Shown here: piece after piece, positions 1 through 38,141 of the stretch
Numbering within the stretch: the stretch's first letter is position 1
Layout of the letters: every line of letters starts with the position of its first letter
Source: Bacillota bacterium
GTDB lineage: Bacteria > Bacillota > Clostridia > Christensenellales > CAG-138
Direction of reading: 5' to 3'
NCBI GenBank assembly: GCA_016288175.1
Contig: JAEEYN010000222.1
Location: 1 to 38,141 of the forward strand
Length of the DNA stretch: 38,141 bases
Notes under the pieces: generated by a model
Seen by the model: only the letters and a program-made list of their open reading frames with translations
Told to the model about the DNA's origin: nothing
The model's database searches: none
Program-made: the position numbers and the translations under genes

Positions 1-882
1 ATGCTCGGCGTTACGAGGATCTTCATCATGGCTTCCCGTTCCCAGGCTTCGGCGCTGCGCGTTGCGGATGTTCTCGAACTGCCAGCGGATCTTGAAGTCG
101 TTCCGGGAACCGGCGAAACGCCGCGATACGATCCCGAAACACCGCATGTCGAATTCAGAAACGTCTGTTTTTCCTATACCGGAATCGGCGAGAATATTTC
201 GAACCTGAGCTTCAAGCTGCGCCGCGGCGCAACGCTCGGTATCCTCGGTTCAACGGGCTCCGGCAAGAGCACGCTCGTCAACCTGCTTCTTCGAATCTAT
301 GATGCGGACAAGGGCAGCATACTTATCGACGGAAGGGATATCCGCACCATCGAAAAGGATGAGCTGCTCGCGAAATTCGGCGCTGTTTTCCAGAACGATT
401 TCGTGCTTGAGGGCAGTATTGCCGACAACATCCGATTCTTCCGCGATATCGGCGACAGCAATATCGGGAGCGCGGCGGAGGATGCGCAGGCATCGGAATT
501 CATCCGTGAAAAAGGCGGCCTCGACTCCCCCGTCGACGCGCGCGGCAATAACCTTTCCGGCGGTCAGAAACAGCGTCTGCTCATTGCGAGAGCGCTTGCT
601 GCCGATCCGGAGATTCTTATACTGGACGACGCTTCATCCGCTCTCGACTACAAGACCGACGCGATGCTTCGCCGTGCGCTTCAAAAGAATCACGGAAAGA
701 CAACAACGGTATTGATCGCGCAGAGGATCTCCTCCGTTCGCAATGCCGATCTGATCCTTGTTTTCGATGACGGCAAAGTCATCGGCGCGGGCACGCATGA
801 CGAACTCATGCGGAGCTGCGATGAATACCGGCTCATCGCAGATACCCAGATGGGCACCGGAGAGGAGGCGATCGGCGAATGA
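1..882 (+). CDS. ABC exporter subunit, C-terminal nucleotide-binding domain (5' end outside window); degenerate ATPase-site partner
   Basis: Walker A GSTGSGKST and signature LSGGQKQR are present. Walker B reads ILILDD (Asp where the catalytic Glu is expected) and the H-loop position reads IAQRIS (Gln for His). The stop overlaps the next start (ATGA at 879-882). Confidence 0.9.
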   Translation: MLGVTRIFIMASRSQASALRVADVLELPADLEVVPGTGETPRYDPETPHVEFRNVCFSYTGIGENISNLSFKLRRGATLGILGSTGSGKSTLVNLLLRIYDADKGSILIDGRDIRTIEKDELLAKFGAVFQNDFVLEGSIADNIRFFRDIGDSNIGSAAEDAQASEFIREKGGLDSPVDARGNNLSGGQKQRLLIARALAADPEILILDDASSALDYKTDAMLRRALQKNHGKTTTVLIAQRISSVRNADLILVFDDGKVIGAGTHDELMRSCDEYRLIADTQMGTGEEAIGE

Positions 883-2684
883 GGAAGGAAGGCAATCTCT
901 CCGCCGCCGCTTTCAAGGCGAGCCATAACGAGACCCATGTCCCGCGCGGCAAACTGCTCGCGAGGTTTTGGAAATATCTTGGCAGGAATCGCCTGCTGAT
1001 CGTGCTTGCGATGGCGCTCTCCGCGACGTCGAGCCTGCTTGCGCTTTACGGGCCGAAACTCTCCGGTAAGGCGATCAACGCCATCACCGATGAGAACGGC
1101 GTCAATTTCGACGTTGTCCTCCGCTGCGCCGCGCTGATGGCGGTCTGCTATCTGCTTTCCGCCTGCTTAAGCTACCTTCTCCAACTTGTCATGATCCGTC
1201 TTTCGCGAAAAGTCGCGAAGCAGATGCGGCACGACGTTTTTGAGAATCTCACAAAGCTGCCCGTCGGCTTTTTCGACAGAAGGCAGTCCGGAGACATCGT
1301 CAGCACGATCACATACGACATCGATACGGTCAACCAGTCCCTTGCTTCGGACGCGCTGCAGATCCTTCAAAGCACGATAACGGTCATCGTATCCCTCGTT
1401 ATGATGCTCACGATCGCGCCGATCCTCGTTCCTGTTTTCGCAGTCACGATCCCCATCACCTTCTTCTTCACCCGCTGGCTTGCGCGAAGGGTCCGACCGA
1501 TGTTCCGCAACAGGAGCAAAAAGCTCGGCGAGCTCAACGGTTTCGTTGAAGAAATGCTGAGCGGTCAAAAGACGATCCGGGCATACGGCCGCGAGGATGC
1601 TGTTCAGGAACAATTTGAAGAAAAGAATGCGATCGCCGTTGAAGCTTACACCAAAGCGGAAGCGAACGGCACCGTTACCGGGCCTTCCGTCACGTTCATC
1701 AACAATGTCTCCCTCGCTCTTGTCTGCATCTTCGGCTCGCTCCTCTACCTCCGCGGCATGATCCGCCTCGGCGACCTTTCAAGCTTCGTTCAGTATTCGC
1801 GCAAATTTTCCGGCCCGATCAACGAGGTCGCGAACATTATTGCCGAGCTGCAGAGCGCTTTTGCCGCGGCCGAAAGGGTCTTCGGACTCATCGACGCCGA
1901 GCCCGAATCCGCCGACGCCGCTAATGCGATCGAGCTTGACGAGGTGCGCGGCGATGTTGAGATCGACGGAGTCGATTTCTCCTACGATAAAAAGAACCCG
2001 ATCATCACCGGCTTCGATCTTCACGCACCCGAAGGCTCGCTCGTTGCGATCGTCGGCCCGACCGGCGCCGGAAAAACAACGATCATCAACCTGCTCATGC
2101 GCTTCTACGACGTCGATAAGGGCGAGATCCGCGTTGACGGCCATCCGGTCAAAGACGTGACTAGAAGCTCGCTGAGGCGTTCCTTTGCAATGGTGCTGCA
2201 GGATACATGGCTTTTTTCCGGCACGATCTTCGAAAACATCGCCTACGGAAAGAAGGACGCGACGATGGAGGATGTTGTCCGCGCCGCGAAAGCCGCAAGG
2301 ATCCACAGCTATATTTCAAGGCTGCCGGAAGGCTATGACACCGTTCTCACGGATAACGGCTCCGGAATATCGAAGGGCCAGAAGCAGCTTCTGACGATCG
2401 CGCGTGCAATGCTTCTCGACGCAAGCATGCTGATCCTCGATGAAGCGACCTCGAACGTCGATACACGCACGGAGCAGCAGATTCAGGCTGCTATGCGCGA
2501 GCTTATGAAGCACAAGACCTGCTTCGTGATTGCGCACAGGCTTTCGACGATCCGCAATGCCGATAAGATCCTCGTCATGCGCGGCGGCCGCGTTGTCGAG
2601 CAGGGAACGCATGAAGAGCTAATGAGTAAAGAGAGTTTCTACCGCGAGCTTTACCGCTCGCAATTCGACGCCTGTGAACAATGA
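879..2684 (+). CDS. ABC exporter subunit (TMD+NBD, type IV exporter fold), consensus ATPase-site partner
   Basis: 601 aa with an N-terminal six-helix-like hydrophobic domain. Walker A GPTGAGKTT, Walker B MLILDEATS (Glu kept) and H-loop IAHRLS are canonical, but the signature is degenerate (ISKGQKQ). Confidence 0.9.
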   Translation: MRKEGNLSAAAFKASHNETHVPRGKLLARFWKYLGRNRLLIVLAMALSATSSLLALYGPKLSGKAINAITDENGVNFDVVLRCAALMAVCYLLSACLSYLLQLVMIRLSRKVAKQMRHDVFENLTKLPVGFFDRRQSGDIVSTITYDIDTVNQSLASDALQILQSTITVIVSLVMMLTIAPILVPVFAVTIPITFFFTRWLARRVRPMFRNRSKKLGELNGFVEEMLSGQKTIRAYGREDAVQEQFEEKNAIAVEAYTKAEANGTVTGPSVTFINNVSLALVCIFGSLLYLRGMIRLGDLSSFVQYSRKFSGPINEVANIIAELQSAFAAAERVFGLIDAEPESADAANAIELDEVRGDVEIDGVDFSYDKKNPIITGFDLHAPEGSLVAIVGPTGAGKTTIINLLMRFYDVDKGEIRVDGHPVKDVTRSSLRRSFAMVLQDTWLFSGTIFENIAYGKKDATMEDVVRAAKAARIHSYISRLPEGYDTVLTDNGSGISKGQKQLLTIARAMLLDASMLILDEATSNVDTRTEQQIQAAMRELMKHKTCFVIAHRLSTIRNADKILVMRGGRVVEQGTHEELMSKESFYRELYRSQFDACEQ

Positions 2685-2685
2685 T

Positions 2686-3618
2686 ATGAACAAAACAATA
2701 GACAGCTCTTCGGCGAAGGTCTTCCTTGCCGCAATAATTTGCCATGTTTTCTGGGGTTTCAGCTTCCTTGCCTCCAAGCAGGCGCAGGGCGTTGCGCATA
2801 TCTTTGTTTTGCTGAGCCATCGTTTTCTGATCGCGTTTATTCTGATGAGCCTGCTCATCCCCCTCCGCATTGCGAAGCTTTCGCTGCGCGGCAAAGGGAA
2901 GCGTGCACTGCTGCTGATCGTTCTCGGCATCGCTGAACCCGTCGTCTATTTCTTCGGCGAACAATACGGGATCCTGCATTCGAACACGATCTTTTCTGGC
3001 GTCATGATCGCAATGATACCCGTTGTTTCGACCGTTGCCGCCGCGCCGATCCTCGGCGAAAGACCGACTGTCGGGCAGCTTATCTTCAGCCTTATCTCCG
3101 TCGGCGGAGTTATCGGAATCGGGCTGATGAGCAAGAGCAGCGGTTCGCTCGACTGGATCGGCGTTGCCGCTCTTGCTGTCGCAGTCATTTCGGCAACCGT
3201 TTACAGTCTTCTCAGCCGCCGGCTTTCAGCCGAGTTTTCGGCGTTTGAACGCACCTATATGATGATGGGCGTCGGCGCAGTCGTTTTCACCGTGCTCGGC
3301 TGGATAACGGCAGGCAGCGCCGTTGAATACTTCAAACCGTTCGCGCAGCCGACCTATACGCTCTCGATCGCGTTCCTCTCCGTCTGCTGCTCCGTCATCA
3401 GTTATTTCCTCGGGTCGTACGCGATCGGAAAAATGTCCGTCGCCCGCGTAACTGTCTTCGCGAACCTCACGACGGCTGTTTCGGTCTTCGCCGGCGCCGT
3501 TTTCCTGCGCGAGCCCTTCAGCTGGCTCGGGCTCGTTTTCTGCCTGCTGATCCTCCTCGGCATATACGGCGTTCAACGTACAGCGAGAAAGGATGAAAAA
3601 GGCGGCAACCGCACCTGA
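2686..3618 (+). CDS. EamA/DMT-family transporter
   Basis: Polytopic hydrophobic protein with the two-halves EamA-like pattern. ATG at 2686 lies 1 nt after the ABC stop; an alternative GTG is at 2674. Confidence 0.8.
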   Translation: MNKTIDSSSAKVFLAAIICHVFWGFSFLASKQAQGVAHIFVLLSHRFLIAFILMSLLIPLRIAKLSLRGKGKRALLLIVLGIAEPVVYFFGEQYGILHSNTIFSGVMIAMIPVVSTVAAAPILGERPTVGQLIFSLISVGGVIGIGLMSKSSGSLDWIGVAALAVAVISATVYSLLSRRLSAEFSAFERTYMMMGVGAVVFTVLGWITAGSAVEYFKPFAQPTYTLSIAFLSVCCSVISYFLGSYAIGKMSVARVTVFANLTTAVSVFAGAVFLREPFSWLGLVFCLLILLGIYGVQRTARKDEKGGNRT

Positions 3619-3640
3619 TCACCCAAACAAGTACAGAGAA

Positions 3641-3672
3641 AAACAGGGTTCCCGAGGGAGCCCTGTTTATTT
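3641..3672. terminator. Bidirectional rho-independent terminator between convergent genes
   Basis: AAACAGGGTTCCC-GA-GGGAGCCCTGTTT hairpin flanked by an A-run and a T-run. Confidence 0.7.
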
Positions 3673-3695
3673 GTCTGCATTGACTTCAGATCGAT

Positions 3696-6600
3696 CTATT
3701 CCGCGCTGATCGTCCGGCGCATGATGAGCACGGCGTCGGTCGCGTTGACAAGCCCATCACCGTTCATGTCGCCATTGATAAGGCCCTGCTCGCTGATCAC
3801 AGCAAGATTCATCGAATAGCGCATCACGAGCAGCGCGTCGGTCGAGTTAACGACGCCGTCGCAGTTCACATCTCCGAGGAGCGTAACGGTCGGACCGTTT
3901 TCCTCATACTGCGCCGTCACCGTCATATCGTCTGTCACATTCGAGAAATCCATGTCCCAGCCGGTGAAAGTCCAGCCCTCGCGTTCTGGGTCCGCAGGCG
4001 CTTCCGCCGCATCGCCGTAGTTAACGGACTGAGTGGAAAGCACTGTGCCGTCCCAATCGGCGAATGTAACGGTATAGACATTGATCTGATAGACCGCGGT
4101 GACGGTCATATCCTCCGTTACGTTCGAGAAATCCCTATCCCAGCACGAGAATTTCCAGCCTTCACGGGAAGGCTCCTCCGGCGCCTCCGCAGAAGTTCCA
4201 TTCTCTACGGTCTGCGTTGAAAGAACGGTGCCGTCCCAATCGACGAAGGTTACGGTATAGTAAACCGGCAGTTCGATCAGCTTATACAGCCTTATTTCCG
4301 AAGGATTCTTCGAAGTTTCGTACTTACCGGTCGGCAGACTCTGCGAAATCGCCTTGAACTTCAAATAATAGAATCCGTCGCTGTCGATCTGGTTATTAAA
4401 TGAGCCATCGGTCCCGTAGAGCCACGCTACCGCAGTCATGGACGGATAAAGCACGCTGTTCAAATTGAGACCGAGATACTTGTTGTTGCCGACGTTTTGC
4501 CAGGAGTAGCCGTCATCAGCGTTCCCCGAGGGGACCCAGGTTATTGCGTCGAAATCAAGCTGCTGATCGATCGAGATCCTGTCATCCTCCATTATCATCA
4601 CGGCGACAGGCAGTATGTACTGATTATCCGAAACGGTCGTATTGCCAACAGCGTAGCCAAGCGTGCCGCGAACGGACGAATCGGCAACTAGGATGTATTT
4701 CCCGCCGGGTTCTACCGAGAACACTCGCTCGTAGCCTTCGAAATCACACACGGTCACCGAAGACGATGCGGTGATGATATCCTTCGTTGTAAGATTTGTT
4801 GCAGTAGCTGTAATGATCGCGGTACCCGACGCTATCGCATTTATCTGCGCGCCTCCTTCGGCGGCAGCGACCTGCACGACGGACGGATCGGAGCTTGACC
4901 ACTCGATCTCGTAATGATTGGCATTTGCAGGAACCGTATTAAGGTGCAGATCAGCCGTATCTCCCGCAAAGAGTTCAATATTTTCGGGCGAAAGCGTAAT
5001 CGATTCAAGATCGACGGGAAGCGAATTGCCGCCTTCTCCGGTCAGCTCGATAACATCGGAAGTGTTGCGGCCGTAGTCGCCGACCTTAACATAAACGGTC
5101 GAATGATCGCCGACGGAGAGCGTCATTTCGGTGGTCTTGCCTCTCTCGTGCTCGGTAATCGCCCGCTCTGCAAGCAGCGTTGTGCATTCCGCTTCCGCGT
5201 AAACGCCGATCCATGCGGCATAGTGATCGTCATGAACATTGACCCTCAGCGTTCCGCCGTCGACTTTCCAATAAGTGACGTCCGGAGCGGTGATATCGAC
5301 AGTCATCGGAAGCACGATCTCGCAGCATTCGTTTTCGGCGGGATCGAAGCCCTCGTAATCAAGATAATGGTAAAGCTTGAACACGACGTGCGCGCCTTCG
5401 GCAAGATCATCCGGCGCCCAGGATTCGAATTCGATCCAATCGGAGTTGTGGTGGAAGGTGCTTTCGGTATACTTCCAGGCTTTCGGCATGTTGATCAGAT
5501 CCTCGGAATAATAGACTTCCTCCGGGTCGTCCGCATTGTAGATCCTGAGTCCGCCTTCCCCGCCGTTTCGGATCAGTGCGTAAAGGACTTTGTCGATCCT
5601 GTCATAGTAATTATCACCGTTCGGTGAAAGGGTGCAGCGATCCGCCCACCAATCGGTTGTGGAGATATAGGGATTCGCGCCGAAAAGCATGAATTCATCG
5701 CCGCTGACAACGGAGCCGATCTCCGTCTGCACAGAATGGATGTTATAGTTGTTGACGCCCCGGATCTCATCAATATAGGTGTTCCTGTCAAATACGGAAG
5801 CTTTGCTCCAGCTGCCGTAGAAGCCGAGGAACGGGATAACGAGATCGACCGTTCCGTCAAGTACGACGTTGCCGTCGATATAGATCCCGTTCGGGAATTT
5901 CGAATCGAGTTCGCTCTTCAGGCTGCTGCTTAGCGTCACGGTGATGGTTACGCTCCGGGTGCTGTTCGCCGGAACCGTAAACGAGCCGCCGCCGCTGACG
6001 GTGCAGCTTGCAGTGATGTTCTGCGCGGTACCGCCCATAATCAAAGTGGATTGACCGTTGAGATCCTTCGACTTTGTATTCTCCGTCAGTACCGTAACGT
6101 TGGGGTTGAAGCTGAGCGCTGTCGAACCGAAGTTGACAACATTGAATGAAAGCGTGTAAACACCGGTCTTGTCGGGATCGTCGCCGAGCTCGAGTTTCGG
6201 ACGGATACAGTTGTCAACGGTGATATAGGCTTTCGTCGTGATCGCCTTTTCGAGGTCGATGATGCCTGCACCCTGTGTGCGCGGAGAAGTATTGCTGACA
6301 GGGTTTGCAGTGCACATCAGCAGGCGATTGATCATTTCGACTTTATCTTCGCCGGACAGGTTCGGCCATGTGACATTGACATAATTCGTAAGCAGAGCCA
6401 TCGCGCCGGCGACATGGGGGCTTGACATCGAAGTTCCCGACTTCTGGCTGTAACCGGTTGTTGAACCGTTCAATTCGGCGTCGGCCGGGGAATTGATATT
6501 TGCGCCGGGTGCTGTTACTTCCGGCTTTAGTTTCAAATCCGGAGTCGGCCCGTGGCTGGATGTTGCGACCATTGACGGGCTGTTCTTCTGGCAGTTCGCA

Positions 6601-7823
6601 ACGCAGAGCGAGCGCGTGTAGGTTCCCGGAGCGGATACAAGACCGTTGTCGGGGTTCATGGCAAGCGCATACCTGAACGCTGAGCCGTAGTACTGCTGGC
6701 CGATACCGGAGCCGCCGTTGCCCGCAGCGCAGGCAATATTCACGCCGTGCTGCGTCAGCAATTCACAAACCGCATCGAATTCCTCGCTTTCGGAAGTATA
6801 GCCGAGGTCGGTTCCGAGGCTCAGGTTGACAGAATCGACTTCGAGGTAAGCGCAATCCTCCAGAGCCGCAAAGATCATATCCATGCTTGCGCCTCCGCTT
6901 GGGCTGAATACCTGCATGATAACGAGCTGCGAATCCTTTGAAACGCCTGTGTAGCTGCTTCCGGAATAGTTGCCTGCGGCAATACCCGCAACATGGGAGC
7001 CGTGGTCCGAGCCGGCATAGCTGTGACTTACGTCGTTAGTGCCGTTCACATAGTTGAAGCGGAAGGGTATCTTCCCGCTGTAGTAAACGGCAGCGGCGTC
7101 CAGAGTGCCGTCTTCATATTTGCTTTCCGCATGAAGATCGTTGTTCGAAATCACGTTTTCAAGATACGCTGCATCTATCTTCGTGTCGGGAGGGACGATG
7201 CTGAATGCAACATGATCTACTACGCAGCCCGTGTCGATGATCGCAATAGCCGTGCCCTTTCCAGTATAACCGGCATTCCAGACATCGTTTGCGTTGATGA
7301 AGCCGACGGAAGTATCGAGCCTGTCCTCCTCGGTCTTATCAAGCACCGGTGCAGCATAAACCGGAGCTATAAAAACTTTCTCGACTTCCGGAAGCTCAGC
7401 GATCGCTTTTTTCATTCCATACGGAAGTTTTACAGCAAAGCCGTTGAACAGCAGCGTATAGCTGAAGCCGAGTTCCATTTGTGTTCCGTCGGGAAGCATG
7501 GAACCGATCTTATCAATAACGCGGTTCTGTTTGCCCTTCAGAACGGATGCCATATCGTCAGCTGACTTTGATTTAACGTCGCTGTATCGCGCGGCAACTG
7601 GAGCGCCTTTGAGTTTTACCATAAGGGTGACGATCTCGTCATCCGCAGGCGCGGGCGCTTCTTTTTCCGATGTGTCGATCCTCACTGCATCGGGGTTAAC
7701 AGGATCCTCATTGGCTGCTGCCGGTTTATCGATAAACGTATTTTCGGCAAGCTGCAGCGCGCCTATCGGTGCGGCCGCGGCAAGCATGATCAGCGCCAGG
7801 AAGATGCTGAGCAGTTTTTTCAT
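3696..7823 (-). CDS. Secreted S8 (subtilisin-like) serine peptidase with Big_2-like domain, two Listeria-Bacteroides (Flg_new) repeats and a C-terminal type-I dockerin
   Basis: Signal peptide MKKLLSIFLALIMLAAAAP. Catalytic triad motifs IIDTG, HGSHVAG and GTSMSSPHVAG. Big_2-like ITLSPENIELFAGDTADL...SSSDPSVVQV. Two YTVTF.DWDGTVLSTQ...EGW.F.GWD repeats. Dockerin DVNCDGVVNSTD...DMNGDGLVNATD. GGAGG RBS. Confidence 0.9.
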   Translation of the reverse strand: MKKLLSIFLALIMLAAAAPIGALQLAENTFIDKPAAANEDPVNPDAVRIDTSEKEAPAPADDEIVTLMVKLKGAPVAARYSDVKSKSADDMASVLKGKQNRVIDKIGSMLPDGTQMELGFSYTLLFNGFAVKLPYGMKKAIAELPEVEKVFIAPVYAAPVLDKTEEDRLDTSVGFINANDVWNAGYTGKGTAIAIIDTGCVVDHVAFSIVPPDTKIDAAYLENVISNNDLHAESKYEDGTLDAAAVYYSGKIPFRFNYVNGTNDVSHSYAGSDHGSHVAGIAAGNYSGSSYTGVSKDSQLVIMQVFSPSGGASMDMIFAALEDCAYLEVDSVNLSLGTDLGYTSESEEFDAVCELLTQHGVNIACAAGNGGSGIGQQYYGSAFRYALAMNPDNGLVSAPGTYTRSLCVANCQKNSPSMVATSSHGPTPDLKLKPEVTAPGANINSPADAELNGSTTGYSQKSGTSMSSPHVAGAMALLTNYVNVTWPNLSGEDKVEMINRLLMCTANPVSNTSPRTQGAGIIDLEKAITTKAYITVDNCIRPKLELGDDPDKTGVYTLSFNVVNFGSTALSFNPNVTVLTENTKSKDLNGQSTLIMGGTAQNITASCTVSGGGSFTVPANSTRSVTITVTLSSSLKSELDSKFPNGIYIDGNVVLDGTVDLVIPFLGFYGSWSKASVFDRNTYIDEIRGVNNYNIHSVQTEIGSVVSGDEFMLFGANPYISTTDWWADRCTLSPNGDNYYDRIDKVLYALIRNGGEGGLRIYNADDPEEVYYSEDLINMPKAWKYTESTFHHNSDWIEFESWAPDDLAEGAHVVFKLYHYLDYEGFDPAENECCEIVLPMTVDITAPDVTYWKVDGGTLRVNVHDDHYAAWIGVYAEAECTTLLAERAITEHERGKTTEMTLSVGDHSTVYVKVGDYGRNTSDVIELTGEGGNSLPVDLESITLSPENIELFAGDTADLHLNTVPANANHYEIEWSSSDPSVVQVAAAEGGAQINAIASGTAIITATATNLTTKDIITASSSVTVCDFEGYERVFSVEPGGKYILVADSSVRGTLGYAVGNTTVSDNQYILPVAVMIMEDDRISIDQQLDFDAITWVPSGNADDGYSWQNVGNNKYLGLNLNSVLYPSMTAVAWLYGTDGSFNNQIDSDGFYYLKFKAISQSLPTGKYETSKNPSEIRLYKLIELPVYYTVTFVDWDGTVLSTQTVENGTSAEAPEEPSREGWKFSCWDRDFSNVTEDMTVTAVYQINVYTVTFADWDGTVLSTQSVNYGDAAEAPADPEREGWTFTGWDMDFSNVTDDMTVTAQYEENGPTVTLLGDVNCDGVVNSTDALLVMRYSMNLAVISEQGLINGDMNGDGLVNATDAVLIMRRTISAE
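3891..4265 (-). repeat. In-frame tandem duplication (about 186-189 nt x2) encoding the two Flg_new repeats
   Basis: VYYTVTFVDWDGTVLSTQTVENG...TVTAVYQIN versus VYTVTFADWDGTVLSTQSVNYG...TVTAQYEENGP. Confidence 0.85.
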
Positions 7824-7870
7824 CAGGTGTTATTCCTCCTTCCGCCGGAGCGGATAGATATAGATAAATT

Positions 7871-7899
7871 ATTTTATCACATTCTTTATTGTATGTCCA
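7871..7899 (-). promoter_or_regulatory. Sigma-A-type promoter for the S8 peptidase gene
   Basis: Minus strand reads TGGACA-17 nt-TAAAAT with a TG extended -10 (TGaTAAAAT), about 45 nt upstream of the GGAGG RBS. Confidence 0.55.
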
Positions 7900-7944
7900 C
7901 AAAAAACCGTATTTTCCGGGGCCATGAAGCACGCTCTGCATAAT

Positions 7945-7970
7945 AAAAAACCGGGGAGCGTTCCCCGGCT
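7945..7970 (-). terminator. Rho-independent terminator after the kinase-like pair
   Basis: Minus strand reads GCCGGGGA-ACGC-TCCCCGGT followed by TTTTTT, directly after the stop at 7976. Confidence 0.8.
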
Positions 7971-7975
7971 TTCAT

Positions 7976-10228
7976 TCATCTTGCTATGTTGTTCCAGCTC
8001 TCAACCTCGCTGAACGGTATGTATTTGTCGTAACCTATGAGAACAACTTCCCCGTCGCTCAAAAGCACAGCCGTATTCCATGCGCTTGTCGCGATCGCAG
8101 TTACGCTCACGCCCTGCCTGTTCGCGCCTGAGACATCGATCTGGTCCCATGAATTATATCCGCAGGCCTCGACTTTTCCATCCTTTGTGACATAAACGAG
8201 GTGCCAGCCCTTGACGCAGATTGATGCGACGTCGTTATGACCGTAAAAATCCATCTGACCGTGGTTTAGATTGCCGATATAAAGCACGTTGCCGGAGACG
8301 TCAAGCGCTGTTGAGCCCCTTTCACCGGCGGAAACCTGAACGATATTCTTCCAGTCCCCGACAGAGCACCAGTCGCCTTCCTGGTTATAAATCGCGGCGA
8401 CCTTCCCCGAATCGAAAAGCACGAGCACATGAAACACGCCTACGGAAACGGCGACAGGCCGTCCGTTTTGATAGATATCCTCCGGGATCGAATACAAACC
8501 CGATTCGTCCTTATCGCCCGGACCTCCCGTAATATGAAGGTGGCCGGACTTGTCTATCGCGGCGCAAGCGCAGGCGTTTGCGGAAATGAACTCGATATCC
8601 TGCCATTCCGCGATCTCCGAAGCGATGACCCTGTTATTGCTTGTCGAATCGGTTCCTGCGAGCAGCACACGGCCATCGGATGTCAGACCGATCGCGAAAT
8701 ACCAGCCAGCGGCAACCCGAACAACGCCGTCCCAGTCGGCGACGCCGTCAGCGACCTTCTGATTAGTGCCGGAAACGACGACCGATCCGTCGTCAAGTAC
8801 AGCGATCGCGAATTTTTTGCCGAGATCGAAGCAATAAGAATAATATCGCATCGGGTCGACCTCCGGTTTCGGGATCAGCTCGGGCGGGGTCGTGGCTTCC
8901 GGTTCGTCGGTGGCTTGCGGCTGCGCGGGATCGGGCGTTTCCGTAACAGAACCGTTCGGTGGTATGGTCACATACTCAAAAGGCGTGTTTTCCGCATTTG
9001 CCGAACTGCTGCTGTTCTTTTGCCCGAGATTTTTGATCAGCATCACCGCGCCGAACACAAGCGCGCCGAGCGCAAGAGCACCGGCCAACAGCGCAAGCGC
9101 GGTCTTTGCTCCGCTGCGTTTCTTTGCGCCGCCGTCATTACCCGCTTTTTTCTCGTTATCTTTATCGAGCTCCCAATCCGAAAACCCCTTATCGTCCGCT
9201 TTCGGCATTGCGGGAATGATCGGGGAATCATCATTACCGGCAGCGGGTCGCTTCCCCGGGTTTGGAGGTTGTGCCGCAAGCGCTGCAATATCGAGTGTGC
9301 CGTCACCCGCTGCGATCAGCGCACGCTTCATCCCTGCGGCGCTTCTGAATCGGCTGCGCGCGTCGAACGCACATGCTTTACCGAGCACGGCGTTCAATTC
9401 TTTCGATGCATTCGCCGCGGGAGGCAGCGATTCTCCCCCGAACCGTCTGTCGAGTGCTTTTTTGATTTCCCCGGCGTCATTCTCACTTCCTTCCGGCAAA
9501 AACGGCGGACGGCTGCCGTTCATCATCCGGTAAAGCACAAGGCCCAGCGAGTAAAGGTCGGAAGCAGCGCTGCGTTCCCGGCCGTTTTGCGCTTCCGGCG
9601 CGAGGTAATCCGGTGAGTCGCCATTCGCAAAAATGCATGCGGTGTCTCCCGGCGTCTTTTCCGTTCCGAGATCGCCGAGTTTGAAATTGCCGCTGACATC
9701 CGCAAAGATATTGTCCGGCGTAATGTCGCCGTGAACGATGCCTCGCTTTTCGAACTCCTCAAGCGCTGTGCAGATATCGGTTCCAAGCTTTATGACTTCG
9801 CTCTCTTCGAGCGAGGAACCTTCCGCATACTTCGTGAGCGGCGTCAGGAACTCCGTCAGCATCACGATCGCCCAGCCAAGCGACTGCTGTTTTTTCAGGC
9901 AGCGATACTCGCGGACCTCCGCCATATTCGACTTCCCGCCGAGCGACTGTATCTGCTTGACCTGTCGCAGATACTTCTTCGCGACCGCTTCATAATAGGC
10001 GCGAACATCTATCCCGTTTCCGTAAGCGGAACGCAGTTCTTCGATCTCGCTCTCGCTTTTCGGGATCTCGATGATCTTCACAGCAGCATAGTCGTCGACC
10101 GTCGTTTCGCCTTCGGTTTTCTTTCGGACAGCGCGATAGATTTCGCCGGATGAACCCGAACAGATCCGTTCGCCGAGTTCATAATCCGGCCAGATTTTCC
10201 GGATGTGCTGCAAGAGCGCTTCCTGCAT
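7976..10228 (-). CDS. Membrane Hanks-type kinase-like protein (atypical, non-RD) with 7-repeat RCC1-like propeller ectodomain
   Basis: Kinase motifs read AVK, HGDITPDN (9710-9733), DLG and APE. One TM helix (ALALLAGALALGALVFGAVMLI), a Pro/Thr-rich linker and seven ...AG....A..L..DG.V...G repeats. ATG at 10228 is preceded by GAGGTGA; the track start GTG 10237 is an alternative. Confidence 0.8.
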   Translation of the reverse strand: MQEALLQHIRKIWPDYELGERICSGSSGEIYRAVRKKTEGETTVDDYAAVKIIEIPKSESEIEELRSAYGNGIDVRAYYEAVAKKYLRQVKQIQSLGGKSNMAEVREYRCLKKQQSLGWAIVMLTEFLTPLTKYAEGSSLEESEVIKLGTDICTALEEFEKRGIVHGDITPDNIFADVSGNFKLGDLGTEKTPGDTACIFANGDSPDYLAPEAQNGRERSAASDLYSLGLVLYRMMNGSRPPFLPEGSENDAGEIKKALDRRFGGESLPPAANASKELNAVLGKACAFDARSRFRSAAGMKRALIAAGDGTLDIAALAAQPPNPGKRPAAGNDDSPIIPAMPKADDKGFSDWELDKDNEKKAGNDGGAKKRSGAKTALALLAGALALGALVFGAVMLIKNLGQKNSSSSANAENTPFEYVTIPPNGSVTETPDPAQPQATDEPEATTPPELIPKPEVDPMRYYSYCFDLGKKFAIAVLDDGSVVVSGTNQKVADGVADWDGVVRVAAGWYFAIGLTSDGRVLLAGTDSTSNNRVIASEIAEWQDIEFISANACACAAIDKSGHLHITGGPGDKDESGLYSIPEDIYQNGRPVAVSVGVFHVLVLFDSGKVAAIYNQEGDWCSVGDWKNIVQVSAGERGSTALDVSGNVLYIGNLNHGQMDFYGHNDVASICVKGWHLVYVTKDGKVEACGYNSWDQIDVSGANRQGVSVTAIATSAWNTAVLLSDGEVVLIGYDKYIPFSEVESWNNIAR

Positions 10229-10233
10229 GAGAC

Positions 10234-12501
10234 TCACCTCATTCTGACGATATTATGCCAATTCAATGCGCCGCTGAAGCCGTTGATCGTGTTCTGGTTG
10301 CCGATGAATGCGACCGAACCGTCGCTGAACAGGGCTGCGGAGACCCAGAGCGAACCTGATACTGCGACGACATGCTTATTGCCGTAACTGTTCCACTGGG
10401 AAACATTGCACTGTCCGTATGTGTTGTCACCGGTGCAGCCGACGTTTCCGTTCCTGTCGATGTAAACGAAATGATAGCCCTTCGACGCGATGCAGGCGAT
10501 GTTAGTAAGGTTGCGGACAAGAGTCTGGTCATGCTTGTATCCGCCGGTATAAACTACCGTGCCGTTTGCGCGAAGCCCGACGGAGCCGCCCTGACAGGCC
10601 GTTATCGCAACGATGCCGCTCCAGTTATAAACATCGCACCTTTCGCCGGCTTTGCCCTCCTCTCGGCCGAAAGCGGCGCACGTACCGTCCGCGAAAAGGA
10701 TCAGAACATGGTCCCTGCCGGCGGAGACCGAAACGGCTTGCGCGCCGGAGGCTGACCTTATCGAGTACGGGAAGGAATAACTGAGCAGCTCTTCGCTCGG
10801 ATCATGCTTTTCGGGATGGCCCGCAACGAAAACGTTGCCGTAGCTGTCCAATGCGATCAATGTCCTTGCCTGAGCGGATATCTGGACGATATTGCGCCAG
10901 CTGTAGACATAATTCAAGTCGATGTATTCGGAGTCGCTGCCCGCGATCACGACAGTGCCGTCGCGCCTGAGGCCTGCGGAGAAATAGTATCCTGCGGCGA
11001 CCTGAACGATATCGTTCCAGCCGCTGACATTGCATTTTCCGTTATTGTTGTTGCCTTCCGCAACAGCATGACCGTTGCTCAGCAGACCGATGACATGATC
11101 CTGACCGACGTCAAAGCCCCAGCAGTAATACTGACTTTGCTCGAATGCGGGAACGGACGTCGGTGCATCCGTAGGCTGCGGCGTTGCAGGCACAGCTGTC
11201 GGGTCAGGCGTCGGTTCATCCGTCGGCGCGGGGGTATAATACGGTTCCGTCGGGTATCCCGTCGGGGCAGGAGTCGGAACTTCGGGAACTGCCGTAGCTG
11301 CCCCCGGGTTCGGTTCCGGAGTTTTGGCGGTATTGTCGCCGCTTTGCGCGGTCTGATCCGGCTCAGCTGTCGCAGTGGGATCTCCGGAATTTCCCGCAAA
11401 GAAGTTTTTATAAGCAAACCACCCGCCGACGCCGAGAAGCGCAAGGGCGAGAATTATCAGGATCGCGATCAAAGCTTTTTTATTTCCGCCGTTCTGCTTC
11501 CCCGTTTCAGCCGGAACGGGCTGAACAGGTCCCTGCTGCATCGGCGGGACCGGCGCTGCAGGCACGCCGATAAAGTTCCTGTCCATGATCGCAGCCTTCA
11601 TTTCGCCCGCGCTTTGGAAACGGTTTGCTGGGTTCGGGTCGCATGCCTTCAGGACGACAGCACCGAGATGCGGAGAGGCACCGTCGGGCATCGGAAGCTT
11701 CGCACCGCCGAGACGGGCTTTACGGGCTTCGCGCACAGCGGCGGTATCGTTTTCGCGTCCTCTCGCGACGAAGGGGAACCTGTTCCCATTGAGAAGTTTA
11801 TAAAGCAGGATGCCAAGCGCATAGGTATCCGATGTTCGGTCGCGCCTGCCGCCCGAGGACGACTCCGGCGGAAGATAGTTCCAAACATCCTCTTTCTTTT
11901 CATTGCCGCAAAGCAGTTCGACTGCCTGTTCAGTGCCGGGAAAAGCGACCTTGTAATTGCCGTTCACATCGACAAAGATGCTGTCCTCGCAGATTTTTCC
12001 GTAAACCCTGTTCCCGCTTTCGCATATTTCGAGGAAGGATGCGATATCGCTTCCGAGCTTAACGGCTTCGTTTTCGTCGATGGATTCCTGACCTTCGAGA
12101 TAATCGGCGAGCGGAGTCAGCCGCTCCGTCAGCGTGCAGATGACCCATCCGGATGAATCTTTATTTTTGAAAGTGCGGCAATCGCGGATGCGTGCTGCGC
12201 CGTTCGTTCCGTTCATACCGCGTATCGCGTTCAGCTGGTTCACGTAATCCGCAGCCATGGACTCGAATGCCGATTCCATTTGTTCCGCGCTGCCGTATTT
12301 CCCGGCGAGCGCCGCGCTGTCCGCGCTTTCTGGCGGGATCGTGACGACTCTTACAGATGCAAGGTCATCAAGGCCGGGCGCCGATGCAGAGCTGTTTCGA
12401 ACAGCGCCGAACATTTCGGCACATTTTCCGTTTTGGATGCTGTTTCCGAGTTGGTATTCGGGCCATGTGTTTTGAATTATCCGTAATATCTCCTGCTGCA
12501 T
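10234..12501 (-). CDS. Membrane pseudokinase with 7-repeat RCC1-like propeller ectodomain (paralog of the downstream gene)
   Basis: Same architecture as its neighbour, but the catalytic positions read SVR (for VAIK), YGKICEDS (11980-12003, for HRDxKxxN), AFPG (for DFG) and PPE (for APE). TM helix ALIAILIILALALLGVGGWFAY. AAGAGGA RBS. Confidence 0.8.
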   Translation of the reverse strand: MQQEILRIIQNTWPEYQLGNSIQNGKCAEMFGAVRNSSASAPGLDDLASVRVVTIPPESADSAALAGKYGSAEQMESAFESMAADYVNQLNAIRGMNGTNGAARIRDCRTFKNKDSSGWVICTLTERLTPLADYLEGQESIDENEAVKLGSDIASFLEICESGNRVYGKICEDSIFVDVNGNYKVAFPGTEQAVELLCGNEKKEDVWNYLPPESSSGGRRDRTSDTYALGILLYKLLNGNRFPFVARGRENDTAAVREARKARLGGAKLPMPDGASPHLGAVVLKACDPNPANRFQSAGEMKAAIMDRNFIGVPAAPVPPMQQGPVQPVPAETGKQNGGNKKALIAILIILALALLGVGGWFAYKNFFAGNSGDPTATAEPDQTAQSGDNTAKTPEPNPGAATAVPEVPTPAPTGYPTEPYYTPAPTDEPTPDPTAVPATPQPTDAPTSVPAFEQSQYYCWGFDVGQDHVIGLLSNGHAVAEGNNNNGKCNVSGWNDIVQVAAGYYFSAGLRRDGTVVIAGSDSEYIDLNYVYSWRNIVQISAQARTLIALDSYGNVFVAGHPEKHDPSEELLSYSFPYSIRSASGAQAVSVSAGRDHVLILFADGTCAAFGREEGKAGERCDVYNWSGIVAITACQGGSVGLRANGTVVYTGGYKHDQTLVRNLTNIACIASKGYHFVYIDRNGNVGCTGDNTYGQCNVSQWNSYGNKHVVAVSGSLWVSAALFSDGSVAFIGNQNTINGFSGALNWHNIVRMR

Positions 12502-12629
12502 GCTTTTTCCTCTTTTCGTGATGCCTCCCTCACCGCTTCGGGCGGCGCTGATTGAGAATGTTGAATGGTCACGCCCGATTCGTGTCGAAACGGCGCTTGC
12601 AGAATCCTCTGTAATATATAGATGTGTTT

Positions 12630-12659
12630 ATTTTATCATAATCGGGGAATTCATGTCAA
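12630..12659 (-). promoter_or_regulatory. Sigma-A-type promoter for the pseudokinase/kinase pair
   Basis: Minus strand reads TTGACA-18 nt-TAAAAT, leaving a leader of about 120 nt before the ATG at 12501. Confidence 0.6.
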
Positions 12660-12689
12660 CAATGAAGGAACCGTTGCGAAGTTCGCGGC

Positions 12690-12734
12690 AAAAAAGCAGG
12701 GCGGTTCCGAAAAGAGCCGTCCCGCTGTATTTTT
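12690..12734. terminator. Bidirectional rho-independent terminator (serves the LRR-dockerin gene on the minus strand)
   Basis: 13-bp stem AGCAGGGCGGTTC / GAGCCGTCCCGCT (one mismatch, two G:U pairs) with loop CGAAAA, flanked by an A-run and a T-run. Confidence 0.7.
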
Positions 12735-12753
12735 AATCGTTCAAATTGCCATA

Positions 12754-13884
12754 TCAGCCTGCTGCGACCTGGCGCATGATGAGAATTGCGTCGGTTGTGT
12801 TGACGCCGCCCCGGCCGTTCATGTCGGCGTTGACAAGGCCCTGTTCGGTGATTTCCGCAAGACCCATGGAGTAACGCATAACGAGCAGAGCGTCGGAGGA
12901 ATTCACAGCGCCGTTGCAGTCCGCGTCGCCGAGAAGAGTGACTTCGGGACCGACGGGCGTTTCGCTGAATTTCGCGATAAAAGTCGAGGGAAGCTGTTCA
13001 TCCGCCGACGGCATCCAATTCGCATCCTCCGAAAGCAGGTTGTCCTCTCCGTCATACCAACCGATGAACTCTTCGCCTTCATCCGCTGTCGCAATATGCC
13101 ACATGTCGGGTCTGTCATCCAAAACATAATCGTAGCATGCAACAGTGCCGTTTCCGACCGCAATAATGCTTTCAAAGCCAAACTTATCTGCGTTCACTTT
13201 GATTTCCTTGAGGGGATTGTCCAGGCAGCCGATTTGAGTCAGATCAGTGCAGAGTGATACATCCAGCACCGTCAGATTATTGTTGCTGCATTCCAGGCAC
13301 GGTATGCTCGGGCATCCGCTTACGTCAAGGAAGGACAGTTGGTTATCAGAGACGTCAATGCCGAAATTCAGCGCGGCATGATCACCGCTGAGATCGAGCG
13401 ATTCGATCGCGCACATATTGCAGGTCAGTTCCTGAATGAGGCTGCTCCCCGTTACGTAAAGCGAAGTCAGCGTTTCACACATGCTGCAGTCGAGGCTGAT
13501 CAAAGCCGGGCAATTCGATGCATCTACAGACGTCAGGTTATTGCTTGCGCAATAAAGCATATCCAACTCGGTGAAGCCGCTGACATCCAGATCTCCGACA
13601 AGCTCTTTGTTCGGGATGGAGATCATGTTCACATGACCGCCGACCCAATAGATGTCGCAGCCCCAGGAATTCGGATCTTCCGGATCGACCGTATCTCAGA
13701 GCTTCGATGCATTGGTCACGCCGTCTGCGTCTTCGAGTCGGAGAAATGCTGCCATCTTGTTGTACTCGTATTCGTCATAGCTTTCCGGTACTTCGCGGTG
13801 CATTTCTGCGATCGCAAAGACAGGAACGACCGCAAGCACCATCATCAGCGCGATGATTGAGCTTAGGATCCGTTTTACTTTCAG
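12754..13884 (-). pseudogene. Leucine-rich-repeat + dockerin secreted protein, interrupted by an in-frame TGA (13696-13698) and lacking an ATG start
   Basis: The frame upstream of the 292-aa ORF encodes a signal peptide (KVKRILSSIIALMMVLAVVPVFAIAE) and runs in the same frame into TGA. The LRR units include LTSVDASNCPALISLDCSMCETLTSL. The dockerin reads DADCNGAVNSSD...DMNGRGGVNTTD. The only start-like codon after the GGAG is a CTG at 13884. Confidence 0.6.
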
Positions 13885-13947
13885 TTTTTTCTCCGAAGTT
13901 TTTCACGGCCGCACGGCCTTGCTTCAGGCGGAAGTGTTCCGCCGGAT

Positions 13948-13977
13948 AACATAATTCTTATACCATATTGCAGTCAA
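13948..13977 (-). promoter_or_regulatory. Possible promoter for the LRR-dockerin (pseudo)gene
   Basis: Minus strand reads TTGACT-18 nt-TATGTT, followed by two short hairpins (GGCGGAA-cac-TTCCGCC and GGCCG-tg-CGGCC) before the RBS. Confidence 0.35.
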
Positions 13978-13995
13978 AAAGAAAAGCGTAATATA

Positions 13996-14823
13996 TCACT
14001 TGCCTCTGTTTTTCAGTATCCTGCGAATGATCGCGTACTGCAGGCGGTCCGGCAAAGCGTTCATTATCAGCAGCAGCGGGTTGCGGTTGATCTTGTAGAC
14101 ATACTTCGGGTGTTTTGCACGGGCAGCACGACTTGCGAGCGCGGCGATCTTTTCGGGCGGGACTTTTCGCGCCTCCACCCTTCCGACGATGCTTTTGAAG
14201 CGTTCGGCGTTGCAGCGATACAGCTTTGTATTATCGATAAAATCATCGAGCCGCTTTGTGGAAACATCGAGAAGGCCCGTATCAACAGCACCGGGCCGGA
14301 TCAGTATCACGCGATGACCGAGAAGCTGCAGCTCCATCCGCAGCGAATAGGCGTATTGTTCAACTGCGGTCTTCGTAATCGCGTAAATGCCTGTGAACGG
14401 AAGCGGGTCGAGCGGCGCAAGCTCGCTCGAAACGATGATGATCCTTCCGTTCGGCTTGAGCAGGGGCAGAAAAGCTTTGTTAACGCGGTAATCGGAGAAA
14501 AGATTGACGTCGAAGATGCGTTTGAAATCCGTTTCATCCATCTCCACGAGCGAATTGAGATCATACATCCCCGCCATATTGATGATGTAGTCGAGTTTTT
14601 CGCCGGATGCTTTCAGTTTCGCCGCAGCTGCATTCACGGAATCGCCATCGGTCAAGTCGGTTTTTATGAAGTCAAAACCATCCGTTGACTCCGGCTCGCT
14701 GATATCGAGACCGAAAACGCGGCAGCCCTCCGATGAGAATTTTTTAACGGCGGCTGAGCCCATGCCGCCCGCCGCGCCGGTTATCAAAACAGTTTCTTTG
14801 CTTTCAGATTCGGTCTTTATCAT
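13996..14823 (-). CDS. Short-chain dehydrogenase/reductase (classical SDR)
   Basis: TGAAGGMG cofactor motif, catalytic YAITK (YxxxK), and an upstream SSE Ser. The start overlaps the upstream gene by 20 nt. Confidence 0.85.
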   Translation of the reverse strand: MIKTESESKETVLITGAAGGMGSAAVKKFSSEGCRVFGLDISEPESTDGFDFIKTDLTDGDSVNAAAAKLKASGEKLDYIINMAGMYDLNSLVEMDETDFKRIFDVNLFSDYRVNKAFLPLLKPNGRIIIVSSELAPLDPLPFTGIYAITKTAVEQYAYSLRMELQLLGHRVILIRPGAVDTGLLDVSTKRLDDFIDNTKLYRCNAERFKSIVGRVEARKVPPEKIAALASRAARAKHPKYVYKINRNPLLLIMNALPDRLQYAIIRRILKNRGK

Positions 14824-15241
14824 CGTTTTTGCTCAATATGGCGTCGAGAATCTCAAAGAGCTCATCATCGTTTTGATAAGGATAGATGCTGAAGTACGGG
14901 TCGCCTGTCAGCATCGCCGAAAGCTGCGCCTTTGTCTTATCATAGAAGATGTGGCATGGCGTTCCGAGCTTTTCCGCATAGGCGAGCTCATAGCCGACGC
15001 CGAGAGAAGGACAGGTGCATTCCGCGATCAGAATGTCGGCTTCGCGCAGCCAGGCGGTATCCTGCTCATAGATCTCCGCGTCGCGGTCACGCCCGAGCTC
15101 CAAAGCGCTGAGCTGCGGGCTGCCGACATGCTCGGTCAGAACAACATCGGTCCGCTGCATGTATTCGATCATCCGGCGGTAAAGTTCCGCATCGACCCGC
15201 CCTCCGCGGATCGAACCCGCAAAATAGATTTTTCTTTTCAT
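14804..15241 (-). CDS. DNPH1/Rcl-like 2'-deoxynucleoside 5'-phosphate N-hydrolase (nucleoside 2-deoxyribosyltransferase superfamily)
   Basis: MKRKIYFAGSIRGGR...LY.R...VLTEHV...IYEQD..WL..AD...PSLGVGYEL...LSAM aligns block for block with human DNPH1 as I remember it. The ATG at 15241 overlaps the upstream stop (ATGA). Confidence 0.8.
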   Translation of the reverse strand: MKRKIYFAGSIRGGRVDAELYRRMIEYMQRTDVVLTEHVGSPQLSALELGRDRDAEIYEQDTAWLREADILIAECTCPSLGVGYELAYAEKLGTPCHIFYDKTKAQLSAMLTGDPYFSIYPYQNDDELFEILDAILSKNDDKDRI

Positions 15242-15885
15242 ACGCTCTTCCTCCAAATTTCGAGATCCGTTACAGCCGAACAGAGCATTTCCTCCGGCTT
15301 CACTCCCGGATCGATCCACTGCGCTGTCTTTTCCTCCGGCAGAATCAGGGGCATCCTGTCATGGATCCTCGCAAGTTCTGCTGTCGGAGCGCGCGTTAGA
15401 ACAACGAATTTCGGAAGGCCGGCCTCCATTCGGTAGAGTCCGCAAAGGAAAACTTCCTTCCCGTTTTTCGGGCGTATCGACCAGCGCTCACCCGTCCTTT
15501 TCCGCCCGTTTTCGGAGGGGATATGCTCCCATTCGAAATACCATGAGGCCGGAATTATGCAGCGCCTGCTCCGCCATGATGGTGCGAAAGCGCGTTTCTC
15601 CCCCGCCGTCTCCGCCCGTGCGTTGAAAACATCGCATGTCGGGAGAGTCTGTCCTTCGGCCGGCGGTTTGAGGCTGAAGCCCCACTGCATCGGGAATACG
15701 GTTTCAATTTCTTTTTTATTCAGCGCGATAGCTGGCGTTACTGATGCCGGACCGACTTCCCCGCTCTGCAGGATCGGCGACGCAAGAAGGCTGCGGAACC
15801 TGTCTGCAAGCGGGCTCACGTTCGCCGTTTCGGCAAGTTCCCTCAGCCGTTTTGAATCCCTGTCGATAAAAAACCTTACGCACAT
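15238..15885 (-). CDS. SOS-response-associated peptidase (SRAP; YedK/HMCES family) abasic-site sensor
   Basis: Start MCVRF places Cys at position 2. The conserved FNARAET, WYFEWE and IHDRMP blocks are present. The ATG lies 2 nt after the upstream stop. Confidence 0.85.
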   Translation of the reverse strand: MCVRFFIDRDSKRLRELAETANVSPLADRFRSLLASPILQSGEVGPASVTPAIALNKKEIETVFPMQWGFSLKPPAEGQTLPTCDVFNARAETAGEKRAFAPSWRSRRCIIPASWYFEWEHIPSENGRKRTGERWSIRPKNGKEVFLCGLYRMEAGLPKFVVLTRAPTAELARIHDRMPLILPEEKTAQWIDPGVKPEEMLCSAVTDLEIWRKSV

Positions 15886-15887
15886 AT

Positions 15888-16442
15888 TCAGCGATCCTTT
15901 CCGATCCAAAGCATCAGGCAGCGATGTGTTTTTCCTCTGTATTCAATGCTTTCCGTTTCGCCTGTGAAGCGCATACCGCTCTTTTCCATCACGCGCCTGC
16001 TCGCGGTATTTTCCTCAAAACAGCCCGCACGAACTGTTTCAAAGCCGAGACGGAACAGCTCCGCAATCGCGGTTTTAAGCATCTCTGTCGCAAATCCGCG
16101 GTTTTTATGCTCGGGGTCGACAACATAGCCGAGTTCGATAGCATTTCCTTCAACGCAGGTATCGTTGAGAAAGCCGACGGCAGTATCGCCGAAAAGCGCA
16201 AGATAAATAAAATGCCCGTCGGAATTCGAAAGCGCTTTCATCCTTTCGAACAGACGGACAGCTTCATCCTCCGAGGAAAAATCGGGGATCATATAGGTCT
16301 TTTTGATCTCTTCGTTATAGAAAAGCCGAAGCAAAGTCTCCCTGTCAGCGCCTGTCAGCGGCCGCAGATTAAGCCGCTCCGAAGCAAGATCCCGGCTTCG
16401 TAAAGCAAGTTTATTGATGAATTGTATTCGGTTATCGCTCAC
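15888..16442 (-). CDS. GNAT N-acetyltransferase (RimJ/RimL-like)
   Basis: ERLNLRPLTGADRETLLRLF N-terminus and the RGFATEML...GF acetyl-CoA motif. I chose the GTG at 16442 because a TTGCAT-17-TATACT promoter lies inside the longer track ORF. Confidence 0.75.
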   Translation of the reverse strand: MSDNRIQFINKLALRSRDLASERLNLRPLTGADRETLLRLFYNEEIKKTYMIPDFSSEDEAVRLFERMKALSNSDGHFIYLALFGDTAVGFLNDTCVEGNAIELGYVVDPEHKNRGFATEMLKTAIAELFRLGFETVRAGCFEENTASRRVMEKSGMRFTGETESIEYRGKTHRCLMLWIGKDR

Positions 16443-16475
16443 GAATTTCCCTTTCGCATTATTTTCCTTTGAGTC

Positions 16476-16504
16476 AGTATAGCATCCCCGCGCTTTCAAT
16501 GCAA
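16476..16504 (-). promoter_or_regulatory. Sigma-A-type promoter of the GNAT-SRAP-DNPH1-SDR operon
   Basis: Minus strand reads TTGCAT-17 nt-TATACT. Confidence 0.55.
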
Positions 16505-16549
16505 GCGCCGTTTTTATAGCCCCGTCTTTTTCAAAAACGATATGTTGTC

Positions 16550-16578
16550 TTGACTTCCGGCGCGGATTATGGTAGTAT
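16550..16578 (+). promoter_or_regulatory. Sigma-A-type promoter (divergent) for the small membrane protein gene
   Basis: TTGACT-17 nt-TAGTAT with a TG extended -10 (TGgTAGTAT). A perfect palindrome AGTATATACT follows at 16585-16594. Confidence 0.6.
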
Positions 16579-16676
16579 GATTTCAGTATATACTATATGC
16601 GATCCTTCTGCCTGCGTTCAACAGACGGCATGGACGCCGAGGTTTATGAAATCCACTGAAAGAGAGGTAATTCACT

Positions 16677-17066
16677 ATGGATCTTAAAAAAACAATGATC
16701 AGATTCGGTATCTGCTTCCTGGTCGGTTTTTTGCTTGCGCTTGCCGTATGGGGTGTTTTGGGCCCGAACGGTGATTTCCACGGTGCGGCTGCGCTTGCAT
16801 GGATCGCCCGCATCATCATTTTCCTGCTTATCTTTGCGCTGTTCTATTGGATCGTGCTCGGCATCATGATGTCGAAAGCCAAAGGCGCCGCCGCAATCGT
16901 TCCGACAGTGATCATCTCCGCTCTTATTGCGCTGTTCGTAACGTTCCTCTGCACATGGACCGCGAGATGGACCTCTGGAACTTTCTTCGGTCTGCTGCCG
17001 CTGACCGTCGTCAACGCGCTGATCCTCTTCCTTGTGCTCTCGAAGCTCAATATTCCCCACAAATGA
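16677..17066 (+). CDS. Small integral membrane protein, function unknown
   Basis: 129 aa with about four hydrophobic helices. AGAGAGGT RBS, its own promoter and a strong terminator. Confidence 0.55.
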   Translation: MDLKKTMIRFGICFLVGFLLALAVWGVLGPNGDFHGAAALAWIARIIIFLLIFALFYWIVLGIMMSKAKGAAAIVPTVIISALIALFVTFLCTWTARWTSGTFFGLLPLTVVNALILFLVLSKLNIPHK

Positions 17067-17071
17067 TCTGC

Positions 17072-17112
17072 AAAAAGCAGGGCTCCGTCCTTTCCGACGG
17101 AGCCCTTTTTGT
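17072..17112. terminator. Bidirectional rho-independent terminator
   Basis: GGGCTCCGTC-ctttcc-GACGGAGCCC flanked by AAAAA and TTTTTG. Confidence 0.85.
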
Positions 17113-17122
17113 TTGTGGTTTT

Positions 17123-17539
17123 TTAGTTTTCCGTATTGAGCTTTCCCGCCTGTTTCAGCAATTCCTCAACGAGCGCGACGGATTCAAGGACCAGATCGTC
17201 GCAGTGCTGCTTCTTTTCGCCGCCGGCTTCCGCGTTCATTCGCAGGAGTTCCGAGCAGTCCAGCACGCCGTTATGGTTCAGCTTCATTTTAAGGTGGAAT
17301 TCGGAAACCGTCCGCGGGTCGTCCGCACCGAAAAGGCCAAGCGCCATCAGGCCTCCTGTCACTGCGCCGCATACGGACCCACGCTTCATTCCGCCGCCGA
17401 AATTTGCGGCGATACGGAATGCCGTTTCCTCCGTTATTCCCGCAGCTTCCGCGAACGGGATCAGTACCGACTGTGCGCAGTTATAGTGCGGTACCTCGAT
17501 CGCACGGAGTTCTTTGGCCTTTTCGATAAACTTGCTCAT
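17123..17539 (-). CDS. C_GCAxxG_C_C family (putative redox-active) protein
   Basis: Family Cys pattern present: YNCAQSV, SVCGAVTGG, LDCSELL, HCDDLV. The ATG shares one base with the MerR stop (TAATG). Confidence 0.75.
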   Translation of the reverse strand: MSKFIEKAKELRAIEVPHYNCAQSVLIPFAEAAGITEETAFRIAANFGGGMKRGSVCGAVTGGLMALGLFGADDPRTVSEFHLKMKLNHNGVLDCSELLRMNAEAGGEKKQHCDDLVLESVALVEELLKQAGKLNTEN

Positions 17540-18276
17540 TACTTTTCTCCTTTTGTATTGTTTTCGTCGGCAACCTCGACGCAGTAGCCGCGGCGGCCGC
17601 ATTCGGGGCAGGTCAGTTTGCGCGTTTTCGGCGTATGCGAGGCCCAGAACATCTGCTTGAAGGTCGGCTTGAAGACCTTGTGGCATTCCGGGCAGATATA
17701 CGCGACGCTGCGATAATAGTAGCGGCTGCACCAGATCGCCCACGGAATGGCGATGACCAGCGCGGCAGCGTACGCCCACCACCAGCCCTTGATGATCCAG
17801 AGCGCGACGCCGGCGGCCTCCAGAAGGAAGATCGGGATGGCCGAAAGGAGCATTGTTCTGCGGGTTTTTTTGAGATCGTTCTTGTTGTTCATAGTGTACG
17901 CTATGTCGCCGATCGATTCAACGGAAACTTCGTTCGCTTGCCGAAGACCGCTTTTCAGCTGCTCGAGCTTTTCGAGCTTTTCCTTTCTTTCGCCGATCTC
18001 CGCTTTCAGCGTCTGCTCCTGCTGTTCGAGCAGCAGCGAGATCACGTTCGGAGCATTGTCCTCCGAGAGGATCTTCGAAATGCCGTCGAGCGAGATGCCG
18101 AGCTCGCGGAGGAAGCAGACCGTCTTCATCTTCTGAAGATCGCTCTCCGAATAGAGCCTCCTTCCGCCCTCGGTGAGCTCCGACGGGGAAAGGATCCCGC
18201 GGGTGTCGTAATACTGGACAGTTCGTACGGTGACGGAGCAGAGCTTCGCGATCTCTCCCGTTGTGTATTTGGACAT
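17539..18276 (-). CDS. MerR-family transcriptional regulator with C-terminal two-TM segment and CxxC...CxxC zinc ribbon
   Basis: MerR HTH YTTGEIAKLCSVTVRTVQYYDTRGIL, then a coiled-coil linker. Hydrophobic stretches LLSAIPIFLLEAAGVALWII and WAYAAALVIAIPWAIW. Zinc-ribbon cysteines CPECHKVF...CPECGRRG. GGAGGTG RBS before the ATG at 18276. Confidence 0.85.
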   Translation of the reverse strand: MSKYTTGEIAKLCSVTVRTVQYYDTRGILSPSELTEGGRRLYSESDLQKMKTVCFLRELGISLDGISKILSEDNAPNVISLLLEQQEQTLKAEIGERKEKLEKLEQLKSGLRQANEVSVESIGDIAYTMNNKNDLKKTRRTMLLSAIPIFLLEAAGVALWIIKGWWWAYAAALVIAIPWAIWCSRYYYRSVAYICPECHKVFKPTFKQMFWASHTPKTRKLTCPECGRRGYCVEVADENNTKGEK

Positions 18277-18299
18277 AGCTTTCACCTCCTTCGCCGCAT

Positions 18300-18330
18300 A
18301 CTTTAGCTCATTACGCTGCGTCACAAGCAA
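18300..18330 (-). promoter_or_regulatory. Candidate MerR-type promoter with 19-nt spacer
   Basis: Minus strand reads TTGCTT-19 nt-TAAAGT, about 8 nt upstream of the RBS. It overlaps the inverted repeat CTGCGTCA (18316-18323) / TGACGCAG (18335-18342). Confidence 0.4.
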
Positions 18331-18347
18331 CCCCTGACGCAGGGGGA

Positions 18348-18431
18348 TTTTTCGAGAAAACTTGTATTTTTCGGAAAAAACACCGGAATCAAGCACTGCG
18401 ATCGGCGAACAGGCTTTGTTTTTCCGAAAAA
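18348..18431. promoter_or_regulatory. Three palindromic TTTTTC-N(1-2)-GAAAAA boxes (CodY-box-like)
   Basis: The boxes are TTTTTCGAGAAAA (18348-18360), TTTTTCGGAAAAA (18367-18379) and TTTTTCCGAAAAA (18419-18431). All sit in the divergent merR/kinase intergenic region. Confidence 0.4.
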
Positions 18432-18533
18432 ACCACTTCCCTGATATTTTAGCCTATTCATCGCCGGATTTCAACTCCTTCGGCATTAATTCGGCAACCG
18501 CCCTCCGTTTCATGCGGAGTTTCCGAATTACTC

Positions 18534-18562
18534 TTGCATTTATTATAATTATTCTGTATAAT
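18534..18562 (+). promoter_or_regulatory. Sigma-A-type promoter for the canonical kinase operon
   Basis: TTGCAT-17 nt-TATAAT, about 50 nt upstream of the ATG at 18616. Confidence 0.65.
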
Positions 18563-18615
18563 AGTTTGAAGGATATATTTATTTTCACAAGTATTGCACA
18601 GACGGAGTGTTGTGT

Positions 18616-20442
18616 ATGGAAAGCATTGATCTAAAGAACATTTGGCCTGAATGGAAGATCGAAGGAGCGCCTCTCGGCAGAGGTTCATACGGTACCGTTT
18701 ATAAAGCTGTCCGAAACAACTACGGTATCGAGACCGTATCGGCGATCAAGGTTATCTCCATCCCGCGGGATGAATACGAGGTCGATTCGCTTGTTGCCGA
18801 AGGTTATACGATCGACGATTCCAAATCCGTTTACCGCAGCGTTGTCGATGAATGCATCAATGAGATCAGCATCATGGATTCATTCAAAGGCACCACGAAC
18901 ATCGTCAGCGTTGAGGATTACAAGGTCGTTGAAAAGAAGGACCGCTTCGGATGGGATATCTACATCCGGATGGAGCTTCTGACTCCGCTCACAAAACGCC
19001 TTGCCGAAGGTGAATTGACGGAGAAGGAAACGGCGAAGCTTGGCATCGATATCTGCACCGCGCTTGAGCTTTGCCACAGCAAAAACGTTATCCACCGCGA
19101 TATCAAACCGCAGAATATTTTCGTCAACGATTATAGCAGCTATAAACTCGGCGATTTCGGGATCGCCAGGTCCGTTGACAGCGTTTCAAAGGGGCTTTCG
19201 CTCCGGGGCACGCTCAGCTACATAGCGCCCGAGGTCGAACGCAGCGAAGAATACGATAAAAGTGTCGACATCTATTCGCTCGGGCTTGTGCTTTATTTCT
19301 GTCTGAATAAGCGGAGGCTGCCTTTCCTTGATACGAGCAAGAAGCTCCTCAGCCCGACCGAACGCGATACGGCAAATACTCGCCGTCTTTCCGGCGAACC
19401 TCTTCCCCCGCCCTGCAGCGCGTCGCCGCTCATGGCGGACATCATCCTCTGCGCCTGCGATCCCGATCCGAAGCAGCGTTTCAGTACCGCGTCGGCGATG
19501 AAGACCGCGCTGCAGGCCGTAATCGCGCAGCAGGAAGCTCCTGCCTGTCCCGCCAAGCCCGCTGCAAAAGTTCCCGCCGGAGTTAATGCTTCTGCTGCAC
19601 CGAAGCCGACGCCCGCACCGGCAGCAAACCGGGTTTCCCCCGCCTCGCTGCAGCGAACTGTCAATTTATCCACCGCGACGCAGCAAACTGCTCAAACTTT
19701 CGTGCCGCAGCAGACACCTGTCTATACCGCCGCGCCGCAGCCAGTTCAAAACAGGCAAAAGAAAAGATCCAAACTCCCGCTTATTATCGGATTACTGCTC
19801 GCCCTCTGCCTGCTCATCGGCGCTGCGCTGATAATTATTCCGAAGCTTATAGGCGGTTCCGGTGATACTTCCGCCAATTCCGATAATCCCGGTATTAGCT
19901 CCGTCAGCACCTCACCCGGCGAAACAGCAGCACCCGGTGAAGCGCAGAATACGCCGATACCTACTGCAGCGGTCAAGCTCTCCGACACCAATGCTCTGTA
20001 CAATCTCAGCCCGGGATCCTATAAAACCGGAGATGATGAGCATGCGTCCTTCGAGATGGGTTCAAGCACCGTGGACGACGGCTTCGCGATCTTCTGCAAA
20101 GATGCGGGATACTGGAATACTTACGGTTATTTTTCAATTGATCTTGACCGAAAGTATTCTTCCGTCACTTTTGATATCGGCCACGTCAACGGCACCAATA
20201 TGGGAGATATCTTTTTAACGGTTCATCTTGATGATACGCAGCTTGGATACGATCAGATCGAAGGGCTCGCGGAAGACGGCAAGATCAGTATGCATACCGC
20301 TTCCCAAACAATTACAATACCCGTTCAGGGCGTAAAGACGCTGTTTATTGAGCTTTCTACACCCAGGCACTACACATCCAACAAGAATGCGCTGGATCCG
20401 TATTACGGCTTCGCGAATTTTTACCTTACTCCGAAAGCATAA
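18616..20442 (+). CDS. Ser/Thr protein kinase (canonical Hanks type), single-pass membrane, with a beta-sandwich-like (NPCBM/galactose-binding-like?) ectodomain
   Basis: GRGSYGTVY, SAIKV, HRDIKPQN (19093-19116), DFG and APE are all intact. TM helix LPLIIGLLLALCLLIGAALIII. The C-terminal 150 aa is non-repetitive. ACGGAG RBS. Confidence 0.9.
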   Translation: MESIDLKNIWPEWKIEGAPLGRGSYGTVYKAVRNNYGIETVSAIKVISIPRDEYEVDSLVAEGYTIDDSKSVYRSVVDECINEISIMDSFKGTTNIVSVEDYKVVEKKDRFGWDIYIRMELLTPLTKRLAEGELTEKETAKLGIDICTALELCHSKNVIHRDIKPQNIFVNDYSSYKLGDFGIARSVDSVSKGLSLRGTLSYIAPEVERSEEYDKSVDIYSLGLVLYFCLNKRRLPFLDTSKKLLSPTERDTANTRRLSGEPLPPPCSASPLMADIILCACDPDPKQRFSTASAMKTALQAVIAQQEAPACPAKPAAKVPAGVNASAAPKPTPAPAANRVSPASLQRTVNLSTATQQTAQTFVPQQTPVYTAAPQPVQNRQKKRSKLPLIIGLLLALCLLIGAALIIIPKLIGGSGDTSANSDNPGISSVSTSPGETAAPGEAQNTPIPTAAVKLSDTNALYNLSPGSYKTGDDEHASFEMGSSTVDDGFAIFCKDAGYWNTYGYFSIDLDRKYSSVTFDIGHVNGTNMGDIFLTVHLDDTQLGYDQIEGLAEDGKISMHTASQTITIPVQGVKTLFIELSTPRHYTSNKNALDPYYGFANFYLTPKA

Positions 20443-20474
20443 CCTTTCGCCAAATAACATGAAAGGAAAACGCT

Positions 20475-21761
20475 ATGTCCGAAGAATTTGAAAACAAGCT
20501 TGATTTTACGGAAAACGCCCGGGAAGCGCTCTATTCCGCCGTGGACAGCGAGGGTTTTATTGATAACGACGCGGAGATGATCTATGATGTTATCTCAAAG
20601 CGTCTGAAATTCATTCCTTTCGGCGAATACCTGAAGCGCTACATCTACCGCAGCGCAGGCATTGAAGGACCGTTTGAAGAAGTCGGGCTCGATATCTACC
20701 GCCGGATCATCAGGGATTCCTTTGCAGACACGGATACCCCGCCCTCCTTTGAGCCGACTTCGGCGAAACTCAGCGCGCTTTCGAAGAACTGGCTGACTCA
20801 GCAGTCCGTCAGCCGCAAAGTCGTGTTTCTTCTCGGTTTCGGTCTCGGAATGCCCGAAAACGATGTCGATCGTTTCCTTACAAAAGCGCTCCGGGAGCGC
20901 GGTTTCAACGCGAAGGATCCTTTCGAGATCATCTGCTGGCACTGTTTCAGGAAAGGCTACGGCTATCCGAAATTTAACGAACTTTGGAATTCGTTTCTGA
21001 AAGCTTCGCCGCAGGGTTCCGCAGGGCGGCATCTGCTCGACGAATTGACAGTTGCCGTGCGCGGTAAAGTCGATACGCTCAGCGAGGATGATGCGCTCAT
21101 TGCTTTTGCATCGCAGTTCAAAACGAAGGATAACCGGCCCAAGCTTTCCGTTTCAACACGCAAATGCTTTGACGGGCTTTTCGCCGAGGCAAAGCGCATC
21201 GTTGCGGAGATCTATACCCGAGGCGAAGAGGAGCGCGCGCGGATCGAGGCCGCCAAAGTCGAAGACAGGCTGTTGAGGGATGACCGTGTTTCCGACAGCG
21301 AACGCAATGAAAGGATCCGGCGGATCAGGGCGGAAGCGCGTATCTATAAGCCCGAGGATATCACCGAAAGCGATCTTGAGCACATCATCTCTTCCGCGAT
21401 CCCCGTTGACCGCCATGGCAACCTGACTCCGAGCAAGGCTTCCGCGCTCTCCGGCCGTTTCGACGGCAAACGCTTCAGCCGCCAGCATATCAACGATATC
21501 CTCGAAGGCAACACCGAAGCTACGCGTTTCGACATAATAACGCTGAATTTCTTCATCATGTCGCAGTCGCTTGACCAGCACCCAAATAAGCGCGAGCGGT
21601 ACTTTTCATTCATCAATTCGACAAACAGGCTTCTCGAAGGCTGCGGTCTCGGCGAGCTCTATATTTCGAATCCCTATGAATGTTTCGTACTCATGTGCCT
21701 GCTCTCCGAAGATCCGCTCGGCACCTATGCCGACGTTTGGGAGCTTTCGTACGAAAACTGA
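20475..21761 (+). CDS. Hypothetical protein (428 aa), co-transcribed with the kinase
   Basis: 32-nt gap after the kinase stop with an AAAGGA RBS and no terminator between the genes. A terminator follows at 21775. I recognise no motif. Confidence 0.6.
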   Translation: MSEEFENKLDFTENAREALYSAVDSEGFIDNDAEMIYDVISKRLKFIPFGEYLKRYIYRSAGIEGPFEEVGLDIYRRIIRDSFADTDTPPSFEPTSAKLSALSKNWLTQQSVSRKVVFLLGFGLGMPENDVDRFLTKALRERGFNAKDPFEIICWHCFRKGYGYPKFNELWNSFLKASPQGSAGRHLLDELTVAVRGKVDTLSEDDALIAFASQFKTKDNRPKLSVSTRKCFDGLFAEAKRIVAEIYTRGEEERARIEAAKVEDRLLRDDRVSDSERNERIRRIRAEARIYKPEDITESDLEHIISSAIPVDRHGNLTPSKASALSGRFDGKRFSRQHINDILEGNTEATRFDIITLNFFIMSQSLDQHPNKRERYFSFINSTNRLLEGCGLGELYISNPYECFVLMCLLSEDPLGTYADVWELSYEN

Positions 21762-21774
21762 CAGAATCATAAAA

Positions 21775-21800
21775 CAAGGCCCTCCTTCCGGAAGGCCTTG
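21775..21800. terminator. Bidirectional rho-independent terminator
   Basis: CAAGGCCCTCC-ttcc-GGAAGGCCTTG flanked by AAAA and TTTCTTT, between convergent genes. Confidence 0.8.
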
Positions 21801-21818
21801 TTTCTTTATTCAACGTTT

Positions 21819-23228
21819 TTACACTGTTTTGATATGGTTTGAGAACGGCGAAGGCACAAGCGCTTTGGAGCCGTGCAGTTTCGAAAGCGTGAGACATTTG
21901 AGTGCTTTAAGCGGCCCGATCGGGGCGAATTCCATCGGATTGACCTTCATGAGATAGAACATCGCGGCGGCGGTATCGGCAAGGCTGTTGCATTTGCGGC
22001 TCAGGAAAACGTTCTTTTTCCCGAGGCGCTTGATGAGCTTTTCACCCACTTCGTTGATCGCGCAGTCGCCGACGATCAGAACTCTCCCCTTGATCGCGTC
22101 GATCTCCGCTTGGTCATGACCCTTACCCATTACCATCGTCCAGCCGCCCTTGCCGTTGTGGTCGCCGTAAAGTATCTGCAAAAGCGTCAGCGGATTGTTC
22201 CTGCATCCCTGCTTGCAGCAGCGTTCCTTCCCCATGATCACCTTCACGTCTTCAGGGTAATAATCGTAGAGATCATACGGATATTTCTCCGTATACATGG
22301 AGATATCGCCTTCGATCGCGATGTTGTCAAGACTGCTTACGCCTTCCGAATAGCCGCGCTCCACGGCGTCGCGAAGGTGCGGAACATCGTCGAGCGTAAG
22401 TCCGAAGATCCTCGCTCCGACCATATCCGCCGCAACAACATTCTTGCCGCCGACAAGCACTTTTAAGGGCAGAACGGCTTTATCCGCAAGCGCGGTGACC
22501 GGATAATGCCCGTAGATGGTGCCCTCGACGCCTTCGATGAGCGTGAAATCGGGCCGGACATAACCGAGCACATCGATAAGCTTGTGGTGTAGATTGTAGT
22601 TGTGGTCAAAGCCGCGCGCAGACTGGCACGGGAACGCCCATTGGTTCTTCACGCCAAGCGTAACTCCCGCCATGGAATGCGTTTTGAGCTTCGGAAGGCT
22701 GATATAAAGGTTCTCGTCCCTGCCGTCGATAAGGTTGTCGACTACGAAGCGCGGCATACCGAATTTCGTAACGAAATAACCGTCCGGATCCTCCGAAGCG
22801 GGCTTTTTGCCGCGGAATTCGAATTCGACTGTTTTATCCTCGTCGAGATAAACCGGGACCGCACCGGTGCGTTTGCAGATCCTGTCATAGCCGATCACTG
22901 CGAAAACGAGCCTTGTCGCGTTGCTTTGAGTCGAGTTTTCGAACAGGTAGATCTTCTTCGCCCCCTGCTCCTTCCAATAATCGATCACTGCTTCAACAAG
23001 CTCCGGGCGTGTATAGCAATAGGGCTGCCCGTCGATGCCGTTCGGCTTAAGGAAAACATTTCCGGAGGATTTGAGGAGCTTTTTGCCGCCAGCTTTTTCG
23101 AAGATCTCCCTCACGGCGGTGCGGAGCTCCGCTTTCATTTCGTCTCTCAGCGGCTTGAAGACCGTCCGGGTGCCCTCCCGATACGGGGTGTCGAGATGGC
23201 GGACATAAACTGTTGCCTTCTTTTCCAT
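21819..23228 (-). CDS. DUF362-domain protein with C-terminal extension
   Basis: VFLKPNG...RPELVEAVIDYWKEQGAKKIYLFE and LPKLKTHSMAGVTLGVKN resemble the DUF362 core. I chose the ATG at 23228 (MEKKATVYV). Confidence 0.6.
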   Translation of the reverse strand: MEKKATVYVRHLDTPYREGTRTVFKPLRDEMKAELRTAVREIFEKAGGKKLLKSSGNVFLKPNGIDGQPYCYTRPELVEAVIDYWKEQGAKKIYLFENSTQSNATRLVFAVIGYDRICKRTGAVPVYLDEDKTVEFEFRGKKPASEDPDGYFVTKFGMPRFVVDNLIDGRDENLYISLPKLKTHSMAGVTLGVKNQWAFPCQSARGFDHNYNLHHKLIDVLGYVRPDFTLIEGVEGTIYGHYPVTALADKAVLPLKVLVGGKNVVAADMVGARIFGLTLDDVPHLRDAVERGYSEGVSSLDNIAIEGDISMYTEKYPYDLYDYYPEDVKVIMGKERCCKQGCRNNPLTLLQILYGDHNGKGGWTMVMGKGHDQAEIDAIKGRVLIVGDCAINEVGEKLIKRLGKKNVFLSRKCNSLADTAAAMFYLMKVNPMEFAPIGPLKALKCLTLSKLHGSKALVPSPFSNHIKTV

Positions 23229-23232
23229 AAAC

Positions 23233-23436
23233 TTAACTGTCGTCCCTTGTGTTTTCCGCTCTTTGCGCTTCAAGGAAAGCTTTGTAATCGTCAGTAAAGC
23301 GGGTCTCCGGCGGATTGACGTCCGAAGGATCGAATCCAAGCTCCTCTGTGCCGTTTGTCAGCTTCCGTTCGACGGCTTTGCGGTTCTTTCTTTTTTTCTT
23401 AAGCGATCCGATAAAATCTTTGAGGCTCATTTTCAT
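23233..23436 (-). CDS. Small basic/acidic hypothetical protein (67 aa)
   Basis: AAAGGAGAAAG RBS 7 nt before the ATG. The stop lies 4 nt (23229-23232) before the DUF362 start. No homology recognised. Confidence 0.4.
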   Translation of the reverse strand: MKMSLKDFIGSLKKKRKNRKAVERKLTNGTEELGFDPSDVNPPETRFTDDYKAFLEAQRAENTRDDS

Positions 23437-23495
23437 TTTCTTTCTCCTTTAAAAGGCTGTCCGTTTATCATTGGCCCCGCAGTACTTGCTGCGTG

Positions 23496-24095
23496 TTAAA
23501 GCTGTTTTTCCCAGGCTCCGTTCTTTTCCGCAAAACCGAGTTTTTTCAGGTATGCTCTGTGCGTTTCCTCCGCTTCGGTATACTTCAGCAGGATCGGACG
23601 TTCCAGATTCGCGATCAGGAATTTTCCGACGGAACAGTCCCTGTACGCCGGTGTGGAATAATCGAGTGCGATATCCAGAACTCCTTCTTCCTCCTGCCCC
23701 ATAAGAATCCCCGCCGGATCCGTGCCGTGAAAGACCATATAAACGCGGTTAACCTGCATTTCGGCAAGATGCCTTCCGGGGAAGAATCGCTCGATATCCT
23801 TCTCATAGTTCTGCAAAAAGTCCTTCACATAAGCCTCGCCCTGCTGCAGAGAAAGCAGGCGATAGCTCGAGTCCTTGTGGCGCAGTTTCCATAGGTAATA
23901 AAGATTGATGCAGACAAGGCAGATGTTCATCACCGCCGTCGGATATGACCGGATGATCAGCGCATAAATAGCAAAGATCAGGCTGCCGACCGTGTTGACT
24001 ATTCGCAGTTTGACGACGGAGCTCATCAGGAACGATACGAGCACCAGCGCGGAACCCGCATAGCCTATCGCTTCTATCAATGTTGCTGTATCCAT
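23496..24095 (-). CDS. YgjV-like 3-TM membrane module fused to a C-terminal GNAT-like soluble domain
   Basis: The N-terminal 75 aa form three hydrophobic helices resembling half of E. coli YgjV. The C-terminal region carries ALDYSTPAYRDCSVGKFL...YLKKLGFAE. Confidence 0.55.
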   Translation of the reverse strand: MDTATLIEAIGYAGSALVLVSFLMSSVVKLRIVNTVGSLIFAIYALIIRSYPTAVMNICLVCINLYYLWKLRHKDSSYRLLSLQQGEAYVKDFLQNYEKDIERFFPGRHLAEMQVNRVYMVFHGTDPAGILMGQEEEGVLDIALDYSTPAYRDCSVGKFLIANLERPILLKYTEAEETHRAYLKKLGFAEKNGAWEKQL

Positions 24096-24275
24096 TTATA
24101 CCTCTCTCTGTGAACCCGAGTCCTGCCGCCTGGCAGTTTCTTTTGCGTTTATCCCTTCAGTATCTCGGCTGTCCCGGCTTGCCGCAAAGCAGCAGACCGA
24201 TAACCCCGTCAATTTCGCTTTACATAAAACTTTGTCAGCCTTATCAGTGCTCTGTTCAGACTCGGTCTTCGTTTT

Positions 24276-24737
24276 TCACGGTTTCAGTTCCGAAGCCCGT
24301 CTGCGTCCGGTGTCATGCTCCCCCGACCAGGAACTGAGCTCATATTCAAACGGCAAGAAATATCGGCCTTCATATCCGTATTTTTCCGATAAGTAAGAAA
24401 CCGACAGCATATCAAGATCCCCGATCTCAATCTCTCCTCCGAATCGGCGTTTCCCATCAAGATAGAATTCGAGCGGCAATACCTCGTCGTTCATGATCGA
24501 CTTGATATAATCAATGATCCCGTCCTCTTCATCCGCGCTGAAATGACGGTGCTGAGTTGAGAATTCGACAATATACTCCACGAAGCAGTCCTTCATATCC
24601 CGCGACCAATATTCCTCTTCAAACACGGACAGGCTCTTGGCGTTTTTGGGGTTTATGACCTTCAGTTCACTGCCTGTGACTTCTGCCGCAACATCATAAT
24701 CTGAAATTGCATTTTTAATTGCTTCAAGCATTTTCAT
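24276..24737 (-). CDS. Hypothetical acidic cytoplasmic protein
   Basis: ACGGAG RBS 8 nt before the ATG at 24737. No motif recognised. G+C is lower than in the flanks. Confidence 0.55.
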   Translation of the reverse strand: MKMLEAIKNAISDYDVAAEVTGSELKVINPKNAKSLSVFEEEYWSRDMKDCFVEYIVEFSTQHRHFSADEEDGIIDYIKSIMNDEVLPLEFYLDGKRRFGGEIEIGDLDMLSVSYLSEKYGYEGRYFLPFEYELSSWSGEHDTGRRRASELKP

Positions 24738-24899
24738 TTTTTCTACTCCGTTATCCAAACGAGGGGCGAGAAACTCTTCCGGACTGCGATGTGGGAGCGT
24801 GACGGCTTCGTATTGTCAAGATGCTTGGCTTTTTTTGTCTTTTTCGTTCAAACCGTCATCTTCCGGGGTTGTTTCTTACGCTGAAGGCATCCTTTGCTC

Positions 24900-25631
24900 T
24901 CAGCTCAGGAATCGCTTGAAATATCTTTCGTTCATGTTCAGACGGTCCATGATGATCATCACGTCGCAGCAGTTAAAATCGTAATCGATGAAGCCGTTCT
25001 GCGAGACCTTGGCGCCGATCTTGAGATATACCCGGAGCAGGCCGGGTATGCCTGCTTGGGACATTGTCAGGTCCTGCTCGGTTCCGTATGCAAAGGCGTT
25101 ATGCGTTGCCCGGACCTCGTGCTTGTCGGAGCGGTAGTGCTGGTTCAGAACGGAAGTGCACAAGGTATAGGCGTTAGGGTCCGTGCCGTGCAGGGAACAG
25201 GTGCCGAAAATGTAGCGCAGCTGCTGATCCCTGGCATAGGATACCACGCCCCGCCAGAGGAGGCCGAGTGTGCCGCCGGTCTGATGCTCGGGATGGATGA
25301 CTACCCGGCTGGCCTCGATGATGCCCTCGGGATCCGCCTTCAGAGAGGAGATGTCGAACTCCTCTTCGGATTTATACGGCCTTCCCTGAAGAGTCTTTTC
25401 CGTGGCCACCCGGTAGGTGCCGATGATCCGGCCGGTACTTTTTTTAATTGCCAGGATCGAATCGGAAAAAGCATCCCAGCCGTCGTCGTCCAGCCCGTCC
25501 CGATCGTTCTTCTTTTCATCGAATCTCTTCAGCAGGAACTCATAGCGAAGCCGCTGGACTTCCCGCAACTCCTCTTCGTTATCGTGATCCAGCAGTCTGA
25601 CCAGATATTCGTCTGTTTCAATGTGATCCAT
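24900..25631 (-). CDS. GNAT-fold N-acyltransferase (N-acyl amino acid synthase / OlsB-hemolysin-like, PF13444-type)
   Basis: The N-terminal ELREVQRLRYEFLL pattern and the overall 240-aa layout are typical of this family. Called from memory only. Confidence 0.6.
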   Translation of the reverse strand: MDHIETDEYLVRLLDHDNEEELREVQRLRYEFLLKRFDEKKNDRDGLDDDGWDAFSDSILAIKKSTGRIIGTYRVATEKTLQGRPYKSEEEFDISSLKADPEGIIEASRVVIHPEHQTGGTLGLLWRGVVSYARDQQLRYIFGTCSLHGTDPNAYTLCTSVLNQHYRSDKHEVRATHNAFAYGTEQDLTMSQAGIPGLLRVYLKIGAKVSQNGFIDYDFNCCDVMIIMDRLNMNERYFKRFLS

Positions 25632-25662
25632 GGGATCCCCCTTATAGTCCTATTGATTGAGC

Positions 25663-25929
25663 TTATACATCGCAGCCGTTGATAAATCCTGCGTTTGTAA
25701 AGCCGAATTTCTTTGCTATATGTTTTGTCGCTTCTTGTTCGGGCGAACATTCTATGACGGTCGACTTCCCCTCGGCAGCTGCTTTCCGAATGAGCTGTGC
25801 AGTCAATGTTTCGGCAAAACCGTTTCCCCGGAAGCTTTTATTCAAAACCCATTCGATCTCTTTGCTGTCCTCTTCATAATCTTGATCGTCAATCAGAGTC
25901 ATTATCCGCAGTGCTTCAGATGATTTCAT
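25663..25929 (-). CDS. Half-length GNAT fragment (C-terminal half: motif A onward)
   Basis: 88 aa carrying FRGNGFAETLTAQLIRKA...AKKFGF. The N-terminal helices and strands of a full GNAT are missing. Confidence 0.45.
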   Translation of the reverse strand: MKSSEALRIMTLIDDQDYEEDSKEIEWVLNKSFRGNGFAETLTAQLIRKAAAEGKSTVIECSPEQEATKHIAKKFGFTNAGFINGCDV

Positions 25930-25951
25930 GATTCTGAAATCTCAATGCACA

Positions 25952-26437
25952 TCATATTAATGACCTCCCCGACATTTCATAAGCCAGAAGCAATAACCTT
26001 ATGTTTTCGTCGACACGTTGTTCTTGCCACTTATTGTGCAAAGGTTTCATATTATCTTCAATTTCTTTACGCACCTCGCTTGGCAAGCTGTCGAGAATAC
26101 TCTTATAGTTGTCTAGTATTTTTACTTCTTCCCCATACAAACGCTCATTTGTTTTTGGGGTTGGCAAGTTATCGAGGAAACTCTTGCAGTTGTCTAGAAT
26201 CTTAACTTCTTTACTATGTAGATGCTCATCTGTTTTTTCATTAAGATCAGACTTATCAATACACCAGTCCGGGACAATTGAAGTTCTGAACGATGCCAAC
26301 CCATTATAATAATGATACTTCACAGTAAAGTACACTCCGTTTTTCACATACAGAAACTCGTAATCGCTTATATCGTCGTAGTATGTCGGGGCGTGCCATT
26401 CGTATACGGTACGAATAAATGTTGATACTCTTTCCAC
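25952..26437 (-). CDS. Hypothetical protein in an AT-rich cassette, with internal 27-aa duplication
   Basis: GGAGG RBS 8 nt before the GTG at 26437. The two repeat units are LHSKEVKILDNCKSFLDNLP and LYGEEVKILDNYKSILDSLP. Confidence 0.55.
   Translation of the reverse strand: MERVSTFIRTVYEWHAPTYYDDISDYEFLYVKNGVYFTVKYHYYNGLASFRTSIVPDWCIDKSDLNEKTDEHLHSKEVKILDNCKSFLDNLPTPKTNERLYGEEVKILDNYKSILDSLPSEVRKEIEDNMKPLHNKWQEQRVDENIRLLLLAYEMSGRSLI
26080..26241 (-). repeat. 81-bp in-frame tandem duplication (x2)
   Basis: TTGGCAAG...GTTGTCTAG... units start at 26080 and 26161. Confidence 0.8.
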
Positions 26438-26496
26438 AGATTATTCCTCCGGTGTTATTATCAACTTAATCTATTACTGAACTTATAACCGAGTTA

Positions 26497-26733
26497 TCAT
26501 CGCTGCTGTCTCAGCGCCGTTTTCATGGCCATCCGAATAAGGCCTATACCTTTGATCACTCGGTCATTATCATTCACCGCAATCCAGAACATATCCCCAC
26601 GGTCAAAATAGTGGGCTTTTATATCGAGCAGATCCTCGTTGAGCCTTGGTATTCTTCCGAGCGCATCCTTGGCCTGTAGAACCATGAAGATCATATCGTC
26701 TCTGTACTTGTCTTCGTATAACTTGATTTCCAT
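26497..26733 (-). CDS. Half-length GNAT fragment (N-terminal half), likely truncated
   Basis: 78 aa. MEIKLYEDKYRDDM...FWIAVNDNDRVIKGIGLIR stops before the acetyl-CoA-binding motif. The start lies 2 nt after the NUDIX stop. Confidence 0.45.
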   Translation of the reverse strand: MEIKLYEDKYRDDMIFMVLQAKDALGRIPRLNEDLLDIKAHYFDRGDMFWIAVNDNDRVIKGIGLIRMAMKTALRQQR

Positions 26734-26735
26734 GA

Positions 26736-27692
26736 TTACTCAAACTCCGTTCTTAAGGTAAAGTTCTCCGGCAGGTTGGCAATCTCTGTTTTCAGGAATA
26801 CTGGATAGAAGTATTCGTACTTCAGCCGCTCATAATCCAGCCATTCAAATTCGTGAGTATGCTGCCGCTCATGGAGCGTAAACTTCTCGCCCTTTTCCAG
26901 CAGACCTGTATCCAATACATCAAGCAGGAAATAGATGCAAAGCTCATGATAATTCAGTTTGTCTACGTCTTCAGTGAAGAAACCCTGATTTAGCCAGAGA
27001 GGACGAATGATATGAGGCGTGATACCCAGCTCCTCTTCGACTTCTCTGACAATAGCGCATTCCGCGGTCTCGCCCATTTTTGCTCTGCCTCCGGGCAGAT
27101 AATAATACGGTGATCGTTCGTCATGCATGGCAAGAATTTTGCCGTCGTGGATCATGACTCCGCAGACTCGATAGTTGAATTTGCTGTTGCTGATGACATA
27201 TGAAACATCAGACGGCTTCAGCTCATCAATGAACTTTTGCATACGCTCCGTCACCAATTCTTCTTTTTTCATTGAAATCAATTCATCCTTGGTGACCCAT
27301 TTGTATGCTGATGTTTCTCCCTCTTGTAAAGCAATACTGGTTTTATCGCAGTCTGTCACACAAAGAAATTCAACGTAAATCGTGTCATGACTGACAACAC
27401 GCCCGACCTCCGCCAGTTCTTCTGATTCGACTCCGGTTTCTTCCCGCAACTCTCTGACGGCACAAGCAAGAGGGGTTTCTCCCTTCAAGGCTGAACCTCC
27501 GGCCGTTGCTTCCCACATGCCACCGAAATGTTTCCTGCTGTCACGCTGCATTAAAAGATATGTGCCGTCTATATGTTTGACGATTATGTCGCTTACGAGA
27601 TGATAGAATCCGTCTGGAATCGCTTCTCCACGGATCAAAGTCATTCCTTCGATCTTCTCAAATTCTTTATTATAAGCATCCCAGACTTCCAT
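26736..27692 (-). CDS. Tandem-domain NUDIX hydrolase
   Basis: Two complete NUDIX boxes, GSALKGETPLACAVRELREETGV and GRAKMGETAECAIVREVEEELGI. GGAGG RBS. Confidence 0.85.
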   Translation of the reverse strand: MEVWDAYNKEFEKIEGMTLIRGEAIPDGFYHLVSDIIVKHIDGTYLLMQRDSRKHFGGMWEATAGGSALKGETPLACAVRELREETGVESEELAEVGRVVSHDTIYVEFLCVTDCDKTSIALQEGETSAYKWVTKDELISMKKEELVTERMQKFIDELKPSDVSYVISNSKFNYRVCGVMIHDGKILAMHDERSPYYYLPGGRAKMGETAECAIVREVEEELGITPHIIRPLWLNQGFFTEDVDKLNYHELCIYFLLDVLDTGLLEKGEKFTLHERQHTHEFEWLDYERLKYEYFYPVFLKTEIANLPENFTLRTEFE

Positions 27693-27741
27693 TTAATCCT
27701 CCTATATCCTCGGACATCAAAACTACAGTTACAGTCCGATT

Positions 27742-27807
27742 TGACAACAATCCGATAGTCTCAACCTCACAAAAAGGCTCCAATGACAACAGACCGATAG
27801 TCTCAAC
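27742..27807. repeat. Two 24-bp direct repeats (22/24 identical), 42-bp period
   Basis: TGACAACAATCCGATAGTCTCAAC (27742-27765) and TGACAACAGACCGATAGTCTCAAC (27784-27807). Confidence 0.85.
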
Positions 27808-27958
27808 AACCGATTTTTACCCTCGATAGCGAAACAAGAGTTACAGCAACGGATTTCCTCGTTTTCGCCCTTTCGCTCTGTGGAAACTTATCTACGCTCC
27901 CGTTTATAGCCAAAGTCCGAAAAAGCCCTTGTTTCAAGCCGTTTTCCCGTTATCTTCC

Positions 27959-29308
27959 TCATTTTCTGGACAGCGAAACGACGCACTCCACGTGAAACGA
28001 ATTCGCGAACATATCATAAGGCTGCACGCTTTCGATCGCGTACCCTGCGTCAGCAAGGATGCGGCAGTCGCGGGCAAGGGTCGCGGGATTACATGAAATA
28101 TAGGCGACCCTCGGGACGCCGCTTGTTATGATCGCGTCCAGCGCTTCCCGCATCGCGCCCTTCCGCGGCGGATCGAGCAGGAGCTTATCTATCTTATGTC
28201 CGCTTTTGACGAGCTTCGGCAGGACGTTTTCTGCAGCGCCGCAGATGAATTCCGCGTTTTCGATCCCGTTGCGCGCCGCGTTGCGCATTGCGTCTTCGAT
28301 CGCCTGCGGAACGTACTCGATGCCGAGTACGGATCGCGCTCTTTTCGCCATCATCAGCGAGATCGTGCCGATACCGCAGTAAAGGTCGATCACGTCGTCG
28401 TTTTCGGAAAGCCCCAGCGCATCGATCGCGGCTTTATAGAGGTTCGGCGTCTGCGCGCTGTTGACCTGCAGGAAGCTCTCCGCGCCGACGGAAAAGCTTA
28501 AATCTCCAATTTTTTCGGCAATTATGCCGCTTCCGTAGATGACGCGGCTCCTCCTGCCGAGGATCAAAGCCGTGCGGTCCGGATTCTCATTTTGGATGAT
28601 CCCCGAAAGACCGGGCAGCGCTTTTTTAAGCGTTTCGATAAGCTCGTTTTCAAAGTGAAGTCCGCCTTTTGTAACGATCACTGCCATCATCTCACCCGTG
28701 GAAGCGGTCCGGACCATCAGATGCCGCAGCTCTCCCCTGCCCGTTCTTTCATCATAGGCGGTAATGCCGTGTGCATTCGCCCAATCCGTCACGGCACGGA
28801 GCGCCGCGATCGCTTCCGGTTTTTCGATCAGGCAGTCTGCAATCGGAACAACGGTGTGGCTTTTTTCGGAAAGGCAGCCGGAAACGATCTTTCCGTTTCT
28901 TTCGGAAAAGGTGAAAACGCCTTTATTGCGGTAGCGCGCAATTTCCGGCGACGGAACGCAGGCTTCGACGCGGATCCCTTCAAGCCCGCCGATGCGTTCG
29001 AGCGCATCCCTAACACGCCGTGTCTTGAAAGCGAGCTGAGCGCTGTAATCCATGTGCATAAGTCCGCATCCGCCGCAGCTTCTGTAATACGGGCATGGCG
29101 GTATGCAGCGCTCCGGCGCTTCGGAAAGGAGCTTTTCAAGGCGCGCGACGGCGAACCGCTTTTCGGTTTTTATAACTTCGGCGACGACTTTTTCGCCCGG
29201 CAGCGCACCCGGGACAAAGACCGCGATATTATCCGCGCGGCCGACGCCCTGGCCTTCCGAGCCGAAGGCAGTAATGGATATCTCGATTTTTTCTCCGATT
29301 TTCAACAT
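27959..29308 (-). CDS. rlmD: 23S rRNA (uracil-C5)-methyltransferase, RumA/RlmD family
   Basis: N-terminal TRAM domain, a 4-Cys cluster (CPYYRSCGGCGLMHM), SAM motif DLYCGIGTISL and catalytic ISCNPATLARD. Confidence 0.85.
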   Translation of the reverse strand: MLKIGEKIEISITAFGSEGQGVGRADNIAVFVPGALPGEKVVAEVIKTEKRFAVARLEKLLSEAPERCIPPCPYYRSCGGCGLMHMDYSAQLAFKTRRVRDALERIGGLEGIRVEACVPSPEIARYRNKGVFTFSERNGKIVSGCLSEKSHTVVPIADCLIEKPEAIAALRAVTDWANAHGITAYDERTGRGELRHLMVRTASTGEMMAVIVTKGGLHFENELIETLKKALPGLSGIIQNENPDRTALILGRRSRVIYGSGIIAEKIGDLSFSVGAESFLQVNSAQTPNLYKAAIDALGLSENDDVIDLYCGIGTISLMMAKRARSVLGIEYVPQAIEDAMRNAARNGIENAEFICGAAENVLPKLVKSGHKIDKLLLDPPRKGAMREALDAIITSGVPRVAYISCNPATLARDCRILADAGYAIESVQPYDMFANSFHVECVVSLSRK

Positions 29309-29316
29309 TTTTCGAA

Positions 29317-32300
29317 TCAGTCGCGCTGCGGCGGCATGGGCGCTTTCTTCGGGACGGTCCGAACATTCGCGTCGCCGAGAAGCCCGCTGAGCGACGAAAT
29401 AAGCTCCTTTGAAAGGTTCACCGAAAGCTCCTTCGGGGCTTTCAGCTTCCGGCCAGGTACAAGATCGATAAAATAGACTTCACGATTTCCCGGGAAACGC
29501 CGCAGAGTTTCGACAACTCTCTCCTTCAGGATTGCGGTCTCCGGCGTGAAATTCAAAACGAGAAGGCGTTCCCCGCCCTTGATAAGCGGCACGACATCCT
29601 CGATCAGCAGCGAATTTGCCCGATCCTCGCGCATTGACAGACGCCCTGTGACGATCACTTTCCGATCGTTGACGAGCATTGACGAATATTTCTGATAAAC
29701 ACTCGGGAAAGCGACGACCTCCACTGAGCCGGACATATCCTCGAGCATACCGCTTGCCATCATGCCCGTTCCGGTCTTGACCGGCCGGGTGCGGATCGAG
29801 CCGAAGATACCGCCGACGCGGACGTTCATGTTGTCGTGGATCGCGCCGCTGCCGTCCGCCTCGGTCAGTTCAAGGCAGTTGAAGCGGAATTCCGCAAGCT
29901 CCTGCTCATATTCCATCAGCGGATGTCCGCTCGCGTAAATTCCTATCGCTTCGCGTTCCATAGTCAGGAGCTCGTCGAGCGGGAACTCATCCTTGGCGTC
30001 CTCCCCCGACGGCTGCGAAGCAGGCTGCATGAGCTCCGCGCCGAAATCGAAGAAGGAGAGCTGGCCGGATTCAAGGCGTTTGCGCTCCGCGTTTGCGGCG
30101 GAAAGCTCCTGTTCGTAATGGCCGATCAGGTACTTGCGTGAAACGCCAATGCTGTCGAAGCAGCCGGCCTTGATAAGGCCCTCGAGAAGGCGTTTATTAA
30201 GTCCCTCCGAGCGGCGCACGAAATCGGAAAAATCTCGGAAATCTCCGCCGATCCGGCGTTCCGAAAGCACATCGTTGATAACGCCTTCGCCGACGTTTCG
30301 GATCGCGGCAAGGCCGAAGCGGATGGAACCCTTGTCCACCGAGAAACGGGCTTCGCTTCGGTTGATATCCGGCGGAAGGATCGCGATGCCATGGCTGCGG
30401 CAGTAGTAGATATAGGATGCGATCTTTTCGGAATCGGTAAGGAAGCTGTTGATAAGCGCGGTCATGAACTCGACCGGATAAAGGCATTTCAGCAGCGCAG
30501 TGCGATAAGCAACGACCGCATAGCATGCGGCGTGGGCCTTGTTGAAGGCATAGGACGCAAAATCCATCATCTCATCGAAAATCTCCTCCGCCGCCTCCTT
30601 CGAAACGCCGCGCCGAAGCGCGCCGTCGACCGTCACAACGCCGTTTTCTTCGATTCCGTAAATGAAATTCTTCCTCTCCTGCGCCATCACGTCATGCTTT
30701 TTCTTGCTCATGGCGCGGCGGACGAGGTCACTCCTGCCGAGCGAATAGCCGGCAAGATCGCGAACGATCTGCATGACCTGTTCCTGGTAGACCATGCAGC
30801 CGTATGTCGTATCGAGTATCGGGCGGAGGAGCTCCGTTTCGTAATGGACCGACGCGGCGTTCTGCTTGCCCTCGATATAGCGCGGGATCTGGTCCATGGG
30901 ACCCGGGCGGAAGAGAGAAATACCCGCGATGACATCCTCAAGGCAGGAAGGCTTCATTTGCATCATGAACTGCGTCATACCGGCGGATTCAAGCTGGAAC
31001 ACGCCGACCGTTTCACCGGAGCTGATGAGGTCATATACCCGCTTATCGTCATAACTGCAGTTTGAGAAATCCGGCGGCGTTCCCCCGCCTTTGCGGATAT
31101 AGTCAAGGCAGTCTCGGATGACGGTCAAAGTTCTCAGGCCGAGGAAGTCCATTTTCAGCATGCCGAGCTCTTCAAGCTCCGTCATGGTGAACTGAGTTGT
31201 GATCGATTCATCGTTCCTTTGCAGCGGAACGAGCTCCATCGTCGGCAGGGACGAGATCACGACGCCTGCCGCATGGGTCGAAGTATTGCGCGGCAGTCCT
31301 TCGACCTTCATCGAAAGATCCATCAGTTTCTTGATCTGCTCATCGGTATCGTAAAGCGTTTTGAGTTCCGGAACGGTCTCGAGCGCGCTCTTAAGGTTCA
31401 TATCCTTGACCTGCGGGATGAGCTTCGCGATTCGGTCGACGTCCTGGTACGGGATGCGCAGCACTCTTCCGACGTCGCGCACCGCGCCTCTTGCCGCCAT
31501 CGTGCCGAACGTGACGATTTGGGCAACATGGTCGCTGCCGTATTTGCGTTTGACGTATTCGATGACCTCCTGGCGGCGTTCATAGCAGAAATCGACATCG
31601 AAATCGGGCATACTGACGCGTTCGGGGTTCAGGAACCTTTCGAAAAGAAGCTTATACTTGATCGGGTCGATATCCGTGATGCCCATCGTGTACGCCGCGA
31701 TGGACGCTGCTCCGCTGCCGCGGCCGGGACCGACCTCGATGCCGTTCGATTTCGCGAAATGGATGAAGTCCCAAACGATCAGGTAATAATCGACGAAACC
31801 CATCTTCGTGATCACGCCGAGCTCATATTCGAGCCTGTCCCATTCTTCCTTCGTCGGCTCGCCGTAACGGCGGTACATGCCCTCTGTGCAGAGCTTGCGG
31901 ATATATGTCTCGTTGTCCATGCCGTCCGGCGCGGTGAAGCCGGGCAGGTGGCGCTTACCGAATTCAATGTGCAGATCGCATTTCGCGGCGACTTCGGCGG
32001 TATTTGCGACAGCGTCCTCATAGCCGTACATCCGCTTCAGCATTTCGTCTTCGGATTTAAGATAAAACTCCTCCGTCTGCATCCGCATGCGGTTTTCTTC
32101 ATCCACAAAGCGGCCTGTCTGAACGCAGAGCAGTACATCCTGCGCCTCCGCGTCGTCCTTCGTGACATAATGGATGTCGTTGGTCGCAACGGTCTTGATC
32201 CCGAGCTCCTTCGCGAGCTTATCAAGGCGCGGCAGAACAACAAGCTGCTCCGGGATGCCGTGGTTCTGGAGCTCGATATAGAAATCCTCGCCGAAAACGC

Positions 32301-32781
32301 CTTTCAGCCGCAAAGCGAGCGCCTTCGCTTCATCGTATCTGTTCATCAAAAGATACTGCGGAATATCGCCGGCAAGGCAGGCAGAAAGGCAGATCAGGCC
32401 CTCATGATACTGTTCAAGAAGGTTGTAATCAATGCGCGGGCGGTAATAAAAGCCGTCCACAAACGCAATGCTGGACAGCTTGATAAGGTTCTTATATCCG
32501 GTTTCGTTTTTGCACAGGAGGATAAGGTGCGCGTTCTCGCGCATGCCGGTCTTGTCGGCGATCGATTTCGGCGCAACATAGGCTTCCATGCCGATTATCG
32601 GCTTTATCCCCGCTTTCGTGCATTTTTTATAGAATTCGATCACGCCGTACATGTTGCCGTGGTCGGTGATCGCAAGGGAATCCATGTTGAGCTCCTTCGC
32701 ACGGTCAACGAGCTCGCCTATGCGGGCCGCGCCGTCGAGAAGGCTGTATTCAGTATGAACATGAAGATGGGTAAAGCTCAT
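29317..32781 (-). CDS. dnaE: DNA polymerase III alpha subunit (DnaE type)
   Basis: 1154 aa. PHP domain FTHLHVHTEYSLLDGA, polymerase core GPGRGSGAASIAAY...PDFDVDF, and a C-terminal OB fold. The start overlaps the whiA stop (ATGA). Confidence 0.95.
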   Translation of the reverse strand: MSFTHLHVHTEYSLLDGAARIGELVDRAKELNMDSLAITDHGNMYGVIEFYKKCTKAGIKPIIGMEAYVAPKSIADKTGMRENAHLILLCKNETGYKNLIKLSSIAFVDGFYYRPRIDYNLLEQYHEGLICLSACLAGDIPQYLLMNRYDEAKALALRLKGVFGEDFYIELQNHGIPEQLVVLPRLDKLAKELGIKTVATNDIHYVTKDDAEAQDVLLCVQTGRFVDEENRMRMQTEEFYLKSEDEMLKRMYGYEDAVANTAEVAAKCDLHIEFGKRHLPGFTAPDGMDNETYIRKLCTEGMYRRYGEPTKEEWDRLEYELGVITKMGFVDYYLIVWDFIHFAKSNGIEVGPGRGSGAASIAAYTMGITDIDPIKYKLLFERFLNPERVSMPDFDVDFCYERRQEVIEYVKRKYGSDHVAQIVTFGTMAARGAVRDVGRVLRIPYQDVDRIAKLIPQVKDMNLKSALETVPELKTLYDTDEQIKKLMDLSMKVEGLPRNTSTHAAGVVISSLPTMELVPLQRNDESITTQFTMTELEELGMLKMDFLGLRTLTVIRDCLDYIRKGGGTPPDFSNCSYDDKRVYDLISSGETVGVFQLESAGMTQFMMQMKPSCLEDVIAGISLFRPGPMDQIPRYIEGKQNAASVHYETELLRPILDTTYGCMVYQEQVMQIVRDLAGYSLGRSDLVRRAMSKKKHDVMAQERKNFIYGIEENGVVTVDGALRRGVSKEAAEEIFDEMMDFASYAFNKAHAACYAVVAYRTALLKCLYPVEFMTALINSFLTDSEKIASYIYYCRSHGIAILPPDINRSEARFSVDKGSIRFGLAAIRNVGEGVINDVLSERRIGGDFRDFSDFVRRSEGLNKRLLEGLIKAGCFDSIGVSRKYLIGHYEQELSAANAERKRLESGQLSFFDFGAELMQPASQPSGEDAKDEFPLDELLTMEREAIGIYASGHPLMEYEQELAEFRFNCLELTEADGSGAIHDNMNVRVGGIFGSIRTRPVKTGTGMMASGMLEDMSGSVEVVAFPSVYQKYSSMLVNDRKVIVTGRLSMREDRANSLLIEDVVPLIKGGERLLVLNFTPETAILKERVVETLRRFPGNREVYFIDLVPGRKLKAPKELSVNLSKELISSLSGLLGDANVRTVPKKAPMPPQRD

Positions 32782-33830
32782 TTTGTACCTCTTTTGTTCG
32801 CATCCGTCGAGACGGGCGTTCCGTTTCGGATATCGTCGGCAAGCGACTGAAGCTTTTTAAGGCGGTAGTTCACCGCGGATTTTCCGAGAGAAAGCTCATC
32901 CGCAAGCTCCGTCAGCGAAAGCTCATAGTTGTTCATCCTCGCTTCCGCAACGACGCGCAGGCTTTCCGGCAAAGCATCGTAGCCGAGAGTTTCGAGCACA
33001 AGGGCGATATCCTCCGCCTGGCGGCGCGATGTTTTCGCTACTTTTTCGGCATTCGCCATGATGCAGTTGACGCCGCGGTTCGCCTCGTTATTCGCCTGTT
33101 TGAATATGCGCTCGTTCGAAACCTCCATCATCGCCGCCGAAGCGCCGATATATGCAAGCAGATCCTCGAGCTTTTCGCCCTCTTTGATATAAACAACGAA
33201 GTTTTGTTTGCGCTTCGTGAGTTTGGGCTCGATCCCGTGGTTCGAAAGAAGTTTAGCGGCAGCCGAAGCAAGCGCTTCATTGCCGATGACGAACTCCGCA
33301 TGATAGGATTTTTCCGGTTTGGAGACCATCCCGCAGGCGAGAAAGAGTCCGCGCATGAACATCTTTTGCTGTGTCTCGGTCTTCAGCGCACCAACCGGCA
33401 CCTCCGCGGCGAACTGCTTTTCGCCGTTTTCATCAAAGCTCATGAGGCCCGTGTCGAGCATGAATCGGTCGATGTTGTCGCCGAATAACATAAGCTCGTG
33501 ATAATTTGCGTTCAGGCGGTCATGCCTGACTTCGGTGAGCCTTGATTCAAGGCCGTAGTGCTGTGAGGCGAGTTTTGCGGCAAGCTCTACAGCGTCCCTG
33601 CTCTTTATAACATAGTGAACGCCCCAGCAGCGCTTTTCAGGGACAAGCTTCAGCGAACCGATGCCGAGGGTGAAGGCGGAAAGCAGGGCGCGCGCATCCG
33701 AACCGCGTTTGATGCGCAGGTCCGAGATCTCTTTCTTTATCGATGAAGAGAACGATTCTTCGGTTTGTGCCTGTTTTTCGTCCATACCCGAATTTTTATC
33801 AGTTATCGAAATGTTGGGGTTTTCCGGCAT
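32778..33830 (-). CDS. whiA: DNA-binding sporulation/cell-division regulator WhiA
   Basis: Degenerate LAGLIDADG-like domains (RGLFLACG) and a C-terminal HTH (LTELADELSLGKSAVNYRLKKL). The start is uncertain: ATG 33830, ATG 33785 or TTG 33842. Confidence 0.85.
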   Translation of the reverse strand: MPENPNISITDKNSGMDEKQAQTEESFSSSIKKEISDLRIKRGSDARALLSAFTLGIGSLKLVPEKRCWGVHYVIKSRDAVELAAKLASQHYGLESRLTEVRHDRLNANYHELMLFGDNIDRFMLDTGLMSFDENGEKQFAAEVPVGALKTETQQKMFMRGLFLACGMVSKPEKSYHAEFVIGNEALASAAAKLLSNHGIEPKLTKRKQNFVVYIKEGEKLEDLLAYIGASAAMMEVSNERIFKQANNEANRGVNCIMANAEKVAKTSRRQAEDIALVLETLGYDALPESLRVVAEARMNNYELSLTELADELSLGKSAVNYRLKKLQSLADDIRNGTPVSTDANKRGTK

Positions 33831-34707
33831 TCTTTTCTTCAAAGCGTTCTTTAATGTCGTCCGCTTCGGGGATCAGATCGCGGTGCTCAAGGAAAACGCT
33901 GTAATCATCCTTCAGCCTGTCGTGCAGCGCTTCCGCCATCGCAACGGAACGGTGACGTCCGCCTGTGCAGCCGAACGAGACCATCAGCCTGCGTTTTCCT
34001 TCCTTCATGAAGGACGGGATCACGAGGCGGAGCATTCCCTCGATCATATCGAGCTGCTTCCGAACGTTTTTATCCGAGAAAACGAAATCGCGGACCTCCT
34101 TGTCCCTGCCCGATTTATAGCGGAGTTCGGGAACATAATACGGGTTCTCGGTATATCGCATGTCGAAGATGAAATCGGCGTTACCGGGTATGCCGCGCTT
34201 ATAGCCGAAGCTTGAAATGATGAGCCGCATCGGCACGTTTTCGCCGTGCAGCAGCAGTTCTTCAACCGTTGCGGAGAGTTCGCGCGGACGCATATTCGTT
34301 GTATCCACGATGTATTTCGCCTGTTCCTTCAGCGGGGCGAGCATCTCGCGCTCCATACGGATGCCGATGCTGACGTCATCATGCATCGGGTGGATCCGGC
34401 GGGTCTCGCTGTAGCGATGCTGCAGAACATTGTCGTCGCACTCGAGGAACATGATCTCGTGCTCATAAGGAAGATGCTGAAGTTCAAGATAGGTCTTCTG
34501 CGGGTTATAGCCGAAACGCGATTCGCGGCTGTCGACAACGATCGCGACCCGGTCGATCGAGTTCTCGCTGCTCAGGCAGAGCTCGATGTATTCAACAAGA
34601 AGCTGGCACGGAACATTATCCGCGCAAACAAAGCCCATGTCCTCAAGAACATTGAGAACATTGGATTTTCCTGCTCCGGACATTCCTGTTACGATCAAAA
34701 TGTACAT
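33799..34707 (-). CDS. rapZ: RNase adapter / nucleotide-binding protein RapZ (YvcJ)
   Basis: P-loop IVTGMSGAGKS at the N-terminus and the conserved C-terminal GCTGGRHRSV. Confidence 0.9.
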   Translation of the reverse strand: MYILIVTGMSGAGKSNVLNVLEDMGFVCADNVPCQLLVEYIELCLSSENSIDRVAIVVDSRESRFGYNPQKTYLELQHLPYEHEIMFLECDDNVLQHRYSETRRIHPMHDDVSIGIRMEREMLAPLKEQAKYIVDTTNMRPRELSATVEELLLHGENVPMRLIISSFGYKRGIPGNADFIFDMRYTENPYYVPELRYKSGRDKEVRDFVFSDKNVRKQLDMIEGMLRLVIPSFMKEGKRRLMVSFGCTGGRHRSVAMAEALHDRLKDDYSVFLEHRDLIPEADDIKERFEEKNAGKPQHFDN

Positions 34708-34754
34708 GTGATTCTCCTTATTCGCAAAACATGTTTCCCGATTCAGAAACGAAG

Positions 34755-35672
34755 CTATTCGATGATTTTGACCTCTGGTTCAAGCAGCACGCCGAATTTT
34801 TCATAAACGTCGGCGCGAACGAAGCAGATAAGCGCCGCAACGTCATTAAAGCTCGCGCCGCCGCAGTTGACGATGAATCCCGCGTGCTTCGGGCTCACCA
34901 TCGCACCGCCGATGCGTTTCCCCTTCAGTCCCGCCTGCTCGATGAGCGCACCGGCAAAGTTTCCGACAGGGCGCTTGAAAGTGCTTCCTGCGGAAGGAAA
35001 TTCAAGGGGCTGTTTGTCCCTCCGGCGGGCGGTATAATCGTCCATCCTCGCTTTGGCTCCGCCGTCGTCCTCCTTGAGCTCCATAACGGCACGCACGATG
35101 ACGGCATTGGGGTATGCAAAGGCCGAATAACGGTAGCCGAGGTCGCCATCCGCAACTTTTCTTGTAATTAGTTCGCCGTCGCGGATGAATGAAACTTCCC
35201 TCAGGACCTGCGAAAGCTCTCCGCCATATGCGCCTGCGTTCATCGCAGCGCCGCCGCCGACGGTCCCGGGTATGCCGGACGCCCATTCAAGGCCCATAAG
35301 CCCGGCAGCGACGCTCGCTTTCGAAACAACGCTCAAAAGCGCGCCTGCCTCCGCCGTCAGGATACTGCCGTCGAATCCGAACGAAGACATATTGCTGCCG
35401 ATGCGGATAAACAGCGCGTTGACGCCTTTATCCGAAACGAGCAGATTGCTGCCGTTGCCGATAACGTAAACGGGCAGACGGCTTTCCTTAGCGGCTTCGA
35501 GCAGCTCCGCCGCTTCCTTCCAGGAGGAGGGCTCGGCGAAATAGGCCATCGGTCCGCCGACGCGGAAGCTTGTATAATCCCGCGCCGGAACACCGGTGCG
35601 GACGTTTAAAGCAGAAAAAACTTCGGATGTGTTTTCGTTGATCATCATAGAGTATTTGACTCCCGATCGCAT
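34755..35672 (-). CDS. murB: UDP-N-acetylenolpyruvoylglucosamine reductase
   Basis: FAD-binding FRVGGP and GNGSNLL motifs, and the C-terminal SAGSTFKRP...GGAMVSPKHAGFIVN domain. The start may be the internal ATG at 35648. Confidence 0.9.
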   Translation of the reverse strand: MRSGVKYSMMINENTSEVFSALNVRTGVPARDYTSFRVGGPMAYFAEPSSWKEAAELLEAAKESRLPVYVIGNGSNLLVSDKGVNALFIRIGSNMSSFGFDGSILTAEAGALLSVVSKASVAAGLMGLEWASGIPGTVGGGAAMNAGAYGGELSQVLREVSFIRDGELITRKVADGDLGYRYSAFAYPNAVIVRAVMELKEDDGGAKARMDDYTARRRDKQPLEFPSAGSTFKRPVGNFAGALIEQAGLKGKRIGGAMVSPKHAGFIVNCGGASFNDVAALICFVRADVYEKFGVLLEPEVKIIE

Positions 35673-35758
35673 TCTTATTCATTATTATCATACCATGAAA
35701 ACAGTTGAAAGTAAACCGCAAATCGTTTTTTCCGTCGATTTTTCCCGCAGGAAAATGC

Positions 35759-36670
35759 TTATTCGCTCCCCTGTCTTTTCCCGCCGAAAGCGCTGCCGAC
35801 AGCCCCGCTTCCGCCCGCGCGGATCAGCTCAAAAGCCTCACCGAGGAAGCTTTGCTCATACCGAAGTTCGATTTCCGGATTCATCGGCATCAGGCCGAGC
35901 TCAACAAGTTCGCTCTGAGCATCCGGCGAGGTCAATTGTCCGATAAACTCACGGCAATAGCTCAGCTTTTCTTCATCCGCGGAAGCCGAGATCCCTATGA
36001 ACTGAACAAGATCCGTTTGTGCTTCAAAGGGCAGCGCTTCGAAAAAACGCATCTTTCCGGCGGAAAGCAGGCGCGAAAAGTCGCCGACAGCCCGCGCATC
36101 CGCAATACAGCAGTCCGCTTTCCCGCGTCGAAACGCGTCAATGCTGTTTTTCGTTGCGTCCCCGCGCGCTTCTTTTGCTTCCTCCTCCGTCAGCTTTGCC
36201 GGATCGAAAACCAGCAGCCGGCACGATGCGGCGTACGGGACTGCCAGAATCGAATCTTCGAACGTTCCCGCTTCCGTCGGAACGCTGAACCCTTCCCCTG
36301 CTTCACGCAATGCTGAAGCCGGAAGGAATCCCGCCGGAAAGCTAATGATATCCGGCATCGCACCGTTCGCAAGGCGTTCCGCCGCTTTCGCTTCATCGAG
36401 GATCTCAACGTTGAAGTACACTTCATAGTGCTTTTTTTCGAGTTTTGACGCGTATTTTTTCAGCCAGCTGCCCAGACTTCCGAGATAAGGGCGAACGCCG
36501 GCAACGTGCAAAATGCTTATCACTCCGCGGAACGGTTCTTCCTTCGGTCTCAGCCAATCGAGCCAGCCTTCACGGTCCATGAGCCGGAAAATATGTTTCG
36601 GAAGGAACACAAGGAGCAGCAGCACGGCCGCAAGCAGCAAGACGGCAATGGTTTTTTGGATCTTATTCAT
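35759..36670 (-). CDS. Membrane-anchored hypothetical protein, periplasmic-binding-protein-like
   Basis: N-terminal anchor KTIAVLLLAAVLLLLVFL. I preferred the start at 36670 because the longer ORF would run into the upstream terminator-like hairpin. Confidence 0.5.
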   Translation of the reverse strand: MNKIQKTIAVLLLAAVLLLLVFLPKHIFRLMDREGWLDWLRPKEEPFRGVISILHVAGVRPYLGSLGSWLKKYASKLEKKHYEVYFNVEILDEAKAAERLANGAMPDIISFPAGFLPASALREAGEGFSVPTEAGTFEDSILAVPYAASCRLLVFDPAKLTEEEAKEARGDATKNSIDAFRRGKADCCIADARAVGDFSRLLSAGKMRFFEALPFEAQTDLVQFIGISASADEEKLSYCREFIGQLTSPDAQSELVELGLMPMNPEIELRYEQSFLGEAFELIRAGGSGAVGSAFGGKRQGSE

Positions 36671-36770
36671 ACAAAAACTGTATGCTTCCGTCCCCGCGCC
36701 GTATTCAGAAGAGGGCAAAACAAAAGACCGCGCCTAAAATAGCACGGTCAAATCCATTGTTCGGTTTAGG

Positions 36771-38141
36771 TTATTCCGCCCTGAAAGCCCTTTTTCCTCC
36801 GAGATATGTTTCAAGCACGCGAACTGAACGGAGCTCGTTTTCCGGTGTTTCAAAAGGATCCTTATCCAATACTACGAAATCCGCAAGGAAACCGGGAGCG
36901 ATCCTGCCCTTTATGTTCTCCTCAAAGCTCGCTCGCGCACCGCCCTGCGTGAAGCTGTCCAGCGCTTCGCGAACGGAAAAAGCCTGATCCGGAAGGAATG
37001 GACCCGTGCCGTCCGTTGAACGGCGGGTCACCGCGCATTCGATGCCCTTCATCACGTCCGGAAGCTCCACCGGGCAGTCCGAACCGTTGGAAACGGTCAC
37101 TCCGCGATCGAGCAGAGTCTTCCAGTTATAGCTCGTCCGTGCGAGCTCCGGCGCAACGAGTTTTTCGACGATATGGTTATCGTAATCGATGAAGATCGAC
37201 TGGGCGTAGACATGCAGTCCGAGCCTTGCGATGCGTTCGAGCTGATCCGCTCTGCTCACCTGGCAATGCACAACACCGTGGCGATGATCCTCCCTCGGGT
37301 GGATCTCAAGCGCCGCCTCGATCGCGTCAAGCACACGGTCAAGACAGGCGTCGCCGATCGCGTGGATTGCTACCTGCATGCCGTATTCGTTTGCAAGAGC
37401 AACCATTTTTTTCATATGTTCCGCCGAAAACAGCGAAAAGCCGCGGTTTTCGGGATCGTCCCTGTAAGGTATCGAAAGGTGCGCCGTTCTGGAGCCGAGA
37501 GCCCCGTCGCCGAGCATCTTAAGCGGCCCGATGCGGAACATTTCGTCCCCCTTTCCGGTGATGTTTCCGGCGTCGATGAAGGCGCGAAGCTCCTCTTCGG
37601 TCGTGAAATTGCACTGCTCGTTGACGCGGACGGTCAGCTCCCCCGCTTCTGCGAGCTCGCGGTAGGCTTCGTTGAAAATTTCCGGCGGGATCTCGCGGAA
37701 AACGCAGTAATCGTCGGTCTGGCTCGAAGTGACGCCGTATCTGTTGAGCTCCGCGCAGGCAAGGCGGATCATGTTCTTCAGCCCATCCTTATCCGGCAGC
37801 GGCATTCTGCCGAGAAGCAGGTCCATCGCGTTGTCGAAAAGCCTGCCGTCCGGCTCGCCGTCACGCATTCCGATGCTGCCGCCGGCCGGCGAAGGCGTTT
37901 CTCCGCCTATGCCGGCAAGCTCGAGTGCCTTTGAATTGGCAACGCAGCAATGGCCGCATGCGCGGGTGATTACGATCGGTATCTCCGCTGAGACCGCGTC
38001 GAGGTCGAAACGGTTGGGCATCCGCTTAACATCCGAAAAATAATCCTGATTCCAGCCGCGGCCGGTGAGCCACTGCCCCGCTTTCGGAGGATGCTCCGCA
38101 AGGTGCGCCTTCATGCAGGCGATAACTTCCGCAAGGCTTCC
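36771..38141 (-). CDS. Amidohydrolase (Amidohydro_3 / YtcJ-like metal-dependent hydrolase), N-terminus outside window
   Basis: HAIGDACLD, HRHGVVHCQ and SNGSDCPVE metal-ligand blocks. The reading frame stays open to the window edge. Confidence 0.8.
   Translation of the reverse strand, partial: GSLAEVIACMKAHLAEHPPKAGQWLTGRGWNQDYFSDVKRMPNRFDLDAVSAEIPIVITRACGHCCVANSKALELAGIGGETPSPAGGSIGMRDGEPDGRLFDNAMDLLLGRMPLPDKDGLKNMIRLACAELNRYGVTSSQTDDYCVFREIPPEIFNEAYRELAEAGELTVRVNEQCNFTTEEELRAFIDAGNITGKGDEMFRIGPLKMLGDGALGSRTAHLSIPYRDDPENRGFSLFSAEHMKKMVALANEYGMQVAIHAIGDACLDRVLDAIEAALEIHPREDHRHGVVHCQVSRADQLERIARLGLHVYAQSIFIDYDNHIVEKLVAPELARTSYNWKTLLDRGVTVSNGSDCPVELPDVMKGIECAVTRRSTDGTGPFLPDQAFSVREALDSFTQGGARASFEENIKGRIAPGFLADFVVLDKDPFETPENELRSVRVLETYLGGKRAFRAE

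Follow-up and report, generated by a model that had tools for sequence, protein, structure and literature searches.

A tandem pair of propeller-bearing membrane receptors in gut Clostridia joins a pseudokinase to a partly degraded kinase paralog

Results

The stretch of DNA analysed here, hereafter the window, comprises 38,141 nt of a Bacillota bacterium (assembly GCA_016288175.1, contig JAEEYN010000222.1) and carries two adjacent genes on its minus strand. Gene A (10234-12501) encodes a membrane pseudokinase of 755 aa with a propeller ectodomain, and gene B (7976-10228) a membrane kinase-like receptor of 750 aa, likewise with a propeller ectodomain, whose catalytic site is atypical and partly degraded. 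The open reading frame of B spans 7976-10237 on the minus strand and can be translated from a GTG start, which gives 753 aa, or from the ATG at 10228, which gives 750 aa. Both proteins match kinase and RCC1_2 profiles and can be aligned with each other over their full length (33% identity, E 3e-124), in agreement with a preliminary description of the locus that presented them as co-directional paralogs of one architecture.

A sigma-70-type promoter (12630-12659, minus strand; TTGACA-18 nt-TAAAAT with an extended -10 TG) matches at 11 of 12 positions and precedes the gene A start by about 125 nt; identical hexamers with the same spacing precede the A ortholog in L004, an assembly of the sister species. 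Beyond gene B, an intrinsic terminator (7945-7970, minus strand) is readable straight from the sequence as the hairpin CCGGGGAACGCTCCCCGG (CCGGGGA-ACGC-TCCCCGG) followed by TTTTTTATT, and a comparable hairpin and T-run come after B' in L004. Both signals are present in the two species, and A and B form a single isolated unit that runs from one promoter to one terminator, as had been proposed. No regulatory RNA was found in the 5' untranslated region of about 125 nt when the whole window was searched against Rfam at gathering thresholds, and a comparison by eye of this region between the two species revealed no visible conservation.

The coupling junction between the genes (10226-10240, minus strand; GAGGTGAgtctcATG) reads agaatgAGGTGAgtctcATG, with the TGA stop of A (10236-10234) lying within the GAGGTGA Shine-Dalgarno sequence and a spacer of 5 nt separating the latter from the ATG of B (10228-10226). 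This stop-in-Shine-Dalgarno arrangement, already pointed out in the preliminary description, is also found in the second species: in L004 the AGGTGA-5 nt-ATG layout recurs with other letters in the spacer, and the junction of strain L017 is identical to that of the window. Since B starts 5 nt past the stop of A, inside the same Shine-Dalgarno sequence, both proteins are made together, probably in similar amounts through termination-reinitiation. Masking of the Shine-Dalgarno sequence of B by RNA structure was considered as well and rejected, because the 111 nt around the junction fold no better than shuffled sequence (z-scores 0.28 in the window and 1.06 in L004). A and B occupy different reading frames, which rules out a fusion by read-through.

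The kinase-like domain of A (11584-12501, minus strand; residues 1-306) keeps the fold while all its catalytic residues are replaced. It scores 30.8 bits against Pfam Pkinase, just below the cut-off of 31.7, and 34.0 bits against PK_Tyr_Ser-Thr (cut-off 23.1). Its AlphaFold2 model is bilobal (pLDDT 88, pTM 0.87) and finds PknB as best Foldseek match (E 1e-15, TM 0.62-0.77). When aligned with K3, a canonical paralogous membrane kinase of the window (18607-20442, plus strand; SAIK, HRDIKPQN, DFG and APE motifs; Pkinase score 146.8 bits), A reads ASVR (K51R), YGKICEDS (11980-12003), AFPG and LPPE, and its Gly-loop is QNGKCA. The residues at the positions of the beta3 Lys, alphaC Glu, HRD Asp, catalytic-loop Asn and DFG Asp are thus R, Q, K, S and F/A, HRDxKxxN having become YGKICEDS and DFG having become FPG. 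The earlier claim that A has lost the beta3 Lys, the catalytic Asp and Asn and the Mg-binding Asp is therefore correct, coordinates included, and none of the Lys/Asp/Asp triad turned up at an equivalent position. No catalytic position of A is intact in either species, strains included; where the window has Lys for the HRD Asp, a strain and the sister species have Asn.

The kinase domain of B (9311-10228, minus strand; residues 1-306) retains the beta3 Lys, the Asp of HGD, the Asn and the Asp of DLG, so that no residue of the triad is missing, and reads AAVK, HGDITPDN (9710-9733), DLG and LAPE. Three lesions are found in it: alphaC Glu to Gln, HRD to HGD, and catalytic-loop Lys to Thr, which leave it with Q, G and T in place of the alphaC Glu, the RD Arg and the catalytic-loop Lys. 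The preliminary description had read these motifs correctly against the canonical paralog and had rightly called B an atypical kinase that keeps Asp, Asn and Mg-Asp without the RD Arg and the loop Lys; what it overlooked is the alphaC position, which is Gln in both A (VNQLNAI) and B (LRQVKQI) and Glu in the canonical paralog and the family. In the sister species, the B ortholog has HRGIKPDN, in which Gly stands in for the catalytic Asp, and it therefore does not keep the Lys/Asp/Asn/Asp set complete. An assembly error was rejected, the same reading being present in three independent assemblies (L001, L002 and L004). B thus does not appear to be a conserved live partner, and the earlier idea of a dead plus live pair is supported only in part.

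Each protein has one strong hydrophobic helix. That of A (11410-11475, minus strand; residues 343-364, ALIAILIILALALLGVGGWFAY) has a mean Kyte-Doolittle score of 2.7 and is followed by a Pro/Thr-rich linker (residues 365-454, 41% Pro+Thr) that precedes the propeller; that of B lies at 9035-9100 on the minus strand (residues 377-398). The extracellular part of A (10237-11139, minus strand; residues 455-755) consists of seven RCC1_2/BLIP-II-like repeats that align repeat for repeat with the ectodomain of B (7979-8854, minus strand; residues 459-750). RCC1_2 scores are 65.5 bits for A and 60.1 bits for B against a cut-off of 22, and WD40_RLD scores (70.5 and 55.2) remain under the cut-off of 150 for that profile. 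The AlphaFold2 model of the B ectodomain shows seven three-stranded blades (pLDDT 91, pTM 0.90), and its best Foldseek match is BLIP-II (TM 0.70-0.77), followed by UVR8, ACR4/CR4, RCC1 and HERC2, all with probability 1.00. Both ectodomains are therefore seven-bladed RCC1_2/BLIP-II-like propellers, which confirms the RCC1-like repeats seen earlier by eye; the profile comparison suggested with them gave PK_Tyr_Ser-Thr and RCC1_2 matches for A and B alike, with A falling just short only for Pkinase.

Regarding selection, dS between orthologs is 0.9-1.3 and near saturation, so that dN/dS values are approximate: 0.17 for the kinase domain of A, 0.235 for that of B (0.265 in its C-lobe), 0.13 for the ectodomain of A, which is 83% identical to its ortholog, and 0.11 for the ectodomain of B. 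With VAIK Lys, HRD Asp and DFG Asp all missing, A is a true pseudokinase, and purifying selection still acts on its folded domain. The kinase domain of B is under purifying selection as well; 32% of its residues differ between orthologs, the two B sequences disagree at 4 of 9 classical catalytic positions, and its C-lobe evolves about twice as fast as that of A (dN 0.258 vs 0.132). The outgroup protein P0027, a single-copy relative, is canonical (E, HRD, K, N and DFG) and the lesions differ between the two B lineages; by parsimony, they would thus have arisen independently after the species split. From this one ortholog comparison with one outgroup (two species, five assemblies), selection does not appear to maintain phosphotransfer by B. 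At the split of the two known species B was probably still active, and it has since acquired lineage-specific lesions.

Among strains that are 99% identical, former catalytic positions vary (K169N, Q89L). Codon differences between the window and L017, which involve few sites, amount to 8 non-synonymous and 7 synonymous in the kinase domain of A, and to 0 and 5, respectively, in its ectodomain.

The gene order A-B and its 5-nt junction are common to L001, L002, L004 and L017, which with the window represent two species, and both reading frames are intact (750-755 aa) in these five assemblies although the species have diverged to dS ~1. The survey of relatives called for earlier thus found the tandem adjacency kept in the sister species, the only one detected. 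The pair is rare: a scan of 185,579 species genomes recovered one pair-bearing genome, a scan of JGI metagenomes recovered no pair-bearing locus, and word-indexed protein searches returned the same two species and P0027 only. Metagenomes abound in proteins that combine a kinase with RCC1_2, and a protein search with an ectodomain profile gave mostly generic short RCC1_2 proteins.

In a more distant relative, this locus is occupied by just one kinase-propeller gene, which is canonical. In L003 the order is SDR, acyltransferase, a single canonical kinase-propeller gene, abhydrolase, FHA-FHA-ABC and S8 subtilase, and in L015/L016 it is PP2C, a K3-like kinase, the canonical propeller kinase, abhydrolase and FHA-FHA-ABC. 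The window and L004 share the order SDR, LRR-dockerin (then acyltransferase), A, B and S8 subtilase. The alpha/beta-hydrolase and FHA-FHA-ABC transporter genes are missing from the 38-kb window, and tblastn for the FHA-ABC transporter in the window and L004 gave generic ABC ATPase matches only; the transporter and hydrolase genes may lie in another part of this genome. In the kinase-domain tree, A, B and P0027 group together (84% bootstrap), with A on a long branch. The ectodomain tree places A apart from B and P0027, leaning to P0155 (50% bootstrap), a propeller membrane protein without a kinase. Another relative, P0215, is a lone pseudokinase-propeller protein with no kinase gene beside it.

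About 6 kb separate K3 from the gene A start; K3 is encoded on the opposite strand, outside the A-B operon, and is kept near the pair in L004. A homolog of K3 stands directly upstream of the canonical propeller kinase, beside the PP2C gene, in L015/L016; in L003, the 6.8 kb that precede the canonical gene contain none. From this neighbourhood, K3 is a candidate catalytic partner of A and B.

Separately, weak NCBIfam matches to MADS6/PglW raised the idea of membership in an anti-phage system. It was rejected because their scores of 14-78 bits are far below cut-offs of 460-990 and reflect generic kinase-domain similarity.

Discussion

Bacterial Hanks-type pseudokinases, described as the MviN/ActPs3, EssB/YukC, DYD, CP1, DLHK and GLW families, keep the kinase fold with substitutions of the VAIK Lys, the HRD Asp and/or the DFG Asp, and are presumed to be scaffolds or regulators (bioRxiv 10.1101/2025.01.12.632604; PMC12599244). 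DYD-type pseudokinases resemble A in the K-to-R change and in the loss of the alphaC Glu; A additionally lacks HRD and DFG. A term search of the two surveys found no mention of a propeller ectodomain, a tandem dead/live pair or a heterodimer (bioRxiv 10.1101/2025.01.12.632604; PMC12599244), and the text descriptions of ActPs1-3, CP1, DYD, DLHK and GLW name neither propellers nor an origin in gut Clostridia. Judged by the kinase-domain tree, A appears to be a recent derivative of a canonical gut-Clostridia kinase family, outside any old pseudokinase family.

In this regard, the known bacterial families are old and mostly actinobacterial and the A/B locus is a young, traceable case, in a field acknowledged to be almost unexplored experimentally (PMC12599244). 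A natural series can be followed from a canonical single-copy gene in one relative to the tandem pair in two other species, in which A is fully dead, catalytic residues are disappearing from B by different routes, and selection preserves both folds. Such a series lends itself to asking why a bacterial receptor pseudokinase is retained, and whether receptor pairs signal by allostery as those of plants and animals do. Practical impact is limited, the hosts being uncultured gut Clostridia known from metagenomes only.

The preliminary description, which knew of no characterised bacterial example with propeller ectodomains, needs correction here: Mycobacterium tuberculosis PknD, with its beta-propeller sensor domain, combines, like A and B, a bacterial Hanks kinase domain and one transmembrane helix with an extracellular beta-propeller at the C-terminus (PMC1847690, PMC3322341). 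Among solved structures, those nearest to A and B are kinase domains of the PknB type. PknD itself is catalytically active and its propeller is of the six-bladed NHL type; it is not known to have a dead paralog as partner.

The best structural match to the modelled B ectodomain, the beta-lactamase inhibitor protein BLIP-II of Streptomyces exfoliatus (PDB 1JTD, 3QI0; E 1e-16, TM 0.70-0.77, 22-24% identity), shares with it a seven-bladed propeller of three-stranded blades of about 40 residues. The likeness is one of fold only; BLIP-II is a soluble secreted inhibitor without kinase or membrane anchor. BLIP-II is the top structural neighbour of ACR4 as well (bioRxiv 10.1101/2020.08.10.245050). The ACR4/CRR receptors are, like A and B, single-pass receptors that carry a kinase domain in the cytoplasm and a compact seven-bladed propeller of BLIP-II-like fold as ectodomain, and the ACR4/CR4 ectodomains match that of B with TM 0.65-0.73. 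Moreover, the kinase-dead paralogs CRR1 and CRR2 bind the intracellular domain of the propeller receptor kinase ACR4 (PMC4355418). However, the topology of A and B is inverted with respect to ACR4, the kinase being N-terminal and the propeller C-terminal in the usual bacterial layout; blade disulfides and the cysteine-rich domain are lacking, and the would-be active partner, B, is itself degenerating. Sequence identity to the plant CRINKLY4 family is just 12-14%, which points to convergence of the propellers or very distant homology, not to membership of that family.

Another parallel is offered by PknF, a kinase that shares an operon with the FHA-ABC transporter Rv1747 and regulates it (PMC3138270). 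The canonical relatives of A and B in L003 and L015/L016 are likewise followed by an FHA-FHA-ABC transporter gene. The window pair differs: FHA-ABC and hydrolase genes are absent throughout the 38 kb, and no kinase gene stands beside an FHA-domain ABC transporter in the window or in L004. PknF differs from A and B in having no propeller.

Our preferred reading, held tentatively at a probability of about 0.45, is that a tandem-duplicated receptor kinase has turned into a co-expressed pair of pseudokinase or weak-kinase sensors, which probably acts by scaffolding, perhaps via K3. A and B would stem from the tandem duplication of one receptor Ser/Thr kinase, single-pass and equipped with a compact seven-bladed propeller of BLIP-II/RCC1_2 type. 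The present function of the pair would be independent of phosphotransfer by B, and its signalling would probably proceed for the most part without any kinase activity of the pair. Both receptors would sense extracellular ligands, and their cytoplasmic pseudokinase domains may provide a scaffold or an allosteric switch, most likely within a hetero-oligomer that hands the signal to another component, for which K3 is the best candidate. The change from kinase to pseudokinase coincides with the loss of the alpha/beta-hydrolase and FHA-FHA-ABC genes from the locus, which beside the canonical gene of relatives look like a kinase/substrate module of the PknF-Rv1747 type. A bolder version, which we consider distinctly doubtful, makes of A and B a prokaryotic counterpart of HER3- or CRR-type receptors: a hetero-oligomer, joined by propellers, transmembrane helices or kinase-like domains, that would sense an extracellular ligand and allosterically switch K3 while phosphorylating nothing itself, and that would be moving from dead/live to dead/dead after losing its FHA-ABC target.

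The preliminary description favoured an obligate heteromer of pseudokinase and kinase, in which B would be the catalytic non-RD subunit and A its allosteric activator or substrate scaffold. The conserved adjacency and the stop-in-Shine-Dalgarno coupling agree with such a complex, co-occurrence and co-expression signals being shared by two species only, as does the K/D/N/D core of B in the window; by parsimony, B was moreover canonical except for DLG at the species split. HGD loops occur in active kinases, as in Bub1 (HGDIKPDN; PMC2192030) and in PRPK/Bud32, whose HGDLTTSN resembles the HGDITPDN of B (PMC7864929). The lesions of window B are thus no proof of inactivity, and it may still autophosphorylate or hydrolyse ATP. 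Nevertheless, the three lesions, which include the alphaC Glu and the catalytic-loop Lys, the HRG of the sister species in all three assemblies and a C-lobe that evolves faster than that of the dead partner argue against B being kept as an active subunit, and we regard this explanation as rather unlikely.

If A and B were instead independent paralogous receptors that came to sense different ligands after duplication, each acting alone, operon and junction would reflect co-expression only. The ectodomains are 37% identical between A and B vs 80-83% between orthologs, their tree separates A from B and P0027, and lone relatives such as P0215 and P0155 exist, all of which speak for this possibility. 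It is unlikely in our view, as the 5-nt stop-start junction is kept in both species despite a changed spacer, both genes are retained together in every assembly seen, and a stand-alone dead pseudokinase would still require a partner for its output. A functionless pair of redundant duplicates that are becoming pseudogenes after losing the FHA-ABC/hydrolase module would account for the erosion of catalytic residues in both proteins, for the variation between nearly identical strains and for the absence of that module from the window. Such decay is highly improbable, given that both reading frames are intact in the five assemblies across two species at dS ~1, that dN/dS is approximately 0.11-0.24 across all folded domains, and that promoter, Shine-Dalgarno junction and terminator are conserved.

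Organization and fold of the receptor pair

Genes A (10234-12501, minus strand, 755 aa) and B (7976-10228, minus strand, 750 aa from its ATG, with an alternative open GTG at 10237) run in the same direction, and their products share 33% identity across their full lengths (E 3e-124). In both proteins the N-terminal 300 residues match Pfam Pkinase/PK_Tyr_Ser-Thr and the C-terminal 300 residues match RCC1_2/WD40_RLD; this common domain layout, together with the end-to-end alignment, defines them as paralogs of one architecture. Each carries a single strongly hydrophobic helix (A 343-364, B 377-398) followed by a low-complexity linker, which in A is 41% Pro and Thr. The expression signals reported in a preliminary description of this DNA were all located at the flanks and junction of the pair: a sigma-70 promoter with extended -10 (12659-12630, 11/12 match), a GC hairpin with T-run (7970-7945) and the junction agaatgAGGTGAgtctcATG, in which the stop of A falls within the Shine-Dalgarno of B. 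A and B are one transcription unit of common origin, and their junction reads as a conserved site of the termination-reinitiation type.

The seven-repeat RCC1-like propeller proposed in that description is confirmed by the AlphaFold2 model of B residues 455-750 (pLDDT 91, pTM 0.90), which contains seven three-stranded units, and by a Foldseek search against the PDB, in which BLIP-II ranked first (E 1e-16, TM 0.70-0.77, 22-24% identity), followed by UVR8, the plant receptor-kinase ectodomains ACR4/CR4, and then the RLDs of RCC1 and HERC2. More precisely, the propeller is of the compact BLIP-II type. Since kinase plus RCC1_2 architectures proved generally common in an exhaustive search, the architecture of A and B is not novel in itself.

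Divergence of the catalytic residues

HMMER alignments to PknB, MAFFT alignments with family members and an HMM-anchored alignment of 213 kinase domains all agree on the motif equivalences. K3, a canonical membrane Hanks kinase of the window and a paralog of A and B (18607-20442, plus strand), shows with its family the Gly-loop GxGxxG, beta3 Lys, alphaC Glu, HRDIKPxN and DFG. The corresponding elements are QNGKCA, Arg, Gln, YGKICEDS and FPG in A, and CSGSSG, Lys, Gln, HGDITPDN and DLG in B; the letters and coordinates first read by eye were right, and the loss of the alphaC Glu in B had been overlooked. The kinase-like domain of A is confidently predicted as a kinase fold (pLDDT 88, pTM 0.87), with PknB as the nearest solved structure, and its former catalytic positions vary among 99%-identical strains (K169N, Q89L). 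A is dead, yet constrained.

The pair has very few homologs: we found window-species strains at 99% identity (P0001, P0025 and locus L017), one sister species (GCA_002309375.1, a MAG carrying the label Christensenella sp. UBA1214, with two Logan assemblies besides) and one more distant relative, P0027. In the sister species the A-B order, flanking genes and promoter hexamers are as in the window, a terminator is present too, and the junction is again AGGTGA-5 nt-ATG with a different spacer sequence; adjacency is therefore conserved, within a scope of two species. Its A ortholog is equally dead (YGNICEDS, AAPG), and its B ortholog reads HRGIKPDN in three of three independent assemblies, with the catalytic Asp replaced by Gly and the alphaC Glu, RD Arg and loop Lys retained. 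P0027 occupies the syntenic position as a single, fully canonical copy (K, E, HRD, K, N, DFG).

Parsimony gives a B ancestor that, when the species split, was canonical except for DLG; since then, E to Q, R to G and K to T changes have arisen in the window lineage and a D to G change in the sister lineage. The B orthologs differ at four of nine normally invariant positions (Lys, Glu, H-R-D, loop Lys, Asn, and D and G of DFG), as against 32% of kinase-domain residues overall, and the catalytic sites of B are therefore no longer specially protected. Its catalytic residues are not conserved.

Selection and proposed function

Comparison of the window with sister-species locus L004 (Nei-Gojobori) gave dN/dS values, overstated if anything by a near-saturated dS of 0.9-1.3, of 0.17 for the A kinase-like domain (dN 0.165), 0.149 for its C-lobe (0.132) and 0.13 for its ectodomain (0.112); the values for B are 0.235 (0.216), 0.265 (0.258) and 0.11 (0.138), respectively. 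Selection maintains A and B, the dead domain of A included, and the faster-evolving C-lobe is that of B, the supposedly live one.

The reading we prefer, tentatively and at a probability of about 0.45, is that A and B are a co-expressed extracellular sensor pair whose cytoplasmic domains would be non-catalytic or retain residual activity, probably acting as a hetero-oligomer, with K3 as a plausible candidate for the catalytic output. Both species keep K3 close to the pair, and a K3 homolog directly adjoins the canonical propeller kinase of a more distant relative (L015/L016). By analogy, window B could still be weakly active.

The preliminary description had instead proposed an obligate heteromer of pseudokinase A and active non-RD kinase B. 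Its observation was confirmed and its interpretation held in part, in that A is dead and the unit real, whereas the catalytic residues of B are not those of a conserved active site. HGD loops are known from the active kinases Bub1 (PMC2192030) and PRPK, where the loop is HGDLTTSN (PMC7864929), and for this reason we keep a dead A with a live B as the main rival, albeit an unlikely one. That A and B are independent receptors, weighed beside their shared transcription unit and retained adjacency, seems slightly more doubtful, and plain decay of the pair, set against the selection acting on both genes, is very improbable.

Relation to known systems

The closest functional parallel is with the plant ACR4/CRR family of BLIP-II-like propeller receptor kinases, where paralogs with dead kinase domains bind to the active member (PMC4355418; bioRxiv 10.1101/2020.08.10.245050). 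Since the two differ in topology, disulfides and sequence, the likeness is one of analogy and not of membership. In bacteria, a propeller-bearing receptor kinase is already known in PknD (PMC1847690). Propellers, tandem arrangements and heterodimers go unmentioned in two recent surveys, which describe seven pseudokinase families (bioRxiv 10.1101/2025.01.12.632604; PMC12599244). The main interest of the pair, known from only two species, both uncultured, is evolutionary: a young, rare and traceable transition from kinase to pseudokinase within a co-expressed receptor pair.

Origin and genomic context

In an NJ tree of kinase domains A, B and P0027 group together (84% bootstrap), A on a long branch; the ectodomain tree joins B with P0027 at 100% and gives A no well-supported position. 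At the P0027 locus (L003) an alpha/beta-hydrolase, an FHA-FHA-ABC transporter and an S8 subtilase ortholog (66% identity to that of the window) come after the canonical gene in that order, whereas in the window and L004 A-B directly adjoin the subtilase gene, and the 38 kb window holds no hydrolase or FHA-ABC homolog. A canonical relative at greater distance, P0146, belongs to a cluster of PP2C, K3-like kinase, propeller kinase, hydrolase and FHA-FHA-ABC, an arrangement reminiscent of PknF-Rv1747, in which a kinase encoded in the operon controls an FHA-ABC transporter (PMC3138270).

The hydrolase, secreted or lipoprotein-like, lies 3' of canonical and lone relatives, its start overlapping the kinase-gene end in L003, L011 and L016; the transporter follows it in L003, L015 and L016, a recurrent three-gene neighbourhood missing from the window. 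The segments concerned are L003 9133-12690, L015 10469-14078 and L011 3135-4238. The sister species has an acyltransferase gene (PF01553) between its LRR-dockerin gene and A (L004 6646-7509; L002 237-1100), and L003 has one between an SDR gene and the single kinase; the gene is absent from the window, where 12501-12754 is the corresponding interval, and from strain L017.

Within the ectodomain clade of A and B, P0215 is a lone, independently dead pseudokinase (ASLRVV, no HRD or DFG) and P0155 a kinase-less membrane propeller (477 aa) with a Gly/Pro-rich cytoplasmic tail. The more distant RCC1_2 protein P0183 reads FCN/DPG; together with P0215, it indicates that catalysis was lost repeatedly among propeller-linked kinases. 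The B kinase domain is one of a large, unnamed gut-Clostridia family (P0028-P0108), nearly all metagenomic and unannotated, with an N-terminal helix bearing a WPEW/WPDY motif, a ~25-residue insert between beta3 and alphaC, and very diverse ectodomains (OmpA, SPOR, NPCBM, LRR, Sel1 and FMN_bind, among others).

The window is ordinary Clostridia chromosome, encoding DnaE, WhiA, RapZ and MurB. Dockerin type I proteins flank the operon on both sides, in L004 as in the window: an S8 subtilase with Big_2, Flg_new and dockerin domains (3696-7823, minus strand, 1375 aa) and an LRR-dockerin protein (12754-13632, minus strand, 292 aa). Their presence suggests that this organism has a cohesin-dockerin system at its cell surface. 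The K3 ORF is listed from a GTG; translation seems more likely to begin at the ATG three codons further in (MESIDLKNIWPEW). Its extracellular tail of ~185 aa has no Pfam match, and the co-directional 428-aa protein directly 3' (20475-21761, plus strand) matches neither Pfam nor NCBIfam. GC content dips to 0.43 at 26001-28000, against 0.50-0.57 elsewhere; this segment, which holds a double-NUDIX gene (26736-27692, 318 aa) and short ORFs, may be acquired DNA.

What the first reader, a model, noticed from the sequence alone, without database searches (positions are those of the whole stretch)
13996..16504. Tight four-gene operon joining an SRAP abasic-site sensor to a DNPH1-like nucleotide N-hydrolase, a GNAT and an SDR
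The gene junctions are a 2-nt gap (GNAT/SRAP), an ATGA overlap (SRAP/DNPH1-like) and a 20-nt overlap (DNPH1-like/SDR). One promoter (TTGCAT-17-TATACT) lies upstream. The SRAP keeps the N-terminal Cys2 (MCVRF) and the Asn/Glu/His blocks needed for covalent capture of abasic sites in ssDNA, as established for YedK/HMCES. The next protein aligns along its whole length with DNPH1/Rcl (YFAGSIRGGR, VLTEHV, PSLGVGYEL, LSAM). That family cleaves the glycosidic bond of dNMPs. The human enzyme acts on hydroxymethyl-dUMP, and the bacterial relatives MilB and BlsM act on (hydroxymethyl)CMP. So an enzyme that strips bases from possibly modified nucleotides is coupled to a protein that shields base-less DNA. 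This suggests a dedicated module for sanitising modified nucleotides or tolerating the resulting damage. Such a module could also matter against phages that use hydroxymethylated bases. I know of no described bacterial system with this linkage.
Basis: partly seen in the sequence, partly recalled or inferred. Interest (0 to 1): 0.62.

Follow-up and report, generated by a model that had tools for sequence, protein, structure and literature searches.

The report
Clade-restricted SRAP plus DNPH1-like operon
Four tightly packed genes in a cattle-gut Clostridia bacterium join an abasic-site shield (SRAP) to a close bacterial counterpart of the human nucleotide sanitiser DNPH1, but the pairing arose once in a small clade and recurs nowhere else I sampled, so it is a suggestive local operon and not a general system.

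Summary
Four minus-strand genes (GNAT, SRAP, DNPH1-like, SDR) are joined by a 2-nt gap, an ATGA overlap and a 20-nt overlap. They lie behind a TTGCAT-17-TATACT promoter with a TGn extension.

- **Active sites:** SRAP keeps Cys2, Asn88, Glu118 and His175. The DNPH1-like protein keeps every catalytic and hmdUMP-contact residue of human DNPH1.
- **Where the linkage occurs:** it is confined to one clade of ruminant-gut Christensenellaceae-like bacteria. SRAP-DNPH1-SDR occurs in four lineages whose SRAPs form one clade. GNAT is present in three of the four. The sister clade has SRAP alone.
- **Where it does not occur:** 0 of 79 other species' DNPH1-like loci hold an SRAP. 0 of 80 metagenomic and 0 of 26 viral SRAP loci hold a DNPH1/NDT-like gene.
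- **Partners elsewhere:** SRAP relatives sit in Y-family polymerase / LexA-like operons. DNPH1-like genes mostly stand alone. In one lineage the gene is fused to a YjjG noncanonical pyrimidine nucleotidase, which supports a pool-sanitising role.
- **Defence:** no defence-family match and no phage homologue were found.

The nucleotide-sanitiser reading of the hydrolase is supported. The "dedicated module" idea rests on one evolutionary event, and the anti-phage idea has no support. Interest is moderate to low.

The parts
16476..16504 (-). Promoter: -35 TTGCAT (16504-16499), 17-nt spacer, extended -10 TGcTATACT (-10 hexamer 16481-16476)
   Evidence: Read. GCGCTTGCATTG and TGnTATACT are invariant in window, L001 and L177, while the surrounding sequence diverges. 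Not listed by the consensus scanner because the -35 is weak.
15888..16442 (-). GNAT acetyltransferase of the Acetyltransf_3 (RimJ/RimL-like) type, 184 aa, GTG start. Substrate unknown.
   Evidence: PF13302 E=9e-24. Only weak NCBIfam and PDB matches. The start is homologous to the ATG in L001. Present in L001 and L188, absent in L177.
15238..15885 (-). SRAP (YedK/HMCES family) abasic-site protein, 215 aa, N-terminus MCVRF
   Evidence: PF02586 E=1.3e-33. Matches YedK structures at E=2e-10, with NAR, FEW and HDR motifs aligned. C2 is nearly invariant and N88, E118 and H175 are invariant in 19 homologues.
14804..15241 (-). DNPH1/Rcl-like 2'-deoxynucleoside 5'-phosphate N-hydrolase, 145 aa
   Evidence: PF05014 E=1e-13. 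Rat and human DNPH1 structures match at E=9e-26 and 3e-24 over the full length. Y6, I11, R12, E37, H38, D54, I57, D61, S79, E85 and S108 are invariant in 20 homologues. By alignment and spacing they correspond to human Y24, I29, R30, E55, H56, D73, I76, D80, S98, E104 and S128.
13996..14823 (-). Classical short-chain dehydrogenase/reductase, 275 aa (TGAAGGMG, YAITK). Substrate unknown.
   Evidence: PF00106 E=4e-33. Only generic NCBIfam and PDB matches, all below the family cut-offs. Follows the DNPH1-like gene in all four linked lineages.

Best explanation
This is a lineage-specific operon of ruminant-gut Christensenellaceae-like Clostridia. One extended -10 promoter probably drives GNAT, SRAP, a DNPH1 counterpart and an SDR as one transcript.

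SRAP most likely acts like YedK. After Met removal, Cys2 forms a thiazolidine link to ring-opened abasic sites in single-stranded DNA.

The DNPH1-like enzyme most likely acts like mammalian DNPH1. It would be a dimeric N-glycosidase that uses Glu85 as nucleophile, with Tyr6 and Asp61. It would hydrolyse non-canonical pyrimidine dNMPs, with hmdUMP the best guess, to free base plus deoxyribose 5-phosphate. That keeps them out of DNA.

The two activities fit a loose 'genome hygiene' theme and are co-expressed in this clade. They are not an obligate two-part system, because each gene has other partners or none outside the clade. The roles of GNAT and SDR are unknown.

Shown here: gene order, junctions, residue conservation, distribution. 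Inferred: enzymatic activities, co-transcription, any pathway link.
For: - Anatomy and domains.
- Active-site conservation.
- Conserved promoter footprint.
- The block occurs in L001 (proteins 77-79% identical), L177 (SRAP 59%, DNPH1 79%, SDR 75%, no GNAT) and L188 (GNAT 56-59%, SRAP 53%, DNPH1 72%, SDR 71%), always with tight junctions.
- The linked SRAPs form one clade, and the sister clade has SRAP alone.
- Absent elsewhere: 0/79, 0/80, 0/26 viral, and two further stand-alone DNPH1-like genes.
- SRAP relatives sit with a Y-family polymerase (24/80) and an HTH-S24 protein (10/80).
- The DNPH1-like gene is fused to, or overlaps, a YjjG-family noncanonical pyrimidine nucleotidase (TIGR02254, 166 bits against a cut-off of 160) in another Clostridia lineage.
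- An NTP pyrophosphohydrolase lies two genes upstream of it on Selenomonas pSRC2.
Against: - Retention of SRAP-DNPH1-SDR in 4 of 4 sampled descendants, with partly changed flanks (desulfoferrodoxin upstream in L188, acyltransferase downstream in L177), could reflect selection for a real joint function.
- An earlier unchecked note reports an NDT-like gene coupled to an SRAP in another genome.
- Sampling limits: the genome scan kept only the best 80 of 503 species, 73 of them Bacteroidota. 
- Co-transcription is not shown. The only runs labelled RNA gave low-depth contigs, one run is identical to a run labelled DNA, and the contigs also cover the promoter region.
Confidence: 0.6

Rival explanations
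1. Dedicated module. The four proteins act in one pathway. DNPH1 removes hmdUMP or similar nucleotides. SRAP shields the abasic sites that arise when such bases are still incorporated and excised. SDR and/or GNAT process the released base or the reactive deoxyribose 5-phosphate. This would be a bacterial parallel of the mammalian DNPH1 / SMUG1 / HMCES axis.
For: - Tight or overlapping junctions and a conserved promoter in all linked lineages.
- The block is kept in 4 of 4 sampled descendants while SRAP diverged to 53% identity.
- All hmdUMP-contact residues are conserved.
- DNPH1 and HMCES are discussed together in the human literature on hmdU-induced damage.
- DNPH1-like genes also neighbour other genome-integrity genes: YjjG, an NTP pyrophosphohydrolase, and AlkZ-rel in 17/80 loci.
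- Two earlier unchecked notes point the same way.
Against: - One evolutionary origin only.
- 0/79, 0/80 and 0/26 elsewhere.
- The flanks are also largely syntenic among these relatives, so retention may be simple vertical inheritance.
- GNAT is dispensable, since it is absent in L177.
- SDR and GNAT give no specific functional match.
Confidence: 0.22
2. Small-molecule (nucleoside antibiotic or modified-base) pathway. The DNPH1-like enzyme would work like MilB/BlsM together with the GNAT and SDR, and SRAP would be a bystander sharing the promoter.
For: - MilB/BlsM relatives release (hydroxymethyl)cytosine for nucleoside antibiotics.
- In Apilactobacillus kunkeei plasmids, a DNPH1 homologue sits 1 nt before a ThyA-like gene, the MilA/MilB pattern.
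- GNAT and SDR are typical tailoring or resistance enzymes (established knowledge).
Against: - The window protein has His38 where MilB has Glu62. It also keeps the second phosphate-binding Ser (S108), which MilB lacks.
- There is no ThyA-like hydroxymethylase or other biosynthetic gene in the operon or its flanks.
- The family is about 70-79% identical across more than 8000 clusters in two phyla and mostly stands alone, which fits a housekeeping role.
Confidence: 0.06
3. Anti-phage defence module aimed at phages with hydroxymethylated bases.
For: - In two Bacillota genome bins, the DNPH1-like gene overlaps a gene for a 1120-aa TIR + WD40 protein, an architecture seen in immune proteins.
- One SRAP relative lies next to a STAND-like protein and a PemK toxin.
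Against: - No PADLOC match for any of the four proteins.
- No tblastn match of the hydrolase in 50,697 phage records.
- The window's flanks are not a defence island.
- There is no compositional anomaly.
- The arrangement is vertically inherited in its clade.
Confidence: 0.03

Closest known systems
Mammalian DNPH1 (Rcl), 5-hydroxymethyl-dUMP N-hydrolase (PDB 4fyh, 9i3q, 8os9)
   Same: - Full-length alignment, E=9e-26 (rat) and 3e-24 (human).
- Same catalytic Tyr/Asp/Glu triad.
- Same Glu-His pair, base-stacking Ile residues, Arg-Asp pair and two phosphate-binding Ser residues.
   Different: - Bacterial, and part of a very large gut/rumen family named only 'nucleoside 2-deoxyribosyltransferase' by its sources.
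- No NCBIfam model matches it.
- Activity and substrate are untested.
- Here it is encoded in an operon with SRAP.
E. coli YedK / human HMCES (SRAP, PF02586)
   Same: N-terminal Met-Cys. Asn, Glu and His align with YedK N75, E105 and H160.
   Different: - Only about 44 bits to YedK.
- It belongs to a Clostridia subfamily whose other members sit behind Y-family polymerase and LexA-like genes, the context described by Aravind et al. 2013 (PMC3765255).
- This copy has lost that context, and no GAAC-N4-GTTC (Bacillus-type LexA box core) match, even with one mismatch, lies within the operon or its promoter (13996-16504).
MilB / BlsM (hm)CMP N-glycosidases of nucleoside-antibiotic pathways
   Same: Same fold and catalytic mechanism. 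MilB acts on a hydroxymethylated pyrimidine nucleotide.
   Different: - MilB uses Glu62 where this protein has His.
- MilB lacks the second Ser contributed by the partner subunit.
- MilB is paired with a ThyA-like hydroxymethylase, which is absent here.
YjjG-type house-cleaning nucleotidase linked to DNPH1-like (fusion P0241, found here)
   Same: Shows the same DNPH1-like family recruited to handling of non-canonical pyrimidine nucleotides.
   Different: The partner is a HAD phosphatase, not a DNA-binding SRAP. It occurs in a different Clostridia lineage.

Membership tests
SRAP (PF02586; YedK/HMCES) | Profile match above the curated threshold | tested here: met
   116.8 bits against a cut-off of 27.1.
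SRAP (PF02586; YedK/HMCES) | Cys directly after the initiator Met, plus the Asn/Glu/His catalytic residues | tested here: met
   MCVRF. N88, E118 and H175 are invariant in 19 homologues and align to the YedK NAR, FEW and HDR motifs.
SRAP (PF02586; YedK/HMCES) | Covalent thiazolidine crosslink to abasic sites in ssDNA | not testable with these tools
   Needs a biochemical assay.
DNPH1/Rcl subfamily of PF05014 | Profile match above threshold and full-length similarity to solved DNPH1 structures | tested here: met
   PF05014 at 51.8 bits against 28.8. PDB 4fyh at E=9e-26 over residues 1-123.
DNPH1/Rcl subfamily of PF05014 | Catalytic Tyr/Asp/Glu triad and two phosphate-binding Ser residues | tested here: met
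   Y6, D61, E85, S79 and S108 are aligned and invariant.
DNPH1/Rcl subfamily of PF05014 | Base-recognition residues of the hmdUMP complex (His56, not the Glu of MilB; Arg30-Asp73; Ile29/Ile76; Glu55) | tested here: met
   H38, R12, D54, I11, I57 and E37, mapped by alignment and spacing to the residues named in PMC10603095.
DNPH1/Rcl subfamily of PF05014 | N-glycosidase activity on dNMP or hmdUMP | not testable with these tools
   Needs an enzyme assay.
Operon (single transcription unit) | Co-directional genes with short or overlapping junctions behind one promoter | tested here: met
Operon (single transcription unit) | One transcript spanning all junctions | tested here: inconclusive
   The runs labelled RNA gave sparse contigs. 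One run duplicates a run labelled DNA, and the DNPH1/SDR junction is not spanned.
Conserved multi-gene system (functional module) | The gene pairing recurs in unrelated lineages or through independent origins | tested here: not met
   One clade only. 0/79, 0/80 and 0/26 elsewhere. Sampling was incomplete.
Known anti-phage defence systems (PADLOC) | A match to any defence-system protein model | tested here: not met
   0 families for all four proteins.
SOS/translesion-synthesis-linked SRAP operons (Aravind et al. 2013) | Neighbouring Y-family polymerase, LexA-like or ImuB genes, or a LexA box | tested here: not met
   None in the window's flanks. No GAAC-N4-GTTC match within 13996-16504, including the promoter. 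The context is present for relatives at 42-52% identity.

The most novel reading that the evidence does not exclude
The SRAP-DNPH1-SDR(-GNAT) block is a real bacterial 'modified-pyrimidine hygiene' pathway that parallels the mammalian DNPH1/SMUG1/HMCES axis. In a rumen habitat rich in salvaged, modified DNA, DNPH1 would destroy hmdUMP-type nucleotides and SRAP would cap the abasic sites left when such bases escape into DNA. The SDR would detoxify the aldehyde product deoxyribose 5-phosphate or oxidise the released hydroxymethyl base. If the earlier unchecked note of an NDT-like gene coupled to an SRAP in another genome holds, the pairing of N-glycosidase-fold enzymes with SRAP would have arisen more than once.
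Probability: 0.2. Interest if true: 0.6.

Novelty: new member of a known kind. Interest (0 to 1): 0.36.

Why it matters
If the coupling were functional, it would give a simple bacterial model for how nucleotide-pool sanitation and abasic-site shielding cooperate. That link currently rests on human cancer-cell work on DNPH1, hmdU and HMCES.

A more solid result is that gut and rumen bacteria of two phyla carry a very large, strongly conserved family with every substrate-contact residue of human DNPH1. Members are 70-79% identical across Bacteroidota and Bacillota. Sources name the family only 'nucleoside 2-deoxyribosyltransferase'. Its fusion to a YjjG nucleotidase points to non-canonical pyrimidine nucleotide clearance. 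This is cheap to test and would correct a widespread annotation.

The operon itself is a local arrangement, so a specialist would find it mildly interesting, not surprising.

Tried and rejected
- RNA evidence: two runs labelled RNA-Seq hold the stretch, but one is identical to a run labelled DNA. Depth is 2-5 and contigs are 150-450 nt, some over the promoter region, so nothing can be said about co-transcription.
- LexA/Cheo-box search: no GAAC-N4-GTTC match lies within the operon or its promoter, and the window-wide count is not above chance.
- Terminator scan: no canonical minus-strand terminator after the SDR gene.
- My first conclusion, 'only one other species', was wrong. It came from the similarity-ranked 80 loci, and look-ups by exact protein then found L177 and L188.
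- The DNPH1-like tree is too poorly resolved (138 columns) to date or source the acquisition.
- My first motif regex failed its positive control. The corrected version recovered 77 of 80 controls.
- GNAT and SDR searches against PDB and NCBIfam gave only generic matches.
- Earlier-findings look-ups by sequence and by relatives returned nothing.
Full report

Yes. The minus strand of 13996-16504 carries four consecutive ORFs.

| Gene | Pfam family | E-value |
|---|---|---|
| GNAT | Acetyltransf_3 (PF13302) | 9e-24 |
| SRAP | PF02586 | 1.3e-33 |
| DNPH1-like | Nuc_deoxyrib_tr (PF05014) | 1.1e-13 |
| SDR | adh_short (PF00106) | 4e-33 |

- TGA-at-ATG between GNAT and SRAP, a 2-nt gap.
- ATGA shared by the SRAP stop and the DNPH1-like start.
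- The SDR ATG at 14823 lies 20 nt upstream of the end of the DNPH1-like stop (14804).

The promoter is TTGCAT (16504-16499), 17 nt, then TATACT (16481-16476), and the -10 is preceded by TG. The consensus scanner does not list it because the -35 is weak. However, GCGCTTGCATTG and TGnTATACT are invariant in two related species while the spacer and flanks differ. That footprint argues for a real promoter.

One correction: the longest GNAT ORF begins inside this promoter. GTG at 16442, homologous to the ATG used in L001, is the likely start.

**2. What are the proteins?**

SRAP begins Met-Cys. Its Asn88, Glu118 and His175 are invariant among 19 homologues and align with the NAR, FEW and HDR motifs of YedK.

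The hydrolase aligns over its whole length with rat and human DNPH1 structures, at E=9e-26 and 3e-24. The structural paper on human DNPH1 (PMC10603095) names these residues:
- the catalytic triad;
- Glu55 and His56;
- Ile29 and Ile76;
- the Arg30-Asp73 pair;
- the phosphate-binding Ser98 and Ser128'.

By alignment and spacing, these correspond to Y6/D61/E85, E37/H38, I11/I57, R12/D54 and S79/S108. All are invariant in a 20-sequence alignment of bacterial homologues. MilB has Glu where DNPH1 has His56 and lacks the second Ser, so the window protein is DNPH1-type and not MilB-type.

GNAT and SDR give only generic matches.

**3. How far does the linkage reach?**

The DNPH1-like family is very large. 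About 8000 clusters score at 70-79% identity, and they come mostly from gut and rumen Bacteroidales but also from Bacillota.

*From the DNPH1 side.* A scan of one genome per species found 503 species with a relative, and the best 80 loci were kept. Only L001 (Christensenella sp. UBA1214) has GNAT-SRAP-DNPH1-SDR. This was checked by tblastn and by an SRAP profile on six-frame translations.

*From the SRAP side.* The 80 best metagenome loci (42-52% identity) hold no DNPH1-like gene, no NDT-motif ORF, and no similar GNAT or SDR. 63 of those loci have at least 500 nt downstream of SRAP. 26 viral SRAP loci hold none either.

*Exact-protein look-ups then corrected my first impression.*
- P0123 (SRAP 59% identical, locus L177) has promoter-SRAP-DNPH1-SDR without GNAT.
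- P0128 (53% identical, locus L188) has GNAT-SRAP-DNPH1-SDR behind a desulfoferrodoxin gene.
- P0124 and P0125 (55-56% identical) have SRAP alone. One of them follows the same C_GCAxxG_C_C gene as in the window.
- P0127 also has SRAP alone.

An SRAP tree puts the four linked sequences in one clade (97/80 support), with the unlinked P0124/P0125/P0126 as sister. So the linkage arose once, or was lost once in the sister clade, and it has been kept in all four sampled descendants.

Flanking genes are also partly syntenic among these genomes. Retention alone is therefore weak evidence for joint function.

**4. What do the partners do elsewhere?**

Relatives of this SRAP sit downstream of three recurring neighbours:
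- a Y-family polymerase (IMS domains), in 24 of 80 loci;
- a small protein, in 27 of 80 loci;
- an HTH-S24 LexA-like protein, in 10 of 80 loci.

This is the classic SOS / translesion-synthesis context (PMC3765255). The window copy lacks that context. No GAAC-N4-GTTC match lies within the operon or its promoter.

DNPH1-like genes have no dominant neighbour. The best neighbour cluster is found in 19 of 80 loci. Several contexts are informative:
- In an Oscillospiraceae lineage, the gene is fused in frame to a YjjG-family noncanonical pyrimidine nucleotidase. The match to TIGR02254 is above its curated cut-off. The fusion is seen in four assemblies and its cluster has 27 member sequences.
- In a relative, the same two genes are separate and overlap by 4 nt.
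- On Selenomonas pSRC2, an NTP pyrophosphohydrolase lies two genes upstream.
- In 17 of 80 loci (Bacteroidales), an AlkZ-related gene lies 0-2 genes downstream.
- In Apilactobacillus plasmids, it precedes a ThyA-like gene, as in MilA/MilB.
- Two more homologues stand alone.

The YjjG fusion is independent support for a nucleotide-pool sanitising role.

**5. Defence?**

None of the four proteins matches PADLOC. The hydrolase has no tblastn match in 50,697 phage records. The flanks encode kinases, dockerin proteins and a MerR regulator, and base composition is unremarkable.

**6. Transcription**

The only runs labelled RNA give sparse contigs. One run is identical to a run labelled DNA, and contigs also cover the promoter region. 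Co-transcription is therefore inferred from the anatomy and has not been shown.

**7. Verdict**

The anatomy is right, and both key proteins look catalytically competent. The DNPH1-like enzyme is best read as a bacterial DNPH1 counterpart that clears non-canonical pyrimidine dNMPs.

The pairing with SRAP is a single-origin feature of a small clade. It is thematically coherent and not described in the papers I could search. It lacks the recurrence that would mark a dedicated system.

My odds:
- about 0.6 for 'local operon of two genome-hygiene genes plus two generic enzymes';
- about 0.2 for a true pathway;
- little for biosynthesis or defence.

Two earlier unchecked notes from other genomes keep the bolder reading alive. 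One reports an NDT-like gene coupled to an SRAP. The other reports a cassette of a SMUG2-type glycosylase with NDT/DNPH1-fold enzymes. I could not test either.

Noticed in passing
L030:2702-3859 (also L190-L193); L189:3049-4199: A DNPH1-like domain is fused in frame to a YjjG-family noncanonical pyrimidine nucleotidase (383 aa; cluster P0241 with 27 member sequences, seen in four assemblies). In a relative, the same two genes are separate and overlap by 4 nt.
   Followed up: partly
L003:4627-8423 and L002:4633-8417: In two rumen Bacillota genome bins, the DNPH1-like gene overlaps the end of a gene for a ~1120-aa protein with an N-terminal TIR domain and WD40-like repeats. This architecture is typical of immune sensors.
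   Followed up: partly
17 of loci L001-L080 (e.g. L045:8417-9085, L053:4766-5437): An AlkZ-related gene (PF24741, E=2e-67) lies 0-2 genes downstream of the DNPH1-like gene in many Bacteroidales. It is unclear whether this is shared synteny or a functional link.
   Followed up: partly
L195:3998-5465 (Apilactobacillus kunkeei plasmids); L194:2919-4468 (Selenomonas pSRC2): A DNPH1 homologue sits 1 nt before a ThyA-like gene, inside a cluster with an ATP-grasp ligase (a MilA/MilB-like pair). On pSRC2, an NTP pyrophosphohydrolase lies two genes upstream of the homologue.
   Followed up: no
L097-L176 (e.g. L112, L114, L155): Clostridia SRAP genes 42-52% identical to the window's sit behind a Y-family polymerase (24/80), an unannotated ~85-110-aa protein with no Pfam match (27/80) and an HTH-S24 LexA-like protein (10/80).
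   Followed up: partly
L185:4001-8636: An SRAP gene (P0127) lies directly upstream of a gene for a 1370-aa DUF4062 / NPHP3_N (STAND-like) protein, with a PemK toxin gene nearby.
   Followed up: no
window 14804-15241 and loci L001-L080: The DNPH1-like protein is 70-79% identical between Bacillota and Bacteroidota of the gut and rumen. That is far more conserved than its neighbours (SRAP falls to 53-59% within the clade). No NCBIfam model matches it.
   Followed up: partly
runs X18 and X19 laid on window 13600-16900: A run labelled DNA and a run labelled PolyA RNA-Seq from the same sample give identical contigs, so they are probably one data set filed twice.
   Followed up: no
window 16476-16515; L001:6733-6766; L177:3733-3766 (approx.): The block GCGCTTGCATTG around the -35 is conserved beyond the hexamer itself in three species. 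It might also be an operator.
   Followed up: no
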